Origin: Coriobacteriia bacterium
GTDB taxonomy: Bacteria; Actinomycetota; Coriobacteriia; WRKU01; WQUG01
Length of the DNA stretch: 64,000 nt
Assembly: GCA_009778715.1 (NCBI GenBank)
Contig: WRFR01000001.1
Coordinates: 3,383 to 67,382, forward strand
Direction of reading: 5' to 3'
Shown here: piece by piece, positions 1-64,000 of the stretch
How positions within the stretch are numbered: position 1 is the stretch's first letter
How the letters are laid out: each line of letters starts with the position of its first letter
Notes under the pieces: model-generated
What the model was told of the DNA's origin: nothing
Databases searched by the model: none
Seen by the model: only the letters and a program-made list of their open reading frames with translations
Translations under genes and position numbers: made by a program

Positions 1-4
1 TACC

Positions 5-120
5 TGTCACGAAAAGGGGTGAAGCCAATACCAAAAAAGAGGGGTGGCGGAACTTTGTCCACCCTGCAAGAGGCGCGGTCCGGCAAGGCGGCCGAGGAGG
101 AGGGGGGACTTTGGCTCGAT
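5..120 (+). pseudogene. Chimeric remnant of the mgtA 5' end (leader end and first codons fused to codons ~127-150 of mgtA)
   Basis: nt 5-40 closely match the intact mgtA start region at 2629-2667 (tgtcacgaaa[a]ggggtgaagccaat.ccaaa.aaga). nt 48-108 match mgtA 3025-3085 (ggaactttgtccaccctgcaagag.cg.g.tccgg.aaggcggccgag). The frame then diverges (listed ORF 19-210 MKPIPKKRGGGTLSTLQEARSGKAAE...). The ATG equivalent is mutated to ATA. Confidence 0.5.
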
Positions 121-193
121 TTTGCGTTGAGCCGAGGCTTGCTCCCGCTTATAAATATTGACAGAGTCGTACAAGCCAAGGAGGTAAACGAGT

Positions 194-664
194 ATGAGTG
201 GAGTTTGTAGGAAATGCCAACAACCGACTGAGAACGCTTATATCTTTGGTGTGGTGAAAAAGCATATACAGTTTGAACCGAACCTCCCTCATACAACAAC
301 GATCACTCCTGTAGCGCTGGTGAAGATCTTCGCATGCGATAGCTGCGGATTTGGTAAAGCCAGGTCGATGGCAGAGAAGGAATATTTTCGGGCGAAGTCA
401 GGATCAAGCGTCGATTCGAGCGGTACGATCCCGGCAGAAGATATTATCTATCCTGAGAACAGCGGAGATATCGCTACCCAATCTTGGCAGAAAAACTCCC
501 GAGCGCTTTCCGGAAGCTCTCAGTATTATCGTTTGATACCTGAAAGCAGGCTTCGCAACGACAAGTACATCAAGTTCAAAAGGATATGGAATGGAAAAAA
601 GACCGGCTATATCCCTCTCAGAGAGTGGCTTGATAAGGTCGCCCCAACTGCCCCAGACGACTAG
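194..664 (+). CDS. Hypothetical protein with N-terminal CxxC...CxxC zinc-ribbon-like motif (156 aa)
   Basis: ORF preceded by a strong SD (caAGGAGGtaaacgagtATG). Contains CRKC...CDSC. Local GC is clearly below the backbone. No family recognised by eye. Confidence 0.45.
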   Translation: MSGVCRKCQQPTENAYIFGVVKKHIQFEPNLPHTTTITPVALVKIFACDSCGFGKARSMAEKEYFRAKSGSSVDSSGTIPAEDIIYPENSGDIATQSWQKNSRALSGSSQYYRLIPESRLRNDKYIKFKRIWNGKKTGYIPLREWLDKVAPTAPDD

Positions 665-739
665 CTACGGCGCAGGGCGCTGAACCGTATCGTTGCATGC
701 TTGTTTGTAAAAACCATTACAATATGTTATTCTTTTTGT

Positions 740-1783
740 ATGAAAGAGATTGTTACAAATATTGATATGCTTCGTGAAATTGCATTGGATCAGTATGGTT
801 ATGTTACTTTTGCTCAAGCTAGGGATGCCGGTGTTACGCAACCAGCGGTCGCAATGTTAACGCGCCGAGACAGACTGGATAAAGTTGCTCATGGGGTGTA
901 CCGCGTGCCTCAAGTACCGCCCACTCAACATGATCGGTATATGTTGGCGGTGTTATGGACGGGCGCGCCAGAGGCCTGCCTGAGCCACGATACTGCTCTT
1001 GAGGTTTACGAGGTAAGTGATATCAATCCGGCGAATATTCATGTTGCTGTTGCAAAACGGCGTCGCATAAACCGTGCGGGTGGAGAGGGCTATACGCTGC
1101 ATCATGCGGATCTGGCTCCGGAGCAGGTTACTTGGTGGGAGGGCATTCCAACCGTTAGACTGCCACTTGCGATTGCACAATGTATCGATGATGGTGTGCC
1201 TGCGTACCTCATTCGCCAGGCTTTAGAAAGGGCGCCACAAAAAGGTTTATTACTACCCGAAGAACAGATCAGCCTGATCGCACAGTTGGAAGCACGCAGC
1301 GGTAAAGCGGTTGAGGCGAAAAGTGATGTCGGAGGTGGTTGGTATAATAAGAACATGTCTATGGAACTTCAACAGAGAGCCCTTTCCCGTCCAAAGGATT
1401 TTGCTGATGCAGTGCGTCAGCTTGAGGCGGGTATGCCTGACTATGTTGTGATGGGCAATTTTCTGGATGAATTCTATCGTTTGCCACAATCAAAAAAGCA
1501 AGCTTCTCTTGATAAAGAACCGCCGGCATCCTCTGCACTTGAAAAGATGATGGCAGTAAACTATGCGGCTACTGCCGAAAAACTCGCACATGATTTTAAG
1601 CTGCAAGTTCCTGTATGGGTTAATAAGCCACGGTACTTTCTTGCTGAGGGTGAAGCGATATATGGGTATCGCCCGTACAAAGAGACGCGGGCTGACCTCG
1701 CAGAGATCCTTAGAGAAGAAGCGCCCGTCGAGTTCGCCCGGCGTAATCTTTTCGTTTCGGCTAATGCGCTAACAAGGGTCTAA
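740..1783 (+). CDS. AbiEi-like (type IV TA / abortive-infection antitoxin family) protein with ~180-aa extra C-terminal region
   Basis: The N-terminus (…REIALDQYGYVTFAQARDAGVTQPAVAMLTRRDRLDKVAHGVYRV…) matches the AbiEi wHTH pattern. It is followed by an AbiEi C-domain-like stretch (CLSHDTALEVYEV…VAVAKRRR…GIPTVRLPLAIAQCID). The listed ORF starts at TTG 701, and ATG 740 is the more plausible start. The stop overlaps or abuts the next gene (TAAgATG). Confidence 0.6.
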   Translation: MKEIVTNIDMLREIALDQYGYVTFAQARDAGVTQPAVAMLTRRDRLDKVAHGVYRVPQVPPTQHDRYMLAVLWTGAPEACLSHDTALEVYEVSDINPANIHVAVAKRRRINRAGGEGYTLHHADLAPEQVTWWEGIPTVRLPLAIAQCIDDGVPAYLIRQALERAPQKGLLLPEEQISLIAQLEARSGKAVEAKSDVGGGWYNKNMSMELQQRALSRPKDFADAVRQLEAGMPDYVVMGNFLDEFYRLPQSKKQASLDKEPPASSALEKMMAVNYAATAEKLAHDFKLQVPVWVNKPRYFLAEGEAIYGYRPYKETRADLAEILREEAPVEFARRNLFVSANALTRV

Positions 1784-1784
1784 G

Positions 1785-2345
1785 ATGAAAGAGGCATTTA
1801 CTCCGGAAGAGTTTCTTCAGCTTCTGTCGCAACTGTCAGTTTGCTTGGAGCACGAGGGGAAGAAGACCACCATTATCCTCTTTGGCGGCGGAGCGCTTTC
1901 TATGTACTATGGTGCGCGGTCCACGACTCATGATTTGGATGTATTGATTAATGGGGACGATCGCAGCAGCATTATTGAAGCCGTACGAAGAATTGCAGCG
2001 GATAATGACACGGTAGATGACTGGCTCAACGACGATGGCAAGAGTCTCATTACCGACGCGATAGTTGCTGATGCGCAAGATTTCATAACACTACCAGCAA
2101 TCACCATGAAAGTAGCATCCGCTGAAGCTCTGCTGGCCCTTAAGGCGGCAGCGCTCCGCTATCTCCCAGGTTCTCATGACCTGGAAGATGTGCGATTTCT
2201 GATCCAACGCCTGAAGGTTACGGATGTCGAAGAAGTCATCACGTTGGCGGAGAAATACCTGCCCCAAAGGCTTCTGCCGCTTTCTGCTTACAATGAAACA
2301 ATGCTGGATGTTTTGATTGAAGAGATCAACAAAGAGGGCAACTAA
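1785..2345 (+). CDS. Small nucleotidyltransferase, AbiEii/DUF1814-like N-terminal core (186 aa)
   Basis: Pol-beta-type NTase signature LFGGGALSMYYGARSTTHDLDVLI (GG[SG]x...R.T.D[LI]D). It sits immediately downstream of the AbiEi-like gene. It is shorter than canonical AbiEii (~250-300 aa). Confidence 0.55.
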   Translation: MKEAFTPEEFLQLLSQLSVCLEHEGKKTTIILFGGGALSMYYGARSTTHDLDVLINGDDRSSIIEAVRRIAADNDTVDDWLNDDGKSLITDAIVADAQDFITLPAITMKVASAEALLALKAAALRYLPGSHDLEDVRFLIQRLKVTDVEEVITLAEKYLPQRLLPLSAYNETMLDVLIEEINKEGN

Positions 2346-2642
2346 GAGGATAACTGATATTTCTTTTGCTGCTGGTGGGAGATACGTGTTATCGTGGTAA
2401 CGGTTTTTCGGGCGCTGCACTTGTGGCTGCGCTCTTCGCTCTCGACCTGAGGAGGTGACTTGCATGGACGCTGGACCTGCTGCTAAACAGACTGTTCGAT
2501 TGTGCTTGTGCGTAGTGCGCGCGAGTGACGTGTGTCCATGCCGCGCGCTCTAAGGTGAGATCCTTGCACTGAGCTGAAGTTCGTTCCGCTCTCTGCATTC
2601 CTGCGTTTCAAGCACCCCTGTACTTTTCATGTCACGAAAGGG

Positions 2643-5351
2643 GTGAAGCCAATGCCAAAGAAGAAGAATGCCGCGCTTGCCGGGGGCAATGTCAGCGCTG
2701 CTACGCGCGCGGCTCAGGAGCGTCTCATCGGGGGCGCGCAGATGACGACCGATCAGCTTTACGTCAAGTACAACGTAGCTGGTAGGTCCGGCCATGACAA
2801 CGCGGCCGCGGAAAGGGCGCGGGAGCGCTACGGGTCCAACGTGGTCGCGCGGGCCCACCGGTTCTCGCTGCTCAAGCAGCTTTTCAGCTCGTTTATCAAC
2901 CCGTTTACGGTCGTCTTGCTCGCCATCGCGATCGTCTCGTTTGTGACCGACTTCATACTTGCGGCGCCGGGCTCGAAGTCGTTGACGGAAGTCATCATCA
3001 TTGTGGTGTTGGTTACCATCAGCGGAACTTTGTCCACCCTGCAAGAGACGCGATCCGGTAAGGCGGCCGAGGCGCTCTCGGCCATGATCGAGACTACCAT
3101 CGCGGTCATGCGTAATTCAGACTCGGTCGAGCTGCCCATCGACCAGATCGTGGTCGGCGACGTGGTGCTGCTGGCCGCCGGTGACATGATCCCGGCCGAC
3201 ATGCGCGTGCTCCAGGCCAAGGATCTCTTCATCGGGCAGAGCTCGCTGACCGGCGAGTCAGAGCCAGTCGAGAAGTTCTCAGACTCGCTGGAGAAATCCA
3301 GCGCAAACCCGCTCGACGATAACAACCTTGTGTTCATGGGGAGCAACGTGGTTTCTGGTTCGGCCACCTGTATGGTGCTGGCGGTGGGCGGCGATACCTA
3401 CTTTGGCCAGATCGCCAAGACGGTGACGACCACCAAGACCAAGACCGGTTTTGAGGTCGGCGTCAACAAGGTCAGCTGGCTGCTGATCCGCTTCATGCTC
3501 GTGATGGTACCGATCGTGCTGTTTGTCAACGGCTTTACCAAGGGCGACTGGATGCAGGCGGTGCTGTTTGCGCTGTCGGTGGCCGTCGGCCTGACGCCGG
3601 AGATGCTGCCGATGATCGTGAGCGCCAACCTCGCGCGCGGCGCCGTGACGATGTCGCACAAGAAGGTCATCGTCAAGAACCTCGGCTCGATCCAGAACTT
3701 CGGCGGCATGGACTTTCTCTGCACGGACAAGACCGGCACGCTCACGCAGGACAAGATCACGTTGGAGTACTCGCTTGACGTTAACGGCAACCCGGACACG
3801 CGAGTGCTGCGCCACGGATTTTTGAACAGTTACTTCCAGACGGGGCTGCGCAACCTGCTTGACCAGGCGATCATCGATCACGGCCACGACGTCGATATCT
3901 CGCACTTGAAGGAAGAGTATCACAAGGTCGACGAGATCCCGTTTGACTTCCAGCGCCGGCGCATGTCGGTTGTGGTTGAAGACCAGAGTGGCAAGACCCA
4001 GATGATCACGAAGGGCGCTATCGAGGAGATGCTTGACTGTTCGGGCTACGTGGATCAGGGCGGCGGCAAGGTCGAGAAACTGACCGACGCGCTGCGCTCT
4101 CGTGTCATGACCACGGTCGAGAAGTACAACGCGCAGGGCATGCGCGTACTGGGCATCGCGCAGAAGACCAACCCGCGGCCAGCGGGGGAGTTCTCCGTGG
4201 CCGACGAGGCCGACATGGTGCTGATCGGCTATCTGGCGTTCCTGGATCCGCCCAAGGAGAGTTCCAAGGCGGCCATCGCGGCGCTCAGCGAGCACGGCGT
4301 AGGCATCAAGGTGCTGACCGGCGATAACGACGCCGTGACGCGCTCGGTCTGCTCGCAGTTGGGCATCGAGGTGTCGGGGCTGATGCTGGGGTCGCAAGTT
4401 GAGTCGATGAGCGACGACGAACTGAAGGCCGCGGTCGAGGGCGTGTCGGTGTTTGCCAAGCTCTCGCCAGCGCAGAAGCAGCGCATCGTGAGCGCGGTGC
4501 GCGCCAACGGGCACACCGTGGGCTACATGGGCGACGGCATCAACGACGCGTCTGCGATGAAGGCCTCCGACGTGGGAATCTCCGTGGACACGGCCGTTGA
4601 CATCGCCAAGGAATCAGCCAACATTATCCTGATGGAAAAGGACCTCATGGTGCTTGAGCAGGGTGTGGTGGAAGGCCGCAAGGTCTATGCCAACATCATC
4701 AAGTACATCAAGCTGACCTGCTCGTCGAACTTCGGCAACATGTTCTCTGTGCTGGCGGCAAGCATCTTCCTGCCATTTTTACCCTTGCTGCCGCTGCAGA
4801 TCCTTCTGCTGAATATGATCTACAACATCACCTGCACGTCATTCCCGTTTGATAACGTTGACGAGGAATTTCTGGCCAAGCCACGCAACTGGGACGCCTC
4901 GACGATATCTTCGTTCATGGCGTTCTTTGGGCCGACCAGCTCGGTGTTTGACATCACCACGTACTTGGTAGCGTTCTTCTGGCTGGCGCCGCTGGCCATG
5001 GGGGCCGGATATCACGCGCTGGGCGCCACGGGGCAGGCGGGCTTTATCGCGCAGTTCCACTCGATGTGGTTCATCGAGTCGCTGCTGACACAGACGATGG
5101 TGCTGCACACCCTGCGCACCGCGAAGATACCGTTCATCCAGAGCCGCGCGAGCCTGTCGCTGATCCTGTTCTCGATCGGCGGCATCCTGGTGGGCGGCGT
5201 ACTCCCGTATACGCCGCTGGCAGCGACGCTCGGTTTCGCCCGTCCGCCGCTGATCTTCTACGCGGTGCTGCTTGTGACGATCGTCGCGTACCTGATACTG
5301 GTGAGCGTGGTGAAGAAGTTCTACACCAAGCGCTATGGCGAGTTGTACTAG
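2643..5351 (+). CDS. mgtA: Mg2+-importing P-type ATPase MgtA
   Basis: 902 aa with the P-type ATPase motifs CTDKTGTLT (phosphorylation site) and GDGINDA. It has N- and C-terminal TM bundles. The listed start is GTG 2643. ATG 2652 with AAAGGGG upstream is the probable true start. The 5' UTR is about 300 nt. Confidence 0.9.
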   Translation: MKPMPKKKNAALAGGNVSAATRAAQERLIGGAQMTTDQLYVKYNVAGRSGHDNAAAERARERYGSNVVARAHRFSLLKQLFSSFINPFTVVLLAIAIVSFVTDFILAAPGSKSLTEVIIIVVLVTISGTLSTLQETRSGKAAEALSAMIETTIAVMRNSDSVELPIDQIVVGDVVLLAAGDMIPADMRVLQAKDLFIGQSSLTGESEPVEKFSDSLEKSSANPLDDNNLVFMGSNVVSGSATCMVLAVGGDTYFGQIAKTVTTTKTKTGFEVGVNKVSWLLIRFMLVMVPIVLFVNGFTKGDWMQAVLFALSVAVGLTPEMLPMIVSANLARGAVTMSHKKVIVKNLGSIQNFGGMDFLCTDKTGTLTQDKITLEYSLDVNGNPDTRVLRHGFLNSYFQTGLRNLLDQAIIDHGHDVDISHLKEEYHKVDEIPFDFQRRRMSVVVEDQSGKTQMITKGAIEEMLDCSGYVDQGGGKVEKLTDALRSRVMTTVEKYNAQGMRVLGIAQKTNPRPAGEFSVADEADMVLIGYLAFLDPPKESSKAAIAALSEHGVGIKVLTGDNDAVTRSVCSQLGIEVSGLMLGSQVESMSDDELKAAVEGVSVFAKLSPAQKQRIVSAVRANGHTVGYMGDGINDASAMKASDVGISVDTAVDIAKESANIILMEKDLMVLEQGVVEGRKVYANIIKYIKLTCSSNFGNMFSVLAASIFLPFLPLLPLQILLLNMIYNITCTSFPFDNVDEEFLAKPRNWDASTISSFMAFFGPTSSVFDITTYLVAFFWLAPLAMGAGYHALGATGQAGFIAQFHSMWFIESLLTQTMVLHTLRTAKIPFIQSRASLSLILFSIGGILVGGVLPYTPLAATLGFARPPLIFYAVLLVTIVAYLILVSVVKKFYTKRYGELY

Positions 5352-5378
5352 GCTCGGCCTCCTTCCGTCTGAGTTCGT

Positions 5379-5421
5379 TGCTGATGAGCTTACGTAGCGT
5401 TAGTACGCTACGCTCATCAGC
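5379..5421 (+). terminator. Stem-loop downstream of mgtA stop (10 bp + bulge + 6 bp stem), no clear U-tract
   Basis: gctgatgagcttacgtagcg-ttagta-cgctacgctcatcagc inverted repeat, 28 nt after the mgtA TAG. Confidence 0.3.
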
Positions 5422-5461
5422 GCCTGCTCAGACGAAATGATTCCGTCGCCTGATATCTGAT

Positions 5462-5491
5462 AGAATAATACTAGAATAAAGTTATTATTCT
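5462..5491 (+). promoter_or_regulatory. Palindromic operator-like site in AT-rich promoter region upstream of phd/parE
   Basis: AGAATAATA-ctagaataaagt-TATTATTCT inverted repeat. TAGAAT -10-like hexamers. Ends 12 nt before the phd ATG (SD GAGGAG). Confidence 0.4.
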
Positions 5492-5503
5492 GAGGAGATA
5501 AAG

Positions 5504-5773
5504 ATGTTGATCAAATCATCAACCGCTCTGCGCAGCGACTACAATGCTATATCGACTTTGGCGCAAGAGACGCAGGAACCTATCTATATCACCAAGAATG
5601 GCGAAGGTGATCTTGTGGTGATGAGCATAGAGGCGTTTGAGCTACGCGAAGAACTTGTTAAGCTGGAAGCCAGTTTGGAATATGCTGAACGGGCTCGCCA
5701 GCAAGGGGATGAAGGTTTCTCGATAGAGAATTCGCGCGCAAGCCTGGAAGTTATCTATGGAACCCAAGTTTGA
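5504..5773 (+). CDS. Phd/YefM-family type II antitoxin
   Basis: 89 aa. …EPIYITKNGEGDLVVMSIEAFE… is the characteristic Phd/YefM core. It overlaps the downstream toxin gene by 17 nt. Confidence 0.8.
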   Translation: MLIKSSTALRSDYNAISTLAQETQEPIYITKNGEGDLVVMSIEAFELREELVKLEASLEYAERARQQGDEGFSIENSRASLEVIYGTQV

Positions 5774-6086
5774 TCTCCGTATCCTGACATCCGCCCAGTA
5801 TGACCTGGAGAGGATCGCTCTGCTCCACTTCTCATACGTGGGACCAGAATCTGCGCGTAAGATAACGAATGCACTCTATGATGCAATGGAGCATCTGTGT
5901 CGGTTCCCGGATATGGGAGTTGTATTACCCGACAAGTCACTGCAATCTCTGGGTTATCGGGGGCTGATTGTAGGTCATTATCTTTGTGTATATCGCCACA
6001 TCGAGACAACGGTATTCGTTTACCGTGTATTTAATGCCCGCTCTGATTATCCGCAGTTATGGAGAACATTGCCTAAGGGGAAATGA
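5757..6086 (+). CDS. ParE/RelE-family type II toxin
   Basis: 109 aa basic protein with a RelE/ParE-like C-terminus (…GHYLCVYRHIETTVFVYRVFNARSDYPQ). Translationally coupled to phd. Confidence 0.75.
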   Translation: MEPKFDLRILTSAQYDLERIALLHFSYVGPESARKITNALYDAMEHLCRFPDMGVVLPDKSLQSLGYRGLIVGHYLCVYRHIETTVFVYRVFNARSDYPQLWRTLPKGK

Positions 6087-6101
6087 GTAAATGAGTAAAT
6101 T

Positions 6102-6168
6102 CTTTGCAAAGCTTGCTTGACATGGATTGCAAAGCTTACTATACTAAGAATGTAAAGCAGGCTTTGCA
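6102..6168 (+). promoter_or_regulatory. Near-consensus sigma-70-type promoter (TTGACA-17-TATACT) overlapped by three CTTTGCAAAG-type palindromic operator sites
   Basis: Perfect palindrome CTTTGCAAAG at 6102-6111. TTGACA at 6117-6122 and TATACT at 6140-6145. TTGCAAAGC repeated at 6127-6135. AAAGC-AG-GCTTT palindrome at 6155-6166. The site lies directly upstream of the XRE regulator gene. Confidence 0.5.
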
Positions 6169-6197
6169 TAGATAACGAAGGAACATCAATAGATATC

Positions 6198-6428
6198 GTG
6201 ATGAAGACACGGATCCAGGAGCTGCGTAAAGAGCGCAAGCTATCGCAGGAGGAACTGGCGACAGCGGTCGGCGTGACACGCCAGACGATCACGTCTCTTG
6301 AGACGGGGAAGTACACCGCTTCGCTCGTACTGGCTGCTAAGATCGCTCGCTATTTTGACCTGACGATCGAAGAGGTGTTTCTGATCGATACTGACGATAT
6401 GCCCGGAGCAGAGGCGGGCAGGAAATAG
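6198..6428 (+). CDS. XRE-family helix-turn-helix transcriptional regulator (76 aa)
   Basis: …LRKERKLSQEELATAVGVTRQTITSLETGKYTASLVLAAKIARYFDLTIEEVF is the canonical Cro/C1-type HTH_3. Confidence 0.8.
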   Translation: MMKTRIQELRKERKLSQEELATAVGVTRQTITSLETGKYTASLVLAAKIARYFDLTIEEVFLIDTDDMPGAEAGRK

Positions 6429-6440
6429 GGAGAGAACATC

Positions 6441-6950
6441 ATGGGAATGGCAGAGGGAGTACTTGCTTCCAGCACATTGAAATACAAACATCAAGTGAAA
6501 ATGCGCCTGGCTCTTATGATCGCCATGTTTATCTGGGGTGCGCTTGCGATCGTTATCTCATTCGTTGGTTCTAATGCAAAGACGGTCGCCTCACTGCAAG
6601 ATGCAGGAATTTCTGTTCATGTGCTCAGCGAGTCCATGCAAGGTTTCTATCGTGGATTCGGCGTCGGTTTTATGGGTGCTGCTGCGGTTTTTGTGATCAT
6701 TAACCTGTACTTGCTGATTAATAAAAAGGCGCAAGCGAATCGTCGTGTGCGTGATCTGGACGAACGCAATGTAGCGATCCAGCAACGGGCTACGTCGCTT
6801 ACTGCCGCGATCACGATCATTCTCGCTGCATTTGCCATAATAGTCGCTGGCGTATTTAACACTGCGGTAATGTTTACGTTGATCGCTGTAAACCTGATAA
6901 TGGGTGCAATCTATGGGTGTGCGTGGTTGATCTTGAGATCGCGCTCCTGA
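6441..6950 (+). CDS. Small 4-TM membrane protein (DUF2975/YoaS-like partner of XRE regulator)
   Basis: 169 aa with four hydrophobic helices. It is adjacent and co-oriented with the XRE gene, in the yozG/yoaS-type arrangement. Confidence 0.55.
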   Translation: MGMAEGVLASSTLKYKHQVKMRLALMIAMFIWGALAIVISFVGSNAKTVASLQDAGISVHVLSESMQGFYRGFGVGFMGAAAVFVIINLYLLINKKAQANRRVRDLDERNVAIQQRATSLTAAITIILAAFAIIVAGVFNTAVMFTLIAVNLIMGAIYGCAWLILRSRS

Positions 6951-6954
6951 TCAG

Positions 6955-6987
6955 GTGACAAAACTACCCCAGGGGTAACTCTGTCAG
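6955..6987. repeat. GTGACAAA…TGTCAG palindromic intergenic repeat, copy 1 (imperfect)
   Basis: aggtgacaaaactaccccaggggtaactctgtcag. It shares the aggtgacaaa…ccccagggg core with copy 2. Confidence 0.5.
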
Positions 6988-7048
6988 CGGATGACAAGAC
7001 GGCAGCAATGAGAGCGGGCGCAGGCCCGCTCTCGCTATACTGAAACGC

Positions 7049-7897
7049 ATGAAGAACAGGGATACATCACGCAATCGTGAGCCGATCGGGATATTTGATT
7101 CCGGGCTCGGAGGGCTCACGGTCATGCGCCAGATCGCCGATCTGCTCCCTGGTGAAAGCCTCATGTATCTGGGTGACACACTGCGCTGTCCCTATGGGCC
7201 GCGTCCGGCAGAAGAGGTGCGCGACTTCGCGCTGCAGGTCTGCCATTTCTTGCAGAATCAGGGTGTGAAGCTCATCGTTATCGCCTGCAATACGGCGACG
7301 GCGGTCGCTCTTGAGGCTGCGCAGGAGGAGTTCCCGGTTCCTATTATTGGGGTCATTGATCCCGGCGCGCGCGCGGCGGCACAGGCGACGCGCAATCGTC
7401 GCGTCGGCGTCATTGGCACGGAGGGCACGATCACTTCAGGCGCTTACGAGCGGGCTCTGCTGAGTAATGACGCAGGCCTGCAGGTGACCAGCGTGGCGAC
7501 GCCGGACTTTGTGCGCATCGTCGAGGAGGGCCTGAGCCATAATGGCGAAGGGGAGGTTTGGATCCCGGATGAGTTCTTCGACCTGGCGCACCGCCAACTC
7601 GACCCGCTCGTGGAAGCGGGAATCGACACGTTGGTGCTGGGTTGCACTCACTATCCGATACTTGCGCCCGCACTCCAGCGGGTAGTCGGCCCGGGAGTGA
7701 CGCTTATCAGCTCGGCCGAAGAGACCGCGCGCGAAGTAAAGGCAACGTTGGCGCGACGCGGCAACGCAGCGACATTTGGCCATGTCGTGTATTCATCCTG
7801 GCAGATGTTTACCACGGGCGACCCCGAGGTCTTCGCGCGGCTCGGCGCGCGTATCATGGACGATTCGCCGTTGCCTGTTTTGCCTGTCGATTTATAA
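7049..7897 (+). CDS. murI: Glutamate racemase
   Basis: IGIFDSGLGGLTV…CNTA…GCTHYP motifs. Confidence 0.9.
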   Translation: MKNRDTSRNREPIGIFDSGLGGLTVMRQIADLLPGESLMYLGDTLRCPYGPRPAEEVRDFALQVCHFLQNQGVKLIVIACNTATAVALEAAQEEFPVPIIGVIDPGARAAAQATRNRRVGVIGTEGTITSGAYERALLSNDAGLQVTSVATPDFVRIVEEGLSHNGEGEVWIPDEFFDLAHRQLDPLVEAGIDTLVLGCTHYPILAPALQRVVGPGVTLISSAEETAREVKATLARRGNAATFGHVVYSSWQMFTTGDPEVFARLGARIMDDSPLPVLPVDL

Positions 7898-7902
7898 TAG
7901 AG

Positions 7903-7931
7903 GTGACAAACACCCCAGGGGTGTTTGTCAC
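7903..7931. repeat. GTGACAAACACCCC-AGG-GGTGTTTGTCAC perfect palindromic repeat, copy 2
   Basis: 13-bp perfect arms. Sits between murI and rph. Confidence 0.6.
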
Positions 7932-7942
7932 AATAGGTGAGC

Positions 7943-7975
7943 GTGACAAAATGGTGCCTGTCCCCATTCTGTCAC
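7943..7975. repeat. GTGACAAAATGG…CCATTCTGTCAC palindromic repeat, copy 3
   Basis: 12-bp near-perfect arms with a 9-nt loop. Lies 11 nt after copy 2. Confidence 0.55.
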
Positions 7976-7996
7976 CACAGAAAGGAATATCTTTCA

Positions 7997-8719
7997 ATGA
8001 GTTCACGCAGTTATGATCGCACCGCCGACGCATTGCGTCCGGTTTCTATCGAGCGCAACGTCAGCAAGAACGCTTATGGTTCGGCGTTTATCCGCTGTGG
8101 CGACACGCACGTACTGTGTTCGGCCACGATCGAGGACAAAGTGCCAAGCTGGCGCAAGATGTCTGGTCAGGGCTGGGTGACCGCCGAGTACGCCATGCTT
8201 CCCACTGCGACAGGCGAGCGGACGCGCCGCGAGCGCAACGGCGCCAAAGGCCGCACACTTGAGATCGAGCGCCTGATCGCACGAAGCCTGCGCACGGTGA
8301 TCGATCTGGGCGGCCTGGGCGGCGAGGTCACGGTCACGGTCGACTGCGACGTGATCCAGGCCGACGGCGGCACGCGCACCGCTTCGATCACCGGCGCCTA
8401 TGTCGCGCTGCACGATGCGCTCCAGACCTGGAAGGAAGCCGGCATGATCTCAAGCATGCCGCTGACGGGACAAGTGGCGGCGATCAGTGTGGGCTTAGTC
8501 GACGGGGAAGCGCTGCTCGACCTTGACTACGAAGAGGACAGTCACGCTGAGGTTGACATGAACGTGGTCTGCGACGACCAGGGCAACTTCATCGAGCTCC
8601 AGGGCACAGGGGAGCGGGTCTCGTTCTCGCGCCACCAGCTCAACGGCTTCCTGAACCTGGCCGAGGCAGGCATCAAGGAACTGATGGCGATCCAGAAATC
8701 GGTGTTGGCCGGTGAGTGA
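7997..8719 (+). CDS. rph: Ribonuclease PH
   Basis: MSSRSYDRTADALRPVSIERNVSKNAYGSAFIRCGDTHVLC… The listed ORF starts at 7937. The internal ATG 7997 with aaAGGAat upstream matches the Rph N-terminus. Confidence 0.9.
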   Translation: MSSRSYDRTADALRPVSIERNVSKNAYGSAFIRCGDTHVLCSATIEDKVPSWRKMSGQGWVTAEYAMLPTATGERTRRERNGAKGRTLEIERLIARSLRTVIDLGGLGGEVTVTVDCDVIQADGGTRTASITGAYVALHDALQTWKEAGMISSMPLTGQVAAISVGLVDGEALLDLDYEEDSHAEVDMNVVCDDQGNFIELQGTGERVSFSRHQLNGFLNLAEAGIKELMAIQKSVLAGE

Positions 8720-9365
8720 CGCAAGGGGAGAGACGCCGACGATCGTCGTTGCGACTGGCAATGCACACAAGGTGGTCGAGATTGCCGCGGCATTGGGTGC
8801 TGCGGCAGACAGCCCACTGGCGGGGATAGGCTTCGATGCGGTCCATGAGCTCTACCCGGACTTCATTGATCCCGTTGAGGACGGAGCCACTTTTGAGGAC
8901 AACGCTGCCATCAAGGCGCACGCGGCGCACTATGTGTCGGGGTTACCTTCGCTGGCCGATGACTCCGGGCTTGTGGTCGATGCGCTGGATGGCGCGCCTG
9001 GCATCTACTCAGCGCGTTACTGTGGCGTCGAGCATGATGACGCGGGTAACAACGAGAAGCTCTTGCGGGAATTGGAGGGAGTGCCAGCGCAGCGGCGCCG
9101 CGCGCGCTTCGTCTCTTGTCTGGTTGTGGTGGGCCTGAACACGATCATAGATCGTCCAGGTTATGGCTACCTGACCGTGACGGGGACCTGTGAGGGTTCG
9201 ATCGGATTTGAGCCACAGGGCAATAATGGCTTTGGCTACGATCCGCTGTTTTTGCCGGACGCTACTCCGGGTCGCAGTATGGCTCAGCTCACTCTCGAAG
9301 AGAAGACGGCGATCTCACACCGCGGCGATGCGCTCCGCAAGCTGCTCGCCGTGTTACACTCGTAA
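8712..9365 (+). CDS. rdgB: Non-canonical purine NTP pyrophosphatase (RdgB/HAM1)
   Basis: TIVVATGNAHKVVEI…SGLVVDAL…GAPGIYSARY. Overlaps the rph stop. Confidence 0.85.
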   Translation: MSDARGETPTIVVATGNAHKVVEIAAALGAAADSPLAGIGFDAVHELYPDFIDPVEDGATFEDNAAIKAHAAHYVSGLPSLADDSGLVVDALDGAPGIYSARYCGVEHDDAGNNEKLLRELEGVPAQRRRARFVSCLVVVGLNTIIDRPGYGYLTVTGTCEGSIGFEPQGNNGFGYDPLFLPDATPGRSMAQLTLEEKTAISHRGDALRKLLAVLHS

Positions 9366-9379
9366 GCGTATTAAACGAT

Positions 9380-9485
9380 CGGGAGCTGCCAAAAGCGGCA
9401 GCTGAGAGGCGCGGGCTTACCGCGCGACCGAAACGACGGCGCCGGTAATGCGGCGCTTGCAGGGCTTCGCCCATCGTTTCCCCGA
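9380..9485 (+). ncRNA. Probable TPP (THI-box) riboswitch in thiT leader
   Basis: GGGAGCUGCC…GGCAGCUGAGAGG (conserved GCUGAGA) followed by …GCGCCGGUAAUGCGGCGC…GCAGGGC (CCGG-UAAUG-CCGG-like P5 and AGGG). It lies directly upstream of a ThiT-like gene and a thiamine pyrophosphokinase. The P1 pairing could not be resolved by eye. Confidence 0.55.
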
Positions 9486-9502
9486 AGAGATAAGGAGAAA
9501 CG

Positions 9503-10108
9503 ATGAGCGCTCGCAGCACTTCACTCAGAATCCACACCCTGGTCGAAGCAGGTCTCTGCATTGCGCTGTTCGCGGTACTGCAGTATCTCAATGTTCGCCT
9601 GCCGATCAATATCGCGGGGGGGACTATATCGTTTTCAATGGTGCCGATCGTGCTGTTTGCGTTGCTCTACGGCCCGGGCTGGGGCATGGTGGTCGGCGCG
9701 CTTTGCGGCCTGATCGACCTGATGCTGGAACCCTTTATCGTCAATGTCTTCCAGGTCTTTCTTGACTATCCACTGGCGTTTGCCTGTGTGGGGTTCTCTG
9801 GCCTGCTGGCGCCCCTTACGCGCCAGCTGTTGGCGCATGGCAAGAGGGCGCCGGCAGCGGCGTTCGCGTTCATCGCTACGCTGCTGGGGGTCTCCTGCCG
9901 CTTCGTCCCGCACTTCATCTCGGGTGTGATCTTCTTTGCGAGCAATGCGCCTAAAGGCCAGAACGTCTATCTTTATTCGGCGACCTACAACCTGAGCTAT
10001 CTGTTGCCAGCTGGATTTATCTGCGCGGTTATCTTGGCGGTTGTAGTACCAGTCATACTGCCGCTCCTGTCACAGCGCTACCAAGTCAAGGCAAACGCTA
10101 ATGTCTGA
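9503..10108 (+). CDS. thiT: Thiamine transporter ThiT (ECF S-component)
   Basis: 201-aa polytopic protein. …RFVPHFISGVIFFASNAPKGQNVYLYS resembles ThiT …HFIAGIIFWSQYAWKGW…AYS. SD AAGGAGAaacgATG. Confidence 0.7.
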   Translation: MSARSTSLRIHTLVEAGLCIALFAVLQYLNVRLPINIAGGTISFSMVPIVLFALLYGPGWGMVVGALCGLIDLMLEPFIVNVFQVFLDYPLAFACVGFSGLLAPLTRQLLAHGKRAPAAAFAFIATLLGVSCRFVPHFISGVIFFASNAPKGQNVYLYSATYNLSYLLPAGFICAVILAVVVPVILPLLSQRYQVKANANV

Positions 10109-10736
10109 GCCCCGTCAACAGAGCGCGCTTCTGGCCTGCGTGCTTGCAGGCGATACTGACCAGGAAGACCCGTGTGACTACGATCTCACGATCGCGGTCG
10201 ACGGAGGATTGGCGTGGTTTCGCGAGCGAGGGGTCGCTCCGGACTTGTTCCTGGGGGATGGGGACTCTGCCACGGAGGAAGACCAGGACTGGGCGCGCCA
10301 GCGGGGAACCGCATTCCAGTTGGTGTCTCCAGACAAAGACTACTCGGATTTTGACCTCGCGTTGGACGTCTGCGAGCAACGTGAAGCGACAACCGCTACG
10401 GTGATCGGAGCGATTGGGGGCCGACTTGACCAGCAGCTCGGTATCTTCGGATCACTGTTACGTCATCCTGCGCTTCAGACGACCGTGCGTGATACGCAGC
10501 AATTCATCACACCTGTCTTTGCCGGTCAAACCTATCAATGCGCAGAGCCCGTAACGACCTTCGGCGTCGTCGCGCTTGAGCCAGCCATCGTAACCGTGCG
10601 CAATGCCCGTTGGCCGCTTGACTCAGCGCGTCTTGAGCCGCTCAGCACCTGGGGCATCTCGAACGAACCACAGGGCGGGCAACCCCAGATTGTCGTTGAG
10701 ACAGGCGCCGCCCTTTTCATAGGGCAATACGCATAA
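10101..10736 (+). CDS. Thiamine pyrophosphokinase
   Basis: …LFLGDGDSATEE… (GDxDS) and AIGGRLDQQ (ALGGRxDH-like) motifs. Overlaps the thiT stop. Confidence 0.7.
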   Translation: MSEPRQQSALLACVLAGDTDQEDPCDYDLTIAVDGGLAWFRERGVAPDLFLGDGDSATEEDQDWARQRGTAFQLVSPDKDYSDFDLALDVCEQREATTATVIGAIGGRLDQQLGIFGSLLRHPALQTTVRDTQQFITPVFAGQTYQCAEPVTTFGVVALEPAIVTVRNARWPLDSARLEPLSTWGISNEPQGGQPQIVVETGAALFIGQYA

Positions 10737-10770
10737 AAAACGCCCGGTCGCACTGACCGGGCGTTTCGCT
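10737..10770. terminator. Bidirectional rho-independent terminator between thiN(+) and rpmB(-)
   Basis: aaaaACGCCCGGTCgcactgGACCGGGCGTttcgc: 11-bp GC-rich stem with A-run on one side and T-run on the other. Confidence 0.6.
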
Positions 10771-10807
10771 CTCCTCTAAAGCCAGAGGACGCGAGAGGGC
10801 GCCGTAA

Positions 10808-10999
10808 CTAATAGACCCGCTCTACTTTATCCGCTTTCAGGCACTTGGTGCAGACATTGATCTTCTGTACCTTGCCTTCGTGCAGAGCAGTGACTTTCTG
10901 GATATTGGGCTTGAAGGTCCGGTTAGTGACCCGATGCGAGTGGCTGATGTTGCGCCCCGCCGTGGGATGCTTCCCGCATATTGCGCAGACCTGTGACAT
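10808..10999 (-). CDS. rpmB: 50S ribosomal protein L28
   Basis: MSQVCAICGKHPTAGRNISHSHRVTNRTFKPNIQKV… SD AAGGAG 6 nt upstream of the start on the minus strand. Confidence 0.85.
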   Translation of the reverse strand: MSQVCAICGKHPTAGRNISHSHRVTNRTFKPNIQKVTALHEGKVQKINVCTKCLKADKVERVY

Positions 11000-11133
11000 A
11001 ATGAACTCCTTGATAGATTATATGGTTTGTTTGTTCGGGCGACTTTCCAGTCGCAAATAATCATGCTATCACAGCCCCGAACTGCTGACAAGCACGCCTC
11101 GCTTGCTTTATAATAACTGTTTGACTTCTGTCC

Positions 11134-11526
11134 GTGTCCGCAACCTTTGAAAGAGAGCAGATCATGCCTAATAACGTACCCGGTTTGATCCAGATATCGA
11201 ATGATGTCCTGGCCGATCTCTCGGGCTATTGTGCCCTTGAAGTGTATGGAGTGGTCGCTATGGCTGCGCCTACCTTAGTCGAAGGAGTGGTCCAACTGCT
11301 GCCTGCACAGAAACTGCGGCGCGGCGTGCGCATCACAACGATTGACCTTGACGGCGAGGGCATGACAGTTGTTGATGTGGACCTCTATGTCATCATCGAA
11401 TATGGCACTAACCTCGCTGAGGTCAGCAAGAACCTGGCAGAGCGCGTACGTTACGTGTTAACTTCCCAGGCATCGGTAACCGTGGGGCGTGTCGACGTTC
11501 ATGTTCTTGATGTGAAGGTTCGGTGA
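11134..11526 (+). CDS. Asp23/Gls24-family (alkaline shock) protein, YloU-like
   Basis: 130 aa. Its position upstream of the DAK2 protein matches yloU-yloV. Confidence 0.75.
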   Translation: MSATFEREQIMPNNVPGLIQISNDVLADLSGYCALEVYGVVAMAAPTLVEGVVQLLPAQKLRRGVRITTIDLDGEGMTVVDVDLYVIIEYGTNLAEVSKNLAERVRYVLTSQASVTVGRVDVHVLDVKVR

Positions 11527-13151
11527 TCAATCCTATGACCGTTCAGGTATCCCCACGGGAGGTCATCGCTGGTGCGTCGGCCGTCCTGAAGTCTCGCCAC
11601 GAGGAAGTCAACAAGCTTAATGTGTTTCCGGTGCCTGATGGCGACACAGGTACGAACATGAGTCTCACGCTCGAGTCAGTGGTCAGCGAGGTACTTACCC
11701 TGCCCGCCGACGCAACGCTTGAAGAGATCACGAGAGCGGCTACCCACGGGTCGCTCATGGGTGCGCGCGGCAACTCGGGCGTTATCCTGTCGCAGATCAT
11801 CCGCGGCATCTGCGAGGGGATCATTGCCTCGTTGGATGAAAACGCTGGCGCGGAGCGTATGGCGCAGGCTTTTGAGCATGCGAAGACCGTTGCCTACCAG
11901 GCAGTGCGCAAGCCGGTCGAGGGCACGATGCTCACGGTAGTGAGTGACATGGCTATGGCTGCGCGTCAGGCAGCTGAGCAAGAGCAGTCCTTTGACGACG
12001 CGCTCCAGACTGTCTCGTCCGCGGCACACGTCTCGGTTCAGCGTACTCCCGATCTGCTGCCAATACTTAAGGAGTCCGGGGTCGTTGATTCGGGCGGTTT
12101 TGGCCTTGCGATCATTTTCGACGCGGTGGTCAACATACTTCTGGGCAAAGAGCAGGCCGAGGCGCCCGCGTTTGTGCCCCGTGGTGTTCTTTCGGTCAAT
12201 CCGGTCGACGACTGGGATGATGATGAGTATCTCTACTGCACGGAGTTCCTGCTGTTTGGTGAGGGGATCGACCGCGAGGCTGTGCATGACTTCATCGCGA
12301 GCCAGGGCGGGTCAGAACTGGTGGTCGGCGACTATGGACAGTACAAGATCCACGTTCATACTGATGATCCTTCCAAAGTACTGGCGTATGCGCTCACTCA
12401 GGGCGAGATAGCCGAGGTCCACATCCATAACATGCGCCGCCAGCAGGCGGAGCGGGGCCAGGGGTCTGAACCCGCCACCCCGGTGGCTCCCAAAAAGATC
12501 GGAGTCATCGCCGTGTCAGCGGGCGAGGGGACCGGCAATATCCTGAAGTCCCTTGGCGTTGACGTTCTGGTGTCCGGTGGACAGACGATGAACCCTTCCA
12601 CACAGGACTTTGTCGCGGCGGCAAAAAGCGTTCCAGCTGAGTCTTACATTTTGCTCCCCAACAACAGCAACATCGTGATGGCGGCCAATACGGCAGCCGC
12701 CCTGATCGAGGCGCCTACGATCGTTGTGCCAACGACTTCGATCCCTGAAGCGTTCTCAGCGCTGTTGGCTTTCGACGAGGGCATGGACCTGGATACGCTT
12801 CAGGCAGAGATGAGTGAAGCAGCCAGTGAGGTCACGACCGCTGAGGTCACCACAGCTATAAAGGACGCCAAATCGTCGGTCGGCGACATCAAAGAGGGAG
12901 ATATTATCGGTATCATTGGCTCCAAGGATATCCGTGCCAAAGGCACGAGCATCCCCGAGGTCGCGCTGTCACTGCTTGAGACCCTGCCGCTGGAAGAAGC
13001 CAGCACAATCACCCTGTTGACCGGTGTTGATCTTGACGCGATGGATCTAGCCAGGCTTCGTACAATGCTGTCAGAGCAGCACCCGGAGCTTGAATGTGAT
13101 ATTCAGGATGGTGGGCAACCGCTCTATCCGTTGGTCATGGCGGTCGAATAG
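11523..13151 (+). CDS. fakA: DAK2-domain protein (YloV / fatty-acid kinase FakA-like)
   Basis: 542 aa. N-terminal Dak2-like (…DGDTGTNM…GARGNSGVILSQI…) plus the C-terminal domain typical of YloV/FakA. Followed by a DegV gene. Confidence 0.75.
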   Translation: MINPMTVQVSPREVIAGASAVLKSRHEEVNKLNVFPVPDGDTGTNMSLTLESVVSEVLTLPADATLEEITRAATHGSLMGARGNSGVILSQIIRGICEGIIASLDENAGAERMAQAFEHAKTVAYQAVRKPVEGTMLTVVSDMAMAARQAAEQEQSFDDALQTVSSAAHVSVQRTPDLLPILKESGVVDSGGFGLAIIFDAVVNILLGKEQAEAPAFVPRGVLSVNPVDDWDDDEYLYCTEFLLFGEGIDREAVHDFIASQGGSELVVGDYGQYKIHVHTDDPSKVLAYALTQGEIAEVHIHNMRRQQAERGQGSEPATPVAPKKIGVIAVSAGEGTGNILKSLGVDVLVSGGQTMNPSTQDFVAAAKSVPAESYILLPNNSNIVMAANTAAALIEAPTIVVPTTSIPEAFSALLAFDEGMDLDTLQAEMSEAASEVTTAEVTTAIKDAKSSVGDIKEGDIIGIIGSKDIRAKGTSIPEVALSLLETLPLEEASTITLLTGVDLDAMDLARLRTMLSEQHPELECDIQDGGQPLYPLVMAVE

Positions 13152-13193
13152 CGTCAAAACAAGAGCGAGCGATACAGGGACAGGTAATAATCT

Positions 13194-14075
13194 ATGGGAA
13201 AGATCTTTGTAAAGAACGATATGGCGATCGTGACTGACGGTTGCGGTGATATCACTCTCGAGGAAGCGCGCGACCGTTCGATCTGTGTGCTGGAAACACA
13301 TATCACCCTGGGAGACGGCACCCTAACCGACTCCGAGCATTTTACCGCCCGGGATTTCTGGGATTCGCTCTTTGAGAATACCGAGGTACTGCCCAAGACC
13401 GCGCTGGTCACTCCGGGAAGATTTCTTGATTGCTACAAGCAGGCGGCAGAGGCAGGCGCAAAACATATTCTGGCAATCATCATGTCATCAGCGTTGTCAG
13501 GAGGTTATGACGCGGCTTGTCAGGCAGCGGAGCAGTCACCTGTGCCGACGACGGTCATCGATTCCCGTGCGGTGACACGCGGAACAGCCATACAGGTACT
13601 GGCTGCGGCAGACCTTCGTGACGCAGGGGTTCCTTTTGACGATATCGTGGCGCAGGTCACGGCTGTTCGCGATTCGATGCATATCGACTTTCTGGTCGAT
13701 AACCTTGAGTTTCTGGTACGGGGCGGTCGTGCAGGCAAATCGGCGCAAATGCTGGCGTCTGTGCTCAACATAAAGCCAGTATTGCGTGTCTTCGAGGACG
13801 GCAGTATCGATGCCTATAAGAAATGTCGGGGCACGAAAAAGGCGATGGCAGAACTTGCAAAGCGCGCCGTTGAAGACACGCCAGGCGAGGGATGGCACTA
13901 TTCCCTGGCTATTACCAGCAAGCCCGAACTTGAGGCGGTAGCCAACGAGGCTTTGGGGCACGCTGGATTCAAGGCGAGCTATGATGGTCCTTTCCAGGTG
14001 GGCATCATCGTTGGCATCTACTGCGGGCCGGGCACTGTTGCCGTACTGACCTATCGTCTTCCCTGCCTGCCGTAG
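13194..14075 (+). CDS. DegV-family fatty-acid-binding protein (FakB-like)
   Basis: 293 aa. …IIMSSALSGGYDAACQAA… matches the DegV SSxLSGTY motif. Confidence 0.75.
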   Translation: MGKIFVKNDMAIVTDGCGDITLEEARDRSICVLETHITLGDGTLTDSEHFTARDFWDSLFENTEVLPKTALVTPGRFLDCYKQAAEAGAKHILAIIMSSALSGGYDAACQAAEQSPVPTTVIDSRAVTRGTAIQVLAAADLRDAGVPFDDIVAQVTAVRDSMHIDFLVDNLEFLVRGGRAGKSAQMLASVLNIKPVLRVFEDGSIDAYKKCRGTKKAMAELAKRAVEDTPGEGWHYSLAITSKPELEAVANEALGHAGFKASYDGPFQVGIIVGIYCGPGTVAVLTYRLPCLP

Positions 14076-14127
14076 GGGCTGCAGGACGGACCGGACCCGT
14101 TGGGGCCGAATTACCGAGGAAGGTTAC

Positions 14128-16254
14128 GTGACTGCCTCATCTGCAATATCAACAAGCAGCGTTAATCCCGCGGCGCGTATGCAGGCTTGGGCAGCGCCGG
14201 TCAGCAGTGCGCGCTACGTTGACGATGAGCGTGCGTCCCAGCTGGGAAAGCTCGGCATCACGCGCATCGGGCATCTGCTTTACCACAAACCACTACGCTA
14301 TCTTGACTTGACGCATGTCTCATCTTTGGCAGAAGTCCATTTAGGGGAAGCAACAGTCATTGGCCAGGTATATGCGGTTCGGGAGCGCCGTCCGCGCCCA
14401 AAGCTGTTAGTGACCGAAGTGACGTTGACTGATGGCACGGGTACGCTGATCGGCGTGTGGTGGAATCAACCCTGGGTCAAAAAGGCTTTTCAACCGGGCG
14501 AGACGGTAGCCTTTGCGGGTACGGTCAAACTGGAATATGGGCTCAATCGCATTGTGCAGCCCTTTTATGAGAAATTAACTTCTGCGGATGGTTCTTCGCA
14601 CGCACAAGAGCCGACCAACCTGGGCCGTATCCTGCCCGTACACCCTACGACTGAGGGATTCTCAGTCGGCTGGATGAGGCGTATCATCGCGGCGGCCGTC
14701 AACGATTACGCCGATGTCCCCGAATACCTACCGCAAGAAGTACTGGAAGCGCGGGGGTTTATGCCCTTTGCGCAAGCCTTGCGTCAACTACATTTTCCCG
14801 ATGACTTGCAAAGCGCCGAGCAGGCGCGCCGCCGCCTGGCCTATGGCGAGTTCTTCGACTTCCAGTTGCTGCTGGCGCGGCGGGGCTGGCGCATGCGCAA
14901 CGAGAGCGGGGGATGGGCGCATGAGATAGGTGGCCCTCTGCTTGCGCGTTTTCGTGCGGAGATGCCACTGACACTGACCGATGACCAGGCCTGCGCAACC
15001 ACCGAGATCCTGGCTGATCTCGGGCGTCCCGAAGCAATGAACCGCCTGCTTTTAGGTGATGTCGGCACGGGCAAGACGCTCGTGGCGACCTTCGCGTTGG
15101 TTGCCGTGGCAGACACAGGGACGCAAGCTGCGATGATGGCGCCTACAGAAGTGCTCGCGCAGCAGTACGCATACAAGGTAGGCCCTCAGCTCGATGCGCT
15201 GAGCATCAGCTGGGCGCTGCTGACCAGCTCGACGCCGCCGGTAGAGCGCACGCGGATCCAGGCGGGCCTCGCAGACGGGAGCATCACGGTCGCGTTCGGG
15301 ACTCACGCCCTGCTGGAAGAGGACATCAACTTTAAGGCGCTCACTCTGACCATCATTGATGAGCAGCATCGTTTTGGTGTCGAACAGCGCCAGGGCCTGC
15401 AAAAAAAGGCCCAGTCACCAGACGTTTTGATCATGACCGCAACGCCCATCCCGCGCACGCTTGCGTTGCTTGCGTATGGCGACCTTCTGATATCCTACCT
15501 GCGCACCCGGCCCATCGCCGGTGCTGGCGTGAGCACACAACTGATCGATGCGACCAGGCTGGGGGAAGCTTATGATGCGGTGCGCACCGCTGTTGCTGCG
15601 GGGCAGCAGGCCTACGTGGTCTGCGCACTGGTCGAGGAGTCGGAGACTTTGGATGCGCGCTCGGTCGAAGAGGAGGCAGCGCGGCTTAAGGCCGAAGTGT
15701 TTGAAGACCTTTCGGTCGAGATACTGACCGGCAAGATGCGCCCGGCGGACAAAGAGGCGACGATGGCGCGCTTCCGGGCAGGAGAAATCCAGGTCCTGGT
15801 GGCGACTACGGTCATCGAGGTCGGCGTGGATGTGTTAAACGCCACGGTCATGGTCGTATTGGACGCTGATCGCTTTGGCCTGGCACAGCTGCATCAGCTG
15901 CGCGGCCGGGTCGGACGTGGCGAGATTGCCGGGCAGGTCTGGCTTGTGGCGCGTCATGCAAATGCAGAGGCGCGCGAGCGCCTACAGGCACTGGTCGAGA
16001 TCGATGACGGCTTTCGCCTGGCCGAGCTTGACCTGGAGATGCGCGGGGCAGGTGAACTCCTGGGGAGTCGGCAGAGCGGTCTGGCGCGTTTTGCCTTAGG
16101 TGACGTACTGGAAGATCGCGATCTTGTCAATGCAGCGCATGAAGACGTAGGGCCTCTTGCCGCCGACCTGGCTTTTGCAGATACCGAGACGCTACTCTCT
16201 TTGCGTATTGCTGCTCTGGAGGAAGAACTTGCAGCGGACGGGCCGGTGAACTGA
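14128..16254 (+). CDS. recG: ATP-dependent DNA helicase RecG
   Basis: 708 aa. N-terminal wedge/OB, GDVGTGKT Walker A, DEQHRFGV, HQLRGRVGRG. Confidence 0.9.
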   Translation: MTASSAISTSSVNPAARMQAWAAPVSSARYVDDERASQLGKLGITRIGHLLYHKPLRYLDLTHVSSLAEVHLGEATVIGQVYAVRERRPRPKLLVTEVTLTDGTGTLIGVWWNQPWVKKAFQPGETVAFAGTVKLEYGLNRIVQPFYEKLTSADGSSHAQEPTNLGRILPVHPTTEGFSVGWMRRIIAAAVNDYADVPEYLPQEVLEARGFMPFAQALRQLHFPDDLQSAEQARRRLAYGEFFDFQLLLARRGWRMRNESGGWAHEIGGPLLARFRAEMPLTLTDDQACATTEILADLGRPEAMNRLLLGDVGTGKTLVATFALVAVADTGTQAAMMAPTEVLAQQYAYKVGPQLDALSISWALLTSSTPPVERTRIQAGLADGSITVAFGTHALLEEDINFKALTLTIIDEQHRFGVEQRQGLQKKAQSPDVLIMTATPIPRTLALLAYGDLLISYLRTRPIAGAGVSTQLIDATRLGEAYDAVRTAVAAGQQAYVVCALVEESETLDARSVEEEAARLKAEVFEDLSVEILTGKMRPADKEATMARFRAGEIQVLVATTVIEVGVDVLNATVMVVLDADRFGLAQLHQLRGRVGRGEIAGQVWLVARHANAEARERLQALVEIDDGFRLAELDLEMRGAGELLGSRQSGLARFALGDVLEDRDLVNAAHEDVGPLAADLAFADTETLLSLRIAALEEELAADGPVN

Positions 16255-16257
16255 CCT

Positions 16258-16824
16258 ATGCGTATCATCGCCGGTGACTATAAGGGCAGAAATCTGCAGG
16301 GGCCTTCAGGCAGTGCGGGCACTCGCCCTACCGCCGACCGAGTCCGCGAGGCGCTCTTCTCGCACGTGGAAGCGCGCCTGGGGAACCTCCAAGGGCTGCG
16401 GGTAGTAGACCTGTTTGCGGGCACCGGAGCGCTTGGGCTTGAAGCGCTCTCACGCGGCGCGGTACATGCGGTCTTTGTCGAGACGGACCATACGGTTGCA
16501 GGAATCTTGCGAAACAATATCGAGCATTGCGGAGCTGAAGAGCGTACGACGCTGAGGGTAGGCAATGCTTTCGTCCTGTCTGCTCGTCTGGCGCCGCTCG
16601 GCCCCTTTGATCTGGTTCTGCTCGACCCGCCCTATCGCACCCCTGCAGAAGAAGTGATGCGCCTATTGGAAGCCTTGCGCCAGGAAGGCGCGATCGCGTC
16701 AGGGACCTATGTCGTCTACGAGCATGAGCGCCGCACCCCACCGCTCTGGCCTGCGTGTTATGATGAGGTGCATCAGGCGCGCTATGGCAAGACTTACCTG
16801 AGCAGTGCCGTTGTTATCAGGTGA
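16258..16824 (+). CDS. rsmD: 16S rRNA (guanine966-N2)-methyltransferase RsmD
   Basis: MRIIAGDYKGRNL…RPTADRVREALFS…LDPPY. Confidence 0.85.
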   Translation: MRIIAGDYKGRNLQGPSGSAGTRPTADRVREALFSHVEARLGNLQGLRVVDLFAGTGALGLEALSRGAVHAVFVETDHTVAGILRNNIEHCGAEERTTLRVGNAFVLSARLAPLGPFDLVLLDPPYRTPAEEVMRLLEALRQEGAIASGTYVVYEHERRTPPLWPACYDEVHQARYGKTYLSSAVVIR

Positions 16825-16849
16825 CAAAGGGTCAGGTACTTTGTCACCT
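16819..16849. repeat. AGGTGACAAAG-ggtcaggta-CTTTGTCACCT palindromic repeat, copy 4 (contains rsmD stop codon)
   Basis: 11-bp perfect arms. The TGA of rsmD is the tga of gTGAcaaag. Confidence 0.55.
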
Positions 16850-16870
16850 GACAGAAAGTTGAGGCAGACT

Positions 16871-17353
16871 ATGACGACCGCCGTCGTACCCGGGACTTTT
16901 GACCCAATCACCTCAGGGCACCTCGATATCATCGAGCGTGCGGCTCATCTCTTTGATGAGGTGATCGTGGGTGTGGCAGCATCGGAGCACAAGAACGGCA
17001 CCGGGCCGCTCTTCACCGCGGATCAGCGTGTGGGCTTGATCCAGGAAGCGACCGCACACCTGAACAACATCAGAGTGGCTCCATTCGAAACGCTGCTCAT
17101 CGACTTTGTCCGTGCCCAGGGAGGCGATGTCATTGTCAAGGGTCTGCGCGCGATGACTGACTTTGAGCATGAATTCCAGATGGCGGCACTCAACGGGCGT
17201 ATGAACAGCGAGGTTGAGACGCTCTTCATCATGTCTGCGCCTGAGTTCATGTATCTGAGTTCGTCTGCGGTCAAGGAGATCGCGGCTTTGGGCGGGCCGG
17301 TAAATGGCCTGGTGCCGAACTGTGTTGAAAAGGCGCTCCGTAACGGTTTTTAA
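16871..17353 (+). CDS. coaD: Phosphopantetheine adenylyltransferase
   Basis: MTTAVVPGTFDPITSGHLDIIERA… (T/HxGH). The listed ORF begins at 16805. ATG 16871 fits the CoaD N-terminus. Confidence 0.9.
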   Translation: MTTAVVPGTFDPITSGHLDIIERAAHLFDEVIVGVAASEHKNGTGPLFTADQRVGLIQEATAHLNNIRVAPFETLLIDFVRAQGGDVIVKGLRAMTDFEHEFQMAALNGRMNSEVETLFIMSAPEFMYLSSSAVKEIAALGGPVNGLVPNCVEKALRNGF

Positions 17354-17476
17354 AACTAGGGTAACGCTTCTTAATATGCCGGTTCGATTTGCCGTATGAT
17401 ACTATACGCTTCTGTTCTTTATGTGCAGTGATGGCATATAGAGAATCCGAATCACCAGATTTGAAAGGTGTGGCAC

Positions 17477-17932
17477 ATGGATATTTTGCAGCTCATCGAT
17501 CGCATCGAGGAGGCTATCGACTCAGCAAAGTCGGTTCCCCTGAGCAGCAATAAAATGGTCGATCCTGATGCGATCTTCGACATCATCGATGAGATACGCA
17601 GCCAGTACCCTGAAGATTTGAAGCAGGCACGCTGGATTGTGAAGCAGCGCCAGGAGATGACCGAGGAAGCGGAGCGCGAGGCGAACCGAATCCTGGAGGA
17701 GGCACAGGAGCGCGCGCGTGGATTGGTCGCTGATACGGAGATCGTTCGTCAGGCGGAGACCCGCGCGGCAGAGATCATGGATGACGCTCGTGCCAACGAG
17801 CGTGAGATCCGCTTGGGCGCCGAGGACTATGCTGATGAGATGATGGCCAACCTTGAGGTCAACCTTGGCAAGATGCTCACCGCTGTCCAGCGCGGCCGCG
17901 ATCGCCTGCAGGGCAAACCCATCCAGCGCTAA
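17477..17932 (+). CDS. Hypothetical acidic coiled-coil protein (151 aa)
   Basis: Charged, helical sequence (…EEAEREANRILEEAQERARGLVADTEIVRQAETRAAEIMDDARANEREIRLGAEDYADEMM…) with no Cys. SD GAAAGG 8 nt upstream of ATG 17477. It occupies the slot before rpmF. Confidence 0.4.
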   Translation: MDILQLIDRIEEAIDSAKSVPLSSNKMVDPDAIFDIIDEIRSQYPEDLKQARWIVKQRQEMTEEAEREANRILEEAQERARGLVADTEIVRQAETRAAEIMDDARANEREIRLGAEDYADEMMANLEVNLGKMLTAVQRGRDRLQGKPIQR

Positions 17933-18036
17933 GACCAAGCGCGTAGCATACTGCTCAGTATAGTTCTGCTTACTGCGCGCAAGTTTGCTATACTGAGAAA
18001 CCGTCTGAAACATAAGAAAAGGAATCGAGTAATACC

Positions 18037-18210
18037 ATGGCAGTACCTAAGAGGAAAAAAGGACGCGCAAAAACGAACTCGCGTCGGAGCAGCCACAGCC
18101 TGGAAGCGGCGGCCACACAGGAATGTCCGCAGTGCCACGAGCCAAAGCTCCCGCATCAGGTGTGCCCGCATTGTGGAACCTACAATGGCAAGCAGGTCAT
18201 CGCGGTCTAG
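18037..18210 (+). CDS. rpmF: 50S ribosomal protein L32
   Basis: MAVPKRKKGRAKTNSRRSSHSLEAAATQECPQCHEPKLPHQVCPHCGTYNGKQVIAV (57 aa, below the ORF-track cut-off). Cys4 zinc ribbon. SD AAAAGGAAtcgagtaataccATG. Confidence 0.8.
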   Translation: MAVPKRKKGRAKTNSRRSSHSLEAAATQECPQCHEPKLPHQVCPHCGTYNGKQVIAV

Positions 18211-18258
18211 CGCCCGCTCTTTGAGAGCCTTGAGCCAACTGGCCTGCTCTTGTTTAAG

Positions 18259-18286
18259 CGTGACAAACACCCCGAGGTGATCGTCA
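18259..18286. repeat. GTGACAAACACCCC-gag-GTGATCGTCAC palindromic repeat, copy 5 (imperfect)
   Basis: Shares gtgacaaacacccc with copy 2. Lies between rpmF and plsX. Confidence 0.5.
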
Positions 18287-18301
18287 CATTAAGGATTACT
18301 A

Positions 18302-19357
18302 ATGAATATCACCGCACGTATCTCCGTCGACGGCCTCGGCGGAGATTTTGCACCTCAGGTCGTTTGCGAAGGGACGAGCCTTGCGCTGCAGCGTGATAAT
18401 GCGCTGCAGGTGATACTCACCGGCCCTCAGGACGCACTGGATGCCTTGGCGCAGTCTCTGCCAGCCGAGCAACGCGATCGTCTCCTCCTTCATCCCACTA
18501 CAGAAGCCATCACGATGGGCGAGCATCCTGCCAATGCGGTGCGCACGAAGAAGGACTCCTCGCTGGTGGTCGCGGCGCGCCTGGTCAAAGAGGGAGAGGC
18601 TGATGGCTTCTTCAGCGCGGGATCGACCGGCGCCTGCCTGGCGGCCGGTACGCTTATCGTCGGGCGTATTCCCGGGGTCATGCGACCAGCTATTGGGGTG
18701 ATCCTTCCCGGCGTCAGCCCAACGGTCTTGCTTGATACGGGCGCCAATGCCGATGTCAAACCTGAATATCTGGTACAGTTCGCGCAAATGGGTGCGACTT
18801 ATGCCCAGGCTGTCCTTGAGGTAGAAAAACCCCGGATAGCGCTGCTCAATATTGGCGAAGAAGATACGAAGGGCAGCAAGCTTGCCCAGGAAACTTTCCA
18901 GCTGCTGAGCGACGCAACCCCGGGTTTCATCGGCAACGTAGAAGGCCGTGATTTGCTGACCGGAGCAGCCGACGTCATCGTTGCTGATGGCTTCACCGGC
19001 AATGTCACGCTGAAGACCCTTGAGGGTTCAAGCAGCTTCGTCTTAGGGCAGCTCAAGAGCGCGCTCATGTCATCGACCACTTCAAAACTTGCGGCTCTGA
19101 TCTTGAAAAAGCAGTTTGCGGATCTGAAGGAACGCCTTAACCCTGACCGTTACGGTGGCGCGCCCCTGCTGGGGGTGAGCGGCCTGGTCTGCATCGGGCA
19201 CGGCTCTTCCTCTGCCGAAGCTATCGCAGCTGGCATTCTTACCACGGCAAAAGCAGTGCGTGGACAGGTGGTTGCAGATATTGCGCTCCAGGTAGCTCAG
19301 GCGCAGGAAGACCGATCGCGTGCGTCGCAGGACGCCCCTGAGGTTTCGGAGGCCTGA
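18302..19357 (+). CDS. plsX: Phosphate acyltransferase PlsX
   Basis: 351 aa. …VDGLGGDFAPQVV…GSTGA… PlsX fold. Conserved position before fabD/acpP. Confidence 0.9.
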   Translation: MNITARISVDGLGGDFAPQVVCEGTSLALQRDNALQVILTGPQDALDALAQSLPAEQRDRLLLHPTTEAITMGEHPANAVRTKKDSSLVVAARLVKEGEADGFFSAGSTGACLAAGTLIVGRIPGVMRPAIGVILPGVSPTVLLDTGANADVKPEYLVQFAQMGATYAQAVLEVEKPRIALLNIGEEDTKGSKLAQETFQLLSDATPGFIGNVEGRDLLTGAADVIVADGFTGNVTLKTLEGSSSFVLGQLKSALMSSTTSKLAALILKKQFADLKERLNPDRYGGAPLLGVSGLVCIGHGSSSAEAIAAGILTTAKAVRGQVVADIALQVAQAQEDRSRASQDAPEVSEA

Positions 19358-20296
19358 GTGGGACAGAAGAGTCTCGCGCTCATCTTCACCGGCTATGGCG
19401 CGCAGCATCAGGGCATGTTGCGTAACTTGCAGAACTTGCCTGATGTGAACCTCGAACTGACGCGCTTGCTCGACGCGGCGGAAGGGTTGAGTGAACTTCA
19501 GCTCACCAAAATCGCCGAGTCAGGCCCCGATAACCTGCTCGCCGAACCACGAGTCGCTTTTCCTTTGCTATTTATCGCTGATTATCTCTGGGCGCATTAC
19601 GCGCGAGGGGTCGGCATGCGTCCACAGGTCATGGCCGGCCATGATGTAGGAGAATACGCTGCTCTGGCCCATGCAGGCGTGCTGTCGACGACGTCGGCGC
19701 TCGACCTGGTGGTCAGACTCTCCCGACTTCTGGAAGAGGGCGCCCGTGACAGCGATGGGGCGACCTTGGTGATCCTGGGCCTTCCGGTCGCCGATGTCAG
19801 GAAATTTCTTGCTTCGAACTCTTCCCAGGGCCAGGTCTGGGTATCATGCGATAACAGTGCTGACCAGGTTATCATCGGTGGAGTGCAGAGCGTGCTTGAA
19901 GCGTTGATGCCTGGTCTGCAGAGTGTAGGGGCGCGCCAGGTGCTGCTCAGCCCACATCGTGGCGCCTTCAACACTCCGCTGGTCTCTAAAGCGGCGGATC
20001 GGTATCGTGGCATCCTCGGACAGACCGAACTTCGGGACGCGAAGATACCCGTGATCATGAACGCGACAGCACAGGTGGCCACAGGCAGCTCGGAGTTCCT
20101 TGAACCGTTGGCCTCACAGGTCACCCATACCATCCGATGGCGGGAGACCATGGATCACATTGCTGCACACGCGCCGGTCATCTGCGTCGAAAGTGGCCCC
20201 GGCAGCACGCTTTCTGACCTGAACGATACCGATGAGGGTATTGAGTATTACTCGCTCGCGCAAAGTGGTATCATCAAGCTCTTGAACAGACTATAA
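19358..20296 (+). CDS. FabD-like (malonyl-CoA:ACP transacylase fold) protein with substituted catalytic residues
   Basis: Aligns to FabD along its full length (LIFTGYGAQHQGM ~ FVFPGQGSQTVGM; MAGHDVGEYAAL ~ MAGHSLGEYSAL; LLSPHRGAFNTPLV ~ PVSVPSHCALM). Q11, the catalytic Ser and the catalytic His are replaced by Y, D and N respectively. Confidence 0.7.
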   Translation: MGQKSLALIFTGYGAQHQGMLRNLQNLPDVNLELTRLLDAAEGLSELQLTKIAESGPDNLLAEPRVAFPLLFIADYLWAHYARGVGMRPQVMAGHDVGEYAALAHAGVLSTTSALDLVVRLSRLLEEGARDSDGATLVILGLPVADVRKFLASNSSQGQVWVSCDNSADQVIIGGVQSVLEALMPGLQSVGARQVLLSPHRGAFNTPLVSKAADRYRGILGQTELRDAKIPVIMNATAQVATGSSEFLEPLASQVTHTIRWRETMDHIAAHAPVICVESGPGSTLSDLNDTDEGIEYYSLAQSGIIKLLNRL

Positions 20297-20373
20297 GCTC
20301 TGTGGTTTAATGCAAAAGAGCGATCGCTGTGAGGCGGCCGCTTACGAAACGAGTTGCGTGAAGGAGGTGCAGT

Positions 20374-20613
20374 ATGGAAAGAAGCGAAGTACTGAAGACT
20401 ATCACTTCGGTCGTCGCCGACCAACTGGGCGTCGAGGCGAGCGAGGTCAAAGAGTCATCTTCCTTTATTGAGGACTTCGGAGCTGATTCGCTCGACCTTG
20501 TGGAGCTGGTTATGGCATTCGAGGACGAATTCGGTGTCACTATCCCTGATGAGGATGTAGAGAATATCAAGACAGTAAGTGATGCGGCAGATTTTATCAC
20601 GGCGCACGCCTAA
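20374..20613 (+). CDS. acpP: Acyl carrier protein
   Basis: …DLGADSLDLVELVMAFEDEFG… with the DSLD phosphopantetheine attachment site. Confidence 0.9.
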   Translation: MERSEVLKTITSVVADQLGVEASEVKESSSFIEDFGADSLDLVELVMAFEDEFGVTIPDEDVENIKTVSDAADFITAHA

Positions 20614-20634
20614 GTCTTTCTTACAGACTATCGA

Positions 20635-20668
20635 GAGAACTCCTGCTTGTGTCAGGAGTTCTTTTATT
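20635..20668 (+). terminator. Rho-independent terminator after acpP
   Basis: GAACTCCTG-cttgtgt-CAGGAGTTC followed by TTTTATT. Confidence 0.65.
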
Positions 20669-20791
20669 AAAACGTGATCGGCGTCCGCTGGGCAGGCGTC
20701 ACAATACGAAGCGGGCTCTTGCCCGTGAGTTTTGTGAGAACAAACCCAGCGGGCGCCCAGCGCGTTTTATGTAGGATACAATAGATTAGCT

Positions 20792-21496
20792 ATGGCTATA
20801 CGTATATCAGAAAAAGAGATCGATGCGCGCTTGCAACGGGCAGAGGAGCTCCTCGGACATCACTTTGCGGATCGCGCCCTGCTCAGGCAGGCTCTCACGC
20901 ATGCTTCAGCGACCGAAGGGAGCCCTGAAGACGATTATGAACGCCTGGAGTTCCTTGGCGATGCGGTAGTTGGTTTCCTGATCGCAGACACCGTATTCGA
21001 ACAATATCCTGCGTTTCCCGAGGGAGACCTGACAAAGCTGCGGGTCGCGGTCATCAACGGAAGCTTTCTTACCGAAGTCATGCTGGAGCGCGGATTTGCA
21101 GAGCTCATCATATTCGGTGCAAGCGAGCAAGGCGTGGGGTCGCGCGGCCTGCCTTCAGCGCTGGAGGATATCTATGAGTCCTGTACGGCGGCGCTTTATC
21201 TCGATAGTGGCCTGAACGAGGCGAAGCGTTGGGTACTCGACACCCTCGGACCGTACCTGGATCCTGAGTTGTTGGCGACCGCGGCCAGCCCTAAGTCACG
21301 CCTGCAGGAGATCATGCAGGAACAGGGCCGACAGGTGAGCTACAGCATCGTGAATGTAGAAGGACCTGCGCATGCCCCCTGTTTTACTGCGGCAGCTTTG
21401 ATCGATGGCGCAGAAAAGGCTCAGGGGTCAGGCTCTTCGAAGAAAGAAGCTGAGAGCGCAGCAGCGGCGCTCGTTCTCGAGAGGCTCGTGGGATAG
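20792..21496 (+). CDS. rnc: Ribonuclease III
   Basis: …ERLEFLGDAV… RNase III signature plus a C-terminal dsRBD. Confidence 0.9.
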   Translation: MAIRISEKEIDARLQRAEELLGHHFADRALLRQALTHASATEGSPEDDYERLEFLGDAVVGFLIADTVFEQYPAFPEGDLTKLRVAVINGSFLTEVMLERGFAELIIFGASEQGVGSRGLPSALEDIYESCTAALYLDSGLNEAKRWVLDTLGPYLDPELLATAASPKSRLQEIMQEQGRQVSYSIVNVEGPAHAPCFTAAALIDGAEKAQGSGSSKKEAESAAAALVLERLVG

Positions 21497-21573
21497 AATA
21501 ATGAGCATGAGTAGTGCGGGAATAACGAGAGTCGTAGATCCCCTGTGTTGCGAGTGTCTGAGAGAGGCAGCTT

Positions 21574-24500
21574 GTGTATCTTAAGTCATTGACCCTTAAA
21601 GGCTTCAAGTCTTTTGCGGATCGAAGCCTGCTTGCGACTGAACCAGGCATCACGTGCATCGTGGGGCCTAATGGTTCGGGCAAGTCAAACATCAGCGACG
21701 CCGTGCTCTGGGTCTTAGGAGAGCAGAGCGCGAAGACCTTGCGCGGTCAGGCCATGGAAGACGTCATCTTTGCGGGTTCGAGCGCGCGTGCGGCGGTCGG
21801 GGTTGCAGAGGTCGATCTGGTACTTGATAACAGCGACGGCGTTCTACCTCTTGAATTCTCTGAAGTGACTATCACGCGCCGTATGTATCGTTCGGGCGAG
21901 AGCGAGTATCTCATTAACCAGAGCCCGACCCGCTTGCTCGATATCATCGATCTGCTGCACGATACTGGCCTGGGCCGTGATGCGCATTCGATCATCAGCC
22001 AGGGACATCTCGCCGAAGTCCTTGAAGCGCGCCCGGAGACACGACGCGCTCTCATAGAGGAAGCGGCGGGTACGCTCAAGCATAAGCGCCGCAAAGAGCG
22101 CGCGCTGCGCCGCCTGACGGGCCTTGATGAGAAGCTGCAGCGCGCCGCTGACATTGCCAAGGAGATCGATCGCCAACTGCGTCCGCTTGAGCGCCAGGCG
22201 TCGCGAACCAGCAAACATCAGGAGCTGACTGACGAGCTGCGCGACCTTGAAGTGGCGCTGGCGGTCGATGAGCTGCGGGGGCTGCAAAACGACTGGGACG
22301 CGCTTCTGAAGGAGGAAAAGGAGTCCGAGGCGGCTCTTGAGATCGCGCGCTATAAGCTGGAAGAACGAGAGCATGAACTCGACAAATTCCAGCACCTTCT
22401 GGAAGAAAAGGGGCTGTTTGTCGGCGACCTGGGCGAGCAGCGCCGCCGCATGCAGTCGATTCTTGAGCGCCTGGACGCCAGCATGCTGCTTCTGGAAGAG
22501 AAGGGGAAGAACCTCATCGCCCGGCTCTCTGAGCTGCGGATGAACCTGTCGCACGCGCAGACCCAGATACAGACGGCGCATACCAATCATGAGACGCTCG
22601 AGCGTGAGCGTACGGAGGCTGACGCAGAGCTTCAGGAGCTTTACAGCCAGCTGGCGGAACTTCAGCGTGTCTGCGAACAGGCGCGCAAAGCGCGCACCGC
22701 AGCCGATGAATCCTTTAGCAAACTATCAGGCGATCTGCGAACAAAACAGGCCAAAAGTGACGAAGCCCGAGTCAGGAAGCTCAAGTTGGAGCAGGAGCTC
22801 GCTTCGCTCACAACGCAGAAGGATCTTCTTTCAGGCCGTACCGAGGCGCTGGACGCAGAACTGGTGAACCTGCATGAGACCCTGGCATCACGCCGGGCGC
22901 AGGCAGGGACGATCGAAAGTGATTACCGCCGCCTCGAGCGTGAGATCAGCGCGGCCGAGCTTGACGTGGACAAACGGGTCCGGGTCAACGAGTCAAGGCG
23001 CAAGGAACTCGAGACGATCCGCAACGACCTGTATGCCGCCCGCGGCGAGCAGGGCGCGCTCGAAGAAATGGAGCGCGCGCTTATCTCGGCGACGCCAGCT
23101 CTTGAGCAGGTACTTGAAGGCGCGTCTGACATCGAGGGCTTTGAGTCCGCCGTGTCGGCGACGATCGCCGCAGAACCAGAACTTGAGACGCTCACTGAGC
23201 GCGTCCTGGGCGCTGACCTCTTCGGCGTGTTTGTACATGACCGCAAGGCGGCTGATGGTCTGGCAACCCAGCTTGCTGGTCACGAGCGCGGTGAGCTTTC
23301 CATCATCCCCCTGGAGGGGTCATCTGGCCCTGCGCGCCCGGAAACTCTGCCGTGCGGAAGCTATCTGCTCGACCATCTGACTTATGACGAACGTTTTCAG
23401 TCGGGGCTCTACCTGCTTCTTGGTGACGTAGTATTGGTCAAAAACGTGAAGGAAGCGACCAGGATCATAGCCGAGCCATCTGCTGGCTTGCGCGCGGTCA
23501 CTGAGGGAGGGATCCTGTTCTGGCCCACAGGCAAAGTCAGCCTGGGTCGGCCTATCGCAGATAACGAGGGCGTGCTGGCGCGTGTGCGCCGCATCAATGA
23601 ACTGGGAGACCTCCAGGCTCAACTAGAGGCCGACCTGGGGGAACGCGAGTCTGAGCTAGCCCTGGCAGAGGAAGCGCTCAGCTCGGCCCAGACTGACGCA
23701 CTTGAGCTCAACCAGCGCGCAGCGAACTTAAGTGGCCAGCGCGACTCGCTTCTGCAGGAACTGACCCGCATTGAGGATCAAACCACGAAGCTTGAAGCTG
23801 AGCGCGCGGCTTTGGGTGATCGCTTAAAAGAGGTCACAGGTGACTTAGAGATCCATACGCCGGAAGCAGAGGCAGTTGAGGCCGAGATCGAAAGTCTGGC
23901 CGAGACGATCGATATGCTGCGTGACCAGGCAAAAAACCAGGAAATTGACCGTGATACGAAGTTTCGTGATGAAACGGCGGCGACCGACAAGCTCTCGGTC
24001 TGCCAGGTGGCGATCGCTACTGTCAGCGAGCGCGTGAAGCATCTGACAGCGCGTTTTGGGGCCGCGTCAGAGGAAGTAGAGCGATTGGACGCGATGATCG
24101 AGCAGACTGCTGCGCTCGAGCGTGCGCTTGAGCTGCTGCGTGAGCGGGTCGAACCGCTGCATGGGCTCTTCCAGGCGCTGCAGGAGCGCGCGGACTACTG
24201 GGCTATCATGTTGCGTGACCGCGCGAATCTTGAGCAGAGCGACAGCGCCAGCCTGCGCACCACGATCCATGAGGCACAGTCCAATATGCGCGAGGCGCAA
24301 GCGGACTTGCATACTGACGAACAAGCGTTGGCCGACCTCAGAGTGCGTAAAGGCCAACTGGAGATTACGGTCAATACGGCGGTCGGAAAGATCGTCGATC
24401 AGTACGGCATGCCGCTTGAGCAGGCACTCGAACTGCCGGAGGTCGAGGATCGGTTGCAGGCTGAAGACCGGACTTTGACACTGCAACGCAAGATAACGCA

Positions 24501-25128
24501 TTTGGGAAGCATTAACCCCATTGCTCATGAGCAATATGAGAGCCTGAAATCACGCGGGGAGTTTATGGCAGAGCAGATCGCCGACCTGGATGGAGCACGC
24601 AAGGCCCTGACCAAGGTCATTACGACGATCGATCGCAAGATGCGCGAGCGCTTCCTGGAGACGTTCGAAGAAGTAGATAAGCACTTCCAGGGCATCTTCG
24701 CGAACCTGTTTCCGGGGGGCTCGGCGCAACTATTGCTCGACAATCCCGATGACCTGGATACGACTGGCGTCGACTTCGTGGTGCAACCGCGCGGCAAGAA
24801 GTTGAAGAAGATGACGCTTTTGTCCGGCGGGGAACAGGCGCTGGTGGCGATCGCCCTGCTCTTCGCGCTCAACGAAACCCGCCCCTCGCCATTCTATGTG
24901 CTCGATGAGGTCGAGGCCGCGCTTGATGACAGCAACCTGCGTCGCTTTGTCAACTTCGTGATCGCGCGCCGTCATGAGACCCAGTTCCTGATCGTGACCC
25001 ACCAGCGTCGTACGATGGAGGTTGCCGACATGCTGTATGGTGTGTCAATGCAGGCCGATGGCGTTTCAAAGCTGGTCAGCCAGAAGTTGGAACAGGCCTT
25101 GTCAGCTCTTGAGACCGCAAAAGGGTAA
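21574..25128 (+). CDS. smc: Chromosome partition protein SMC
   Basis: 1184 aa. N-terminal Walker A GPNGSGKSN, long coiled coils, hinge, C-terminal LSGGE…DE signature. Confidence 0.9.
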   Translation: MYLKSLTLKGFKSFADRSLLATEPGITCIVGPNGSGKSNISDAVLWVLGEQSAKTLRGQAMEDVIFAGSSARAAVGVAEVDLVLDNSDGVLPLEFSEVTITRRMYRSGESEYLINQSPTRLLDIIDLLHDTGLGRDAHSIISQGHLAEVLEARPETRRALIEEAAGTLKHKRRKERALRRLTGLDEKLQRAADIAKEIDRQLRPLERQASRTSKHQELTDELRDLEVALAVDELRGLQNDWDALLKEEKESEAALEIARYKLEEREHELDKFQHLLEEKGLFVGDLGEQRRRMQSILERLDASMLLLEEKGKNLIARLSELRMNLSHAQTQIQTAHTNHETLERERTEADAELQELYSQLAELQRVCEQARKARTAADESFSKLSGDLRTKQAKSDEARVRKLKLEQELASLTTQKDLLSGRTEALDAELVNLHETLASRRAQAGTIESDYRRLEREISAAELDVDKRVRVNESRRKELETIRNDLYAARGEQGALEEMERALISATPALEQVLEGASDIEGFESAVSATIAAEPELETLTERVLGADLFGVFVHDRKAADGLATQLAGHERGELSIIPLEGSSGPARPETLPCGSYLLDHLTYDERFQSGLYLLLGDVVLVKNVKEATRIIAEPSAGLRAVTEGGILFWPTGKVSLGRPIADNEGVLARVRRINELGDLQAQLEADLGERESELALAEEALSSAQTDALELNQRAANLSGQRDSLLQELTRIEDQTTKLEAERAALGDRLKEVTGDLEIHTPEAEAVEAEIESLAETIDMLRDQAKNQEIDRDTKFRDETAATDKLSVCQVAIATVSERVKHLTARFGAASEEVERLDAMIEQTAALERALELLRERVEPLHGLFQALQERADYWAIMLRDRANLEQSDSASLRTTIHEAQSNMREAQADLHTDEQALADLRVRKGQLEITVNTAVGKIVDQYGMPLEQALELPEVEDRLQAEDRTLTLQRKITHLGSINPIAHEQYESLKSRGEFMAEQIADLDGARKALTKVITTIDRKMRERFLETFEEVDKHFQGIFANLFPGGSAQLLLDNPDDLDTTGVDFVVQPRGKKLKKMTLLSGGEQALVAIALLFALNETRPSPFYVLDEVEAALDDSNLRRFVNFVIARRHETQFLIVTHQRRTMEVADMLYGVSMQADGVSKLVSQKLEQALSALETAKG

Positions 25129-25137
25129 GGGCGCCTT

Positions 25138-26073
25138 ATGAGTGAATTGAGCTGGCGCGAACGCCTGACCCGTGGGCTGTCGAAGTCCCGTGATCGCCTG
25201 TCCGGGCAGATCAACTCTCTTCTGGGGCATACTGCTGAGCTCGATGAGGACTTTTGGGAAGGCCTGGAAGAGAGCCTGGTCGGCGCTGACTTCGGCTTGA
25301 CAGCGACCGAGGATATCGTCAGTGAACTGCGCCGTGTCTCTGATGCCCGCGCCCTGCCGGATGCCACAGCGATCAAGGCTGAACTGGTCCGTTTGATTGC
25401 AGCCGAGTTCCCGACGGAGGGCGACCCCTTCCAGTTTGTACCGGTCACCGTTTTGCTGGTCGGCGTCAACGGCACGGGCAAGACGACTTCTGCGGGCAAA
25501 CTGGCAAAACAGGCAGTTGACGAGGGCAAGACCGTACTGCTGGGCAGCGCTGATACCTTCCGGGCCGCTGCCGCAGAACAACTTGACGTCTGGGCCCAGC
25601 GCGCCGACGTTGAGATCGTGCGACGCGAGCGGGGCAGCGACCCTGCCAGCGTGGCGTTTGAGACCGTTGAGCGTGCTGAAGCGCTCGACTGTGACCTGAC
25701 TATTATCGATACGGCTGGCCGCCTGCATAACTCGCCTGATCTGATGCGTGAGCTCGAGAAAGTGCAGCGGGTGACACGCGACCGGGCAAACGACCCTGTG
25801 TTCACCGTGCTGGTGCTTGACGCGACGACCGGGCAGAATGGCCTGACCCAGGCGCGCGAGTTCAACAAGATCCTGGCGCTCGACGCCCTGATACTGACCA
25901 AGCTGGATGGTACCGCCAAAGGCGGCATTGCGGTCGCTATCGCGCGCGAACTTCAGATTCCGCTTGTGCGCATCGGCGTGGGCGAGAGCATCGAAGATCT
26001 GCGGGCGTTTGACCCTGAGGAGTTCGCCTGGGCGCTGATTTCAGGCAACGGCGACGAAGGCGAGGGAGAGTAG
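25138..26073 (+). CDS. ftsY: Signal recognition particle receptor FtsY
   Basis: NG domain: VGVNGTGKTT, DTAGR, TKLDGTAKGG. Confidence 0.9.
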   Translation: MSELSWRERLTRGLSKSRDRLSGQINSLLGHTAELDEDFWEGLEESLVGADFGLTATEDIVSELRRVSDARALPDATAIKAELVRLIAAEFPTEGDPFQFVPVTVLLVGVNGTGKTTSAGKLAKQAVDEGKTVLLGSADTFRAAAAEQLDVWAQRADVEIVRRERGSDPASVAFETVERAEALDCDLTIIDTAGRLHNSPDLMRELEKVQRVTRDRANDPVFTVLVLDATTGQNGLTQAREFNKILALDALILTKLDGTAKGGIAVAIARELQIPLVRIGVGESIEDLRAFDPEEFAWALISGNGDEGEGE

Positions 26074-26076
26074 CCG

Positions 26077-27435
26077 ATGTTCGACAATCTTGCCAGCCGC
26101 TTGCAGGAGGTATTTGCCGGGCTGTCCAGCAAAGGGCGCCTGAGCGAAGAGGATGTTGATGGGGCGCTGCGCCAGATACGCCTGGCTTTGCTTGAGGCCG
26201 ACGTCAACTATCAGGTTGCTAAAGACTTTATAGCGCAGCTGCGCGAGCGCGCCATAGGCGCTGACGTCCTCTCGTCCCTTACTCCAGGGCAGATGGTCAT
26301 CAAACTGGTCTTAGATCAGCTCACCGAGCTTCTGGGAGGCAAGGCCACGCGCCTTGTTCTCTCCAACCGTATGCCGAACATCATCATGCTGGTCGGTCTG
26401 CAGGGTTCAGGCAAGACGACCGCAGCCGCCAAGCTGGCACTGCACTTGCGCAAGAAGGGCAAAAAGCCGCTGCTGGTTGCCGCTGATGTCTATCGCCCGG
26501 CCGCCATCGACCAGCTCCAGACCCTGGGCCGCGAACTCTCCATCCCCGTTTTTGTGGGGGAGGGTGGCATCGCGTCTGACCCGGTCGCGATTGCCCAGGC
26601 AGGCGTGCGCCGTGCTGTCGATGAGATGCGAGACCTGGTCATCATTGATACTGCAGGGCGCTTGCAGATCGACGAGGCCATGATGGCCGAGGCTGAGGCC
26701 ATCAAGAAGGCGACCCGCCCCGACCAGATCATCATGGTGCTCGACGCGATGACCGGCCAGGAGGCCGTCAACGTTGCCAAGGCCTTTTCTGAGCGTCTCG
26801 ACTTCGACGGCGTACTGCTCTCAAAGCTTGACGGTGATGCGCGCGGCGGCGCGGCGCTCTCGATTCGGACTGTAGCGGGCAAGCCGATACTTTTTGCCTC
26901 GACCGGGGAGAAACCCTCGGCACTTGAGGAGTTTCATCCTGATCGTATGGCCAAGCGCATCCTGGGGATGGGCGACATGGTTACGCTTATCGAGCAGGCC
27001 CAGGAGGCCGCGCTCGAAGAGGAGATTTCCGATGAGGACACCGAACGCCTGGCTGCAGGCAGGTTCACTTTTGACGACTTCCTGACCTCGATCAAGCAGA
27101 TGCGCAAGCTGGGGGGCCTGGGCGCTATCGCGAAGATGTTGCCCAAGGAAGCCCTGGGCGGCGCCGCGCTGGATGAGAGCAAGCTCGACGACGGCATGGT
27201 CAATCGCAGCGAAGCTATTATCTTCTCGATGACAGCGGCCGAGCGTGCGAACCCCAAACTTCTTAATGGCAGCCGCCGGGCGCGCATTGCGGCAGGCTGC
27301 GGCATGACGGTCATGGACGTGAATCGCCTTGTTAAGCAGTTTGAAGAGGCCCAGAAAGCCATGAAGCAGTATATGCCGAAGCTCGGCGCCAAAAAGAAGC
27401 GCCCCAAGAAGAAGAATAAAAAGAAAAAACGCTGA
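26077..27435 (+). CDS. ffh: Signal recognition particle protein Ffh
   Basis: GLQGSGKTT, DTAGR, SKLDGDARGG. Met-rich M-domain and a basic C-terminal tail. Confidence 0.9.
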   Translation: MFDNLASRLQEVFAGLSSKGRLSEEDVDGALRQIRLALLEADVNYQVAKDFIAQLRERAIGADVLSSLTPGQMVIKLVLDQLTELLGGKATRLVLSNRMPNIIMLVGLQGSGKTTAAAKLALHLRKKGKKPLLVAADVYRPAAIDQLQTLGRELSIPVFVGEGGIASDPVAIAQAGVRRAVDEMRDLVIIDTAGRLQIDEAMMAEAEAIKKATRPDQIIMVLDAMTGQEAVNVAKAFSERLDFDGVLLSKLDGDARGGAALSIRTVAGKPILFASTGEKPSALEEFHPDRMAKRILGMGDMVTLIEQAQEAALEEEISDEDTERLAAGRFTFDDFLTSIKQMRKLGGLGAIAKMLPKEALGGAALDESKLDDGMVNRSEAIIFSMTAAERANPKLLNGSRRARIAAGCGMTVMDVNRLVKQFEEAQKAMKQYMPKLGAKKKRPKKKNKKKKR

Positions 27436-27637
27436 TTCGCTTTCTCCATCATTGGGAGGGGCAGTGTAGCTGAGATTACAAAACTTACCACTGGGGTGCT
27501 TTGTCGCTTCGCGTACCGTTTGCATGATGTTACTGCGGTGTTGCTTGCGGCGGCTCTGTGCTATGGCGTAAGATAACTATTTGTATGTGATTGAAGCTCG
27601 GATGCCCGCTTGCATCCGCTGATCCGGAGGTGAACCC

Positions 27638-28177
27638 TTGTCAGTAAAGATCCGCCTATCGCGCCATGGCGCGAAGAAAGCTCCGTTCTACCGCGTGGTT
27701 GTGGCCGACGAGCGCAAGCCGCGCGACGGTCGTTTCATCGAGATCGTGGGGCGCTACAATCCGCGTCTGGAGCCTTCCGGCGTTGAACTCAACCTTGAAA
27801 GCATCGACGCGTGGCTGGCCAAGGGCGCTCAGCCGACCGAGGCCGCTGCAAAGTTGATCGCGATCGCTCGCGGCGAAAAGAAGCCGGTCGAAGCAGAGAA
27901 AAAGCCGACCAAACGCCAGGTAGCCAAACAGGAGGCAGAAGCTGCCGAAGCCGCAAAGGCTGCTGAGGCTGAAAAGACCGCTGCTGAAGAGGCCGCTCAG
28001 GCTGCCGAAGCTGAGAAAGCAACTGCAGAAGAGCCTGTTGCTGAGGAGGCGCCAGCCGAGGAGACTGCACCTGCTGCTGAGGACGCTCCGGTCGAGGAAG
28101 CTCCTGCTGAAGACGCTCCTGTTGAAGAGCCAGTTGAAAAGTCGGCTGACTCCGACGCTGCGGCTGAGGAGCAATAA
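27638..28177 (+). CDS. rpsP: 30S ribosomal protein S16 with ~100-aa Ala/Glu-rich C-terminal extension
   Basis: [43 protein letters not shown]… followed by [11 protein letters not shown]…APAEE low-complexity tail. Confidence 0.85.
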
Positions 28178-28428
28178 TGTCTGAATGTGCGGAGCGCATC
28201 GAAGCGCTGGTCACATTTCTTGCCACTTCACTGGTTGACAACCCCGATCAGGTCGCGATGGATTCTGATGAAGAAGGCGACCAGCTTAACATCACCATCC
28301 AGGTGGCAGAAGAAGATACGGGCAAAATAATCGGGCGAAGCGGGCGTACCATCAAGTCGATCAGGACTTTGGCTCGTGCTGCCGCAGGGGATTCCCCTCT
28401 GCTCGTTGAAGTTGATGTCAAGGACTAA
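28177..28428 (+). CDS. KH-domain RNA-binding protein (YlqC-like)
   Basis: 83 aa with …GKIIGRSGRTIKSIRTLARAA… (KH GxxG loop). Conserved position between rpsP and rimM. Confidence 0.8.
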   Translation: MSECAERIEALVTFLATSLVDNPDQVAMDSDEEGDQLNITIQVAEEDTGKIIGRSGRTIKSIRTLARAAAGDSPLLVEVDVKD

Positions 28429-28966
28429 GACAGACGCACCGTTTTTGCGCGTCGCTCTGGTACTGAGAACCAAAGGCGTAAACGGGGAGCTTCTGGTTCG
28501 GGCCGAACCAGAAGCTCCTTTGCTTCCTGGTGGACATGAGACTTACTATCTTGCACCACCATTACTGGATGATAAAATGCTTCATCTGAGTCACGCGGCG
28601 GCAACCCCGCAGGCCTTAGTGCTGCGCTTTGCCGAGATAGACGACCGCCAGAAGGCGCACGAGGTCGTCGGACGCGCGCTGTTGCTGCGTACGGAGGAAC
28701 TTACCGAAGCTGAGCTTGCGGCTGCTTTGGCCTGCTCGGATGGCTTCCCGGAACAGGGCTATGAGGTCTTCTCGGATGCCGGTGAAGCGCTCGGTATTCT
28801 GAATGATCGCATCGAGACGGGGGCGAATCTGGTTTGGGTCGTCGTTAGCTCGGAAGGCGGGGAGCTTCTCCTGCCGGTTATCGAGGATCTGCAGATATGC
28901 TGTGACGAAGAACAACGGCGCATTACGGTGCATCTGCTTGAAGGTCTCCGGGAGCTGAACCGCTGA
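28415..28966 (+). CDS. rimM: Ribosome maturation factor RimM
   Basis: …[18 protein letters not shown]… RimM N-terminal pattern plus a PRC barrel. The listed ORF starts at GTG 28376. ATG 28415 is more plausible. Confidence 0.8.
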
Positions 28967-29643
28967 TGCGAATCGACATCCTTACCCTGTTCCCAGGCAT
29001 GTTTCCTCCGGTGCTGGATGCCAGTATTCTGGGGCGTGCCCAGGCAAACAACATCCTTGAAGTACACTGTTTTGACCTGCGTGACTGGACCCATGACTTC
29101 CACCGCACCGTTGACGATGAGCCTTATGGCGGCGGTCCTGGCATGGTCATGCTGGTCGAACCGCTCGCGAATGCTATAGAGGATATCCAGGCTCGTGATC
29201 CACGCCCGGCGCATACGATCTTCTTCACGCCAGCCGGGACACCGCTCAAACAGGCGCGTGCCCATGAGCTATCAGAGGAATTTGAGCGCCTTCTGCTGGT
29301 CTGTGGCCATTATGAAGGTATCGACGAGCGTGCCTACGAGTGGGCTGATGAGGAGATCTCGATCGGCGACTACGTGTTGACCGGCGGAGAGCTGCCCGCA
29401 TTGGTGTTGATCGACGCAGTCGCCCGGCTTTTGCCTGGAGTTTTAGGGCATGAGGAAAGTGCTGTTGATGAGTCGTTTGTGGAGGGATTGTTAGAGTATC
29501 CCCAGTACACGCGCCCTGCTGAATTTCGTGGTATGGTGGTTCCTGATGTTTTACTCAGCGGCCATCATGCGAACATCGCGGCGTGGCGAAAAGCTAAAGC
29601 TCAGGAGCGTACTCGTTCACGCCGTCCTGACTTGCTTGATTAA
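28966..29643 (+). CDS. trmD: tRNA (guanine37-N1)-methyltransferase TrmD
   Basis: [13 protein letters not shown]…GGGPGMVM…[16 protein letters not shown]. Confidence 0.9.
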
Positions 29644-29651
29644 GGAGGACA

Positions 29652-30236
29652 GTGTTGGCGCCTGCCAATCAATATGGCGGCCCGCGTGCTGATGCGATGA
29701 GGCAACCAAGCCTGGCACGCTCGCTTTTCACTTATACGATCTGCATCATTATAGCGATCGGCTTGGCTGCGTTGGTTCGGGCTTTTCTTGTGGAACCTTA
29801 TCGAATCCCAACCGGATCGATGCTCCCGACGATCCAGCTTAATGACATGGTGGTAGCGAACAAGCTTGTTTTCAAGGTTGGGGTGAAACCCAAATACAAG
29901 GATGTAGTGGTGTTCAAGGATCCTACAGGCCAGTATTCGCAGTTGATAAAACGTGTCATTGCGGTAGGGGGACAGACCGTAGATCTGAGGGATGGCTCAG
30001 TATACGTTGATGGCCAGAAGCTTAACGAGCCTTATACTCATGGCAAACCGAGCGAGGCGTTAAGTCCGAATATCCAGTTTCCCTACCTGGTACCTGAAGG
30101 CAAGATTTGGGTCATGGGTGATAACCGTACCAACAGCGCCGACTCCCGCTTTTTCGGAGCTATCCCCGTAAGCTCGCTCTATGGCAGGGCGTGGTGGACG
30201 TACTGGCCGCTCTCGCATTTTGGCGCTCTCAGGTAA
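29652..30236 (+). CDS. lepB: Signal peptidase I
   Basis: N-terminal TM, catalytic GSMLPT (Ser box), and GDNRTNSADSR box. GTG/TTG start immediately after AAGGAGG. Confidence 0.85.
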   Translation: MLAPANQYGGPRADAMRQPSLARSLFTYTICIIIAIGLAALVRAFLVEPYRIPTGSMLPTIQLNDMVVANKLVFKVGVKPKYKDVVVFKDPTGQYSQLIKRVIAVGGQTVDLRDGSVYVDGQKLNEPYTHGKPSEALSPNIQFPYLVPEGKIWVMGDNRTNSADSRFFGAIPVSSLYGRAWWTYWPLSHFGALR

Positions 30237-30553
30237 GACAGGCTAAACACTGCCTAGCATTGTTCCTGCGAGGCTCACGGGCGACAGCCCGCATCGCCTC
30301 ACAGCGCCTAGCCGGACAGCGTTTATTTCCCGCCTTTATGAAATACGGCAAGTTGACGCGCCCTGAGCTGCGGGTTACTATTGGAACGTAAGATTGTTCA
30401 CGGAGTAAAGCTTCCGTACTGATATATTTGGTTGTGTATACTACACCTGTAAACTGAAGTCTCTTCCTGGGACAGTCTTTGTGCTATGCGAAACCGCAGG
30501 GCTCCGTAAAGACTATTAACGTCGCTGAAGCGACACCCGGAAGGAGGGAAGCC

Positions 30554-32092
30554 ATGAGTACCCGCATCGCTCTTGAAGTGATCATCGCGGTCGTTATCGG
30601 GCTTGCCCTCGGCTTTATCATCGATCACTATCTGATCAGCGCAAAAGCGCGCAAGGCCGCAGAGGAAGCAGAGAAGCTTGTTTCCCGTGCGGAAAAGGAA
30701 GCCGAGAGCCTGAAAAAAGAAGCGCTTCTTGAAGCAAAAGATGAGATCTACAAGCAGAAGTCAGAGGCAGAGGCAGAAGAGAAGACTCGTCGCAAAGAGA
30801 TCACCGCTCTCGAGAACCGCCTCGTACAACGCGAGGAAACCATCGACCGCCGCATGGAAAGTGTCGACAAACGAGAGCACCAGCTCAGCTCCCAGGCCGG
30901 GCAACTGGAACATCGCGAAGAGGAGCTGAAAGCAGCTTTCGTCGAGGTGACCGCACGACTGGAAAGTGTTGCCTCAATGACTGCTGAAGAAGCCAAGGTC
31001 GAACTGCTGAGATCGCTCGAAGATGAGGTCCAACGCGAGTCTGTCGCTTTGATACGCGACACTGAGACCCAGGCGAAAGAGGAAGCGGACCGTCGGGCAA
31101 GACGTATCGTGGGCATCGCGATCCAACGGGTCGCCGCTGACCATACCGCCGAAGCCACCGTCAGCGTCGTCCATATTCCTACTGACGAGATGAAAGGCCG
31201 CCTGATCGGCCGCGAGGGTCGTAATATCCGCGCTTTCGAGCAGATCACTGGTATCAACCTGATCATCGATGACACTCCCGAGACCGTGGTACTTTCAAGC
31301 TTCGATCCCGTGCGTCGTGAGATCGGCCGTATTGCGCTTGAATCGCTTATCGCGGATGGCCGCATCCATCCGGCGCGTATCGAAGAAGTCTTTGGCAAGG
31401 CCGAGAAGCTCGTCAACGAGCAGATCCAGCGTGATGGCGAGCAGGCCACTTTTGATGCAGGTGTCAACAGCCTGCATCCCGAGCTGGTCAGGACGTTAGG
31501 CCGCCTGCGTTTCCGTACCAGCTACGGTCAAAACGTACTCAATCACTCGCTTGAGGTTAGCTGGCTCGCGGGCGTGATGGCCGAAGAATTAGGGGCGGAC
31601 GTCGAGTTGGCGAAACGTGCCGGCCTGCTTCACGATCTGGGCAAGGCTATCGATCATGAGGTCGAAGGCCCCCACGCGCTGATAGGCGCTGAGTTGGCCA
31701 AACGTATGGGTGAAAATCCCGAGGTCGTTCACATCATCGAAGCGCACCACAATGACGTCGAGCCCCAGACGGTTGAGGCTGTGTTGGTCCAAGCGGCTGA
31801 CGCGATCAGCGCGTCACGTCCGGGCGCGCGTCGCGAAACGCTTGAAAGCTACGTCAAGCGGCTGGAGAAGCTTGAGGCAGTTGCCAATGCCCATGGCGGC
31901 GTCGAGAAGACCTACGCCATGCAGGCAGGCCGTGAGATCCGTATCATGGTCCAGCCGGACGAGGTCAGTGACGGCGACGCCGTGATCCTGGCGCGCGACA
32001 TCGCGAAAGAGATCGAAGAGCAGCTGGAATATCCGGGCCAGATCAAGATTATGGTCGTGCGTGAAAGCCGTGCGGTCGACTACGCGAAATAG
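30554..32092 (+). CDS. rny: Ribonuclease Y
   Basis: N-terminal TM ([19 protein letters not shown]), coiled coil, KH ([15 protein letters not shown]), and HD domain (…LLHDLGKA…). Start at ATG 30554 (SD GGAAGGAGGGaagccATG). The listed ORF begins at 30479. Confidence 0.85.
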
Positions 32093-32117
32093 TATGAGCG
32101 GATAGGTTCGCATTCCC

Positions 32118-33197
32118 ATGACGGATCATCCCACAAAGCCCTTGCTGGACTTCGTTTCTTCAGTTTCAGGAGATACCTACCTGAAAGTTGAGGAGGATCT
32201 TGGCGAGGGCTTTGTTCGTTTGAATGTCAGCGAAGCCGAACGTCGTCAGGCTAAGCATGATATTCGTAGTACCGAAGATATACTGATCGAACTTTTGCGC
32301 AACGCCCGCGATGCGGGAGCTACGCACCTCTACGTAGCCAGTTCCCTGGAAGAGGGTTCTCGGCATCTGACTGTCATAGATGATGGGCAAGGAGTGCCCG
32401 CGACGTTGCAACAACAAATCTTTGAACCACGGGTGACAAGCAAGCTTGCGACGATGGTGGTCGACGACTGGGGTGTGCATGGCCGCGGCATGGCGCTCTA
32501 CTCCATCGCTCAGAATACTGAGACCTGCCGCATGATCGCAAGTGGCGTCGGCCAGGGCGCTGCGCTGGACATCAGTGCTGATACGCGTACGTTGCGTGAA
32601 CGTGCGGACCAGAGCACCTGGCCTCAGATCAAGGCAAGCGATAAGGGTTTTACCGTCGAGAGCGGACCGCGCAATCTGATCCGAACTACCCTGGAGTTCT
32701 GCTGCCAGCATCCCCAGATGGAAGTCAGTTTTGGATCCCCGTCAGAGATTACGGCCACGTTGCGCGCTGCTGGCCTCGCGTTGACACGCGGTCACCCGGC
32801 AAACGAGGCTGATGTGCGCCAGATGCCGGTCTGGCTCTGGCCAGCCCAGGCTACCGATGGCGCCGAACTGTTCGAAGCGGCCCAGGCATTAGGCCTGGCG
32901 CTTTCAGAACGTAATGCCTACCGGGTGCTGCGCGGCGAGGTCGCGCCGCTCAAGTCACTTACCGAGCAGATGTACCGCCGGACTCAGAAGAGTACCCAGG
33001 AGGCAGATGTTGACATCTATCGTGACGCGCGTGGGCTTAAGGTCGACCCTTCTGACTTGCGGGACTTTCAGAATCAGGTAGAGAAGGCCTTTGATGAACT
33101 GGCGAACAAATATTATCTGACGCTTTCTGATGACATGAAGGTGCAGGTAACGAAGCGGGCTATCTCGATCCGTCTTCCATTCATGAAAGAGGAATAA
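32118..33197 (+). CDS. Stand-alone GHKL ATPase resembling the MutL N-terminal domain (359 aa, no C-terminal dimerisation/endonuclease domain)
   Basis: ILIELLRNARDAGATHLYV…LTVIDDGQGVP…EPRVTSKL…GVHGRGMALYSIA…GFTVES aligns with MutL motifs I-IV (ELVENAIDA / DNGxGI / RHATSKI / GFRGEAL / GTxV). Confidence 0.55.
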   Translation: MTDHPTKPLLDFVSSVSGDTYLKVEEDLGEGFVRLNVSEAERRQAKHDIRSTEDILIELLRNARDAGATHLYVASSLEEGSRHLTVIDDGQGVPATLQQQIFEPRVTSKLATMVVDDWGVHGRGMALYSIAQNTETCRMIASGVGQGAALDISADTRTLRERADQSTWPQIKASDKGFTVESGPRNLIRTTLEFCCQHPQMEVSFGSPSEITATLRAAGLALTRGHPANEADVRQMPVWLWPAQATDGAELFEAAQALGLALSERNAYRVLRGEVAPLKSLTEQMYRRTQKSTQEADVDIYRDARGLKVDPSDLRDFQNQVEKAFDELANKYYLTLSDDMKVQVTKRAISIRLPFMKEE

Positions 33198-33200
33198 CAG

Positions 33201-34535
33201 ATGCTGGGCGAGACGTATTACGTCAAAACCTTTGGGTGCCAGATGAACAAGTATGACAGTGAGCGGGTAGCCGGGCTGCTTGAGAATGCCGGGTTGCAGG
33301 CAGTCGGGACGCCCGACGATGCAGATGTCATCGTATTTCTGACCTGCTGTGTGCGTGAGGGCGCCGACGAGCGCCTCTATGGGCAGGTCGCCAGCCTTAA
33401 GCGCCTGAAGACGGCTGGAAAAACACCCCTGATCGCGGTGGGCGGCTGCATCGGGCAGCGTGACGGAGAAGAGCTGCAGAAAAGGATCCCACATATCGAT
33501 GTAGTGTTTGGCACACACAATCTTAATGACCTGGTGCCGCTCCTGGATCAGGTTGCCGAGGATCGGACTCCCCAGGTAGCGCGCCTTCAGGACAGCTCCG
33601 AGGCTGACTTCAAGCGCCTGGTACCCGAGCAGCGTGAGCATCCCTTTCATGCCTGGCTGCCGATATCGGTGGGCTGCAACAATTTCTGCAGCTACTGCAT
33701 CGTGCCTTATGTACGCGGACGCGAGGTGAGCAGGCCATTTGACGAGATCGTCGAAACGGCCCGGGAGCTCAAAGCCGATGGCGTCCGTGAGATCACACTG
33801 TTGGGACAAAACGTCAACTCATATGGGCGTGACCTTTACGGAGAGCCGCGCTTTGCTCAGGTGCTGGAAGCAGTGGCGTCAACGGGTATAAGCCGTCTGG
33901 GCTTTGCCACGAGCCATCCCAAGGATCTCTCTGATGAGACGATCAATACGATGGCTTCAACGCCCGCGGTGCTCCGTTATCTCCACTTGCCGGTCCAACA
34001 TGGCAATAACGAGATCCTGCGTGCCATGCGACGAGTCTATACGCGCGAACAGTATCTGGAGCGGGTGGAGTCATTGCGGGCAGCCATTCCGGATATCACA
34101 CTTTCGACCGATATCATCGTCGGTTTCCCCGGAGAGACCGAGGAGCAGTTCGAGGATACGTTGAGCTTAGTCCGCCAGGTGGGCTTTGACCAGGCTTTTA
34201 CCTTCATCTATTCGCCACGTGAGGCGACCTTAGCTGCGGGGTTCCCAGACCAGATTCCTCATGAGGTGGCCTTAGAGCGTTTCGAGCGTTTGGCTGCCTT
34301 GGTGCAGGTGAGCGCTGAGGCGCGCAATGCTGCATTGCTCGATACGACGGCATGCGTACTGCTGGAAGGTCCCTCAAAGCGCAACCCTGCATTGATGACC
34401 GGTCGTACGCGGGGCTATAAGCTCGTTCACGTCCCGGCACCTGAAGGGACCGATGCTGCAAAGCTGGTCGGACAGGAACTGCCGGTGCGTATCACGGGAA
34501 CGCAGGCCTTTTACTTGCAAGGCGTACTGGAATAG
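33201..34535 (+). CDS. miaB: tRNA-2-methylthio-N6-dimethylallyladenosine synthase MiaB
   Basis: UPF0004 N-domain (FGCQMN), radical-SAM CNNFCSYC, and TRAM C-terminus. Confidence 0.9.
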   Translation: MLGETYYVKTFGCQMNKYDSERVAGLLENAGLQAVGTPDDADVIVFLTCCVREGADERLYGQVASLKRLKTAGKTPLIAVGGCIGQRDGEELQKRIPHIDVVFGTHNLNDLVPLLDQVAEDRTPQVARLQDSSEADFKRLVPEQREHPFHAWLPISVGCNNFCSYCIVPYVRGREVSRPFDEIVETARELKADGVREITLLGQNVNSYGRDLYGEPRFAQVLEAVASTGISRLGFATSHPKDLSDETINTMASTPAVLRYLHLPVQHGNNEILRAMRRVYTREQYLERVESLRAAIPDITLSTDIIVGFPGETEEQFEDTLSLVRQVGFDQAFTFIYSPREATLAAGFPDQIPHEVALERFERLAALVQVSAEARNAALLDTTACVLLEGPSKRNPALMTGRTRGYKLVHVPAPEGTDAAKLVGQELPVRITGTQAFYLQGVLE

Positions 34536-34537
34536 TC

Positions 34538-35476
34538 ATGGAACCAACGCCTCGCCTCTATGCGGTCGTTGGCCCGACGGGAACGGGCAAGAGCGAGTTT
34601 GCACAACAACTGGCAGAACGCTTTGATGGTGTGGTACTTTCCGCTGATGCCCTGCAGGTCTATCGAGAGCTCAACATCGGGACAGCGAAGCTGACAGAAG
34701 AGGAGCGTCGTGTCCCACACTTCGGCCTCGATCTGCTGAGTGTGTCGCAACCGTATTCAGCAGCACTTTACCAAGAGTATGCGCGTGGCGTCATCGATGA
34801 ACACCTTACGCAGGGGCAATCCGTGGTCGTCTGCGGCGGTACCGGCCTCTACGTGCGGGCAGCACTTGATAAATTCGACTTTTCGGCGGGTGAGCAGGAA
34901 GGTAATCAGTTACGCGCTCATTATGAGGCGCTGGCGGCCGAACAAGGTGATGATGCGTTGTATCGTTTACTGGAAGAGCGTGACCCTGTTTCTGCCGCCC
35001 TGATACATCCCCATAACGTACGACGCGTCATTCGCGCACTTGAACTTTGTGGGCAGGGAGAGTCTTACGCCGAAGGAACTGCGGGCTTTAAAAGCTTTCA
35101 GAGTTATTACCCGGTGGTTACCTGGTTGGGCTTGCGTAAAGAGCGCGAGGCGCTCTATCATGACCTTGAAGCAAGGGTTGATGCCATGCTGAAAGTTGGA
35201 TTGATCGATGAGGTTCGTATGTTGCGCGAAAAAGGTTTGGCTGAATCGCTGACCGCTCGCCAGGCGATCGGCTACAAGGAACTTATGTCCTGGCTGGATG
35301 ATGAGTGTTCTTATGAGGACGCGGTTGCTGCAATCAAACAGAACACCCGCCGTTATGCCAAGCGCCAAATGACCTTCTTTAATGCTGATCCGCGTATTCA
35401 GTGGAGAGATATTGAAGTAACAAGCAACCTCGAATCTGATGGCTCAGAAACGCCTGCGCGTATCGAAGCGGCATAA
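34538..35476 (+). CDS. miaA: tRNA dimethylallyltransferase MiaA
   Basis: …VGPTGTGKSEFA… P-loop plus the MiaA fold. Confidence 0.9.
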   Translation: MEPTPRLYAVVGPTGTGKSEFAQQLAERFDGVVLSADALQVYRELNIGTAKLTEEERRVPHFGLDLLSVSQPYSAALYQEYARGVIDEHLTQGQSVVVCGGTGLYVRAALDKFDFSAGEQEGNQLRAHYEALAAEQGDDALYRLLEERDPVSAALIHPHNVRRVIRALELCGQGESYAEGTAGFKSFQSYYPVVTWLGLRKEREALYHDLEARVDAMLKVGLIDEVRMLREKGLAESLTARQAIGYKELMSWLDDECSYEDAVAAIKQNTRRYAKRQMTFFNADPRIQWRDIEVTSNLESDGSETPARIEAA

Positions 35477-35490
35477 GATATACTGGAAAA

Positions 35491-36318
35491 ATGATCGACG
35501 GTTCATATATGCGCATGTATTCATTTACGAAGATGGAAGGTCTGGGGAACGACTTCATTGTCATAGACGACCGCAATAAAATGATCGATTTTAATGACGA
35601 GACAGTTCGGTGGCTCTGTGATCGCCATTTTGGTATTGGCGCCGATGGGCTGATTCTGCTACGCCCTGTAGCCGATAACTCGGTAGATTTTGCCTGGAGA
35701 TTCTTTAACGCCGACGGTTCGATCGCAGAAATGTGCGGCAATGGTATTCGCTGCATTGGAGCCTACCTGGTCGAGCGTAACCTGGTCGACGAGAATAAGG
35801 AGACCGTGAGAATCCAGACCCAGACCAGAGCTGTCCAGATACGTTTACTGCGCAATAGCGCAGGGAGTTTTCAGGCGGCAGAAGTTGACATGGGCCAGGC
35901 AGCGGTTACCGCAGAGTCGTTGGCGCTCAATGGCTTGGAGTTCTTCTGCGTGTCTATGGGAAACCCTCACGCAGTGCTCTTTGTCCCCGATGTTAATGTG
36001 GCTCCTGTGGCAACGTTAGGCCCATGTATCGAGCAAGACGCTGCTTTCCCGGGAAAGACAAACGTGGAGTTCGCCAGCGTACAGGATCGTTCGACCTTGT
36101 ACTTGCGCGTATGGGAGCGTGGCGTCGGAGAGACTCTGGCATGCGGAACAGGAGCCTGTGCGGCAGTTGTAGCAGCATTCCTCAAAGGGTACTGCGACCC
36201 TCAGGTTACCGTATACTTACCCGGGGGAGCTTTACAGATCGCGATAGACCCCGCGACACTTCAGGTGATGATGACCGGACCTGCGCGGTCCGTTTTTGAA
36301 GGTAGTATCCTTATTTAG
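35491..36318 (+). CDS. dapF: Diaminopimelate epimerase
   Basis: …FTKMEGLGNDFIVID… and …CGNGIRC…ACGTGACA catalytic Cys motifs. The start may be one of the internal ATGs (35509 or 35515). Confidence 0.85.
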   Translation: MIDGSYMRMYSFTKMEGLGNDFIVIDDRNKMIDFNDETVRWLCDRHFGIGADGLILLRPVADNSVDFAWRFFNADGSIAEMCGNGIRCIGAYLVERNLVDENKETVRIQTQTRAVQIRLLRNSAGSFQAAEVDMGQAAVTAESLALNGLEFFCVSMGNPHAVLFVPDVNVAPVATLGPCIEQDAAFPGKTNVEFASVQDRSTLYLRVWERGVGETLACGTGACAAVVAAFLKGYCDPQVTVYLPGGALQIAIDPATLQVMMTGPARSVFEGSILI

Positions 36319-36341
36319 GGGATCGATGAGAAAGGAACATC

Positions 36342-37505
36342 ATGTCACATTTTGCCGCCCAACGCCTTGAGAATCTCCCGCCTTACCTGTTCGCGGAGAT
36401 CGATCGAAAAAAAGCAGAATTGGAAGCACAGGGTCACGATGTGATCTCGCTGGGTATCGGTGACCCAGATAAGCCGACCCCAGAGCATATCGTTGATGCG
36501 ATGGCAAAGGCAATCCGCAACCCCAAGAACCATCACTATCCTTCTTATGCGGGCTCACCTGCCTACCGGAAGGCTTGTGCGCAGTTCCTGAAGAACCGTT
36601 TCGGCGTTGAGGTTGACCCGGCAACTCAGGTGCTAGCCATGATCGGCTCAAAGGAGGGCATTGCGCACTTGTTTCCGGCATTTGTCGACCCAGGAGCCTA
36701 CACGCTTATTCCGGGCGTTGGTTATCCGGTATACTCCGGCGGCGCGATCCTTAACGATTCGCTTTCGCACTGGATGCCTATGACCGAGGAGAACGGTTTT
36801 CTGGCCGACTTCGAGTCAACGCCAGAAGATATCGTGGCTAAGGCGCAGATGATGATCATCAGCTATCCCAATAACCCGACGGGAGTAGCGGCTGATCCGG
36901 AGTACTTCGATCGCGCGATCGCTTATGCCAAGGCGCATAACTTGCTGCTGATACATGATAACGCCTACTGCGACGTTGCCTATGACGGATTCAGGCCTAC
37001 GAGCATCCTGGAGCGCCCGGGTGCGATGGACTGCTGCCTGGAGTTCTTCAGCACGTCGAAGTCCTACAATATGACAGGTTGGCGCTGTGCGTTTGTGGCG
37101 GGTAATCCTGAGGCTATCAAGACCTTTGGCGTTGTGAAGTCCAACATCGACTCAGGTATATTTACCGCAGTCCAGGATGCAGCAATCGAAGCCTTCACTG
37201 GCCCGCAAGACGAGATCGCAAATATGGTAGCGCTGTATCAGCACCGCCGTGATCTGGTCATGAGCACCCTTGACAAGATGGGTATCGAGTATGCCTATAC
37301 CAAGGGCACGATATTCATGTGGGCAAAAGTTCCGGCAGGCTACACTTCGGCTGAATATGCAGAGAAGGTACTCATGGAGGCTCATGTTATTGTGGCTGCT
37401 GGTACGGCCTACGGTCCCGATGGGGAGGGTTGGTTCCGGATGTCGCTTGCTTGTGAGGATGATCGTCTCGTTGAGGCCCTCGACCGGATGAGCAAACTAA
37501 GCTAA
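36342..37505 (+). CDS. Class I/II aminotransferase, probably LL-diaminopimelate aminotransferase (DapL-type)
   Basis: …LPPYLFAEIDRKKAEL…GIGDPDKPTP… and the PLP-Lys region SKSYNMTGWR. Adjacent to dapF. Confidence 0.65.
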   Translation: MSHFAAQRLENLPPYLFAEIDRKKAELEAQGHDVISLGIGDPDKPTPEHIVDAMAKAIRNPKNHHYPSYAGSPAYRKACAQFLKNRFGVEVDPATQVLAMIGSKEGIAHLFPAFVDPGAYTLIPGVGYPVYSGGAILNDSLSHWMPMTEENGFLADFESTPEDIVAKAQMMIISYPNNPTGVAADPEYFDRAIAYAKAHNLLLIHDNAYCDVAYDGFRPTSILERPGAMDCCLEFFSTSKSYNMTGWRCAFVAGNPEAIKTFGVVKSNIDSGIFTAVQDAAIEAFTGPQDEIANMVALYQHRRDLVMSTLDKMGIEYAYTKGTIFMWAKVPAGYTSAEYAEKVLMEAHVIVAAGTAYGPDGEGWFRMSLACEDDRLVEALDRMSKLS

Positions 37506-37539
37506 ATCTCCGCCTGGACGGTGTCTAAGCGAAGATTTA

Positions 37540-38673
37540 TTGCCAAAAGGGAGACCTACTCTGGGTAGTTATGAAGTAAAAAACGAGCGACTGCAAGCGT
37601 TGTTGATCGGTATTGATACGGGCGCGAAAAACCTGTGGTCAGCTGAGGATTCGCTCGATGAATTAGCGCGGCTGGCTGAGACTGCAGACCTTAAAGTGGT
37701 CGGCCGCCTCAGCCAGAAGCTCTCTGCCCCGCAAAACGTCACCTACCTGGGCAGCGGGAAACTCGAAGAATCAAAGCGTCTCAGCCAAGAGCTCGGCGCC
37801 GATGTGGTTTTATTCGACGATGAACTCAGTCCGCGCCAGGAATCGACCTTGGCTCGCGAGTTCGGAGATCGCCTTATGGTCGTTGATCGCACAGCTCTTA
37901 TTTTGAGCATTTTCGCTGATCATGCAACGTCACGTGAAGGTAAACTACAGGTAGAGCTTGCCCAGCTGGAGTACGAATTACCTCGTTTGCGCGGCAAGTG
38001 GTCACATCTGACAAAAGAAAAACTTGGGGGCGGAACTGGCGCGCGTTTTGGGTCGGGAGAATCGCAGCTGGAAAGCGACCGGAGAATGATCCGCAAGCGT
38101 ATTGCTATCCTGAAGAAGAAGATCGGGGCCGTTGAGCGCGAGCGCCTGACACAGCGAAGCAGAAGGCAAGCTTCGCGTATCTTTCGGATCGTGTTGGTCG
38201 GATATACTAATGCCGGGAAATCGACGCTTCTCAACCGTTTAAGCTCGGCAGAGGTGTTGGCCTATGACAAGCTGTTTGCCACGCTTGATGCAACGACACG
38301 CCGCATCGGTTTTGAAGGCGGGCGCCAGGCCACCTTGACCGACACGGTCGGATTTATCAACAAGCTTCCACATACCCTGGTTGCCTCGTTTAAGTCGACG
38401 CTTGATGAGGTTCGCGAGGCCGATCTTCTGCTCCATGTTGTCGATGCGGCCTCGCCGGTGTCGCGAGCGCAAATCGCCTCAGTGCAGGAAGTGCTTCTTG
38501 AGCTCGGTGCAGAAAAGAAACCTCAGTTGCTGGTGTTTAATAAGAGCGATGAGCTTGACCGGGATGGGCGCACGGCCCTGCTGTCACGCTGGCAGGGGAG
38601 CGTGGCAGTTTCTGCGTTGACAGGCGGTGGCATCAATGAGCTACGCCGCCGCTTGGAAGTATTAAGCTCTTAG
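37540..38673 (+). CDS. hflX: GTPase HflX
   Basis: …VGYTNAGKSTLLN…DTVGFI…NKSD… The N-domain aligns with E. coli HflX. The start codon is uncertain: the listed start 37540 is TTG, with no in-frame ATG nearby. Confidence 0.8.
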   Translation: MPKGRPTLGSYEVKNERLQALLIGIDTGAKNLWSAEDSLDELARLAETADLKVVGRLSQKLSAPQNVTYLGSGKLEESKRLSQELGADVVLFDDELSPRQESTLAREFGDRLMVVDRTALILSIFADHATSREGKLQVELAQLEYELPRLRGKWSHLTKEKLGGGTGARFGSGESQLESDRRMIRKRIAILKKKIGAVERERLTQRSRRQASRIFRIVLVGYTNAGKSTLLNRLSSAEVLAYDKLFATLDATTRRIGFEGGRQATLTDTVGFINKLPHTLVASFKSTLDEVREADLLLHVVDAASPVSRAQIASVQEVLLELGAEKKPQLLVFNKSDELDRDGRTALLSRWQGSVAVSALTGGGINELRRRLEVLSS

Positions 38674-39314
38674 CGGAATATCCGCAGAACGCCAATGACC
38701 TCGCCGGCAAGTTCGACAGCGCGCGAGTAGATGGGCTCATATCCCTCGTTTGCTGGTTGCAGGCGGATACGGTCCTGTTCCAGATAATAATATTTCACGG
38801 TAGCTTCATCATCGATGATTGCAACGACCATGTCTCCTGGTTGGGCGGTTTTCTGCGCGCGCACGATCACCAGATCCCCATCAAGAACACCGGCATCGAT
38901 CATCGAATCTCCATGAACACGCAACAGGAAACTCCCGTCAGCTCCTCCTTTGATCAGAGAAGCAGGGAGGGGGAGCGTCTCTTCGCGGTTTTCTTCGGCC
39001 AGGATAGGCGTGCCAGCAGCCACGCGCCCGATCAGGGGCAGATCAATGATCTCACCACGATCGTAAGACGTATCCGAAGGTGACGCTTCCTCACGCAGGA
39101 GAGAGAAGACCCGTGACTTGCCGTTGTCGCGTTGAAGGAAGCCCTTCTCGATCAGTTTGTTGATGTGGGTCTGGATCGTACCGGTCGAGCTGAGGCCAAC
39201 GCCCTTGCCAATCTCGCGCACGCTGGGGAATATGCCCTCTTTTTGGTAATAGCTCACGATGAAATCATAGATCATCTTTTGTTTGGGAGTGAGGTCAGTA
39301 TAGTCAACTGTCAT
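38670..39314 (-). CDS. lexA: SOS repressor LexA
   Basis: MTVDYTDLTPKQKMIYDFI…SVREIGKGVGLSSTGTIQTHINKLIEKGFLQRD plus the S24 peptidase domain (…AAGTPILAEEN…VHGDSMIDAG…). SD AAGGAG 7 nt upstream. Its stop overlaps the hflX stop tail-to-tail. Confidence 0.9.
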   Translation of the reverse strand: MTVDYTDLTPKQKMIYDFIVSYYQKEGIFPSVREIGKGVGLSSTGTIQTHINKLIEKGFLQRDNGKSRVFSLLREEASPSDTSYDRGEIIDLPLIGRVAAGTPILAEENREETLPLPASLIKGGADGSFLLRVHGDSMIDAGVLDGDLVIVRAQKTAQPGDMVVAIIDDEATVKYYYLEQDRIRLQPANEGYEPIYSRAVELAGEVIGVLRIFR

Positions 39315-39397
39315 GATAGAACTCCTTAGGATTCGGGTTGCTGATACCAGTATAAAACATCTGTCCGAAAAAAACAAACAAATGTACGAAATAACAC

Positions 39398-39446
39398 TTG
39401 ACAGCGAACGTTTGTACGCGATATTATAAATACGAACACATGTACG
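39398..39446 (+). promoter_or_regulatory. LexA-repressible promoter: TTGACA-17-ATATTA with two CGAAC-N4-GTACG SOS-box-like motifs
   Basis: TTGACA at 39398-39403. CGAACGTTTGTACG at 39405-39418 lies inside the spacer. ATATTA at 39421-39426. CGAACACATGTACG at 39433-39446 lies just downstream. All in the lexA-divergent intergenic region. Confidence 0.6.
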
Positions 39447-39510
39447 GTTGTCTTGTCAGCCCTGGCACTCATACTGGTAGCATACCAGCCAACGAGAAAA
39501 GGAGTTACCC

Positions 39511-39624
39511 ATGTCACGCATTATCGCCGGAGTAGCCGATACCTTCTACGAGCGTCCTCTCTATGCTTTCTCAGGCATTATAGCTTGTGCAGTAGTGATA
39601 GCGCTTCTACTTATGCCCCTCTGA
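39511..39624 (+). CDS. Small hydrophobic peptide (37 aa), candidate SOS-induced membrane peptide
   Basis: atgtcacgcattatcgcc… translates to MSRIIAGVADTFYERPLYAFSGIIACAVVIALLLMPL. SD AAAGGAGttacccATG. Immediately downstream of the LexA-box promoter. Below the ORF-track size cut-off. Confidence 0.4.
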   Translation: MSRIIAGVADTFYERPLYAFSGIIACAVVIALLLMPL

Positions 39625-39747
39625 TCTGGAACGAACACGCTGAGATAATTAGATGCTGACAAATTCCAGTAAATTTCTGGTTGACTTGATAATTCATACC
39701 ATTTATAGTAGGTTACATCGTTAGAACCACTATATATTGGGGGCTGT

Positions 39748-40191
39748 ATGAATTGTCCAGCCTGTGGATTCGCTGAGAGCAAAGTTATCGATTCGCGAAC
39801 CTCGGATTCTCAAGATGCTATCAGAAGGCGGCGTGAATGCCTTGAATGCGGCACACGATTCACTACCTACGAACGAATAGAAGAGCGCCCTCTTTTAGTA
39901 GTAAAACGCGACGGCTCTTCTGAGGCATTCGACTACAATAAACTGCGTCGCGGCATCATGACTGCCGTGGTCAAACGCCCGATCGGCGCTGACGCAATCG
40001 ACGCGCTCATCAATGACATTGTTACCAATCTTCAAAACTCCATGAAGTATGAGGTGAGCTCGAATGTGCTGGGTGACATGGTGCTCAGACGCCTGAAAGA
40101 ACTTGACGGGGTTGCCTATATCCGTTTCGCCTCAGTCTATAAGGATTTTCAGAACCTTGATGAGTTTACGCGCGAACTGGGGGAACTCTAA
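39748..40191 (+). CDS. nrdR: Transcriptional repressor NrdR
   Basis: MNCPACGFAESKVIDSRTSDSQDAIRRRRECLECGTRFTTYERIEE (zinc ribbon) plus an ATP-cone. Promoter TTGACT-17-TATAGT upstream. Confidence 0.9.
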   Translation: MNCPACGFAESKVIDSRTSDSQDAIRRRRECLECGTRFTTYERIEERPLLVVKRDGSSEAFDYNKLRRGIMTAVVKRPIGADAIDALINDIVTNLQNSMKYEVSSNVLGDMVLRRLKELDGVAYIRFASVYKDFQNLDEFTRELGEL

Positions 40192-40674
40192 ATGAGCAAC
40201 GGGCGTGATCTTGACGTTTCGGCGCACACCAGCGAACCTTTAGTGCTTCAGGTACGTCGATGCTGCACCAACGCCCAGGTCCCCGTTTTCGCCCATACCG
40301 GTGATGCCGGCCTGGATCTTTGTGCGGCTGAGGCTTGTGTCCTGCAACCTTTCGAACGCAAGCTTATCCCCACCGGTATCCAGGTTGCCCTGCCGGCTGG
40401 CTATGCTGGTTTTGTTATGCCGCGTAGTGGCAATGCGCTTAAACTTGGCTTATCTTTTCCCAACACACCAGGGCTGATCGATAGTGGGTATCGTGGTGAA
40501 CTCCAGGTGATCGCTATCAATCTTGACCCTGATACACCGCTTGCTTTCGAAGTCGGAGACCGTATCGCTCAGTTGGTCATACTTCCCGTACCCGCTCTCA
40601 CGGTTTGTGAGGTTGACGATCTTGACACGACCGAGCGGGGGGGATCCGGGTTCGGCAGTACGGGAGTAAAGTAA
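40192..40674 (+). CDS. dut: dUTP diphosphatase
   Basis: …TGDAGLDLCA…RSGNALK…GLIDSGYRGEL… dUTPase motifs. Confidence 0.85.
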   Translation: MSNGRDLDVSAHTSEPLVLQVRRCCTNAQVPVFAHTGDAGLDLCAAEACVLQPFERKLIPTGIQVALPAGYAGFVMPRSGNALKLGLSFPNTPGLIDSGYRGELQVIAINLDPDTPLAFEVGDRIAQLVILPVPALTVCEVDDLDTTERGGSGFGSTGVK

Positions 40675-40769
40675 AACCTTCCTCACTTCCACTTTCTATG
40701 TGACGCCCTGCGGTATCTCCAGTGGGGCGTCAAGTGTGTTTGCTATACTGAGAACAGCTAAAAGGAGTA

Positions 40770-41330
40770 TTGAGCATGTTCAAAAAGCCAAAATCACTAC
40801 GATTACGACTTCACCCTGATCCGATCTTGAAGCAACAGAGCACCGAGGTGACACCTGAGGAGCTGAAGGAGATGCGTGATCTAGTGATGGATATGGGACG
40901 TACCATGTATGAGAACGAGGGCTGTGGGCTGGCGGCGATCCAGGTCGGCGTCCCAAAACGCCTGTTAGTCTATGATGTCAGTGAAGAGCAGGATGATTTG
41001 TGCGCGCTGATCAATCCTCGTGTCGTTTCACGTTCCAAGAAATGCGAAACCGCCGATGAGGGTTGCCTGTCATTTCCTGACCTGTACGAGCCGATCGAAC
41101 GCGCGACCAGCGTGCGGGTAGAGGGGCTTGACGCCAAGGGCAAGCCGGTCAGCATAGACGCTGAGGACTTTCTTGCCCGGGTACTCCAGCATGAGATCGA
41201 TCACCTTGAGGGTCTGACGATGCTCAACCGAATGGATGATGAGCTGCGCCAGAAAGCGCTCCGCGAGTACTTTGGTCTGGAGTCAGGCGAGCAAAGCAAG
41301 GCGTCTGCCCATTCAGGACCTGAGCTCTGA
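40770..41330 (+). CDS. def: Peptide deformylase
   Basis: GCGLAAIQVG, EGCLSFPD, HEIDHLEG. Confidence 0.9.
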   Translation: MSMFKKPKSLRLRLHPDPILKQQSTEVTPEELKEMRDLVMDMGRTMYENEGCGLAAIQVGVPKRLLVYDVSEEQDDLCALINPRVVSRSKKCETADEGCLSFPDLYEPIERATSVRVEGLDAKGKPVSIDAEDFLARVLQHEIDHLEGLTMLNRMDDELRQKALREYFGLESGEQSKASAHSGPEL

Positions 41331-41362
41331 TCCGGGAAACCAGGGGACAGAGGATCCAGGAT

Positions 41363-42337
41363 ATGCGTTATGCCTTCTTTGGAACGCCACCGTTTTCGGC
41401 TCAATTACTGCAACTTCTGCTTGACGCTGGATTGCGCCCTGAGTTTGTAGTGACACAGCCCGACGCTGCGTCCCGTCGTGGCCACGAGCTCTGGCCCTCG
41501 GCGGTAGCTGAAGTTGCGACACAGGCGGGACTGCCTCTGGAAAAGCCGGATAGCTTCCGTGACCCAACGGGTAAACTCAGTTTCGAAACGCGGTTGCTCG
41601 TAGAGACACAAAATTTGGATTGTGTGATATTAGCGGCATATGGCAAGATCATCCCTTCATTTCTGTTAAGCGCACCCCGCCAGGGCTGGATCAATCTGCA
41701 CACCTCGCTGCTCCCACGCTGGCGCGGCGCGGCGCCTATTCAGCGCGCGATCCTGACGGGCGATGAGGCAACGGGCGTAAGCGTCATGCGCATGGCTGAT
41801 GGCCTGGATGTCGGCCCCTACTGCGCGCAGGCGCAGGTTCACATTGGCGACAAAGATCTAGCTCAGTTAGAAGATGTTCTGGCGACAAAGGGGGCTGAGT
41901 TGCTCCTTGCAGAGCTCCCAAAGATCATTGACGGCACAGCCACCTGGCAGAAGCAGGATGAGGCGCTCGCCACCTATGCCACGAAGATCGGCAAGCATGA
42001 ACTCGATCTCTCAGCAGAGCTTTCCGCAGAGGATAACGCCCGGCACGTGCGCGCGTCTTCGGACAGCGCTCACGCGTGTCTGACGCTTGTCTGCGGCAAC
42101 AGAGATATCTCGGTGCGAGCCTTGCACGCGAAGCTCTGGCCTCTTGCGGTCCAACAAGCGCACCGGACACCCGGCACGGCCATTGTTAAAAATGACCGCC
42201 TGGTGCTCATCTGTGCCTCTGCCAGCGCTTGCTGTGTCATCACACGCCTGCAGCCTGCGGGCAAGCGACCCCAGGATAGCGCCGATTTTTTGCATGGCCT
42301 GCATCTCAACGCGGAAGAGTCGCTCTTATGGCGGTAA
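41363..42337 (+). CDS. fmt: Methionyl-tRNA formyltransferase
   Basis: N-terminal formyl-transferase (…INLHTSLLPRWRGAAPIQRAI…) and C-terminal domain. Follows def. Confidence 0.85.
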   Translation: MRYAFFGTPPFSAQLLQLLLDAGLRPEFVVTQPDAASRRGHELWPSAVAEVATQAGLPLEKPDSFRDPTGKLSFETRLLVETQNLDCVILAAYGKIIPSFLLSAPRQGWINLHTSLLPRWRGAAPIQRAILTGDEATGVSVMRMADGLDVGPYCAQAQVHIGDKDLAQLEDVLATKGAELLLAELPKIIDGTATWQKQDEALATYATKIGKHELDLSAELSAEDNARHVRASSDSAHACLTLVCGNRDISVRALHAKLWPLAVQQAHRTPGTAIVKNDRLVLICASASACCVITRLQPAGKRPQDSADFLHGLHLNAEESLLWR

Positions 42338-43701
42338 GCGAAGCGCGCCTGGTCGCGCGTGAAACCTTGACGCGTGTTCGCGAGCGGGACGCGTTCGCGC
42401 ACGAATCGCTCAATCGAGTGCTCTCACGCCATCATGGTATCAGTGACCGCGACAGCGCCCTGGCCACGCGGCTCGCCTACGGGGCGATCGCCTGCTATGG
42501 AACACTGGAAGAGGTGGTCGATCGCCGCCTGCGCAATCCCAAAAAGACTGATCCGGTACTGCGCGATGCGCTCTTGCTCTCCACTTATGAACTCCTCTTC
42601 ACTGAAACACCCGTCTATGCCGTGGTGAGCGAGGGAGTTGCCTTGGCCAAGGAGCTCAAGGCACGCTATGCGTCACCGACCAATGCGATCCTGCGTCGTA
42701 TTGGGCGCGAGCGGGAACTATTCCCCTGGGGTGACCCCAAAGCCGACGTCGACGCGCATGCACGCCTCAGAGGGCATCCAGCATGGATGGCGGCCTTGCT
42801 GCGTGAACACTTCGGCTATGAGCAGGCAGACCTTATTATGCAAGCTGACAATGAGGTAGCGCCGCTGTATCTGGCGGTCATGGATCCGGTTTTCTCGGTT
42901 TCGGATGCCGTGGGGGTACTGAATCGTGTAGGCGCTGAGCCACAGATATTAGAATTGCCGGGTTCTGTACTCATCGGACAACCGGCGAAGATACACGAGC
43001 TGACCGACCTTGGCACACGCCGCCTGCTGGTCATGGACTATTGTGCCCAGCTCGCCGTTTACCTGGCGGGTCTGCGCCCAGGGCAGTGTTATCTCGAGAT
43101 CGGGGCGGGACGGGGGAGCAAGACTCTCCTCGCGGCAAGCCGTGCCCGCATGCAGGGCGCCCCTGCCCAGGTCATCGCGATAGACCTGTATCCGTTCAAG
43201 ACAGAAATCATCACGCGTGATGCGCTTAGCTTGGGCTACGATGAGGTCACCGCATTGTCGGCTGACGGTACTTGTCCGCTCATCCCCGTTCTGCAGGATG
43301 CAGGATTGCCGACTCAGGCGGATGTGGTTTTCCTTGACGCTCCTTGCTCTGGCCTGGGAACCTTGCGCAGACGTCCTGACAGGCGGTGGCGCTCCGACCC
43401 TACTGATGTTGACACCCTGGCGCAAAAAAACTTCCTGCTCTTGTCTCAAGCCGCTGAATTGCTCAGTAAACGTGGCACACTCATCTATTCAACGTGTACA
43501 ATGACAGCAGAGGAGAACTTCGAGGTGATCGAAAAGTTCCTGCATGCGGAAGCAGGCCGGGACTTCTCCTTGGTGCCATTCAGGCCTGAGGAGTTGCCTC
43601 GCTCACTGCGCTCCTTTATTGATAAAGAGGGCTGCTTTCAATCATATCCGCAGCCTAGTGGACCAGATGGCCATTTCATCGCACGACTGAAACGCTTCTG
43701 A
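42328..43701 (+). CDS. rsmB: 16S rRNA (cytosine967-C5)-methyltransferase RsmB/Sun
   Basis: NusB-like N-domain plus SAM-MTase (…DAPCSGLGTLRRRPD…, …LIYSTCT…). Confidence 0.85.
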   Translation: MAVSEARLVARETLTRVRERDAFAHESLNRVLSRHHGISDRDSALATRLAYGAIACYGTLEEVVDRRLRNPKKTDPVLRDALLLSTYELLFTETPVYAVVSEGVALAKELKARYASPTNAILRRIGRERELFPWGDPKADVDAHARLRGHPAWMAALLREHFGYEQADLIMQADNEVAPLYLAVMDPVFSVSDAVGVLNRVGAEPQILELPGSVLIGQPAKIHELTDLGTRRLLVMDYCAQLAVYLAGLRPGQCYLEIGAGRGSKTLLAASRARMQGAPAQVIAIDLYPFKTEIITRDALSLGYDEVTALSADGTCPLIPVLQDAGLPTQADVVFLDAPCSGLGTLRRRPDRRWRSDPTDVDTLAQKNFLLLSQAAELLSKRGTLIYSTCTMTAEENFEVIEKFLHAEAGRDFSLVPFRPEELPRSLRSFIDKEGCFQSYPQPSGPDGHFIARLKRF

Positions 43702-43733
43702 AGAGTTTCAGTCACAACGGGAAAGGATCGAAG

Positions 43734-44684
43734 ATGAACAGCACACGCGTAAACGAGATACTGACCGTTACCGAGCAGGCTGCGTTTGCAGCCGGAGAGT
43801 GGATCGGCAAAGGCGACAAGATGGCCGCTGATGGCGCCGCGACCGAGGCGATGCGTGCCGAATTGGGTAAGCTCCCGATCTCTGGGCGCGTGGTTATTGG
43901 GGAGGGTGAACGTGACGAGGCGCCGATGCTCTTCATTGGCGAGGAACTCGGCTTGGGTGGTGATGAGATCGATATCGCTGTCGATCCGCTGGAAGGCACT
44001 AACATGTGCGCCTATGCCCAACCTAACAGCATCTGCGTGATGGCTATTGCTCCTCGCGGAGCACTACTCTATGCGCCCGATACCTACATGTGGAAAGTCG
44101 CGACAGGGCCTGCGGCCAAGGATGCCATCGCGATAGACGCCAGCCCAGAAGAGAATTGCCACAACGTGGCGGCAGCCTTGGGAAAGCCGGTCAGTGAGCT
44201 GACGGTCTGCCTTCTGGCGCGTGAGCGCAACGATGAGATCATCGCTGGCGTGCGGGCAGCAGGCGCTCGCGTGCGGCTCATCGGTGATGGCGATGTTTTT
44301 GGCGTGATCCAGACAGCCATCGAAGATTCAGGCATCGATCTGTACCTGGGCAGTGGCGCCGCGCCGGAGGGCGTTCTGGCTGCGACCGCCATGCGTTGCA
44401 TTGGTGGTGGATTTGAAGGGCGCTTCTTCTTCCGCAACGACAGTGAGCGTGAGCGGGCGCTCAAGACCTCAGGTGTCGACATCGACGCTCCCTTGACCCT
44501 GGACATGTTGGTCCGAAGTGACGAGGCTGCTTTTATTGCAACCGGTGTGACCGATGGCGAGTTGCTCAAAGGCGTACGGGGCCACAGCCGTGCTCATTCT
44601 TTGATCATGGACAATCGGGATCATTCGGTACGTTTCATCGAATCAGTGTATCGCCATGCAGGTGAGGGGCAGTTTGAGCTCTGA
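43734..44684 (+). CDS. glpX: Fructose-1,6-bisphosphatase class II
   Basis: …VTEQAAFAAGEWIGKGDKMAADGAATEAMR…IGEGERDEAPML…DPLEGT… GlpX family. Confidence 0.85.
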   Translation: MNSTRVNEILTVTEQAAFAAGEWIGKGDKMAADGAATEAMRAELGKLPISGRVVIGEGERDEAPMLFIGEELGLGGDEIDIAVDPLEGTNMCAYAQPNSICVMAIAPRGALLYAPDTYMWKVATGPAAKDAIAIDASPEENCHNVAAALGKPVSELTVCLLARERNDEIIAGVRAAGARVRLIGDGDVFGVIQTAIEDSGIDLYLGSGAAPEGVLAATAMRCIGGGFEGRFFFRNDSERERALKTSGVDIDAPLTLDMLVRSDEAAFIATGVTDGELLKGVRGHSRAHSLIMDNRDHSVRFIESVYRHAGEGQFEL

Positions 44685-45792
44685 GCCGACTCAGGAACAA
44701 CCCGTTTCAAATTCCGACGCGGGTTTTGATGAGCGAGCAAAACTCCCGGCGCTGAAGCGTGTGCGCGAACCACGTCAAGCGCTTATTGATCCGGGATTTA
44801 TCCGCCTGGTCATTATCTGTGCGGTTGGAGTCCTGCTGGTTGCAGCTTCATTGAGCCTTTATGCCCTAACGGGCCTGAGCACGAAGACTCCTGCGTTGGT
44901 CGGACTTCAGGAGAACGCTGCCCGGGAGAATGTACGGAAACATCGGCTTAAACTTGCGATAGGGCAACGCCTGTATTCAAGTGAACCAAAAGGCACGATC
45001 CTGAGCCAGAACCCCCGGGCGGGGAGCAGGATACAAACGGGGAGCGCGGTCGTCGTGTCAGTTTCCGGCGGGACGGAGCAAGTGGTAGTCCCTGATCTCT
45101 ATGGCTTGTCGAAGGACGAAGCAGTCACGCGACTTGAGGACCTGGGCTTATTAGTGAGTGATATCAGCGAGGCCTCGCAAATGAGAGCGGGGACGGTTAT
45201 CTCGACCTCTCCAGGCGGAGGCACTCGTCTGCGCATTGGGGATACCGTAGTATTGCATGTCGCCAGTGCGACAGAGGTCATCACGCTGGTCGACTATGAC
45301 CTGAAGGGCCAGACGGTCGTCATCGCGCCCCAATATTGTGGAGGCCTTCCTGATAACGATGTCACCTATAACGTAGCACAACGCTTGTCAGCGCTTGTGC
45401 AAGCTGCCGGTGGCAAAGCGGTCATCACACGCGCGTCAACAGAAACGACCTTGACAGCCCAAGAGTCTGCTAAGCGCGCGAGCCAGGCCCACCCGACCGC
45501 ATCAGTAACCATTACGGTGAACGGCTCCAGCAGCGCCGTTCTTGCCGTATCAGCGCAACAGCAAGTGGGCTCACTTGGGAAGGCACTCTTCGAAGAGCTG
45601 AAATGGGTATCCTCGACAACGATATTTTTGAATACGACCGTGAGCAGCGCCGCGCCACAGCCCCGGAGCGCCTCGGTATCCCTGGGAAGGACAGACTCAA
45701 AAGCCAATCTGGCACTTTTTACTGATGACCTGTTCTGCGATAACGTGGCCCGTGCGTTGTATATGGGGTTGGGTAAAACCCTCGCAAAATAG
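44656..45792 (+). CDS. Membrane-anchored protein with two PASTA domains and a C-terminal Amidase_3-like domain (catalytic residues apparently substituted)
   Basis: One TM (LVIICAVGVLLVAASLSLYAL). Two PASTA-like repeats (…VVVSVSGG / …VVVPDLYGL…VVLHVAS). Then VVIAPQYCGG… and …FTDDLFCDNVARALYMGL resembling MurNAc-LAA, but with the GHGG His replaced by Tyr. Confidence 0.5.
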   Translation: MQVRGSLSSEPTQEQPVSNSDAGFDERAKLPALKRVREPRQALIDPGFIRLVIICAVGVLLVAASLSLYALTGLSTKTPALVGLQENAARENVRKHRLKLAIGQRLYSSEPKGTILSQNPRAGSRIQTGSAVVVSVSGGTEQVVVPDLYGLSKDEAVTRLEDLGLLVSDISEASQMRAGTVISTSPGGGTRLRIGDTVVLHVASATEVITLVDYDLKGQTVVIAPQYCGGLPDNDVTYNVAQRLSALVQAAGGKAVITRASTETTLTAQESAKRASQAHPTASVTITVNGSSSAVLAVSAQQQVGSLGKALFEELKWVSSTTIFLNTTVSSAAPQPRSASVSLGRTDSKANLALFTDDLFCDNVARALYMGLGKTLAK

Positions 45793-45892
45793 TTACGGCA
45801 CCCTGTCGCTGAGCTAGCGCCTCTTCCTATCCTCAAGTGCATCGACGGTAGAAGTGTGCTGGGTGTAGATTTGTTATACTGTGTAAGCACGT

Positions 45893-45969
<77 letters not shown>

Positions 45970-46058
45970 TTTTGGCGGCACTGAGCCGCCGTGACGAAAC
46001 CCTCAAGTAGGCAACTACGAATCGGCTTTCGTCACGACGCCTCAGCACTCGCCAAAAC
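45970..46058. repeat. Structured tRNA-adjacent element E1 with terminal inverted repeats TTTTGGCGG…CACTCGCCAAAAC
   Basis: ttttggcggcactgagccgcc-gtgacgaaa…tttcgtcac-…cactcgccaaaac has nested hairpins. It shares its ends with E2 at 49540-49645. Confidence 0.45.
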
Positions 46059-46107
46059 CAAGTTGATAGTCTTGGCATAATTTATCGGTGGGAGACGAGG
46101 AGCTATC

Positions 46108-46824
46108 ATGTCAACAAAAAATCCTGATTACACGTTGTATTACTGGCCGGTCCCGTTTCGAGGGCAGTTTTTGCGCGCCCTGCTCAGCTTTGCGGGCGCA
46201 AACTGGGAAGAAGGCGATCCTGGCCAGGGGGCGCAGATGATGAACGCTGCTCCGGATGAGCAACCGGTTCCTTTTATGGGCTTACCTTTGCTGATTGATC
46301 ACAAGAACGACTTCGCGCTCTCGCAGATGCCGGCGATTGCTTACTATCTGGGTGAGGAGTTTGGCCTTCTGCCTGACACCTCAGAAGGGCGTGCCCTGTG
46401 CCTGAAAGTCGCCAATGACGCCAATGATGTCATCGATGAGATCACGCTTCAGGGTGGCATGCTGATGTGGACCGATGAAAGCTGGCAGGCGTGGCTCCCA
46501 AATCTCTGTCGCTGGATGGACATGTGGGAGACCCTGGGCAAGCGCCATGGCCTGACAGAAGAGAGCGGCTACCTGCTTGGTACGCCCGGGCCGACCATCG
46601 CCGATATTGTTACGGCGACCTTGTGGGTGACAATGTGCGAGCGATTCCCGAAGATCGGTAAGATGCTGAAGGAGAATGCGCCTTGCACGACAGCGCTTGC
46701 GCACCGGATGTGGGCGATGCCTGCTCTGGCGAAGTTTGCTCAGGATGCAGACGAGCGCTACGGCGAATCCTATTGTGGCGGCCAGATCGAAGCATCACTG
46801 CGTGAGGTGGTCGGCGGCGAGTAA
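46108..46824 (+). CDS. Glutathione S-transferase-like protein
   Basis: 238 aa. The N-terminus YTLYYWPVPFRGQFLRALLSFAG is thioredoxin-like and GST-like, with a helical C-domain. Confidence 0.5.
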   Translation: MSTKNPDYTLYYWPVPFRGQFLRALLSFAGANWEEGDPGQGAQMMNAAPDEQPVPFMGLPLLIDHKNDFALSQMPAIAYYLGEEFGLLPDTSEGRALCLKVANDANDVIDEITLQGGMLMWTDESWQAWLPNLCRWMDMWETLGKRHGLTEESGYLLGTPGPTIADIVTATLWVTMCERFPKIGKMLKENAPCTTALAHRMWAMPALAKFAQDADERYGESYCGGQIEASLREVVGGE

Positions 46825-46932
46825 GCGCTGGGCGCGTTGTGTAACACGGCAGGTCGCATACTACCTTGTTTCGCTTCTTATTGCTTGCTATTATGGATGA
46901 ACGCGCATGCGTCCTCGGAACGCGTGCGAGAT

Positions 46933-47008
<76 letters not shown>

Positions 47009-47016
47009 TTTTGGCT

Positions 47017-47093
47017 GCGCCCATAGCTCAGCAGGATAGAGCGCGAGACTTCTAATCTTGAGGCCGGGGGTTCGACTCCCTCTGGGCGCACCA
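47017..47093 (+). tRNA. tRNA-Arg (anticodon TCT)
   Basis: gcgcccatagctcagcaggatagagcgcgagacTTCTAatcttgaggccgggggttcgactccctctgggcgcacca. CCA is encoded. Confidence 0.85.
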
Positions 47094-47122
47094 GCCTCAT
47101 ATAAAATTGTACGGAGTCGAAC

Positions 47123-47893
47123 CTACTCTCCATGCTCCCAGCGGTCTAGCCACCAACGCACTGAACGCTCCAGTTCTTTTACGAAATCTACAGCGTACTT
47201 CTGAAGGTATTCGTTTTGTGGATAATCGGCGATTTCAGGCTTAAAACCATGGGGAGCAAAGGTCGCTCCAAGAAGGCTGGCCTTACGTGCCAGCTCTTCA
47301 TCGGTAAGTCGATGATAACGATTCTTCTGCAACACATACGTGGTCTCGCGTGGGCGAGGGGAGACTTCGACCTTTGGGCGACCAAAAATCACGAGCGCAG
47401 CAGGCATCGCATAGCGAGGTAAGTTGAACAGGCGCGCATGTTCTTCGCCCTTTTCCAGAACATCTCCAACATAACAGCTTCCGATTCCCATTGACTCAGC
47501 AGCGATAACGGCGTTCTGCGCCGCAATGAATGCATCAGCAAAACAGAAAAGAAGGTTTCCTATACCAGGGTCATGCCAGTCGGCGTCCAGATCCTCAACA
47601 TGACTGTGATGATACAGGTCGACCCACTTCTGGTAGTCGGCGACAAAGAGCAGAACATAGGGAGCTTTTGCGATCATCGGCTGATTGTCACAGGTATGGG
47701 CCAAGCGGTCCTTGATCGCCTGATCATCGATCTCGATTAGTGAATACGCCATGAGGTTACAGGCGGTCGGCGCACGAAACGCTGCGTTTACTATAGTGTC
47801 CTTTTCCGCCTGGGTAAGTGGTTCCTGAAGGAAACTGCGCGTCGAAGCGCGCTGGTTTATGACCTCCAGGGTTGGATTGTTGATCTCACTCAT
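47123..47893 (-). CDS. Nitroreductase-family protein
   Basis: 256 aa. …RASTRSFLQEPLTQAEKDTIVNAAFRAPTACNLMAYSLIEI… is the nitroreductase fold. Confidence 0.8.
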   Translation of the reverse strand: MSEINNPTLEVINQRASTRSFLQEPLTQAEKDTIVNAAFRAPTACNLMAYSLIEIDDQAIKDRLAHTCDNQPMIAKAPYVLLFVADYQKWVDLYHHSHVEDLDADWHDPGIGNLLFCFADAFIAAQNAVIAAESMGIGSCYVGDVLEKGEEHARLFNLPRYAMPAALVIFGRPKVEVSPRPRETTYVLQKNRYHRLTDEELARKASLLGATFAPHGFKPEIADYPQNEYLQKYAVDFVKELERSVRWWLDRWEHGE

Positions 47894-47902
47894 AGTAATC
47901 AG

Positions 47903-48532
47903 CTAGTTATTGGTCGGGATATTACCGAACAGTGGCTGGAGGAGCGTGTCATTGTTGATCTTCCATATCGACGCCCCGTTATGGTCCTTGGCGATAACAA
48001 GGTTGACCGTGACCGTTGAGATCGTTTTGTTCGCGGTATTGCGAAAGGTCTTGATCATGAGGTTGATTGTCGCATCTGCACGTTCATCCGCTGTCATGTT
48101 CTTGAAGTTAGGGTCAGCCGCGAGCTGTTGTGAAAGTTCGTTCTGAAACGCCGTGTCGGCTGACATCTTCTCCATGTCAACACCTAAGAACTGCACTTCG
48201 ACCGTTGCGTTTTTTGCCGAAACGTCTTCTGAATCCGAGGTGATTTTATAGCTGCCAGCAGCCCCAAGTGCTTTGAGGAATGCTGTGGCGGTATCTTCGC
48301 TGATGCCCGTATTACCGAGGAGTTTTTTGGGGTCTTTTGCCCCTGTCAGCTTGGTTTGATTGGCATCTGTCCAATAGGACGCAAACTTGGTGAAATCGCC
48401 CGCCTGATACGCTCCCATCGCTGCAGATACCGTGTCTTTTGCACTTGTCATCGGCGCTTTTGTTCCACATCCGGCCATGAGGATAGTAGTAAGAATCAGG
48501 CAGATGGTCAATATAACAGCATGTTTTTTCAT
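47903..48532 (-). CDS. Lipoprotein (hypothetical)
   Basis: MKKHAVILTICLILTTILMAGCG (signal peptide plus lipobox LMAGC). SD AAGGAGGAG. Lies 10 nt upstream of the nitroreductase gene on the same strand. Confidence 0.6.
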   Translation of the reverse strand: MKKHAVILTICLILTTILMAGCGTKAPMTSAKDTVSAAMGAYQAGDFTKFASYWTDANQTKLTGAKDPKKLLGNTGISEDTATAFLKALGAAGSYKITSDSEDVSAKNATVEVQFLGVDMEKMSADTAFQNELSQQLAADPNFKNMTADERADATINLMIKTFRNTANKTISTVTVNLVIAKDHNGASIWKINNDTLLQPLFGNIPTNN

Positions 48533-48772
48533 AAGCTCCTCCTTATGTTGTAACAAACATTGCAAACAGCTTCACTATACCTGAATCGGAAGTGAGAGTA
48601 AAAGCCTCCTCTCCAGCTCCACAAGTCGAAAGCAGACTCTTGTAATCGACTAGTTTTGATCTTAATGAAGACCGCTCGCCCTATTGCTACTGGTTTACCC
48701 GCCGCGCTGTAGTAAACTCGCAACGGCGGCTTGTGTAAGACGCACAGACAAGTAGATACCGGAGGTTTGGCA

Positions 48773-49351
48773 GTGAAGGTCTATATCGTTTTTTCGCATC
48801 CGAATCATAATGGAATGGGTTATGCAGCCCTTCAATCAGCAAAAAAGGGTTTTGAGGATGCGGGGCACGAGGTTCGGGTCACTGACCTTTATCAGGAGAA
48901 AAACTTCAATCCAATTCTGTGCTATGACGACCCCTGTACGCTCTGTGAGATGCAAAATGACCTGATGACAAAGCCGTATCGAGACAATATCACCTGGGCC
49001 GATAAACTTGTCTTCATCTATCCGATCTGGTGGGGGAGCGGTCCCGCGATTTTTAAGGGCTTCATCGATGTGGTTTTTGCCTCCGGCTTTGCCTATAACT
49101 TCAAAGGCATCTGGCCTCACGGGCACCTGGGAGAGAAGACCGCCTGGGTCATCGTCACCCATGACACACCGTGGATCGTCGCGCGCTTTGTTCAGCGCGA
49201 TTACGGACGCATCATGCGGGGCCAAATACTGAGAACGATGTTCGGCATCAAAGGCGCCAAGCTCACGACGTTGCCGTTCCTGAAGCGCAGTACGCTGGAA
49301 CAGCGTAAGAAGATGCTTGCGAAAGTATATCGCATCGCACATAAAGCCTAG
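48773..49351 (+). CDS. Flavodoxin-like fold NAD(P)H-dependent oxidoreductase
   Basis: VKVYIVFSHPNHNGMGYAALQSAKKGFEDAGHEVRVTDLY… (Flavodoxin_2/NQO-like). GTG start 7 nt after GGAGG. The listed ORF starts at 48731. Confidence 0.65.
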   Translation: MKVYIVFSHPNHNGMGYAALQSAKKGFEDAGHEVRVTDLYQEKNFNPILCYDDPCTLCEMQNDLMTKPYRDNITWADKLVFIYPIWWGSGPAIFKGFIDVVFASGFAYNFKGIWPHGHLGEKTAWVIVTHDTPWIVARFVQRDYGRIMRGQILRTMFGIKGAKLTTLPFLKRSTLEQRKKMLAKVYRIAHKA

Positions 49352-49461
49352 CTGAAAATTTCTGGATTGCCGTGCTCGGCCTCTGGTCTCTCTCGCAATG
49401 ACAAGGGGCATTTTATCTCGCGGACTTCTGTGATATGATTGATAGCCGCTTGACTGGACAT

Positions 49462-49539
49462 GGTGGGTGTAGCTCAGCTGGTTAGAGTGCCTGACTGTGG
49501 CTCAGGAGGTCGAGGGTTCGAATCCCTTTACCCACCCCA
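49462..49539 (+). tRNA. tRNA-His (anticodon GTG) with extra 5' G-1
   Basis: g-gtgggtgtagctcagctggttagagtgcctgactGTGGCtcaggaggtcgagggttcgaatccctttacccacc-cca. G-1 pairs with C73. The listed ORF 49460-49681 is spurious. Confidence 0.85.
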
Positions 49540-49645
49540 AATCTTCGTTTGGGCGGCGATAAAGCGGTTTCCCGCAATGCTCACGGGCTATACAGCCCGT
49601 TTCGTATCACGGCGCGCCACTTTCTCACTCGCCAAAACGAAGATT
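49540..49645. repeat. Structured tRNA-adjacent element E2 with terminal inverted repeats AATCTTCGTTTGGGCGG…CACTCGCCAAAACGAAGATT
   Basis: 12-13-bp TIRs flank internal hairpins (gcggtttcccgc; cgggctatacagcccg). The ends are shared with E1 after tRNA-Pro. Confidence 0.45.
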
Positions 49646-49783
49646 AAACCTGGCAAGCGACCAATGCGGCGGAAGCCGTAAATACACATGTGGACTGATC
49701 GACGTTCTCAGGTGCCCTTAAAGGGGAGAAATGTTGGGAAGACGTTCGCAGAGGAGACAACCGAAAGGAAGGTGGCCAGTCGT

Positions 49784-50740
49784 ATGGCTCAGAAGATCAC
49801 TATGAAAAACCTGCTTGAGGCAGGCGTCCACTTTGGGCATCAGACCCGTCGTTGGAACCCCAAAATGAAACCCTATATCTTCACGCAGCGCGGGGATATC
49901 TATATTCTCGACCTGCAGAAGACAATGCAGTGTCTGCAAAAGGGTTATCGCTATGCGTTTAGCGTGGGCCAGCGCGGCGGAGAGGTTCTCTTCGTCGGAA
50001 CGAAGAAGCAGGCCCAGGAGTCACTTGAAGAGGCAGCGAAAAAGTGCGGCATGCCCTATGTGACACAACGTTGGCTCGGCGGGATGCTCACGAACTTCCA
50101 AACGATCCGCAGCCGTGTGACCGAAATGGAAAAGCTTGAAAAGATGAATGAGGACGGCTCGATGGCACAGCTGCCCAAAAAGGAGCAGATACTGAAGAAT
50201 AAGGAACTCGAGAAGCTGCACAGGAATCTCGATGGTATCCGTAATATGAAAAGCTTGCCTGCCGCAGTGTTCCTGGTCGATTCGACACGTGAGTACATTG
50301 CGGTGGCTGAGGCACGTCGCCTCAATATCCCGATCATCGCTCTTATCGATACAAACGCTGATCCTGATGAAGTCGATTTCCCGATCCCGGCTAATGATGA
50401 CGCGATCCGCTCTATCGCATTGATCGCCAATGTTATTTCAGCGGCCATCCTGGAAGGCAACGGCGGCGCTTCGGTGCAGTCCGCGCAACCTGAACAAACA
50501 GAGCCGGCTGAAACTCCTGCCCCGGCAGCAGTTAGCGCCCCCGTGGCCAGTGAAGCTTCCGCAGCCCCTGTCACAGAAGGCGCTGCTCCTGCAGCCGCAG
50601 AACCAGCAGCTGAGGCGGACCCTGAAGCCGTTGAGATTCCTGCGGAACCTGCGCTCGTAGCTGCCGAAGAAGAACCTATCCCTGAGACAGAAGAACCTGT
50701 CGTAGAATCTGTCCCCGAGACCCCAGCAGAGGAGGAATAA
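49784..50740 (+). CDS. rpsB: 30S ribosomal protein S2 with ~70-aa Ala/Pro/Glu-rich C-terminal extension
   Basis: MAQKITMKNLLEAGVHFGHQTRRWNPKM… The listed ORF starts at 49688. The acidic low-complexity tail is …AAPAAAEPAAEADPEAVEIPAEP…PAEEE. Confidence 0.9.
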   Translation: MAQKITMKNLLEAGVHFGHQTRRWNPKMKPYIFTQRGDIYILDLQKTMQCLQKGYRYAFSVGQRGGEVLFVGTKKQAQESLEEAAKKCGMPYVTQRWLGGMLTNFQTIRSRVTEMEKLEKMNEDGSMAQLPKKEQILKNKELEKLHRNLDGIRNMKSLPAAVFLVDSTREYIAVAEARRLNIPIIALIDTNADPDEVDFPIPANDDAIRSIALIANVISAAILEGNGGASVQSAQPEQTEPAETPAPAAVSAPVASEASAAPVTEGAAPAAAEPAAEADPEAVEIPAEPALVAAEEEPIPETEEPVVESVPETPAEEE

Positions 50741-51642
50741 TGGCAGAGATCACAGCAAAACTTGTCAAAGAGCTCCGTGAGATCACCGGAGCAGGCATGA
50801 TGGATTGTAAAAAGGCCCTGACGGAGACAGAAGGCGACGTAGAAAGCGCCATCGACAACCTCCGCACGCGTGGCTTGGCCGCTATCAGCAAGAAATCCGG
50901 GCGCGCCACCAACGAGGGCGCCATCGCGGTTGCGCTCGCAGATGACAGCAAAACTGTTGCGTTGCTCGAGCTTAACTGTGAGACCGACTTCGTGGCGACC
51001 AATGCCACATTCACCGGCTTCGCACAACAGTTGGCTGATATGGTGTTAGCCAATGACCCGGCCGATATCGACGCTTTGAAGGCCTTGACGGTCCCTGACA
51101 GTGGCATCAGCGTTGAACACCTCTTTGCTGACATGGTAAACAAGCTCGGCGAAAATATGCCTGTAGCGCGCTTTACGCGCATGGCCATCGATGGCACGGG
51201 CGCATTTGCCTACTACGTTCATGGGGGCGCGAAGATCGCAGTCGTCGTAGCATTCGGGCTTAGCAAGCAGGAAACGGCGAATAGCGATGTCTTCAAGATG
51301 TACGGCAAGGATATCGCCATGCAGGTCTGCGCAGCTGACCCGATCGCGCTCGATCGAGATTCATTCGATCCTGCGGTCGTCGATCATGAGTTGAGTATCT
51401 ACAAAGCCCAGGCCGCTGAGTCCGGAAAGCCTGAGAACATTCAGGAGAAAATGGCCGAGGGCCGACTGAATAAGTTCTATAAGGAGCAAGCGCTCGTAGA
51501 GCAAGCGTTTGTCAAGGACATGGACATCAGCGTCAAGGACTACACACAGCGCATCGGCAAAGAGCTCGACGACACGATCACGATCAAATCGTTCACACGC
51601 TACAACCTCGGGGAGACGGCGGCCTCTGCCGAAGAGGAGTAA
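50740..51642 (+). CDS. tsf: Elongation factor Ts
   Basis: MAEITAKLVKELREITGAGMMDCKKALTE… EF-Ts N-terminal UBA-like domain and dimerisation domain. Confidence 0.9.
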   Translation: MAEITAKLVKELREITGAGMMDCKKALTETEGDVESAIDNLRTRGLAAISKKSGRATNEGAIAVALADDSKTVALLELNCETDFVATNATFTGFAQQLADMVLANDPADIDALKALTVPDSGISVEHLFADMVNKLGENMPVARFTRMAIDGTGAFAYYVHGGAKIAVVVAFGLSKQETANSDVFKMYGKDIAMQVCAADPIALDRDSFDPAVVDHELSIYKAQAAESGKPENIQEKMAEGRLNKFYKEQALVEQAFVKDMDISVKDYTQRIGKELDDTITIKSFTRYNLGETAASAEEE

Positions 51643-51751
51643 CCGTTGCCTGACACCACTGTGTAAGTTATGAGAGCCGGTCCGAGGGGCCGGCTCTTTT
51701 CTGCTATGCTAGTTTCAAGAGTTCCGATCACAGGATAAAGGTGATGTTTCG

Positions 51752-52471
51752 TTGGTAGAGGAACAGGGTTTCAAGCGCGTTTTACTCAAATTATCGGGCG
51801 AAGCGCTCATGGGGCGCGAAGGCTATGGCATCGACCCTTTGGTCGTCAAATCATTGTCGCGCCAGATAACAGACGTCGTTCGTGCGGGGCATGAGATCTG
51901 TATCGTCGTCGGCGGCGGCAACATTTTTCGTGGCCTCGCCGCTTCAGCAGAAGGCATGGACCGCGCTACCGGTGATTACATGGGCATGCTCGCCACGGTC
52001 TTAAATGCGCTTGCTCTCCAGGATGGGCTTGAGCGAGAAGGAAGTTTCACCCGCGTCATGTCAGCGATAACGATGCAGCAGATCGCTGAACCCTATATCC
52101 GGCGCCGCGCAATACGGCACATGGAAAAGGGCCGCGTGGTCATCTTCGCTGCGGGCACAGGTAACCCCTTCTTCACCACGGACACCACAGCTGCGCTTCG
52201 AGCGCTTGAGATCGATGCCGAGTGCGTGATGAAAGCCACCCGAGTGGATGGCGTTTATGACAAGGATCCTCACAAGTTCGACGATGCGGTCAAGTTTGAT
52301 CATCTAACCTATCTTGAGGTCTTAAGCAAAGGCCTGAAAGTAATGGACTCGACGGCGATCTCGCTGTGTATGGACAACAAGCTGCCGATCGTCGTATTCA
52401 ATATGGAGACTGAGGGCAACATCGCCCGTGCGGTGACCGGCGAGCCGGTCGGGACCCGAGTGGAGGCATAA
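51752..52471 (+). CDS. pyrH: UMP kinase
   Basis: …[12 protein letters not shown]…[10 protein letters not shown]… aspartokinase-fold UMP kinase. Confidence 0.9.
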
Positions 52472-52474
52472 GCT

Positions 52475-53041
52475 ATGGCTATTACTATTGATGAGATCAT
52501 TGAGCGGACCGAGGGGCACATGAAGCGCACTGAGCAGGTCCTCGAAGAGCAATTTGCCGGGGTGCGCACGGGTCGCGCCACGACTTCCTTGTTCGAGAAG
52601 ATAGTGGTGGAGGCCTATGGTTCCGAAATGCCTCTGAGCCAGATGGCTAATATCAAAGCAACAGACGCGCAGACCGTCGTCATCGAACCCTGGGACAAGA
52701 GCGTGATGTCGCATATCGATAAGGCTATCCAGGCTTCTGACCTCGGTCTGACTCCCTCTAATGACGGGACCGTGTTACGGGTATCCTTTCCGGCTCTGAC
52801 CGAGGAGCGCCGCAAGGAGCTCGCAAAGTTGTGCCGGGGCTATGCCGAGGACGGCAGGATCGCCGTACGCAATGTACGCCAGAAAGCTAACCGTGCGCTG
52901 GAGGACATGAAAGGCGAAGAAGGCGTTTCTGAGGATGATATCCACCGATCCTCTGAGCAAGTCCAGAAGTTGACCGACGGCGCCATTGATGAGATCGCAA
53001 AGCTTCTTGAGAAAAAAGAAGCTGAGATCATGGCCATCTAG
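52475..53041 (+). CDS. frr: Ribosome recycling factor
   Basis: 188 aa. …GVRTGRATTSLFEKIVVEAYGS…R(D/N)VRQ… RRF motifs. Confidence 0.9.
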   Translation: MAITIDEIIERTEGHMKRTEQVLEEQFAGVRTGRATTSLFEKIVVEAYGSEMPLSQMANIKATDAQTVVIEPWDKSVMSHIDKAIQASDLGLTPSNDGTVLRVSFPALTEERRKELAKLCRGYAEDGRIAVRNVRQKANRALEDMKGEEGVSEDDIHRSSEQVQKLTDGAIDEIAKLLEKKEAEIMAI

Positions 53042-53044
53042 GCC

Positions 53045-53845
53045 TTGCTAATCAGTCAGGCGTTTCTTTTGAATAAGGCAGGACTCGAAGAATACTTCTC
53101 TTCACCACGCGCACATGAGCTTTTGTCTGAGCTGTCTATGATACGCGAGGACGTGCCGCGCCATATCGCTATCATTATGGATGGGAACGGGCGTTGGGCA
53201 AAACGCCAGGGAAAACCACGCCTGGCGGGACACAAAGCTGGAGTGGCCGCAGTCCGCGAGGCGATCGGCGCCTGCGTCGAGCTCGAGGTAGACTACCTGA
53301 CGATCTATTCATTTTCCAGTGAGAACTGGTCGCGTCCTCGCGACGAGGTCCGCGGGATTATGTCGCTGTTCGTGGAAGTACTTGCCAAAGAGGTGCGCGA
53401 GCTCAATGAGCAAAACGTGCGCGTACAGATCATCGGTGATATGAGCGCCGTACCCGTAAAGACGCGGCGCGCGTTCAATGACTGCTGCGCGTCAACAGCG
53501 CAAAATACCGGGCTGACGTTGGTGGTGGCGCTGAACTACGGTGGCCGTGGTGACATTGTGGCGGCGGTGCGCCGTTGCATGGAAGACAGCGTTTCTGGCA
53601 ATATGAAACCCGCATCGCTTAACCAGGAAGCTTTCGCTGCACGTCTTTCGACGGCGGGCATTCCGGATCCAGACTTGCTGATTCGCACGAGCGGAGAGCA
53701 ACGCCTCTCGAACTTTCTGCTTTGGGAAGCCGCCTACGCTGAGCTCTATTTCACCGATGAACTGTGGCCAGATTTCTCGCGTGAAAGCCTGCTGCAGGCT
53801 TTGGTCGAGTATCAGGGGCGCAGCAGGCGCTATGGAGGGGTCTGA
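53045..53845 (+). CDS. uppS: Undecaprenyl-diphosphate synthase
   Basis: HIAIIMDGNGRWA, …IYSFSSENWSRP…, and RTSGEQRLSNFLLWEAAYAELYF. The start is uncertain: the listed 53045 is TTG, and the first in-frame ATG is 53138. Confidence 0.85.
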   Translation: MLISQAFLLNKAGLEEYFSSPRAHELLSELSMIREDVPRHIAIIMDGNGRWAKRQGKPRLAGHKAGVAAVREAIGACVELEVDYLTIYSFSSENWSRPRDEVRGIMSLFVEVLAKEVRELNEQNVRVQIIGDMSAVPVKTRRAFNDCCASTAQNTGLTLVVALNYGGRGDIVAAVRRCMEDSVSGNMKPASLNQEAFAARLSTAGIPDPDLLIRTSGEQRLSNFLLWEAAYAELYFTDELWPDFSRESLLQALVEYQGRSRRYGGV

Positions 53846-53851
53846 TCATAT

Positions 53852-54568
53852 ATGGCTTATGAGATCAAGGAAGAAGCGCCTGCCGGCATCAAAAAAGATG
53901 GATTGATGACCCGGGTGATCACGTCGGCGGTGTTCGCACTGGTCTGGTTGGTCGGCGTCTGCGTACCAACGCGGTTCTTCGTCTTGCCTGTCCTTTGTGC
54001 GATCGTGGCAGGTATCGGCGTGTTTGAGTATATGCAATTGACAAAAGATCAAAGCCCGGCCTGGGTAGGCGCTGTATCGGGCGTGTTATACCTGGTGCTC
54101 CCTTTGGCATGTCTGTTGCTGCTGCGCACCATGAGCGGAATCGGGCTAGGCCTGGCTGTCACGCTCACTCTCTCGGTTTGGGGAGCCGATACAGCCGCCT
54201 ATATCTTCGGATCGTTGTTTGGCCGACATAAGCTTGTCCCAAAGATCTCACCGAAGAAATCCTGGGAAGGCGCAATTTCAGGCGTGGTCCTCTCGATGAT
54301 CTTGTGGACGGTGGTTCCGCGATTTTTCTTCTCCGGCGGCTTGGGTTGGATCCTCGGCCCGGTGCTCGGCCTGCTGGTCGCGGTCGCGGGCCTGGGTGGA
54401 GATTTGTTTGAATCTCATTTGAAGCGACGCGCAGGCGTTAAGGATTCTGGCACACTCTTGCCCGGTCATGGCGGCATCCTCGATCGCTTCGATTCTTTGT
54501 TATTAGCGGCTCCCGTTTCCATGATATCGATCTGCGCAGTGCTTCTTATCACCTATATGCGCGGGTGA
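53852..54568 (+). CDS. cdsA: Phosphatidate cytidylyltransferase
   Basis: Polytopic membrane protein with the C-terminal CDS signature …SxxKRxxGVKDSGxLLPGHGGILDRFDS. Confidence 0.85.
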   Translation: MAYEIKEEAPAGIKKDGLMTRVITSAVFALVWLVGVCVPTRFFVLPVLCAIVAGIGVFEYMQLTKDQSPAWVGAVSGVLYLVLPLACLLLLRTMSGIGLGLAVTLTLSVWGADTAAYIFGSLFGRHKLVPKISPKKSWEGAISGVVLSMILWTVVPRFFFSGGLGWILGPVLGLLVAVAGLGGDLFESHLKRRAGVKDSGTLLPGHGGILDRFDSLLLAAPVSMISICAVLLITYMRG

Positions 54569-55749
54569 TCGTGGTGAGCCAGCGGCGCAAAATCGCGATC
54601 CTGGGGAGCACGGGATCTATCGGGCGCCAAGCCCTTGAAGTAGTTGCGGCTCATCCCGACCAACTTGAAGTCGTACTCATTTCCGCTCATCGCTCGGCGG
54701 AGCTTGTAGCGAAACAGGCTACCCAGTTTAAGGTCCCGGTCGCGGTGTTGACCGGCGCTGATCCGGTGGCACTGCCGACCGATCTTCCGCATGGCTTGCG
54801 GTTGTACCTGGGGTCAGAAGCGCTCGCTGAGGCGATCGCTACTTCCAGCGCTGACCTGGTGCTTAATGCGCTGGTGGGCGCTGCGGGTCTGAGGGCGACG
54901 CTGGCAACCCTTGAGGCGGGCGCCACGCTTGCCCTGGCCAATAAGGAGTCACTGGTTATTGGAGGGGAGTTGCCGCAAATCTCCGAGGCGCTTGCAGCTC
55001 GCCCGCTTGGCTCATGTATCATCCCGGTGGACTCAGAGCATTCCGCCATCTTCCAGTGCCTGCTGGGAGAAGACGACGACGCGCTTAAACGTATCTGGCT
55101 GACCGCGTCAGGCGGACCGTTCTACGGCTGTAACCGTAGCGAGTTGGCGACCAAGATGGCCGCTGATGCCCTGCGCCACCCTACCTGGACGATGGGTCCA
55201 AAGATCACGATCGATTCGGCTACCCTGATGAATAAGGGCCTTGAGATCATCGAGGCGCATCACTTGTTCAATTGCCCCTACGACGCCATCACGCCGGTCA
55301 TCCACCGGCAGTCGATCATACATTCAGCGGTCGCGCTCAAAGATGGAGCGGTCAAGGCGCAGTTGGGCATGCCGGATATGCGCGTACCTATACAGTTGGC
55401 GTTCAGCCTCCCGCAACGCTGGCATGCGTCGCCTGAATCGCCTGCGGACCTGGATCTCTTCAGCGTGGCGGATCTGACGTTTGCCGAGCCTGACCTTGAA
55501 GCTTTCGCTTGCCTGGCATTGGCCCAGGAAGCAGGCCGAGCGGGCGGCAGCGCGCCAGTAGTGCTCAACGCGGCTAATGAGGTCGCTAATGAGGCGTTTC
55601 GCGAGGATCGCTGCGGTTTTCTTGATATCGAAGCGCTCGTGCGCGATGCGCTTGATCACTTCCCGGCGGCCCCACTCGAATCTGTTGATTGTCTGGAGGA
55701 GATTGACGCTTCTGTACGCCGCCACGTAGGCTTGAAACTGGTTCTCTGA
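54565..55749 (+). CDS. dxr: 1-deoxy-D-xylulose 5-phosphate reductoisomerase
   Basis: KIAILGSTGSIGRQALEV…LANKESLV…DSEHSAIFQCL… GTG start overlapping the cdsA stop. Confidence 0.9.
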   Translation: MIVVSQRRKIAILGSTGSIGRQALEVVAAHPDQLEVVLISAHRSAELVAKQATQFKVPVAVLTGADPVALPTDLPHGLRLYLGSEALAEAIATSSADLVLNALVGAAGLRATLATLEAGATLALANKESLVIGGELPQISEALAARPLGSCIIPVDSEHSAIFQCLLGEDDDALKRIWLTASGGPFYGCNRSELATKMAADALRHPTWTMGPKITIDSATLMNKGLEIIEAHHLFNCPYDAITPVIHRQSIIHSAVALKDGAVKAQLGMPDMRVPIQLAFSLPQRWHASPESPADLDLFSVADLTFAEPDLEAFACLALAQEAGRAGGSAPVVLNAANEVANEAFREDRCGFLDIEALVRDALDHFPAAPLESVDCLEEIDASVRRHVGLKLVL

Positions 55750-55779
55750 GAGCAATCCCTTATCCCTGAAAGGATCCGG

Positions 55780-57057
55780 ATGCCATTCGCACTGCAAGCG
55801 ATAATCTGGGGTGTGATCACCCTTTCGATAGTTGTGTTCCTCCATGAAGGGGGACACTTCCTGGCTGCCCGGGCGTTTGGACTGCGGGTCCATGAGTTCA
55901 TGTTTGGCCTGCCTGGCCCGAAGCTCAGCTTTAAACGGGGCGATACTCGCTACGGGGTCACGGCCATTCCTTTTGGTGGCTACACAAAGATCGCCGGTAT
56001 GGATGGCGACATCCATAATAAACATCTGTCGGCAGTATTGACTCTGATCACGCGAGCGGCGCAACCCTTGTCTGCTACCCAGGTCGCCCAATCGTGTGAT
56101 ATCGATGAGGACGAAGCAGAGATCGTGCTCAACACACTGGTCGACTGGTTTGCGCTCGATTATGACGAGCAACACAAAACCTGGCGCTCGGTGTTCGCGC
56201 CTGAGCTCGCTGACGATCCCGACGCTCTGTTCAGCAAGGCGCAGGAGCACACGTACCTGGCCTTGCCGTTCTGGAAGCGCGCAGTGATCTTGTTGGCGGG
56301 TATCGTGGTAAACATCGTGTTCGCTTTGCTGGTGTTTACGGTAGTACTATCTGTCTGGGGCCAGTCGGTCGCGCTCAATAAGATCGACCCGGTCAAAGGC
56401 GGACCGGCCATCGAGGCCGGGTTGTCGAGCGGTGACAGGATAGTACGCATCGACGGCAAACAAATTTCAACGTTTGATGACATCACTGCTGCCGTTGCGC
56501 ATCTACATCCTGGCGAGACGATCAAGGTATACTACTTTCTTAACGGCACTCCCTTGAATAATAAATCGATGCCGTTTTCTACGACGCTCACATTGGGCAA
56601 GAACCCCAGCAACGCTAAACTCGGCTATCTGGGTATCGAGGCCATCCCTGAGCAACAACGGCTCTCGGTCCCACGCGCCGCGGGGCAATCGTTTACCTAT
56701 GTGAAAATGACCGTCCAGGGTATCCTGGGCTTCTTCACACCGGGGAAATTCAGCCAATCAGTCAACAATGCCGCTTCGATCGTTGGTATTTCGGTCATCG
56801 CAGCCGATGCGGCAAAAGCAGGGGGAGTGGATTATACCTGGCTGGTCGCGGCCATCTCTTTGTCGCTAGGTCTGATGAACCTGTTGCCGATACCGCCGCT
56901 TGACGGAGGCAAGGTCGTGGTGGAGGCCGTCGAAAAGATCCGCCGCAAACCGCTCTCGCTGAAGGCCAACGCAGCGATCTCTGCCGCAGGCTTGCTGCTG
57001 CTGATGACTTTCATGGTCTATGTAATGGGCCACGATATCTTCCGACTGGTGAAGTAG
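55780..57057 (+). CDS. rseP: RIP zinc metalloprotease RseP (site-2 protease)
   Basis: HEGGHFLAAR (HExxH), PDZ domain, and LLPIPPLDGG (LDG motif). Confidence 0.85.
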   Translation: MPFALQAIIWGVITLSIVVFLHEGGHFLAARAFGLRVHEFMFGLPGPKLSFKRGDTRYGVTAIPFGGYTKIAGMDGDIHNKHLSAVLTLITRAAQPLSATQVAQSCDIDEDEAEIVLNTLVDWFALDYDEQHKTWRSVFAPELADDPDALFSKAQEHTYLALPFWKRAVILLAGIVVNIVFALLVFTVVLSVWGQSVALNKIDPVKGGPAIEAGLSSGDRIVRIDGKQISTFDDITAAVAHLHPGETIKVYYFLNGTPLNNKSMPFSTTLTLGKNPSNAKLGYLGIEAIPEQQRLSVPRAAGQSFTYVKMTVQGILGFFTPGKFSQSVNNAASIVGISVIAADAAKAGGVDYTWLVAAISLSLGLMNLLPIPPLDGGKVVVEAVEKIRRKPLSLKANAAISAAGLLLLMTFMVYVMGHDIFRLVK

Positions 57058-57071
57058 AGAGCGGGGCTACC

Positions 57072-58124
57072 GTGGCAGTAATACGCAGACAGAGCCGCGT
57101 GATAGACGTGGGGGGTGTTTCGATTGGCGGGGCGACGCCGATCGTTGTCCAGTCGATGCTGTCGACTGACACGCGTGACGTGGCCGCCTCCTGCGAACAG
57201 CTTCAGCGTCTTGTGGATGCGGGCTGTGAGTTGGTGCGGGTAGCGATACCCCATAACGACGCCCTTGAGGGCTTTGAAGCGATCACAGCCGCTTCGCCCG
57301 TGCCGATCATCGCGGATATCCATTTCGACTACAAGTTGGCGCTGGGCGCTCTGGAGCGCGGCGCGGCGAAGCTCCGCATCAACCCGGGCAATATGGCCCG
57401 GATGGCTGATGTTGACGCCGTCATTGACGCGGCGGGGGAGAAGGGTGTTCCTATACGGATCGGCGTCAATGCGGGTTCGCTCGCGAAAGCCTATGATGAA
57501 CGTAGCGATATGTCGCTTCCGGAAAAACTCGCCGAGAGCGCTCTGTCCTATGCCCGCCATTTTGAAGAACGAGGCTTTACTGACATCGCAGTGAGCGTGA
57601 AAGCGTCCTCGGTACCGGTGACCGTGGCTGCCTACCGCGCCCTGGCCGTACGCTGCGATTACCCGCTGCACATCGGCGTGACGGAAGCGGGCACCTACGA
57701 ACGCGGCACGGTCAAGAGCGCTGTTGGCCTCGGCATCCTTCTCGCCGAGGGCATCGGAGACACCCTGCGCGTCTCGCTGACCGCTGACCCCGAAAAGGAA
57801 GTCGGCGTTGCCTGGCGCATCCTTGAGGCGCTCGACTTGCGCCGCCATGGCGCAGAACTCATCAGCTGCCCAACCTGCGGGCGCTGCGAGATCGATCTCT
57901 TCAGTATTGTGGCCGAGGTCGAGGAGCGCCTGAAAAGCGTTGACCGTGATGTGAAAGTAGCGGTCATGGGCTGTGTAGTCAACGGCCCTGGCGAAGCGCG
58001 CGAGGCTGACTTTGGCATCGCGGGCGGTCGTGGCATGGGCATGCTCTTTGCACATGGCCAGACTCTGCGCAAAGTCCCTGAAACAGAGCTGGTCGATGCC
58101 CTCTTTGCGGAAATCTCGAAATAA
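57072..58124 (+). CDS. ispG: 4-hydroxy-3-methylbut-2-enyl diphosphate synthase IspG
   Basis: …IGGATPIVVQSM…RINPGN… and CPTCGRCEIDL…GCVVNGPGE, the [4Fe-4S] Cys triad. Confidence 0.9.
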   Translation: MAVIRRQSRVIDVGGVSIGGATPIVVQSMLSTDTRDVAASCEQLQRLVDAGCELVRVAIPHNDALEGFEAITAASPVPIIADIHFDYKLALGALERGAAKLRINPGNMARMADVDAVIDAAGEKGVPIRIGVNAGSLAKAYDERSDMSLPEKLAESALSYARHFEERGFTDIAVSVKASSVPVTVAAYRALAVRCDYPLHIGVTEAGTYERGTVKSAVGLGILLAEGIGDTLRVSLTADPEKEVGVAWRILEALDLRRHGAELISCPTCGRCEIDLFSIVAEVEERLKSVDRDVKVAVMGCVVNGPGEAREADFGIAGGRGMGMLFAHGQTLRKVPETELVDALFAEISK

Positions 58125-58158
58125 GCCTTAGGAAATCGGAGAAGAAACGAGAAACCTT

Positions 58159-59418
58159 ATGCAAAATCGCTGCCCTCACGTACTTTCGATGGATGAACTC
58201 TATGCGCCGACGCTCAAAGAAACACCGGTAGAAGCTGAGCTCATCAGCCATCAGCTGATGCTGCGCGCAGGCATGATCCGCAAAACCGCTTCGGGCATCT
58301 ACTCATACCTGCCACTGGGGTGGCGCGTCATCAAAAAGATCGAACAAATAGTGCGCGAGGAGATGGACGCGATCGGCTGCCAGGAGGTGTCGTTGCCGGT
58401 GCTGCAACCGGCCGAGCTCTGGCAGGAGAGCGGACGTTGGCCGGTCTATGGTCCTGAGCTCATGCGCCTGACCGATCGCCATGAACGTGAGTTCTGCCTT
58501 GGACCTACTCATGAGGAGATCATCACGGCACTCGTGCGCAGCGAGCTGCGCAGCTACAAGCAATTACCACTCACGCTCTACCAGATCAACCTGAAGTTCC
58601 GTGATGAGATGCGCCCGCGTTTCGGGCTCATGCGCGGACGTGAATTCATCATGAAAGACGCCTATTCCTTCGGCACAGACCAGGCAGCGTTGGATGCAGA
58701 CTACGCGGCGCAGGAAGGCGCCTACCGCAAGATTTGCGAGCGCATGAAGATGGATTACCGCATCGTGGACGCCGACTCCGGTGAGATCGGCGGCAGCGTT
58801 TCTGCCGAGTTTATGGCCCTGGCTGAGGCAGGTGAGTCAGAGATCGTCTACTGTGAGTGCGGCTTTGCGGCTGATACCGAAGTCTGCGAGCAGGAGTCGT
58901 GTCCTCAGTGCGGCGCGCCCCTGCAGCATGCGCGTGGTATCGAGATAGGGCAGATCTTCCAACTGGGAACAAAGTATTCCGAGGCAATGGGAGCCACGTT
59001 CCAGGATGAAGATGGCACCGATAAGCCCTTTGTCATGGGATGCTATGGTATCGGTGTCTCGCGCATAGCAGCGGCGCTGATCGAGCAGAAACATGATGAG
59101 CGTGGTTGCATCTGGCCAAAGTCAGTGGCGCCCGCAGAGGTCGCGGTCCTGGCCCTGGATGGTGTTGGTGAAGTAGCTGAGACGGCCGCCACTTTGGCAC
59201 ATAAGCTGGCCGAGGCTGACGTCGAGGTGGTCTTAGATGCGCGCCCAGAACGGCCGGGCGTCAAGTTTGCTGAAGCCGATCTGATCGGCTGGCCACAGCA
59301 GCTCATCGTGGGTAAGCGCGGCCTGGCTGCCGGCATCGTCGAGATCAAGGATCGCGCTACGGGTGAAACTCACGATGCGCCTCTCGATGAAGCCGTCGGT
59401 TACCTGGTCGAATCGTAA
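58159..59418 (+). CDS. proS: Prolyl-tRNA synthetase (bacterial type, INS editing domain absent, Cys-rich insert instead)
   Basis: …LKETPVEAELISHQLMLRAGMIRK…FRDEMRPRFGLMRGREFIMKDAYSF… aligns with E. coli ProRS. About 180 aa between motifs 2 and 3 are replaced by CECGFAADTEVCEQESCPQCG. Confidence 0.85.
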   Translation: MQNRCPHVLSMDELYAPTLKETPVEAELISHQLMLRAGMIRKTASGIYSYLPLGWRVIKKIEQIVREEMDAIGCQEVSLPVLQPAELWQESGRWPVYGPELMRLTDRHEREFCLGPTHEEIITALVRSELRSYKQLPLTLYQINLKFRDEMRPRFGLMRGREFIMKDAYSFGTDQAALDADYAAQEGAYRKICERMKMDYRIVDADSGEIGGSVSAEFMALAEAGESEIVYCECGFAADTEVCEQESCPQCGAPLQHARGIEIGQIFQLGTKYSEAMGATFQDEDGTDKPFVMGCYGIGVSRIAAALIEQKHDERGCIWPKSVAPAEVAVLALDGVGEVAETAATLAHKLAEADVEVVLDARPERPGVKFAEADLIGWPQQLIVGKRGLAAGIVEIKDRATGETHDAPLDEAVGYLVES

Positions 59419-59436
59419 AGGGATCAGGGCTCTCGC

Positions 59437-60516
59437 ATGAAGGTGCTTGAAGTATCCGGCAGAGCTGCAGGCGGCATGGGAACACACGTGAGGCTCCTGT
59501 GCGAACTTCTGGCGGATGCCGGAGTCAAAGTAACGCTCGCGCAACCGGAAACCAATACCTCGATAGGGCGCGCGGACATCCCGGAAGTCGCGCTTGCGAT
59601 ATCGAGCCGCCCAACGCCTGGCGACCAGAAGACGATCTCAACGCTCAAGGAGCTTACGGCGGGTTATGATGCGGTGCAGGCGCATGGGCTGCGTGCGGGC
59701 GCCCTGGCAGCGTTGGCACTCCGTAAGATCACGCCTCGGGGGCGGCCCCGGCTCATCGTCACGCTACATAACCAGATCAGCGGCTCGGGTTCGACCCGCT
59801 TGATCGGAAACTACCTGCTTACAACCATCTGCAAGAACGCCGACATCGTGTTGGGGGTAAGCCCCGACCTGGTTGGAGAGGCAAAGCGCCGGGGTGCGCG
59901 AAACGTTGCGCTTGCCCTGATCGCCGCACAGGAGGCGCCGACGACAGACAAGGACCGTGACACGATTCGCCATGACTTGCATATCGATACCCCCCTCTGT
60001 TTCGTCACGCTCGCGCGCCTGGCGCCTCAGAAAGGGCTCAATATTCTCATTAAGGCCGCTCAACAGATGGAGCTTTCAGACTACACCTGGCTCATTGCGG
60101 GCGTCGGTCCGCTGCGTGCTGAGCTCGAGACCGCCGCACAGGGGCTGCCGATTCGTTTTCTCGGGCACTACCGCGAGATCGGTGAGCTGCTCCTGGCAGC
60201 TGACGCAGTGGTCTCCACCTCGATCTGGGAAGGACAGCCAGTCGCCTTGCAGGAGGCCCTCAGGGCAGGCTGTCCCATCATTGCGACCGATGTGGGGGGC
60301 ACCGCTGCGGTAACAGGCGAGGCTGCACTTCTGGTGGAACCGAATCCCGCGTCGATCGCTGCTGCGCTGGATAAGTTCAGCCAGGACGCTGACTTGCGCA
60401 CCCAACTTCACAACGCCGCGCTCAGGCGGGCGCAGGAATTACCGACGCCTGCGCAGATGCTCACCCAGGTCCTTGAAGCACTATCAGGAAGGCAAAATGG
60501 AGGGACAGAGGGATGA
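59437..60516 (+). CDS. GT4-family (group 1) glycosyltransferase
   Basis: 359 aa. GT-B fold with the C-terminal …WEGQPVALQEALRAGCPIIATDVGG… motif (E-x7-E region). Confidence 0.75.
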   Translation: MKVLEVSGRAAGGMGTHVRLLCELLADAGVKVTLAQPETNTSIGRADIPEVALAISSRPTPGDQKTISTLKELTAGYDAVQAHGLRAGALAALALRKITPRGRPRLIVTLHNQISGSGSTRLIGNYLLTTICKNADIVLGVSPDLVGEAKRRGARNVALALIAAQEAPTTDKDRDTIRHDLHIDTPLCFVTLARLAPQKGLNILIKAAQQMELSDYTWLIAGVGPLRAELETAAQGLPIRFLGHYREIGELLLAADAVVSTSIWEGQPVALQEALRAGCPIIATDVGGTAAVTGEAALLVEPNPASIAAALDKFSQDADLRTQLHNAALRRAQELPTPAQMLTQVLEALSGRQNGGTEG

Positions 60517-60657
60517 CAACCGTTGAAGTGTGTTGAATAGGGCGAAGGGTGACAGACGCCAACACGCTATGTTACACTTGTTGTGCACTAACCAAATGAT
60601 TTTCTGAGGAAAGTGGGCTAAGGCCCGCTTTTTTTACACTTAAGGGAGAGGTGAACG

Positions 60658-61827
60658 ATGGCAGAAAGCGACCTGATGCAGGCGCTCCGCGATATCGCGG
60701 TCGAGCGAGGGATCGATGAAGTCGAGCTTTTGACGCGCCTCGAGGAGCATCTCGCTCCCGTTTATGAGCGGGTGTTGCGCCTGGCTTATGACGCTCGTGT
60801 CATGATTGATCGTGAGACCGGCGCCATTTATGTATTCGAGCTGGTCCCTACCAATGAGGATACGGCGGAGACCGACGAAGAACTTGAGTTTGAAGAGGTC
60901 GACGTAACGCCTCAGGAAGTGTCGCGTATCGCGGCCCATCAGGCGAAGTCGATCATCAACTCTATGGTCCGCGAGGCCCGGCGGGAAAAGGTCTTCAAGG
61001 AGTATCAGGGCCGCGTGGGCGAGATGATCACCGGCCTTGTCCAGCAGACTAATCGCAAATTCACGATCATGAAGCTCGACAATGACGTTGAAGCAGAGCT
61101 CCCGCGCCGTGAGCAACCTGACAATGAGCACTACCACTTCAATGAACGTATCAAGTGCATCATCGCCGAAGTGCGTGATACTGACAAGTCGCACGAGTCG
61201 GGCATCGTCTTATCCCGTAAGCATCCGCAGCTTATCAAACGCCTTTTCGAGATCGAGGTGCCCGAGGTTTATGATGGCATCGTTGAGTTCAAAAGCATCG
61301 CGCGTGAAGCTGGCGTGCGCTCGAAAGTGGCTGTATCCAGTCGCGAGCCGGGCCTTGACCCGGTGGGCGCCTGCGTAGGGCCAGGTGGCTCGCGTGTACG
61401 TAACGTAGTCTCTGACCTGCGAGGAGAGCGTATCGACATCATCCCCTGGAATGACGATCCGGCAACTTATGTGGCCAATGCGCTTTCACCCGCCAAGGTA
61501 GAGCGCGTCATTATCGACCCTGAGACTCATACCGCCAATGTCATCGTTGCCGACAGCCAACTCTCGCTTGCGATCGGCAAGGAGGGCCAAAACGCGCGCC
61601 TGGCAGCCCAGTTGACGGGCTGGCGCATCGACGTGAAGAACATGGCCATGGCGACCGACCAGGGCCTGATCTCACTTCTGCCCCAGATCGAAGAAGCCGA
61701 GGAGGCAGGCGAGCGTATCTGCGCTGCAGTGACCGCCGATGGCGTACGTTGTCGCAACCATGCGCGCCCTGGCTCGATCTACTGCGGTGTCCATGAGAAA
61801 GCTGCAGCCAAAGGAACACGGGGGTAA
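60658..61827 (+). CDS. nusA: Transcription termination/antitermination factor NusA with Cys/His-containing C-terminal tail
   Basis: NTD, S1 and KH1-KH2 (…GKEGQNARLAAQLTGWRIDVKN…), then a ~60-aa tail: …ICAAVTADGVRCRNHARPGSIYCGVHEK. Confidence 0.9.
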   Translation: MAESDLMQALRDIAVERGIDEVELLTRLEEHLAPVYERVLRLAYDARVMIDRETGAIYVFELVPTNEDTAETDEELEFEEVDVTPQEVSRIAAHQAKSIINSMVREARREKVFKEYQGRVGEMITGLVQQTNRKFTIMKLDNDVEAELPRREQPDNEHYHFNERIKCIIAEVRDTDKSHESGIVLSRKHPQLIKRLFEIEVPEVYDGIVEFKSIAREAGVRSKVAVSSREPGLDPVGACVGPGGSRVRNVVSDLRGERIDIIPWNDDPATYVANALSPAKVERVIIDPETHTANVIVADSQLSLAIGKEGQNARLAAQLTGWRIDVKNMAMATDQGLISLLPQIEEAEEAGERICAAVTADGVRCRNHARPGSIYCGVHEKAAAKGTRG

Positions 61828-61834
61828 GCGCCGA

Positions 61835-62131
61835 GTGGTTCAGACACGGAAAACACCTGAACGCAGCTGCGTGGCCTGTCGCCATAAGGGCGACAAGAGC
61901 GATCTGCTGCGCATCGTGAGAAGCCCGGAGGGTGTCGTCGCTCTCGATACGAGCAGCCGTGCGCCTGGCCGTGGCGCCTATGTCTGTCAGAACGCTCGCT
62001 GCCTGGAGGCAGCATTAGCGTCGAATAAACTTGCACGCGCTTTGCGCGTTGACCTGACCGCGCAAGACTGCGAAGCGCTGCGGCGCATGTTTGCCGAATG
62101 GGAAGGAGCGTGCGCCCATGGCGGGAACTAA
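61835..62131 (+). CDS. YlxR/RnpM-family (DUF448) protein
   Basis: …[47 protein letters not shown]… A GTG at 61835 lies right after the nusA stop. The alternative ATG 61793 would overlap nusA by 35 nt. The 3' end overlaps the infB start. Confidence 0.6.
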
Positions 62132-64000
62132 GGTTCACGAACTCGCAAAGGAGTTCGGCATGTCGAGCAACGAACTTCTTGAGCACCTTAAGGAACTGAA
62201 CATACCAGCCAAAAGCCATGCGACGAGCCTAGTGGATGCCTACGTCGACCTCATCCGTGAGCATCTTGCGCCCTTATTGGCGGAGCGTCAGGCTGAGATC
62301 GAGAAAGCGCATGCTGCCGAGGAAGCCAAGGAACAGGCTCGCCTGGCAGCCGAAGAAGAGAAGCGGCAGGCCGAGCTTAAAGAACGCCAGGCACGCGAGG
62401 CTGAGCTGCGTCGCGAGCATGAAGAAGAGCGTGCAGCACGAGAGGCTGAGTCGGCACGTGAGGCTGCTGAACAAGAGCGTCAGGAAACGCTGGAAGCTAC
62501 TATACCTGAGGCCATAGCTGAGCCTGAAGAAACGCCGCCGGAAGCACCTCAACGCACACGGGGCGCTCACGCGAAAAAACTCCAAAAGGATGCCGTCACT
62601 CAGGAGCGCGAGAGTAAGCGCAAAAGCCTTGAGGAGACGATCGCGGCAGAAACCGCTCGCCTGGAGGCTGCTGCAGTTGCTAAACGTGAGGCTGAGGAAG
62701 CTGAGCGCTACCGTAATATGGCGATCGAGGCCGAGAAACTTGAGACCGAGAAGGTGCTCGCGCAGATGCGCGCCGAGATAGAGGCGGCTCAGCGTGAGAA
62801 TCAGGCTAAAAAGAAAAAGAAAGAAAAGGACCGCGAGGACGCAGACAAAAGCGAGCAGGAATCGACTGGCGCCACTAAGTCGAAAAAGAAGGCGGGCGCG
62901 CCGTCAGCAGAATCCACTGCAGATGGCGTGGTATTCGTTGAAGAGGGGGTCACGGTAGGTGACTTTGCTACGGCATTGGGCACTTCGAGTAATGACCTCA
63001 TCAAGACGCTCTTCATGCTCGGGACCCCACTTACCGTCAACCAGCCGCTTTCCAATGAGCTTATCGAGCTTCTGGCCGATGACCTGGGCCGCGAAATCGA
63101 GATCCGTGATCCCGAGACTGAAATGACCTGGACCTTCAAGGATGCGGCAGAAGATATGCTCCCCCGCAGCCCCGTGGTCACCGTTATGGGGCATGTCGAT
63201 CATGGTAAGACCTCCCTGCTTGATGCGATCCGGGAAACTGGTGTCGCAGAGGCAGAGGCGGGCGGGATCACCCAGCATATCGGCGCTTCAGTCGTCGAGA
63301 AGAACGGACGTCGGATCACCTTCATCGATACGCCGGGACATGAGGCGTTCACGGCGATGCGCGCACGCGGCGCGAACATCACCGATATCGTCATCCTGGT
63401 CGTAGCTGCCGACGATGGCGTAATGCCGCAGACGATCGAAGCGATCAATCACGCCAAAGCGGCGGACGTACCGATCGTAGTCGCGGTCAACAAGATCGAC
63501 AAGGACAACGCAAACCCTGACACGGTGCGCCAGATGCTCACCGAATACGAAGTCATCCCTGAGGAATGGGGTGGCAAGAATATCTTCGTCAACATCAGCG
63601 CAAAGAAGCGCATCGGCATCGATGACCTGCTTGAGATGGTGCTGCTTCAGGCGGATATGCTTGAGCTGCAAGCCAATCCAAACGCCCCGGCCTTCGGCAC
63701 GGTCATCGAGGCCAAGCTCGATAAAGGCCGTGGCCCAGTCGCTACCGTACTGGTGCAGCGCGGCACACTGCATACGGGTGATGCGCTGGTCGCAGGTACC
63801 GCCTTTGGCCACGTACGCGCCCTGCTTGATGATAAGGGCCGCTCGATCAAGTCAGCGGGACCTTCGGAACCTGCGGAGATCATCGGGCTTCAGACGGTCC
63901 CGTCTTCCGGCGACGAGTTCTGTGTCTTCACTGACGAACGCGCGGCGCGCAGCCTGGCTGACGAGCGCGCCATGAAGCAACGCCTGCGCGCGCAGGAGAG
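62118..64000 (+). CDS. infB: Translation initiation factor IF-2 (5' part; continues beyond window)
   Basis: [30 protein letters not shown]… followed by a charged linker, then the G domain ([32 protein letters not shown]). SD GGAAGGAG. No stop before 64000. Confidence 0.9.

Follow-up and report, generated by a model that had tools for sequence, protein, structure and literature searches.

Toxins of the MenT1/AbiEii type add nucleotides to tRNA 3′ ends and thereby block translation, and AbiEi combines a winged-helix autorepressor with an antitoxin domain. Foreign DNA flanked by direct repeats of a target gene that itself remains intact is the geometry of tRNA-gene islands. AbiE is a type IV toxin-antitoxin and abortive-infection system consisting of AbiEi (COG5340) and AbiEii (DUF1814) (Dy et al. 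2014, PMC3985639), and AbiEi autoregulates via inverted repeats in its own promoter (PMC3985639). In the MenAT1 system of Mycobacterium tuberculosis, MenT1 (Rv0078A) is found with MenA1 (Xu et al. 2023, PMC10435456; Cai et al. 2020, PMC7450476). Core defence hotspots are small accessory spots between conserved genes (Johnson et al. 2023, PMC10250203; Hochhauser et al. 2023, PMC10121019), and small toxin-antitoxin islets without mobile-element genes enter genomes by homologous recombination at flanking core genes and later erode (Belot et al. 2026, PMC13617665); the concept of integrase-free toxin-antitoxin islets at core genes is already published (PMC13617665).

We analysed a stretch of 64,000 nucleotides (the window) from an uncultured Coriobacteriia bacterium of the termite gut. 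Our reading, to which we assign a joint probability of about 70%, is that positions 1–2383 are the right-hand part of a hypervariable toxin-antitoxin/defence islet at a core-gene hotspot upstream of mgtA, and that this islet owes its structure to a partly duplicated mgtA 5′ region, to decay by deletion and to homologous recombination, with no integrase taking part. The hotspot is real and its kind is largely ordinary, with a few unusual details. As in the published islets and core hotspots, the content between the same flanking genes varies in close relatives. The islets are further matched by the exclusive toxin-antitoxin/defence content (MenT-like/AbiEi, MazEF, MNT, Phd/ParE, CBASS), by foreign composition without mobility genes, and by erosion, visible as a truncated cyclase, a decayed ORF1 (contig L003) and a fused ORF2. 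Unlike in the islets, the modules are separated by relics of the 5′ end and leader of the very core gene that flanks them, one relative (L164) has two relic copies, and the host belongs to an uncultured Coriobacteriia lineage instead of a well-sampled species. Tandem tRNA-gene islands resemble the locus in having foreign modules in series, each following an incomplete copy of the intact gene next to it; however, the repeats here are hundreds of nucleotides long, diverged and internally deleted, stem from the 5′ end of a protein-coding gene, and come without an integrase.

Results

The locus consists of the following features:

1–40, + strand: relic, start part; last ~20 nt of the leader, start-codon region and first ~9–11 codons of mgtA (blastn, alignment)
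47–97, + strand: relic, 51-bp internal mgtA piece, ~codons 124–140 from the ATG at 2652 (48/51 identical to 3022–3072)
98–157, + strand: non-mgtA sequence accompanying the relic, common to L164 copy A up to 157 (L164 alignment)
194–664, + strand: ORF1, 156 aa, real gene restricted to the Coriobacteriia lineage of the window
705–722, no strand: palindrome TTGTAA-N6-TTACAA, 18 nt upstream of ORF2
740–1783, + strand: ORF2, 347 aa, putative chimeric antitoxin (Pfam, PADLOC, homologue spans)
1785–2345, + strand: ORF3, 186 aa, small MenT1/AbiEii-like nucleotidyltransferase, presumed toxin
2384–2651, + strand: true mgtA leader, conserved in L003 (495–744), L083 (from 1234) and L164
2652–5351, + strand: intact mgtA, magnesium-translocating P-type ATPase, 899 aa from ATG 2652 (TIGR01524 and NF011702, each 1103 bits)
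5504–6086, + strand: Phd/YefM-ParE pair of low G+C on the other side of mgtA (Pfam PhdYeFM 1e-12, ParE_toxin 5e-10)

The three co-directional ORFs lie exactly where the first-pass annotation had placed them. Their G+C content is indeed well below that of the flank (49.2% for 1–2383 versus 60.0% for leader plus mgtA), but the earlier figure of about 62% for the backbone was too high, as the whole window has 56.7% (1-kb median 57.5%, sd 3.5). The GC3 values of ORF1, ORF2 and ORF3 (0.52, 0.43 and 0.52) are all below the 5th percentile (0.54) of the 46 long reading frames of the window (median 0.65), among which mgtA is a high outlier (0.85). Since nrdR, dut, def and rpsB sit in other kilobases of the window with 48% G+C, a low G+C content carries little weight by itself. 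The sequence enclosed by the two copies of the mgtA start proved both compositionally foreign, as had been claimed, and variable among relatives, with AbiEi and the nucleotidyltransferase missing in L003 and an empty site in L083.

To the left, the locus could be followed on L001, an 80.6-kb ENA contig that extends 3,400 bp beyond the window and is 100% identical to it over the 10,664 nt compared (L001 3401–14064, window 1–10664). A CBASS operon with a truncated cyclase, E2 and NucC lies immediately left of the window, which bears out the earlier alternative that the region forms the right-hand end of a larger island; the island's left boundary falls beyond a contig end. Defence or toxin-antitoxin genes are thus found on both sides, the CBASS genes on the left and Phd/ParE on the right; the latter pair is part of the same variable neighbourhood, because it is absent from L003 and L083. 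As noted previously, no integrase or transposase is visible in the stretch, and the 5.8 kb between the L001 contig end and mgtA yielded no integrase, recombinase or transposase.

All related loci lie on short contigs of metagenomes, most of which come from a single study. Among these close relatives, the locus exists in four states:

L083: empty site, with the leader directly preceded by the end of a second P-type ATPase gene
L003: decayed ORF1, leader, mgtA; without ORF2/3 and without Phd/ParE
L164/L165: relic A with the ORF1 C-terminus fused to it, then an MNT-like ORF, relic B, MazE/PemK and finally the true leader
Window: relic, ORF1, ORF2, ORF3, leader, mgtA

The three genes do not form the single cassette that had been proposed: ORF1 has a separate history (without ORF2/3 in L003, with other modules in L164), and ORF2 is a two-gene chimera. 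The junctions recur in independent assemblies, all 100% identical to the window sequence: L002 spans relic, ORF1 and ORF2, L172 the fusion point and ORF3, and L173 ORF3 and the leader. The anatomy of the locus, its homologies, the ORF2 fusion, the differences among relatives and the common origin of all relic copies are direct observations.

ORF1 is a genuine, independent, small conserved gene with restriction to one lineage. Its N-terminus carries a CxxC...CxxC motif, its Shine-Dalgarno sequence (AAGGAGG) is strong, and its dN/dS was 0.087 against the full-length L163 homologue, with values >1.5 in the other two frames. Only three matches were found in 5.8 billion proteins and none in Pfam, NCBIfam, PADLOC, PHROG and PDB; the AlphaFold2 model had a pLDDT of 48. 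Between the window and L003, where ORF1 lies upstream of mgtA, ORF1 is 97.5% identical and mgtA only 85.6%, indicating recent exchange at the locus.

The homologues of ORF2 show that it is an in-frame fusion of a complete AbiEi and a ~140-aa partner protein. Residues 1 to ~194 (nt 740 to ~1321) correspond to a complete AbiEi (COG5340; Pfam AbiEi_4 2e-10; PADLOC AbiEi 1.7e-69 over residues 6–194), and residues ~211–347 (nt ~1370–1783) to the partner of ORF3-type toxins; nt 1339–1375 are the former 5′ UTR of the second gene, now read through. In a search of 1.84 billion representatives, homologues matched either residues 1–190 (~190-aa proteins) or 213–347 (~140-aa proteins), and none of the best 150 matches spanned both halves. 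The partner is encoded alone elsewhere, upstream of ORF3-type genes (135 aa in L166, 82% identity; 167 aa in L169, 45%), and the nearest annotated AbiEi, from M. branderi (57%, 189 aa), has a 316-aa AbiEii downstream of it. Searching PDB by sequence with ORF2 gave no match. The fusion may have arisen by a deletion that took out AbiEi's own AbiEii toxin and led to reading through the partner's 5′ UTR. It could be a functional innovation instead of an accident, or ORF2 could be inactive.

ORF3 begins one base past the ORF2 stop codon. It has a MenT1-like fold with the catalytic motif set of pol-beta-type nucleotidyltransferases intact (G-G...R...DxD, K...R, D), although it exceeds the Pfam AbiEii threshold over 66 residues only and its Foldseek matches were weak (E 0.03, TM 0.43–0.48). 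Homology suggests a MenT1/AbiEii-type nucleotidyltransferase toxin, for which the C-terminal half of ORF2 would be the cognate neutralising partner; toxicity, neutralisation and any role of the islet genes in phage defence are predicted from homology. The arrangement resembles AbiE in the full AbiEi (winged helix-turn-helix plus C-terminal domain) in the N-terminal 190 residues of ORF2, the adjacent nucleotidyltransferase and the promoter palindrome, a candidate AbiEi operator. It differs from AbiE in that AbiEi is not free-standing and carries an extra domain of 137 residues, in that the toxin has 186 aa versus ~250–320 aa for AbiEii, and in that the natural partner of ORF3-type toxins in other genomes is not an AbiEi. 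MenAT1 is similar in toxin size (189 aa for MenT1) and in its small upstream partner gene; unlike in MenAT1, the sequence identity of ORF3 to MenT1 is only 15–18%, and the partner (135–167 aa), fused to AbiEi in the window, has no similarity to the 68-aa MenA1.

To the right, the true leader starts with the last bases of the ATPase gene that adjoins it in the empty-site relative. It contains a 29-codon Cys-rich upstream ORF (2464–2553) and a CACCCC/GGGGTG hairpin that covers the ribosome-binding site; an Rfam search with the leader gave no match. The ORF listing begins mgtA at GTG 2643, upstream of ATG 2652.

When window 1–2400 was compared with the rest of the window by blastn, 5–40 matched 2630–2664 (91.7%, E 4.6e-7) and 47–97 matched 3022–3072 (94.1%, E 2.7e-16), while all remaining matches had E ≥ 1.5. 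The similarity of the window start to mgtA is thus significant on formal alignment, and the repeats lie within a few bases of those first described, except that the internal match stops at 97 and not at 108. The mgtA 5′ region was indeed duplicated, but it was not disrupted, since mgtA is full length and has its leader. On L001 the copy runs from 3250/3255 to 3497 and comprises ~150 nt of leader, the start-codon region and the 51-bp piece; L001 3250–3440 is 82.9% identical to window 2480–2664 over 193 nt (E 1e-41). In the window, the relic reads ATA where true mgtA has ATG. The 51-bp piece encodes TLSTLQE(A/T)RSGKAAE and is joined in frame to the start piece, a junction that is also present in L164 copies A and B.

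L164 1831–2134 corresponds to L001 3250–3557 (91.6%), and the L001 and L164 relics share 92% identity. They are 83–90% identical to true leaders within the same clade and only 63–64% to that of L083. Derived characters common to all relic copies include the CTACCTGTCACG insertion and TTAGGTTAGACTCC; because these and both deletion junctions are shared, all copies have one origin. The relic is no fresh insertion scar but an old module, ~8% diverged between two lineages; one relative has it twice, and the deletion junctions of both copies are the same. Every full copy of the leader is accompanied by the final bases of the upstream ATPase gene (ACGTGCTAAGG), which places the start of the duplicated unit within that gene.

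Discussion

The islet may have formed in four steps. A segment that started in the 3′-terminal part of the upstream ATPase gene, crossed the leader and ended within mgtA would have been partly duplicated, or brought in by recombination with a close relative's DNA. The redundant left copy would then have lost codons ~10–123 and everything beyond ~codon 140, leaving leader, start and 51-bp piece as a relic. As this relic is still 83–97% identical to the true 5′ region, integrase-free RecA-type recombination is possible; between relic and true copy, or between relics of different strains, it would duplicate the relic and stack or swap modules. Simple decay does not explain why the upstream-ORF part of the relics, expected to be free to drift, is 94–99% identical to true copies, the 3′ leader part being 71–78% identical.

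This pattern is expected from crossovers in the leader, and a possible, though rather doubtful, alternative is that the relic acts as a portable homology arm. Recombination of the relic with the true mgtA 5′ region would release relic and module as a circle, which would re-enter other genomes by a single Campbell-type homologous crossover in the leader, giving integrase-free tandem arrays in which each entry regenerates relic, module and intact mgtA. Indeed, the same relic with identical deletion junctions borders different modules (ORF1 plus ORF2/3 in the window, an ORF1 fragment plus MNT and MazEF in L164), the L164 array contains two relic copies, the ORF1 and mgtA identities between window and L003 diverge as described, and L166 offers a second case of a module between direct repeats (87 nt). 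However, true leaders show the same identity gradient (97 versus 85%; 84 versus 54%), so constraint or mutational bias can explain that of the relic. Moreover, the module borders against L003 and L164 (~700–715, 2384) differ from the relic borders, the relic occurs in two lineages only, and no circular form, within-strain empty/occupied polymorphism or transfer vehicle was seen.

It is unlikely that the relic was kept for a function, either as a regulatory leader placing the genes downstream under Mg2+-type control or for a micro-protein (mgtA start in frame with TLSTLQETRSGKAAE). The mini-ORF keeps its frame in both the window/L164-A copy and L164-B, the upstream-ORF stretch is nearly unchanged, and anti-SD/SD pairing is preserved; yet the relic of the window lineage lacks the upstream ORF start and Shine-Dalgarno sequence, because homology starts at AAACAGAC, and the ATA in place of ATG argues in the same direction. 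Copy B lacks nearly the entire leader and has an extra frame-shifting base after GTG, the L164 mini-ORF is fused to truncated ORF1 (P0003), the 3′ leader part differs by 22–29%, and a protein search with the mini-ORF gave no match.

Still less probable is a site-specific integrative element that targets the mgtA 5′ end and brings a replacement 5′ end, the repeats being attL and attR. Foreign DNA flanked by direct repeats of an intact target gene would fit such an element, but no integrase, recombinase or transposase is encoded in the 5.8 kb mentioned above, and the repeats (190–300 nt) are only 83–94% identical, with two internal deletions and no short exact core. Furthermore, the 154 nt of contig upstream of ORF1 in L003 contain another gene's 3′ end and no relic, non-repeat sequence borders the AbiEi/nucleotidyltransferase unit, and the 12-mer GTAACGGTTTTT, inverted at 709–720 and 2397–2408, lacks extended similarity.

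Finally, a metagenome assembly artefact joining two strain variants of the mgtA locus is hardly credible: all sequences are metagenomic and one sample (Ga0123357) has several locus variants (L003, L083, L165), but the relic, with its two large deletions and unique junctions, is no allele of the true region, 100% identical junctions are found in assemblies from Logan, ENA and JGI, which were produced by different programs (L002, L172, L173, L165), and an orthologous relic, 8% diverged, is present in the other lineage (L164).

The mgtA locus and its composition

The features discussed here lie in the window as follows.

5-40 and 47-97, relic: decayed second copy of the mgtA 5' region (leader, start, 51-bp internal piece), most of its leader part lying left of the window
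194-664, ORF1
740-1783, ORF2
1785-2345, ORF3
2384-2651, true leader of mgtA, with an upstream ORF at 2464-2553
2652-5351, mgtA
5504-6086, Phd/YefM-ParE pair, followed by an HTH_3 regulator and a DUF2178 membrane protein

ORF1 to ORF3 are co-directional, as the first-pass annotation had stated. mgtA itself is intact: it encodes 899 aa from the ATG at 2652 and has a full-length match to TIGR01524 / NF011702 (1103 bits; cut-offs 611 and 975). The nearest genome match of MgtA is in the termite-gut MAG 'Coriobacteriia bacterium Emb289P4bin29' (89% aa identity; contig L003), from a MAG set described in PMC7024585, and all further matches in 185,579 species genomes are at or below 61% and, outside this small clade, mostly in Firmicutes. 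The GC3 of mgtA is 0.85, far over the window backbone (median 0.65, 95th percentile 0.74); the gene may itself be an old horizontal acquisition.

The G+C content was 49.2% for window 1-2383, 60.0% for the leader with mgtA, and 56.7% for the whole window, so the figure of about 62% initially given for the backbone has to be corrected. Since kilobases of 48% G+C elsewhere in the window hold the housekeeping genes nrdR, dut, def and rpsB, bulk G+C alone is no proof of foreign origin, and we used GC3 instead. The values for ORF1, ORF2 and ORF3 were 0.52, 0.43 and 0.52, below the 5th percentile of the long reading frames of the window (median 0.65). The foreign origin initially read from low G+C finds its support in GC3 more than in bulk composition.

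A decayed second copy of the mgtA 5' region

When window 1-2400 was compared with the rest of the window by blastn, positions 47-97 matched 3022-3072 (48/51 identical, E 2.7e-16) and positions 5-40 matched 2630-2664 (91.7%, E 4.6e-7), with no other significant match. The duplicated start and internal segments reported for mgtA are therefore significant on formal alignment, and they could be extended leftward with L001, an 80.6-kb ENA contig that we located by exact-protein look-up of ORF1. L001 begins 3,400 bp left of the window, and its positions 3401-14064 correspond to window 1-10664 (100% identical over the 10,664 nt compared). Since L001 3250/3255-3440 matches window 2480-2664 (82.9% over 193 nt, E 1e-41), the relic includes about 150 nt of leader in addition to the start region and the 51-bp internal piece. 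A tblastn search of the 6 kb upstream for MgtA fragments returned only the two known pieces, the window contains no copy of the ATPase gene that neighbours mgtA in the related contig L083, and a protein search with the relic mini-ORF gave zero matches. In the relic of the window, ATA stands where the true gene has ATG, and the start codon and Shine-Dalgarno sequence of the upstream ORF are absent, indicating decay. The mgtA 5' region was thus duplicated, one of the two possibilities originally offered, and not disrupted, as the gene is full-length.

Two further relic copies (A and B) are present in the related contig L164. The relic copies all carry derived characters absent from true leaders (among them the CTACCTGTCACG insertion, TTAGGTTAGACTCC and TGTCCCCCC), and both deletion junctions and about 20 nt past the 51-bp piece are common to all of them, so all copies have one origin. 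By its leader-core identities, the relic comes from an mgtA locus of the same clade and is older than the split of the window and L164 lineages.

Table. Identity of the leader core between relic and true copies.
Compared copies; identity
Relic of L001 vs relic A of L164; 92%
Relics vs true copies of the window/L003 clade; 83-90%
Relics vs L083; 63-64%
True copy of the window vs true copy of L003; 90%

Every full leader copy also includes the terminal bases of the ATPase gene upstream (ACGTGCTAAGG), so the duplicated unit started inside that gene. Identity between relics and true copies changes along the leader: it is 94-99% in the 67-nt upstream-ORF stretch (L001 3255-3321 and L164 1836-1902 vs window 2485-2551) and 71-78% in the following ~100 nt (Fisher p ~1e-4). 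The high identity of the upstream-ORF stretch holds even in relics that have no start codon for this ORF, and the same gradient appears among true copies. It could stem from constraint, gene conversion or crossovers.

Variable content upstream of mgtA in related genomes

The related contigs share the leader and mgtA and differ in what surrounds them.

Table. Order of features at the mgtA locus.
Contig; order
L083 (empty site); second P-type ATPase gene, ending (...RRRQTC*) right at the leader; mgtA; 99-aa membrane ORF; HTH; DUF2178
L003; 3' end of an unrelated gene; ORF1 (first 199 nt 97.5% identical to the window, beyond that internally deleted and frame-shifted); 53-nt remnant of the sequence that follows the MNT-like gene in L164 (92.6% identical); leader; mgtA (85.6%); ORF2/3 and Phd/ParE absent
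L164/L165; membrane ORF (minus strand); decayed ATPase-gene end; full leader with upstream ORF; relic A, fused to ORF1 codons 54 to end (database protein P0003); MNT-like ORF; relic B, keeping the last ~30 nt of the leader, the start and the 51-bp piece; MazE/PemK; beginning of the true leader
Window; CBASS; relic (leader cut on the left); ORF1; ORF2; ORF3; leader; mgtA; Phd/ParE; HTH

These differing contents show that ORF1 has a history apart from that of the ORF2/3 pair and that both sides of mgtA vary. A single three-gene cassette, as first proposed, is therefore wrong, L003 having ORF1 without ORF2/3. The wider claim that this DNA was horizontally acquired or built by recombination is borne out by the low GC3 and by the content that differs among relatives upstream of the same mgtA.

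The alternative that the region is the right end of a larger island also holds, as seen in L001, where a CBASS operon lies left of the relic (1-3200: C-terminal half of the cyclase, E2 protein, NucC-type nuclease and two membrane ORFs). The cyclase matches PADLOC profile positions 196-355 of 375, with the N-terminal ~195 residues absent; it is cut short at the contig end, where three GGGGAATTCC repeats may mark the terminus of an inserted mobile element at which the assembly also breaks off. To the right of mgtA, window 5352-6950 is a second low-G+C stretch; in L003 and L083, the 99-aa membrane ORF stands in place of the Phd/ParE pair. Further along the window (45893-49539), housekeeping genes surround four tRNA genes (Pro-TGG, Gly-TCC, Arg-TCT, His-GTG), and the ORFs sampled next to them included no integrase or island.

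ORF1 is a real gene with signs of recent exchange

ORF1 had no match in Pfam, NCBIfam, PADLOC, PHROGs or PDB sequences, only three database relatives, and an AlphaFold2 model with a pLDDT of 48. Compared with its full-length homologue in contig L163 (76% nucleotide identity), its dN/dS was 0.087 in frame and >1.5 in the other two frames; this pattern marks ORF1 as a real gene. Its 5' part (window 189-392 vs L003 155-358) is 97.5% identical, compared with 85.6% for the adjacent mgtA (dS 0.57), indicating that the window and L003 lineages exchanged this segment recently. The L163 homologue (1333-2038), the only full-length one outside the mgtA locus, stands alone behind a formamidase gene. The fragment after it matches phage family phrog_15286 (2e-21), a hint that ORF1 travels with phage-related DNA.

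ORF2 is an AbiEi fused to the partner of a MenT1-like nucleotidyltransferase

Residues 6-194 of ORF2 matched the PADLOC AbiEi profile PDLC02228 (1.7e-69, profile positions 25-202 of 216), and Pfam AbiEi_4 was also matched (2e-10, 41 bits, cut-off 25); by these profiles, the N-terminal 194 residues constitute a complete AbiEi. The closest annotated AbiEi, from Mycobacterium branderi (57% identity), is a stand-alone protein of 189 aa followed by a 316-aa AbiEii. With ORF2 as query, HMMER gave 2,741 matches when run exhaustively against 1.84 billion representatives. Each of the best 150 of these covers either ~1-190 (proteins of ~190 aa) or 213-347 (137-184 aa), and none of the best 150 spans both halves. 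PDB chains gave no match to the ORF2 sequence at E ≤ 1, though the PDB holds MenA1 (8an5).

Elsewhere, the partner family (that of the C-terminal half of ORF2) is a separate gene directly upstream of ORF3 homologues: the free-standing protein has 135 aa in L166/L167/L168 (82% identical to ORF2 residues 215-347) and 167 aa in L169 (45%). Since nucleotide homology between L166 and the window begins at window 1339, 37 nt ahead of the partner's own ATG in L166, the ORF2 frame continues past AbiEi, across what was once a 5' UTR, into the partner gene. This read-through is the signature of a deletion that took out the AbiEii gene. ORF2 may work as a chimeric antitoxin, in which the AbiEi repressor/antitoxin is coupled to the neutralising partner of a MenT1-like toxin.

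Residues 99-164 of ORF3 clear the Pfam AbiEii cut-off, and DUF6036 was narrowly missed. A word-indexed search of 5.8 billion proteins found only two non-self relatives; the catalytic residues G34-G36, R45, D50, D52, K120, R125 and D135 are invariant, and the dN/dS is 0.034. The AlphaFold2 model is confident (pLDDT 89), and the predicted fold is that of a compact MenT1-type nucleotidyltransferase. Toxins of the MenT type attach nucleotides to the acceptor ends of tRNAs (PMC7450476, PMC10435456).

The pair matches neither AbiE nor MenAT1 in full. Of the features defining AbiE (Dy et al. 2014; PMC3985639), the AbiEi antitoxin component is present in ORF2. However, AbiE antitoxins are free-standing proteins of ~190-290 aa with the DUF1814 toxin directly after them, whereas ORF2 has 347 aa, of which residues 211-347 belong to another family. 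The DUF1814/AbiEii toxin of AbiE has motifs I-IV (hG[GS]x15DhD with Arg, K...R, Asp). In MenAT1, a 68-aa MenA1-type antitoxin lies upstream, while the partner here has 135-167 aa when free-standing.

In L166, two direct repeats of 87 nt (582-668 and 1789-1875, 87% identical) that resemble a gene 3' end (...VYDGEVLSDRRNRLESEAGDEE*) enclose the free-standing partner and nucleotidyltransferase pair (76% nucleotide identity to window 1339-2323), a second instance of a module bracketed by gene-end repeats. HicB is found on its left, and on its right what we take from the translated sequence to be the start of an IS transposase gene. A scan of viral contigs with ORF1, the partner domain and ORF3 revealed no relatives. 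The 12-mer GTAACGGTTTTT had three matches (0.12 expected), at 709-720 (minus strand, one mismatch), 2397-2408 (plus) and 17340-17351 (plus), and two copies, inverted to each other, mark both borders of the AbiEi/nucleotidyltransferase unit. As no similarity extends around the copies, we dropped it as a recombination site. Promoter and terminator scans of window 1-2700 showed no excess of sites over shuffled sequence.

Formation of the locus

The locus resembles published toxin-antitoxin islets, which have no mobility genes, integrate through homologous recombination in the core genes beside them and later erode (PMC13617665), as well as core defence hotspots (PMC10250203, PMC10121019), and by analogy we assign it to these. 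The same leader and mgtA have differing upstream content in L003, L164 and the window, with an empty state in L083. Toxin-antitoxin and defence genes dominate the content (AbiEi, a MenT-like nucleotidyltransferase, MazE/PemK, MNT-like, Phd/ParE, and CBASS cyclase/E2/NucC), and the GC3 of ORF1 to ORF3 is 0.43-0.52 compared with a backbone median of 0.65. This kind of feature is already known, and current understanding is not overturned; what stands out is that a relic of the core gene recurs as a boundary of modules, that AbiEi is fused to the partner, and that the MenT1-like toxin has a partner from a new family. The latter two offer a testable variant for nucleotidyltransferase toxin-antitoxin families.

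We propose that the locus arose when the segment reaching from the 3' end of the ATPase gene across the leader into mgtA was partly duplicated, either in tandem or by additive recombination with the DNA of a close relative. Two deletions would then have left the relic. In the interval between it and the true copy, toxin-antitoxin and defence modules would have come and gone, and deletions would have fused modules. Homologous recombination of the relic with the true 5' region or with another relic could copy the relic, as in L164, and swap modules. The locus would be a small, clean example of a toxin-antitoxin/defence hotspot built and remodelled without mobile-element machinery, illustrating how a flanking core gene is partly duplicated and decays by deletion and how genes of adjacent modules fuse, with reuse of leftover homology as recombination substrate as a further possible step.

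A stronger version of this last step is that the relic is a reusable homology arm, by which modules excise, move between strains and stack in tandem upstream of mgtA via RecA-type single crossovers. The locus would then be a cassette array that works without an integrase and uses a pseudogene fragment of the adjacent core gene as its 'attachment site'. We consider it possible but rather improbable; if true, it would provide a simple general route for accreting defence genes beside core genes and a warning to annotators that gene fragments at the edges of islands carry information. A site-specific integrative element is unlikely, because the DNA from the L001 contig end to mgtA contains no integrase or recombinase gene, and because the repeats are long, 83-94% identical and internally deleted, unlike the short exact att/attC sites of such an element or of an integron-like array. 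An assembly artefact is unlikely as well, since the junctions recur at 100% identity in separate Logan, ENA and JGI assemblies (L002, L172, L173, L165) and a diverged orthologue of the relic exists.

The leader of mgtA

A scan of the whole window at Rfam gathering thresholds returned 4 tRNAs only, and an E-value scan of 2300-2720 only a chance snoRNA match, so no known Mg2+ riboswitch or leader family is present at mgtA. The fold energy of the leader is unexceptional (z -1.1), and a hairpin at ~2613-2645 pairs CACCCC with GGGGTG over the mgtA ribosome-binding site. The upstream ORF (MDAGPAAKQTVRLCLCVVRASDVCPCRAL), of 29 codons and Cys-rich, stands behind a Shine-Dalgarno sequence. It is kept in L003, L083 and L164, the differences being synonymous changes and an indel of 3 nt that preserves the frame. 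Among 162 mgtA loci, this leader is present only in this Coriobacteriia clade; it may be a new leader-peptide attenuator.

Follow-up and report, generated by a model that had tools for sequence, protein, structure and literature searches.

At positions 740 to 2345 of the window (the whole 64,000-nucleotide stretch of Coriobacteriia DNA that was analysed), a first gene, ORF1, encodes an AbiEi protein joined in frame to the otherwise stand-alone partner of a small nucleotidyltransferase (NTase), and a second gene, ORF2, encodes such an NTase. We consider it reasonably probable that a cassette of the toxin-antitoxin type (1339-2345), made up of a MenT1-like toxin and a helical antitoxin, supplanted the AbiEii gene of an AbiE locus and was thereby fused to AbiEi. 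The features on which the argument is built are as follows.

740..1783, + strand: ORF1, a chimeric 347-aa protein (AbiEi, linker, partner domain), from the ORF list and NCBI MCL2881273.1
740..1301, + strand: complete AbiEi moiety, ORF1 residues 1-187, from PADLOC, Pfam and comparison with locus L018
767-910, + strand: N-terminal wHTH, ORF1 residues 10-57, part of the AbiEi moiety and followed by its C-terminal domain
1302..1338, + strand: junction segment of 37 nt, lying between the limits of homology to L018 and to locus L004 and coding for part of the linker GKAVEAKSDVGGGWYNKN
1339..2345, + strand: shared two-gene cassette (partner and mini-NTase), from homology to loci L004 and L006
1340..1357, + strand: TGGTATAAT, an extended -10-like element 6 nt before ATG 1355, conserved with L004
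1376..1783, + strand: partner domain (residues 213-347 of ORF1), of all-alpha type and from a family of about 126 aa without a Pfam entry
1785..2345, + strand: ORF2, a 186-aa minimal MenT1-like NTase (DUF1814 superfamily, DUF6036-like) and putative toxin, from motifs and profile matches

ORF1 runs from ATG 740 to TAA 1783 (347 aa); an alternative start at TTG 701 would give a protein of 360 aa. Its product is named 'AbiEi family antitoxin domain-containing protein' in NCBI. The PADLOC AbiEi model matched residues 6-194 (E=1.7e-69) and Pfam AbiEi_4 residues 10-57 (E=2e-10). The best 120 homologues were all about 190 aa long and spanned just the N-terminal 47-56% of the protein, and residues ~195-347 had no family match in Pfam, NCBIfam, PADLOC or PHROG. 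An earlier note had described ORF1 as over-long for an AbiEi, with an AbiEi-like N-terminal part; both observations were borne out, and the extra C-terminal residues (about 160) indeed form a real, unannotated domain. The junction between the two parts was the same in two independent assemblies, one from ENA (L001) and a Logan assembly of run SRR10512950 (L002; 0 mismatches in 1589 nt), ruling out an assembly chimera. Small interleaved inverted repeats surround the ORF1 start (704-725 and 750-769), but we did not find them convincing as an AbiEi operator, and Rfam scans of window positions 1-6500 and of L001 positions 1-6200 gave no match. The locus is a low-GC insert that adjoins CBASS and a ParE/Phd pair.

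The nearest relative of the AbiEi moiety, L018, comes from the same sample as the window, shares 91% amino-acid identity with it and belongs to a genuine AbiEi-AbiEii pair. The upstream flank is common to both loci (96.5% identity), and homology ends at 1301, in the last AbiEi codons. In L018 the AbiEi ends ...LEARSE-stop at the equivalent of window positions 1301-1306, and the N-terminus of a canonical AbiEii lies downstream of this stop codon; in canonical relatives, PF08843 genes of 317-324 aa overlap the end of AbiEi. On the other side, the DNA homology with L004 starts at TTGGTATAAT and ends at the stop codon of the NTase. Thus, a cassette of about 1 kb (1339-2345) took the place of AbiEii and yielded the chimera. 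The breakpoint eliminated the AbiEi stop codon, and by chance the 18-codon linker leading to the partner start contains no stop and keeps the frame, giving a three-part protein made up of the wHTH and C-terminal domain of AbiEi and of the partner. The junction segment had no significant match elsewhere within the window. An mgtA remnant at 47-97 encodes the peptide EARSGKA, which is also present where AbiEi meets the linker. An mgtA origin of the linker was nevertheless rejected: the score of a local DNA alignment was 15, whereas shuffled sequences averaged 15.2 and 1078 of 2000 of them reached at least the same score, and EARS is native to the L018 AbiEi, so that we treated the likeness as a coincidence. 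Purifying selection acts on all three parts, AbiEi, partner and NTase (dN/dS 0.03-0.09).

The locus shares with AbiE, MenAT3 and MenAT4 a complete AbiEi (COG5340), formed by the N-terminal 187 residues of ORF1, and a bicistronic arrangement with a downstream NTase of the DUF1814 superfamily carrying motifs I-IV. It differs from AbiE in that the cognate AbiEii of 317-324 aa is gone, so that no full-length AbiEii (~290-320 aa) lies directly downstream; a 186-aa NTase of unrelated lineage stands there with its own partner, and AbiEi, devoid of a stop codon, runs on into that partner. In AbiE, the toxin has a bacteriostatic effect that AbiEi counteracts, and phage infection is aborted.

The earlier note had proposed instead that the accessory C-terminal region of AbiEii had been relocated to the antitoxin, leaving a core-only NTase. 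The lengths would roughly fit (347 + 186 aa, as against 190 + 320 aa), and ORF2 matched only positions 126-191 of the Pfam AbiEii model (31.8 bits, cut-off 22.5). However, when the partner profile was aligned with canonical AbiEii of the same clade, the hhalign probability was 0.08%, and the alignment of the ORF2 family with this AbiEii was restricted to motifs I and II (1.4%). A structure-library search found no similarity between the partner and the solved MenT and AbiEii structures, which, with the profile comparison, indicates that no accessory region was moved. Furthermore, in many phyla that lack AbiEi the partner exists as a gene family of its own, accompanied by NTases that are just as short, and the breakpoints indicate replacement, not rearrangement. 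We give this proposal almost no credence.

Replacement thus being the preferred reading, the nature of the incoming cassette has to be considered. ORF2 starts at ATG 1785, one base past the ORF1 stop, and codes for 186 aa. NTase motifs I-IV have been described as hG[GS], R + DhD, a hydrophobic K...R, and +DxxD (PMC3985639). In ORF2 we found F33-G-G35, R45, T48-x-D50-x-D52, K120...R125 and D132-x-x-D135, motif IV reading H131-D-L-E-D135, so that all four motifs of an AbiE NTase are present. These residues were invariant or nearly so in 61 relatives. At D50-L-D52 the spacer was 14 residues long, versus 15 in AbiEii, and the best match to the PADLOC AbiEii models had an E-value of only 1e-4. Matches to DUF6036 and DUF2204 were near threshold for ORF2 itself (22.4 bits for DUF6036, with a gathering threshold of 23.6), although 54/61 members of its family matched DUF6036 and 25/61 DUF2204 (E<=0.01) and the lengths are similar. 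No function or partner was described for either family in the literature searched, in which DUF6036 was unmentioned and the sole mention of DUF2204 was unrelated.

ORF2 belongs to a large family of NTases of ~170-200 aa (1096 representative clusters) and, judging from its sequence, has the minimal MenT1-type fold in full, the four DUF1814 motifs included. The description of ORF2 as an under-sized AbiEii reduced to its catalytic core was therefore mistaken. The closest structures to the family were MenT toxins, as found with the family profile (single sequences did not reach MenT1); PDB sequence searches with the ORF1 or ORF2 protein alone gave nothing useful. The toxin-specific MenT motifs III and IV are kept in ORF2. 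By analogy, ORF2 is probably a tRNA-modifying toxin.

The comparison with MenAT1 of Mycobacterium tuberculosis (Rv0078B-Rv0078A) is instructive on both sides. ORF2, like MenT1, is a minimal DUF1814-superfamily NTase of about 190 aa; T39, D41, K137 and D152 of MenT1, which are phospho-acceptor and catalytic residues (PMC11375011), correspond in an HMM alignment to T48, D50, K120 and D135 of ORF2; and a small non-COG5340 protein is encoded directly upstream of the NTase (PMC10435456, PMC11375011). On the other hand, sequence identity is only 18%, the predicted activity being based on analogy, and the partner is a folded helical protein of 126-142 aa, unrelated to the 68-aa MenA1. It is here fused to AbiEi, no MenA1-type short antitoxin being present. 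The module furthermore occurs in either gene order and in many phyla, while only 21 MenA1 homologues have been reported (PMC10435456).

The C-terminal 135 aa of ORF1 share 81% identity with a stand-alone protein (135/142 aa) of L004 and L006, which is encoded 1 nt upstream of an NTase 85% identical to ORF2. The partner family has the conserved motifs NFLDEFY, AATAE.LA and RNLFVS.NAL.R; it was previously unnamed and is widespread. We found no solved structural relative of it and no detectable similarity to known antitoxins, and none of the PADLOC models recognised it. In metagenome loci seeded with the NTase, a sample drawn with a five-sequence alignment and biased to the subfamily of ORF2, the partner was immediately adjacent in 73/73 informative cases, with intergenic gaps of -25 to +95 nt and in either gene order. 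Conversely, the NTase was adjacent in 64/80 genome loci seeded with the partner (80 examined of 284), again in either order. Members of the partner family were found in Actinomycetota, Bacillota (including cultured Cohnella and Paenibacillus), Verrucomicrobiota, Planctomycetota, Acidobacteriota, Pseudomonadota and Fibrobacterota. Physical interaction of the two proteins is implied by natural fusions: P0361 joins NTase and partner, and P0303 and P0345 carry a TacA/ParD-like RHH, the partner and the NTase in a single chain.

About ten partners were orphans, located beside housekeeping genes (ligA, parC and similar), and no orphan NTase was found among the loci sampled, which were pattern-seeded and biased to the subfamily of ORF2. 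Such an asymmetry would follow from the NTase being the toxin. It argues against reversed roles, as in type VII HEPN-MNT systems, where a HEPN-fold toxin with an Rx4-6H motif is nucleotidylated and inactivated by an NTase antitoxin. The small size of the NTase, the size of the all-alpha partner (~130 aa, that of a HEPN domain) and the occurrence of either gene order would suit such an arrangement. Yet the Rx4-6H motif is absent from the invariant columns of the partner and no HEPN was found among structural matches, on which grounds a HEPN-like partner was rejected; moreover, the structures nearest to ORF2 are toxins. A toxic helical partner nucleotidylated by ORF2 appears very improbable.

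Hardly more plausible, in our opinion, is a two-subunit enzyme that has nothing to do with toxin-antitoxin systems, in which a resistance NTase, or one modifying RNA or a small molecule, would be associated with a substrate-binding or regulatory subunit. A regulatory or specificity subunit, in place of an antitoxin, would likewise be compatible with the single-chain fusions of NTase and partner, and in some Verrucomicrobia the module lies within housekeeping operons, for example between sucB and lpd (L009, L010). This explanation is however difficult to reconcile with the DUF1814/MenT pattern of conservation (R45, TxDxD, K...R, DxxD) and with the RHH of TacA/ParD type joined to the partner in P0303 and P0345. 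Furthermore, the cassette is tightly mobile: homology is confined to the promoter and the two genes, and the flanks differ in L004, L007 and the window. Selfish toxin-antitoxin cassettes typically insert into unrelated operons, as this one does. Most likely, the module is a toxin-antitoxin system with a new antitoxin family; genomic context, the one line of evidence on the role of the partner, points to a cognate antitoxin. No relative of the partner or of the module was found in the viral contigs searched; with the lack of a PADLOC model for the partner, this leaves a defence role unsupported.

Is the fused protein itself functional? Neither the best 120 of the 607 partner homologues nor the 80 genome loci examined (of 284) contained another AbiEi-partner fusion; among these homologues and loci, the fusion was seen only in the present lineage. 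We estimated the chance of obtaining an open, in-frame junction at random at about 1 in 7 (~14%; 1/3 x (61/64)^18), and with its confinement to one lineage this means that the fusion may be an accident. In addition, the TATAAT-N6-ATG geometry at 1340..1357 is common to the window and L004, in which a gene of its own encodes the partner, and the same spacer in L004 contains an in-frame TGA, indicating that the cassette normally terminates upstream reading. The element is possibly an internal promoter with a leaderless start, from which the partner might also be produced alone as a separate 142-aa protein. It is thus conceivable, although we think it distinctly less probable than a fused antitoxin, that the fusion is a functionless by-product, the working antitoxin being the 142-aa partner started at 1355, and AbiEi an orphan that at most represses its own promoter or is decaying. 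Against this, the AbiEi moiety displayed a dN/dS of 0.07 at a dS of 0.63 versus L018, a value that spans the whole divergence and cannot date the fusion but is hard to square with long neutral decay. The RHH-partner fusions also show that an N-terminal DNA-binding extension is viable. Finally, the start at 1355 is only a candidate: a consensus promoter scan left 1340..1357 unscored, no -35 element being present, and so lends no support to promoter strength.

A DNA-binding domain N-terminal to the partner is a recurrent arrangement, as the RHH of P0303 and P0345 likewise precedes the partner domain. ORF1 therefore resembles type II antitoxins such as TacA and ParD in having a DNA-binding module followed by a (putative) neutralising module. 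It differs from them in that its DNA-binding module is a whole captured AbiEi, including the antitoxin C-terminal domain of the latter, and from P0303 and P0345 in that these contain the NTase in the same chain. A bolder reading, to which we accord a modest chance, somewhat below that of the by-product, is that the partner represents a new, widespread antitoxin family directed at minimal MenT-like tRNA NTase toxins, portable behind RHH or AbiEi heads, and that ORF1 is a working dual antitoxin. The captured AbiEi would then provide autoregulation and might, in addition, hold a non-cognate NTase at a second point and induce its phosphorylation; the locus would illustrate how, in nature, a toxin can be swapped and the antitoxins fused. 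No cross-talk has been reported between non-cognate MenA and MenT proteins (PMC10435456).

In the mechanism that we favour, replacement of AbiEii by a toxin-antitoxin cassette, ORF2 would extend the 3' ends of tRNAs with added nucleotides and so block translation, by analogy with MenT1, MenT3 and MenT4. The partner would neutralise ORF2 by direct binding, possibly with its highly conserved C-terminal tail (RNLFVS.NAL.R), and might also induce ORF2 to auto-phosphorylate its conserved Thr48, the effect that MenA1 has on T39 of MenT1. The fusion would plausibly act as a DNA-binding, autoregulating antitoxin against the new toxin.

NTase toxins of the MenT/AbiEii type are an active topic, because of their modification of tRNA 3' ends and their antitoxin-induced auto-phosphorylation, and their antitoxins are known to be diverse. 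The wider interest of the locus lies in the partner and mini-NTase module. It was there that the earlier note, which had suspected a non-canonical AbiE with something undescribed in it, proved right, though not about the AbiE origin that it proposed. With hundreds of members, a nearly obligate pairing with MenT1-like mini-NTases and no recognisable fold relative, the partner family is a concrete, easily cloned candidate for a new neutralisation mechanism. Even if the module is not a toxin-antitoxin system, the analysis corrects the mis-annotation of its genes as 'AbiEi domain-containing protein' and 'hypothetical protein'. The fusion itself records the replacement of a toxin at an existing toxin-antitoxin locus, of which the unrearranged allele persists in the same sample, and this makes the locus useful for studying how toxin-antitoxin and defence modules recombine.

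The locus, found in a Coriobacteriia MAG, consists of two genes separated by 1 base:

740-1783, same direction as ORF2: ORF1, 347 aa counted from the ATG
1785-2345, same direction as ORF1: ORF2, 186 aa

Residues 6-194 of ORF1 are unambiguously AbiEi (PADLOC AbiEi, E=1.7e-69; Pfam AbiEi_4 at residues 10-57, E=2e-10), and its last ~150 residues had no match in Pfam, NCBIfam, PADLOC or PHROGs. ORF2 scored above the Pfam AbiEii threshold (31.8 bits vs 22.5), the match being restricted to model positions 126-191, and matched DUF6036 and DUF2204 near threshold. Because of these matches, the earlier note was correct in describing an over-long AbiEi-like protein, with extra residues devoid of recognisable motif, and a short nucleotidyltransferase (NTase). 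NCBI labels ORF1 (MCL2881273.1) 'AbiEi family antitoxin domain-containing protein' and ORF2 'hypothetical protein'.

The best 120 homologues of ORF1 among 5.8 billion clusters were all ~190 aa long and covered just its first 47-56%. A word-indexed search returned just three close relatives of ORF2. On contigs L004 and L006, an NTase 85% identical to ORF2 is preceded, with a 1-nt gap as in the window, by a stand-alone gene of 135 aa (142 aa if started at an upstream ATG); on contig L007 a 167-aa gene precedes an NTase 42% identical to ORF2. The L004 stand-alone protein, which we named 'partner', shares 81% identity with ORF1 residues 213-347. By sequence, ORF1 is a chimera made of two complete proteins.

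The closest AbiEi (91% amino-acid identity) is that of contig L018; the sample that yielded this contig also yielded L001, another assembly bearing the locus. The upstream gene end and promoter are common to L018 and the window (96.5% nucleotide identity). The L018 AbiEi terminates ...LEARSE-stop, and 8 nt ahead of this stop begins a gene whose product has an N-terminus typical of AbiEii; more distant 190-aa AbiEi relatives are followed by overlapping 317-324-aa PF08843 AbiEii genes. The homology boundaries in the window were as follows:

1301: end of homology with L018, at the second-to-last AbiEi codon
1339: start of homology with L004 (TTGGTATAAT)
2345: end of homology with L004, at the NTase stop codon

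These boundaries indicate that a ~1-kb cassette (1339-2345) substituted for AbiEii. The redistribution of AbiE domains previously suggested is thus replaced by a cassette swap, seen at the breakpoints, the C-terminal part of ORF1 being the partner protein. A 37-nt bridge (1302-1338) lies between the AbiEi part and the cassette. An 18-codon linker (GKAVEAKSDVGGGWYNKN) keeps the frame open into the partner ATG at 1355, and the 6-nt TATAAT-to-ATG spacer holds an in-frame TGA in L004 and AAG in the window.

By our own estimate, ~14% of random junctions would happen to be both in frame and open, so that the fusion by itself is no evidence of selection. The main rival explanation is that the fused AbiEi-partner state may be a tolerated accident. 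Of 607 partner homologues, the 120 with the best scores included no second such fusion, nor did the ORFs examined in the best 80 of 284 genome loci. The junction sequence is the same across independent assemblies, and purifying selection acts on all three parts of the locus (dN/dS: AbiEi 0.07, window vs L018; partner 0.087 and NTase 0.034, each window vs L004).

Window 454-1301 is a mosaic relative to L018 (96.5% identity upstream of the AbiEi start codon, 86% with dS 0.63 within AbiEi), which implies a recombination boundary near this codon and a putative AbiEi allelic exchange between co-resident strains. Two places encode the peptide EARSGKA(A/V)E, namely 68-97 (mgtA remnant) and 1290-1320 (AbiEi/linker junction); DNA-level likeness was not significant, and this is probably a coincidence rather than common origin.

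The partner family (607 proteins at E<=0.01, mostly 126 aa, without Pfam domain) strongly conserves the motifs NFLDEFY, AATAE.LA, P.W and ESP..F..RNLFVS.NAL.R. Scanned in full with HMMER, 1.84 billion representatives yielded 1096 clusters of ORF2 relatives (E<=0.001), mostly of 170-200 aa; among 61 sampled, 54 matched DUF6036, 27 AbiEii and 25 DUF2204. Adjacency on the same strand was scored both ways. With the partner as seed in GTDB genomes, an adjacent NTase was present in 64 of the best 80 of 284 loci (the NTase came first in 44 and the partner in 20); contig ends interrupted some six others, and about ten were true orphan partners, adjoining ligA, parC and similar genes. With the NTase as seed in metagenomes (80 loci, 7 on contigs too short to count), all 73 informative loci had an adjacent partner (42 NTase-first, 31 partner-first; gaps of -25 to +95 nt), hence no orphan NTase among them. 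Hosts were Coriobacteriales, Chitinispirillales, Cohnella and Paenibacillus isolates, Clostridia, Synergistaceae, Verrucomicrobiota, Planctomycetota, Acidobacteriota and Gammaproteobacteria; the partner was not found on viral contigs. Single-chain forms in other lineages comprise NTase-partner (P0361), partner-NTase (P0365) and a TacA/ParD-like RHH followed by partner and NTase (P0303, P0345). P0252 also belongs with the single-chain or tandem forms, and a 585-aa protein carries two mini-NTase domains in tandem. In Verrucomicrobia-like contigs L009, L010 and L011 (~3444-4381), an NTase-partner pair lies between E2 and lpd in the 2-oxoglutarate dehydrogenase operon, an odd home for a selfish cassette.

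Comparison of the ORF2 fold gave the following scores:

MenT1 (8an4; 154 residues aligned): 10.1
fungal NTase-like protein: 9.1
ANT(2''): 8.5
MenT4: 8.5
MenT3/TglT: 7.5

MenT1 was also the sole significant PDB match of the NTase family profile (E=1e-5). In MenT1, T39 is the phospho-acceptor, and D41, K137 and D152 are catalytic or nucleotide-binding (PMC11375011); the profile alignment equates them with T48, D50, K120 and D135 of ORF2, which are invariant or nearly so in the family. ORF2 also has all four of the DUF1814 motifs by which AbiEii is defined (PMC3985639). With these motifs and residues retained, ORF2 is by sequence and fold a complete minimal MenT-type enzyme and not, as had been proposed, one reduced to its catalytic core.

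The low-GC segment (~98-2479; GC 49% vs ~60% in the flanks) holds both genes and the first of the features below; the other two lie downstream of it:

194-664, + strand: 156-aa ORF with CxxC...CxxC cysteine pairs
5504-6086: Phd/YefM-ParE toxin-antitoxin pair, downstream of mgtA
6104-6172: three tandem 23-nt repeats (TTGCAAAGCTTGCTTGACATGGA-like), after this pair and before an HTH gene; they may form an operator array

A duplication of the mgtA leader and 5' end brackets the segment (window 1-97 vs 2480-3072; L001 3250-3497 vs 5880-6472); the left copy has lost 348 bp internally and is a remnant, and the right one starts an intact P-type ATPase gene (2643-5351). The arrangement suggests that the region upstream of mgtA is a hot spot where an insertion or duplication may have taken place. 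In L004, 92-nt direct repeats (577-668 and 1784-1875, 86% identical), both encoding the protein C-terminus ...VYDGEVLSDRRNRLESEAGDE[EK]-stop, bracket the partner+NTase cassette of this closest stand-alone copy; in both L004 and the window, the insert lies between duplicated parts of a gene next to it. The 156-aa ORF, which had no family match and is annotated at NCBI just as a 98-aa version, also lies directly upstream of AbiEi in L018 (~97% nucleotide identity) and could be a third component of the AbiE variant. L001 1-3400, directly upstream of the window start, encodes a CBASS (oligonucleotide cyclase fragment, E2, NucC-type endonuclease effector), so the locus sits in a defence island.

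Judging from its context, the NTase-partner cassette is most likely a toxin-antitoxin-type module with the NTase as putative toxin, because adjacency is near-obligate and the fusions imply NTase-partner contact, the partner of other lineages can carry an antitoxin-type RHH in the same chain, orphan partners were seen and orphan NTases were not, the cassette is tightly mobile into unrelated flanks, and the low-GC insert adjoins CBASS (in L001) and the Phd/ParE pair. The NTase would extend tRNA 3' ends in the manner of MenT1, MenT3 and MenT4 (PMC10435456, PMC7450476). As a novel type of antitoxin, the partner would bind the NTase, plausibly via its conserved C-terminal segment, and may induce auto-phosphorylation of T48, like MenA1 on T39 of MenT1. 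In this lineage ORF1 would act as a composite antitoxin, its AbiEi wHTH possibly repressing the abiE promoter. Separate synthesis of the partner may also start from the conserved TGGTATAAT-N6-ATG; such leaderless geometry is common in Actinomycetota.

The closest functional likeness of the locus is to MenAT1 and AbiE, yet it belongs to neither, since its antitoxin differs from that of MenAT1 and the cognate AbiEii is missing. The small NTase family overlaps with the uncharacterised Pfam families DUF6036 and DUF2204; no paper describing these or the partner was found in the literature searched. We rate the locus as a putative NTase toxin paired with a putative antitoxin of a new family, plus a chimeric AbiEi fusion limited to one lineage. 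The module is a good, cheap target for experiments; the locus extends a known theme, and its conspicuous fusion may be incidental.

Follow-up and report, generated by a model that had tools for sequence, protein, structure and literature searches.

Palindromic hairpins in the window

Within the window, by which we mean the whole 64-kb stretch of DNA analyzed, which comes from a termite-gut actinobacterium, five hairpins of the form GTGACAAA…TTTGTCAC are located in short intergenic gaps with same-strand genes on both sides. All five had been proposed in an earlier note and were confirmed in the sequence; they are listed below together with one doubtful member.

6955-6987: copy 1, degenerate palindrome GTGACAAAACTACCCC AG GGGTAACTCTGTCAG (full sequence GTGACAAAACTACCCCAGGGGTAACTCTGTCAG), read from the sequence
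7903-7931: copy 2, perfect palindrome GTGACAAACACCCC A GGGGTGTTTGTCAC with 14-nt arms and one central A, 45.9 bits in the covariance model
7943-7975: copy 3, GTGACAAAATGGTGCC TGTC CCCATTCTGTCAC (full sequence GTGACAAAATGGTGCCTGTCCCCATTCTGTCAC), 23.9 bits
16817-16851: copy 4, perfect 13-nt arms TCAGGTGACAAAG / CTTTGTCACCTGA with a 9-nt loop, 34.5 bits
18260-18287: copy 5, imperfect GTGACAAACACCCC GA GGTGATCGTCAC (full sequence GTGACAAACACCCCGAGGTGATCGTCAC), 26.5 bits
45988-46038: doubtful member, long hairpin GTGACGAAA…TTTCGTCAC just past a tRNA-Pro, E value of 0.024 in the model

A copy is typically a palindrome of 27-33 nt that carries the block TGACAAA / TTTGTCA in its lower stem. Copy 1 starts 4 nt past the stop codon of a DUF2178 gene (6441-6950), and the murI ATG follows 61 nt downstream. 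Copy 2 begins 5 nt past the murI stop codon and forms a tandem pair with copy 3, which lies 11 nt beyond it, has a different inner stem, and is followed by the rph ATG (7997) after a further 21 nt. In copy 4, the TGA within GTGAC serves as the rsmD stop codon (16822-16824), and coaD starts at 16872. Copy 5 is located 49 nt past the rpmF stop codon (18210) and 14 nt upstream of the plsX ATG (18302). A Pfam search confirmed murI, rph, Ham1, rsmD-like, coaD, and plsX as flanking genes, while rpmF was read directly as an open reading frame, its L32 identity being taken from the ortholog called in the related contig L005. These flanks agree with the previously described position of the copies at gene ends or starts, except that copy 1, formerly assigned to the mgtA side, follows the DUF2178 gene. 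Likewise, the palindrome of copy 4 was verified, but its perfect arms measure 13 nt rather than the 11 bp first reported.

The predicted RNA folds were most stable for the two perfect copies, with -21.9 kcal/mol for copy 2 and -21.0 kcal/mol for copy 4 (z = -5.7 for each). The three imperfect copies folded at -11 to -14 kcal/mol with z values of -2 to -3 (copy 1, -13.7 kcal/mol, z = -1.95; copy 5, -11.4 kcal/mol, z = -3.1).

The 8-mer GTGACAAA occurs seven times on both strands of the window as against 1.48 expected, a count reached in none of 100 shuffles. An unfiltered run of the covariance model over the whole window recovered four copies at E ≤ 5e-5, all four being part of the training set of the model, and besides these it returned only copy 1, at a marginal score (E = 0.29), and the hairpin at 45988-46038. 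The window thus holds five copies and one doubtful member in 64 kb, all except the latter inside 11 kb. The doubtful hairpin folds at -31.8 kcal/mol, and a region of some 92 nt around it (45966-46057) shares 81.5% identity with positions 3838-3929 of L139, where GCGGC/GCCGC replaces GTGAC/GTCAC. This compensatory change lies outside the fixed block of the family. The hairpin is most likely a separate structured element.

Conservation of the palindrome

Across 63 distinct copies, TGACAAA/TTTGTCA was nearly fixed, while the inner and outer pairs varied by compensatory substitution. Paired cells amounted to 85.4% compared with 75.8% in shuffled alignments (0/500 shuffles reached the observed value), and the covariation score was 0.225 compared with 0.094 after shuffling (0/500) and at most 0.117 in slid controls. 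Each inner pair showed 10-31 double changes, and the outer arms yielded the compensated variants ATGAC…GTCAT, TTGAC…GTCAA, CTGAC…GTCAG, and GTGCC…GGCAC. Covariation extended to the flanks, where the consensus is nAG directly before GTGAC and CTn directly after GTCAC. Since compensatory changes are found both inside and outside the fixed block, the palindrome itself is what is conserved, and it is either selected or regenerated. Relatives of copy 3 sharing an AAAATGG…CCATTTT inner stem were found in L160 (4451), L154 (151), and L131 (2924).

The gap between the two conserved blocks ranged from 11 to 17 nt or more, and the spacing from GTGAC to GTCAC was 17-23 nt in every copy. The same 5-mer half-sites make up matS, the 13-bp GTGAC-N3-GTCAC site of MatP in enterobacteria. 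However, the spacing in matS is 3 nt, the copies described here are far too numerous for such a site, and MatP is not expected in the host organisms; the identification with matS was accordingly rejected and the resemblance treated as coincidence.

Occurrence in other genomes

The earlier note would have taken a lack of further copies elsewhere as a refutation, but these proved to be abundant in related genomes, whereas those inside the window are limited to its first 18 kb. Collinsella, Eggerthella, and termite-gut Coriobacteriia carry the same palindrome, and several Clostridia have a form of it with one added A. A contig scan with AGGTGACAAA-N8-16-TTTGTCAC gave at least 120 listed matches, of which Coriobacteriia accounted for about 25 and Clostridia for about a dozen. 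The interiors were near-identical among the listed matches from these two groups, and the Collinsella form was GTGACAAAGGGAC-W-GTCCCTTTGTCAC with up to four copies per 8 kb. Exact matches to the first 19 bases of copy 2 came from 37 metagenome contig stretches, almost all of termite-gut origin, and many of these bear its entire 29-mer. In 198 kb of the same contigs, GTGAC…GTCAC occurred 56 times, with a few matches expected by chance, and the stricter GTGACA…TGTCAC 50 times. One block is common to hundreds of hairpins across genomes, nearly fixed over two phyla (Actinomycetota and Bacillota). The flanking genes are ordinary, diverse, and without a common function. These results showed that the family reaches well past the window, through Coriobacteriia and, in a related form, into Clostridia.

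They also bear on whether the hairpins might be mutually unrelated palindromes that arose by chance in GC-rich intergenic DNA. GTGAC-N6-45-GTCAC pairs are just modestly enriched in the window (seven seen vs approximately three by arithmetic from the counts), and two of the seven, at 13618 and 59957, look accidental. The 8-mer count unmatched by shuffling, the identical 29-mers in dozens of unrelated contigs, and the covariation statistics above all controls nevertheless refuted a chance origin, which retains virtually no probability.

Placement, gain, and loss of copies

In Coriobacteriia genomes, a stop codon is no more than about 10 nt away from most copies; 25 of the 32 stop-codon distances are 15 nt or less, and in seven cases the TGA of GTGAC is itself the stop codon. 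Many copies occupy the gap between two convergent genes. Inverted doublets were present in L144 (628/662), L149 (2835/2869), L163 (14/48), L137 (1680/1718), and L105 (111/152), and L111 contained a tandem array of four.

Copies 1-3 are absent from the closest relative, L167, where a clean indel of roughly 37 nt, its flanks conserved on both sides, marks the lack of copy 1. The copy 2 junction was without a copy in L167, L168, L005, and L002, and so was the copy 3 junction in the relatives compared. At the rsmD/coaD junction, the 84%-identical relative L140 carries a copy with a different interior, the TGA of its GTGAC aligning with the rsmD stop codon; no copy was found there in the more distant L002 and L005, both of which gave zero covariance-model hits. 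In contrast to this turnover, some copies keep orthologous sites across Collinsella species, a stability compatible with a mobile element and equally with a conserved function for the host.

The earlier note had alternatively suggested a conserved operator, in which case the palindromes would be dimeric transcription-factor sites co-regulating murI, rph, coaD, and plsX. The palindromic sequence with its conserved outer block, the location of copies 3 and 5 at 14-21 nt upstream of start codons, and a lone GTGACAA(A/G) that L005 and L002 retain about 30 nt ahead of the murI -10 box would be in line with such sites. However, the inter-block distance of 11 to 17 nt or more means that the half-site spacing is not fixed, and the interior bases covary, although a dimer binding duplex DNA would not call for this. 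Furthermore, most copies in other genomes occupy post-stop or convergent sites, orthologous junctions in relatives lack copies, and the flanking genes share no function. The operator interpretation was thus disfavored and is improbable; the five sites in the window are repeats and not a hidden regulon, and the finding for the window alone is modest.

Gain and loss of copies would also be expected of a minimal MITE, in which the two terminal inverted repeats (5'-TG…CA-3') of a DDE-type insertion sequence directly adjoin each other and are mobilized in trans by the transposase of that sequence. IS3-family and many other DDE elements end in TG…CA, and the fixed block TGACAAA…TTTGTCA likewise opens with TG and closes with CA. 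Against this, neither the copy 1 indel nor other junctions showed a target-site duplication, and 1.16 Mb of sequence revealed no longer, transposase-carrying element with these arms as its ends. Copies enclosed only murI in the window and, at one orthologous locus in Collinsella, AAA_16/wHTH genes. The covarying pairs outside TG…CA would not belong to such a MITE. We therefore consider a MITE of this kind quite unlikely.

Evaluation as RNA elements

Since the window copies all lie inside same-strand gene strings, they would be transcribed, and the hairpins might then serve as sequence-specific 3'-end or processing signals, namely as terminators without a U-tract, exonuclease barriers, or sites for RNA-binding proteins or RNases, setting the relative stability of neighboring cistrons. 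The stability of the stems (-21 kcal/mol in perfect copies) and the sites right past stop codons and between convergent genes, which are terminator positions, speak for this possibility, and many REPs have been argued to act as RNA elements (Di Nocera et al., 2013; PMC3733652). In agreement with the earlier statement that the hairpins are not classical terminators, however, the U-tract is absent, with no T-run following any hairpin on the coding strand. An intrinsic terminator scan likewise detected no T-run on the + strand after the window copies, and only the - strand of copy 2 passed. In copies with a clear upstream gene, sense-strand G·U mismatches (20) were not above A·C mismatches (21), so that no strand-specific selection on RNA was visible. 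In addition, 14 termite-gut copies are preceded by a distinct terminator-like hairpin with an A-run on one side and a T-run on the other, indicating that much transcription would end before the palindrome. An Rfam search of the window and 29 loci returned just tRNAs and one lysine riboswitch, with no match on any palindrome. The "I-shaped" terminators of Actinobacteria resemble the family as stable hairpins right behind a gene without a T-run in high-GC Gram-positive bacteria, but their sequences are individually different, whereas the copies here share one block, and some copies come after a separate terminator-like hairpin. A generic hairpin function also leaves the fixed TGACAAA block unexplained. 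We hold an RNA cis element to be a rather doubtful account of the family.

Comparison with REP systems

Nearly all work on REP-type repeats concerns Proteobacteria. The family has much in common with the REP/BIME elements of enterobacteria and the RAYT-associated REPINs of Pseudomonas, namely imperfect extragenic palindromes of 27-33 nt located mostly downstream of genes in same-direction or convergent gaps, inverted doublets, small arrays, compensatory stems, variable occupancy, and probably high copy numbers in the genomes of relatives. "REP-like", as the earlier note had put it, is supported as a description of behavior, which resembles that of the E. coli REP repeats: these are short extragenic palindromes recurring at unrelated loci, with compensatory stems, doublets, arrays, and gain and loss among relatives. 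On the other hand, the family lacks the GTAG/CGTC tag, no RAYT/Y1 gene was found beside any copy in the sequence searched, and its fixed block is placed inside the stem instead of in an unpaired tail. REP types are also usually lineage-specific, and essentially the same block in two phyla is unusual for them.

An unpaired GTAG or CGTC tag marks most described REPs, and tagged REPs have been listed from Proteobacteria, Cyanobacteria, Chloroflexi, the PVC group, Chlorobi, Bacteroidetes, Spirochaetes, and Thermotogae (PMC3733652). That survey, by Di Nocera, De Gregorio and Rocco (2013), makes no mention of Actinobacteria, Firmicutes, or GTGAC (PMC3733652). The family is like the GTAG-/CGTC-tagged superfamilies in size class, genomic placement, and dimer organization, but it is untagged: no conserved unpaired GTAG/CGTC was found, GTAG directly preceding just three of approximately 60 copies (in L026, L163, and L037). 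A separate, truly GTAG-tagged family is present beside the TGACAAA family in termite-gut contigs.

A tblastn search of 1.16 Mb with IS200 and IS608 TnpA queries retrieved two ordinary IS200-type genes (L103 and L147), which possess their own end hairpins (CCCCGCGGTCTCTGCCGCGGGG), unrelated to the family, and are not flanked by any copy of it. No transposase was found in the Pfam survey of the genes flanking copies. The subterminal hairpins of IS200/IS605 elements and their non-autonomous derivatives nonetheless offer a parallel, in that a sequence-specific part recognized on single-stranded DNA would explain a fixed block combined with covarying pairs, although the L103 and L147 hairpins themselves differ from the family copies.

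Taken together, the family is uncatalogued and untagged, and its hosts are Gram-positive gut anaerobes. We consider that the five window hairpins probably belong to it and that these short palindromic DNA repeats are REP-like in kind, though untagged.

Possible mechanism and implications

For such a REP-like family, a trans-acting protein recognizing the folded hairpin and the TGACAAA block could account for the spread or maintenance of copies. By analogy with HUH/Y1 transposases acting on REPs, recognition would most plausibly take place on single-stranded DNA. Once in place, copies would be co-transcribed with their neighbors in operons, among them murI-rph and rsmD-coaD, where a stable stem (about -21 kcal/mol in perfect copies) might incidentally provide a 3' exonuclease barrier or a punctuation mark between cistrons. 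More speculatively, the palindromes may serve as cis sites for a so far undescribed trans-acting system common to gut Coriobacteriia and Clostridia, whose protein, a new hairpin-specific transposase/nuclease or a host DNA-structuring factor, would read TGACAAA in a hairpin or cruciform just behind genes and, in Clostridia, also an inner AAAAGGGACGGTTCTTTTT core. If true, this would be the first REP-type replicator or host-factor system in Gram-positive anaerobes, with a cross-phylum reach.

The hosts include abundant human-gut genera (Collinsella, Eggerthella, and Lachnospiraceae) as well as termite-gut Coriobacteriia, and the 2013 survey contains no tagged family from Actinobacteria or Firmicutes (PMC3733652). 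The fixed in-stem block provides a handle toward whatever protein reads the family, and the turnover of copies among close relatives makes them a ready strain-typing marker. Caution is needed in annotation, because upstream genes often take their stop codon from the element, which also occupies junctions within operons. Apart from the palindromes, direct TTTTGTCACC half-sites at 9-11 nt spacing were observed in L016, L013, L020, L037, and L126, and these extra half-sites resemble hairpins less than they do arrays of protein-binding sites.

Hairpin copies within the window

The earlier note had claimed five palindromic hairpins in this DNA, and all of them were found in place:

6955-6987, copy 1, imperfect hairpin (upstream of murI)
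7903-7931, copy 2, perfect palindrome with 14-nt arms (murI/rph region)
7943-7975, copy 3, imperfect hairpin (murI/rph region)
16817-16851, copy 4, perfect palindrome with 13-nt arms (rsmD/coaD); the TGA inside its GTGAC is the rsmD stop codon
18260-18287, copy 5, imperfect hairpin (rpmF/plsX)

Counted on both strands, GTGACAAA occurred seven times in the window as against 1.48 expected, a number reached in none of 100 shuffles. The predicted RNA folds of the two perfect copies were about -21 to -22 kcal/mol (z about -5.7), and those of the three imperfect copies -11 to -14 kcal/mol. A coding-strand T-run followed none of the five copies, which bears out the claim that they are not classical terminators.

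A covariance model trained on 63 distinct sequences of the family was run unfiltered over the whole window and recovered four good copies, all of which had been in its training set, and scored copy 1 weakly (E 0.29). Beyond the five copies, which are restricted to 6.9-18.3 kb, and a hairpin at 45988-46038 (E 0.024), the model gave no further match in the 64 kb. The latter hairpin was demoted as a sixth copy, since its ortholog in a related sequence (L139) alters the GTGAC/GTCAC block itself. It falls in an extended hairpin, about 92 nt in length (45966-46057, -31.8 kcal/mol), directly after tRNA-Pro, which shares 81.5% identity with L139 3838-3929, a stretch without an adjoining detected tRNA, and differs from it by compensatory changes (GTGAC/GTCAC to GCGGC/GCCGC). 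This structured element may represent a repeat or an attachment site.

Conservation of the stem

In the 63-sequence alignment, TGACAAA/TTTGTCA was almost invariant, and the pairs just inside this block alternated among G-C, C-G, A-U and U-A with 10-31 double changes per pair. Paired cells amounted to 85.4% as against 75.8% in shuffles, and the covariation score was 0.225 as against 0.094, neither observed value being reached in 500 shuffles; when the pairing partners were slid by 1-3 columns, covariation was at most 0.117. The position outside the block was compensated as well, as seen in model matches missed by the patterns (ATGAC...GTCAT, TTGAC...GTCAA, CTGAC...GTCAG), and a rare change within the block was also compensated (GTGCC...GGCAC). 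The compensated inner and outer pairs, together with covariation above the controls, showed that it is the fold or palindrome that is retained, and its stem contains a sequence-specific block. No GTAG/CGTC tag was present on the family copies in the alignment flanks.

Distribution and placement of the family

When one genome per species (596 Gb) was scanned for the pattern AGGTGACAAA-N8-16-TTTGTCAC, at least 120 matches came up; by our own arithmetic, chance alone would give about 156 over the entire collection. Among the 120 matches listed, about 25 came from Coriobacteriia (about 17 from Collinsella, plus Eggerthella, Coriobacteriaceae and two termite-gut MAGs) and about a dozen from Clostridia, and the matches in these two groups are not random. 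In Collinsella the sequence is GTGACAAAGGGAC-W-GTCCCTTTGTCAC, at a density of up to four copies per 8 kb, and in Clostridia it is GTGACAAAAGGGACGGTTCTTTTTGTCAC; the copy GTGACAAACACCCCAGGGGCGTTTGTCAC in a termite-gut MAG (L026) was one base off window copy 2. Searching JGI metagenomes with the 19-mer GTGACAAACACCCCAGGGG yielded 37 stretches, nearly all from two termite-gut metagenomes, and these 198 kb held 56 matches to GTGAC...GTCAC, a few of which are chance matches, and 50 instances (27 distinct sequences) of the stricter GTGACA...TGTCAC.

None of the palindromes in the window and 29 related loci was matched by Rfam at gathering score, and a full-text literature search with exact family strings returned only unrelated primer or human matches. 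The 50,697 phage records searched contained no match, and scans of viral contigs gave one and four matches. Plasmid records gave one informative match, a 2.6-Mb Acetoanaerobium record, besides two weak Vibrio matches inside a coding gene. Given this near-absence, the element is not typically phage- or plasmid-borne.

With ORFs called crudely (greedily, longest first), the hairpin lay within 15 nt of a stop codon in 25 of 32 cases in Coriobacteriia genomes, and the TGA of GTGAC itself served as the stop codon in seven. Gaps between convergent genes were filled by several copies; inverted doublets 5-12 nt apart occurred in five stretches (L144, L149, L163, L137, L105), with the arm types GTGACAAACACCCC and GTGACAATTRCCCC exchanged between halves, and one stretch (L111) had four tandem copies. 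The flanking genes were ordinary and unrelated (EF-G-like, UvrA-like, ABC transporters, peptidases, FKBP, solute-binding protein), and no transposase was found among those surveyed.

Gain and loss between relatives

The closest relative (L167) is colinear with the window around murI, which is 83% identical, and lacks copy 1 by a clean indel of about 37 nt that lies between the stop codon and downstream sequence that is conserved; copies 2 and 3 are absent from it as well. Upstream of murI, another relative (L168, 81%) carries a copy of its own whose interior is compensated and different again, GTGACAAAGAGGTC AG ACCTCTTAGTCAC, and in L005 and L002 only an apparent decayed left arm remains there. 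At the rsmD/coaD junction, which is copy-free in L002 and L005, an 84%-identical fragment (L140) carries a copy with a different interior of the CACCCC type, its TGA aligned to the rsmD stop as in copy 4. At the indels of copies 1 and 4, no convincing target-site duplications were seen. The differing occupancy of these orthologous sites marks the intergenic gaps of this lineage as hypervariable and colonised by several repeat families.

At a Collinsella locus with the order EF-G-like, AAA_16+wHTH, UvrA-like, AAA_16+wHTH (L048 238-5256, L071 267-5923, L040 2578-6371), palindromes stand in several gaps and are retained across several species clusters, which indicates that at least some copies are long-lived at fixed positions.

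Composites and other repeat families

In 14 termite-gut copies, the palindrome closes a composite of about 95 nt that consists of CAGAAAACA, a variable hairpin with a compensated stem, TGTTTTTG..AC, CTCGCGCCGCTGGCGCTC and then the GTGACAAA palindrome. The first hairpin is terminator-like, with its variable stem between A- and T-runs, and CTCGCGCCGCTGGCGCTC forms a small hairpin of its own that also covaries, GCACC/GGTGC being the one compensated variant. In the six copies with a readable upstream stop codon, the composite lies just downstream of the gene, terminator-like hairpin first. There was no composite in the window. A second, GTAG-tagged family, GTAGGGCGCGACGACCCGGCGCGCC with the compensated variant GTAGGGAGCGCCGACCCGGCGCTCC, was represented by 18 copies in termite-gut Coriobacteriia contigs; it is present in the closest relative (L167) and not in the window. 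The 2013 survey of tagged REPs makes no mention of Actinobacteria or Firmicutes and lists no GTAG-tagged REPs for Actinobacteria (PMC3733652).

Positions of composites and GTAG-tagged repeats in the comparison stretches
Composite (conserved sequence): L135 456; L136 3500; L146 746 and three more sites; L152 4507
Composite (conserved sequence): L154 133 and 525; L155 1091; L160; others
GTAG-tagged repeat: L130, L135, L141, L142, L145, L146, L151-L154, L167 (183, minus strand), L169 (75, minus strand)

The first 1330 nt of L146 (1-1330) form a gene-free repeat island with four composites, GTAG repeats, an inverted-repeat family GTCATTCTGCGCGTTAGTCGCAGAAT and tandem units GGGGGACTTCAGGATGGTGA.

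Nature of the element

The earlier note had proposed either a REP-like family or a conserved operator. The operator was not supported: the blocks are separated by 11 to 17 nt or more depending on the copy, the interiors covary, many copies are found downstream of genes or in the gaps of convergent pairs, and orthologous promoters are without copies; these features point to a REP-like element instead. The REP-like proposal was supported as to behaviour, namely covarying interiors, copies behind genes and variable occupancy; a place among the RAYT-driven REPs is conjectural. In the 1.16 Mb searched, copies did not bracket any Y1/RAYT gene, so the suggested cognate transposase was not recovered there; the search gave two ordinary IS200-type genes only, each rejected as cognate because it has its own, unrelated hairpins. 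The AAA_16+wHTH gene was considered as a cognate factor, as copies flank it on both sides, but this holds for one orthologous locus only (in many Collinsella species) and other copies adjoin unrelated genes.

Other resemblances were likewise dismissed. Taking nTGACA as a promoter -35 left no acceptable -10 at 16-18 nt, and many copies lie between convergent genes; matS was rejected on spacing, and Mini-III (ACCU) because AGGT...ACCT is partly imposed by the search pattern. A purely RNA-level role was argued against by the composites, in which much transcription would end at the terminator-like hairpin before reaching the palindrome, and by the sense-strand mismatches, which showed no excess of G·U over A·C (20 vs 21). 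The favoured reading is a REP-like element that acts as DNA and is recognised in its hairpin form by a putative protein; RNA effects would be incidental where the element is co-transcribed, as in the window. By its behaviour, the element belongs to a new REP-like family without a tag and does not amount to a new kind of element.

Related motifs in Clostridia

Some Clostridia copies are accompanied by extra direct half-sites TTTTGTCACC at 9-11-nt spacing. The right half-site CCTTTTGTCAC also occurs beside full palindromes in Clostridia and Collinsella in direct arrays of up to six at 11-nt spacing, which look less like hairpins than like iterons or arrays of protein-binding sites:

L016 670-910, right half-site array
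L013 2434-2453, right half-site array
L020 350-369, right half-site array
L037 and L126, right half-site arrays

Outer arms of quite another sequence surround the inner core CAAAAGGGACGGTTCTTTTTG elsewhere: ATCAAAAGGG... in Acetoanaerobium, GTACACAAAAGGG... in viral contigs. The forms in Clostridia and Coriobacteriia may therefore represent two related families, with Collinsella as the place where they overlap. The Acetoanaerobium noterae record (L166; NZ_CP154629.1, 338960-344980), entered in PLSDB as plasmid pTPELB2, looks like a chromosome, judging from its size (2.63 Mb) and near-lack of annotation. It carries ATCAAAAGGGACGGTTCTTTTTGAT palindromes and solitary AAAAGAACCGTCCCC motifs, with the inner core common to Lachnospiraceae copies and different outer arms.

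Genomic setting of the window

The window DNA lies within an 80.6-kb metagenome contig (ENA ERZ27257295, k141_465155), identical murI-bearing fragments are present in a JGI metagenome, and the closest named murI matches are MAGs labelled Coriobacteriia and 'Actinomycetes'. In the first 20 kb the plus strand carries the major ORFs, rpmB (L28) being the single exception seen, and Pfam identified a P-type ATPase, ParE toxin, murI, rph, Ham1, an rsmD-like methyltransferase, coaD and plsX; the PhdYeFM antitoxin and the HTH/DUF2178 pair were taken from precomputed gene calls on the same contig (k141_465155), and the rpmF ORF was read directly from the window sequence.

The left end holds a defence/toxin-antitoxin patch (701-2345, 5504-6086 and 6201-6950) with AbiEi/AbiEii, PhdYeFM/ParE and an HTH_XRE + DUF2178 pair, the last of which adjoins murI in relatives too, and E2-CBASS and DUF6602 genes lie on the contig just upstream of the window (L006 220-1435). 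All relatives (L167, L169, L005, L002) keep a TATACT box that precedes the murI ATG by 7 nt (7036-7051), which suggests that the murI transcript is leaderless. Just upstream of this box, a GC-rich hairpin, GAGAGCGGGC-GCAG-GCCCGCTCTC (7010-7033), is kept in L167 and L169.
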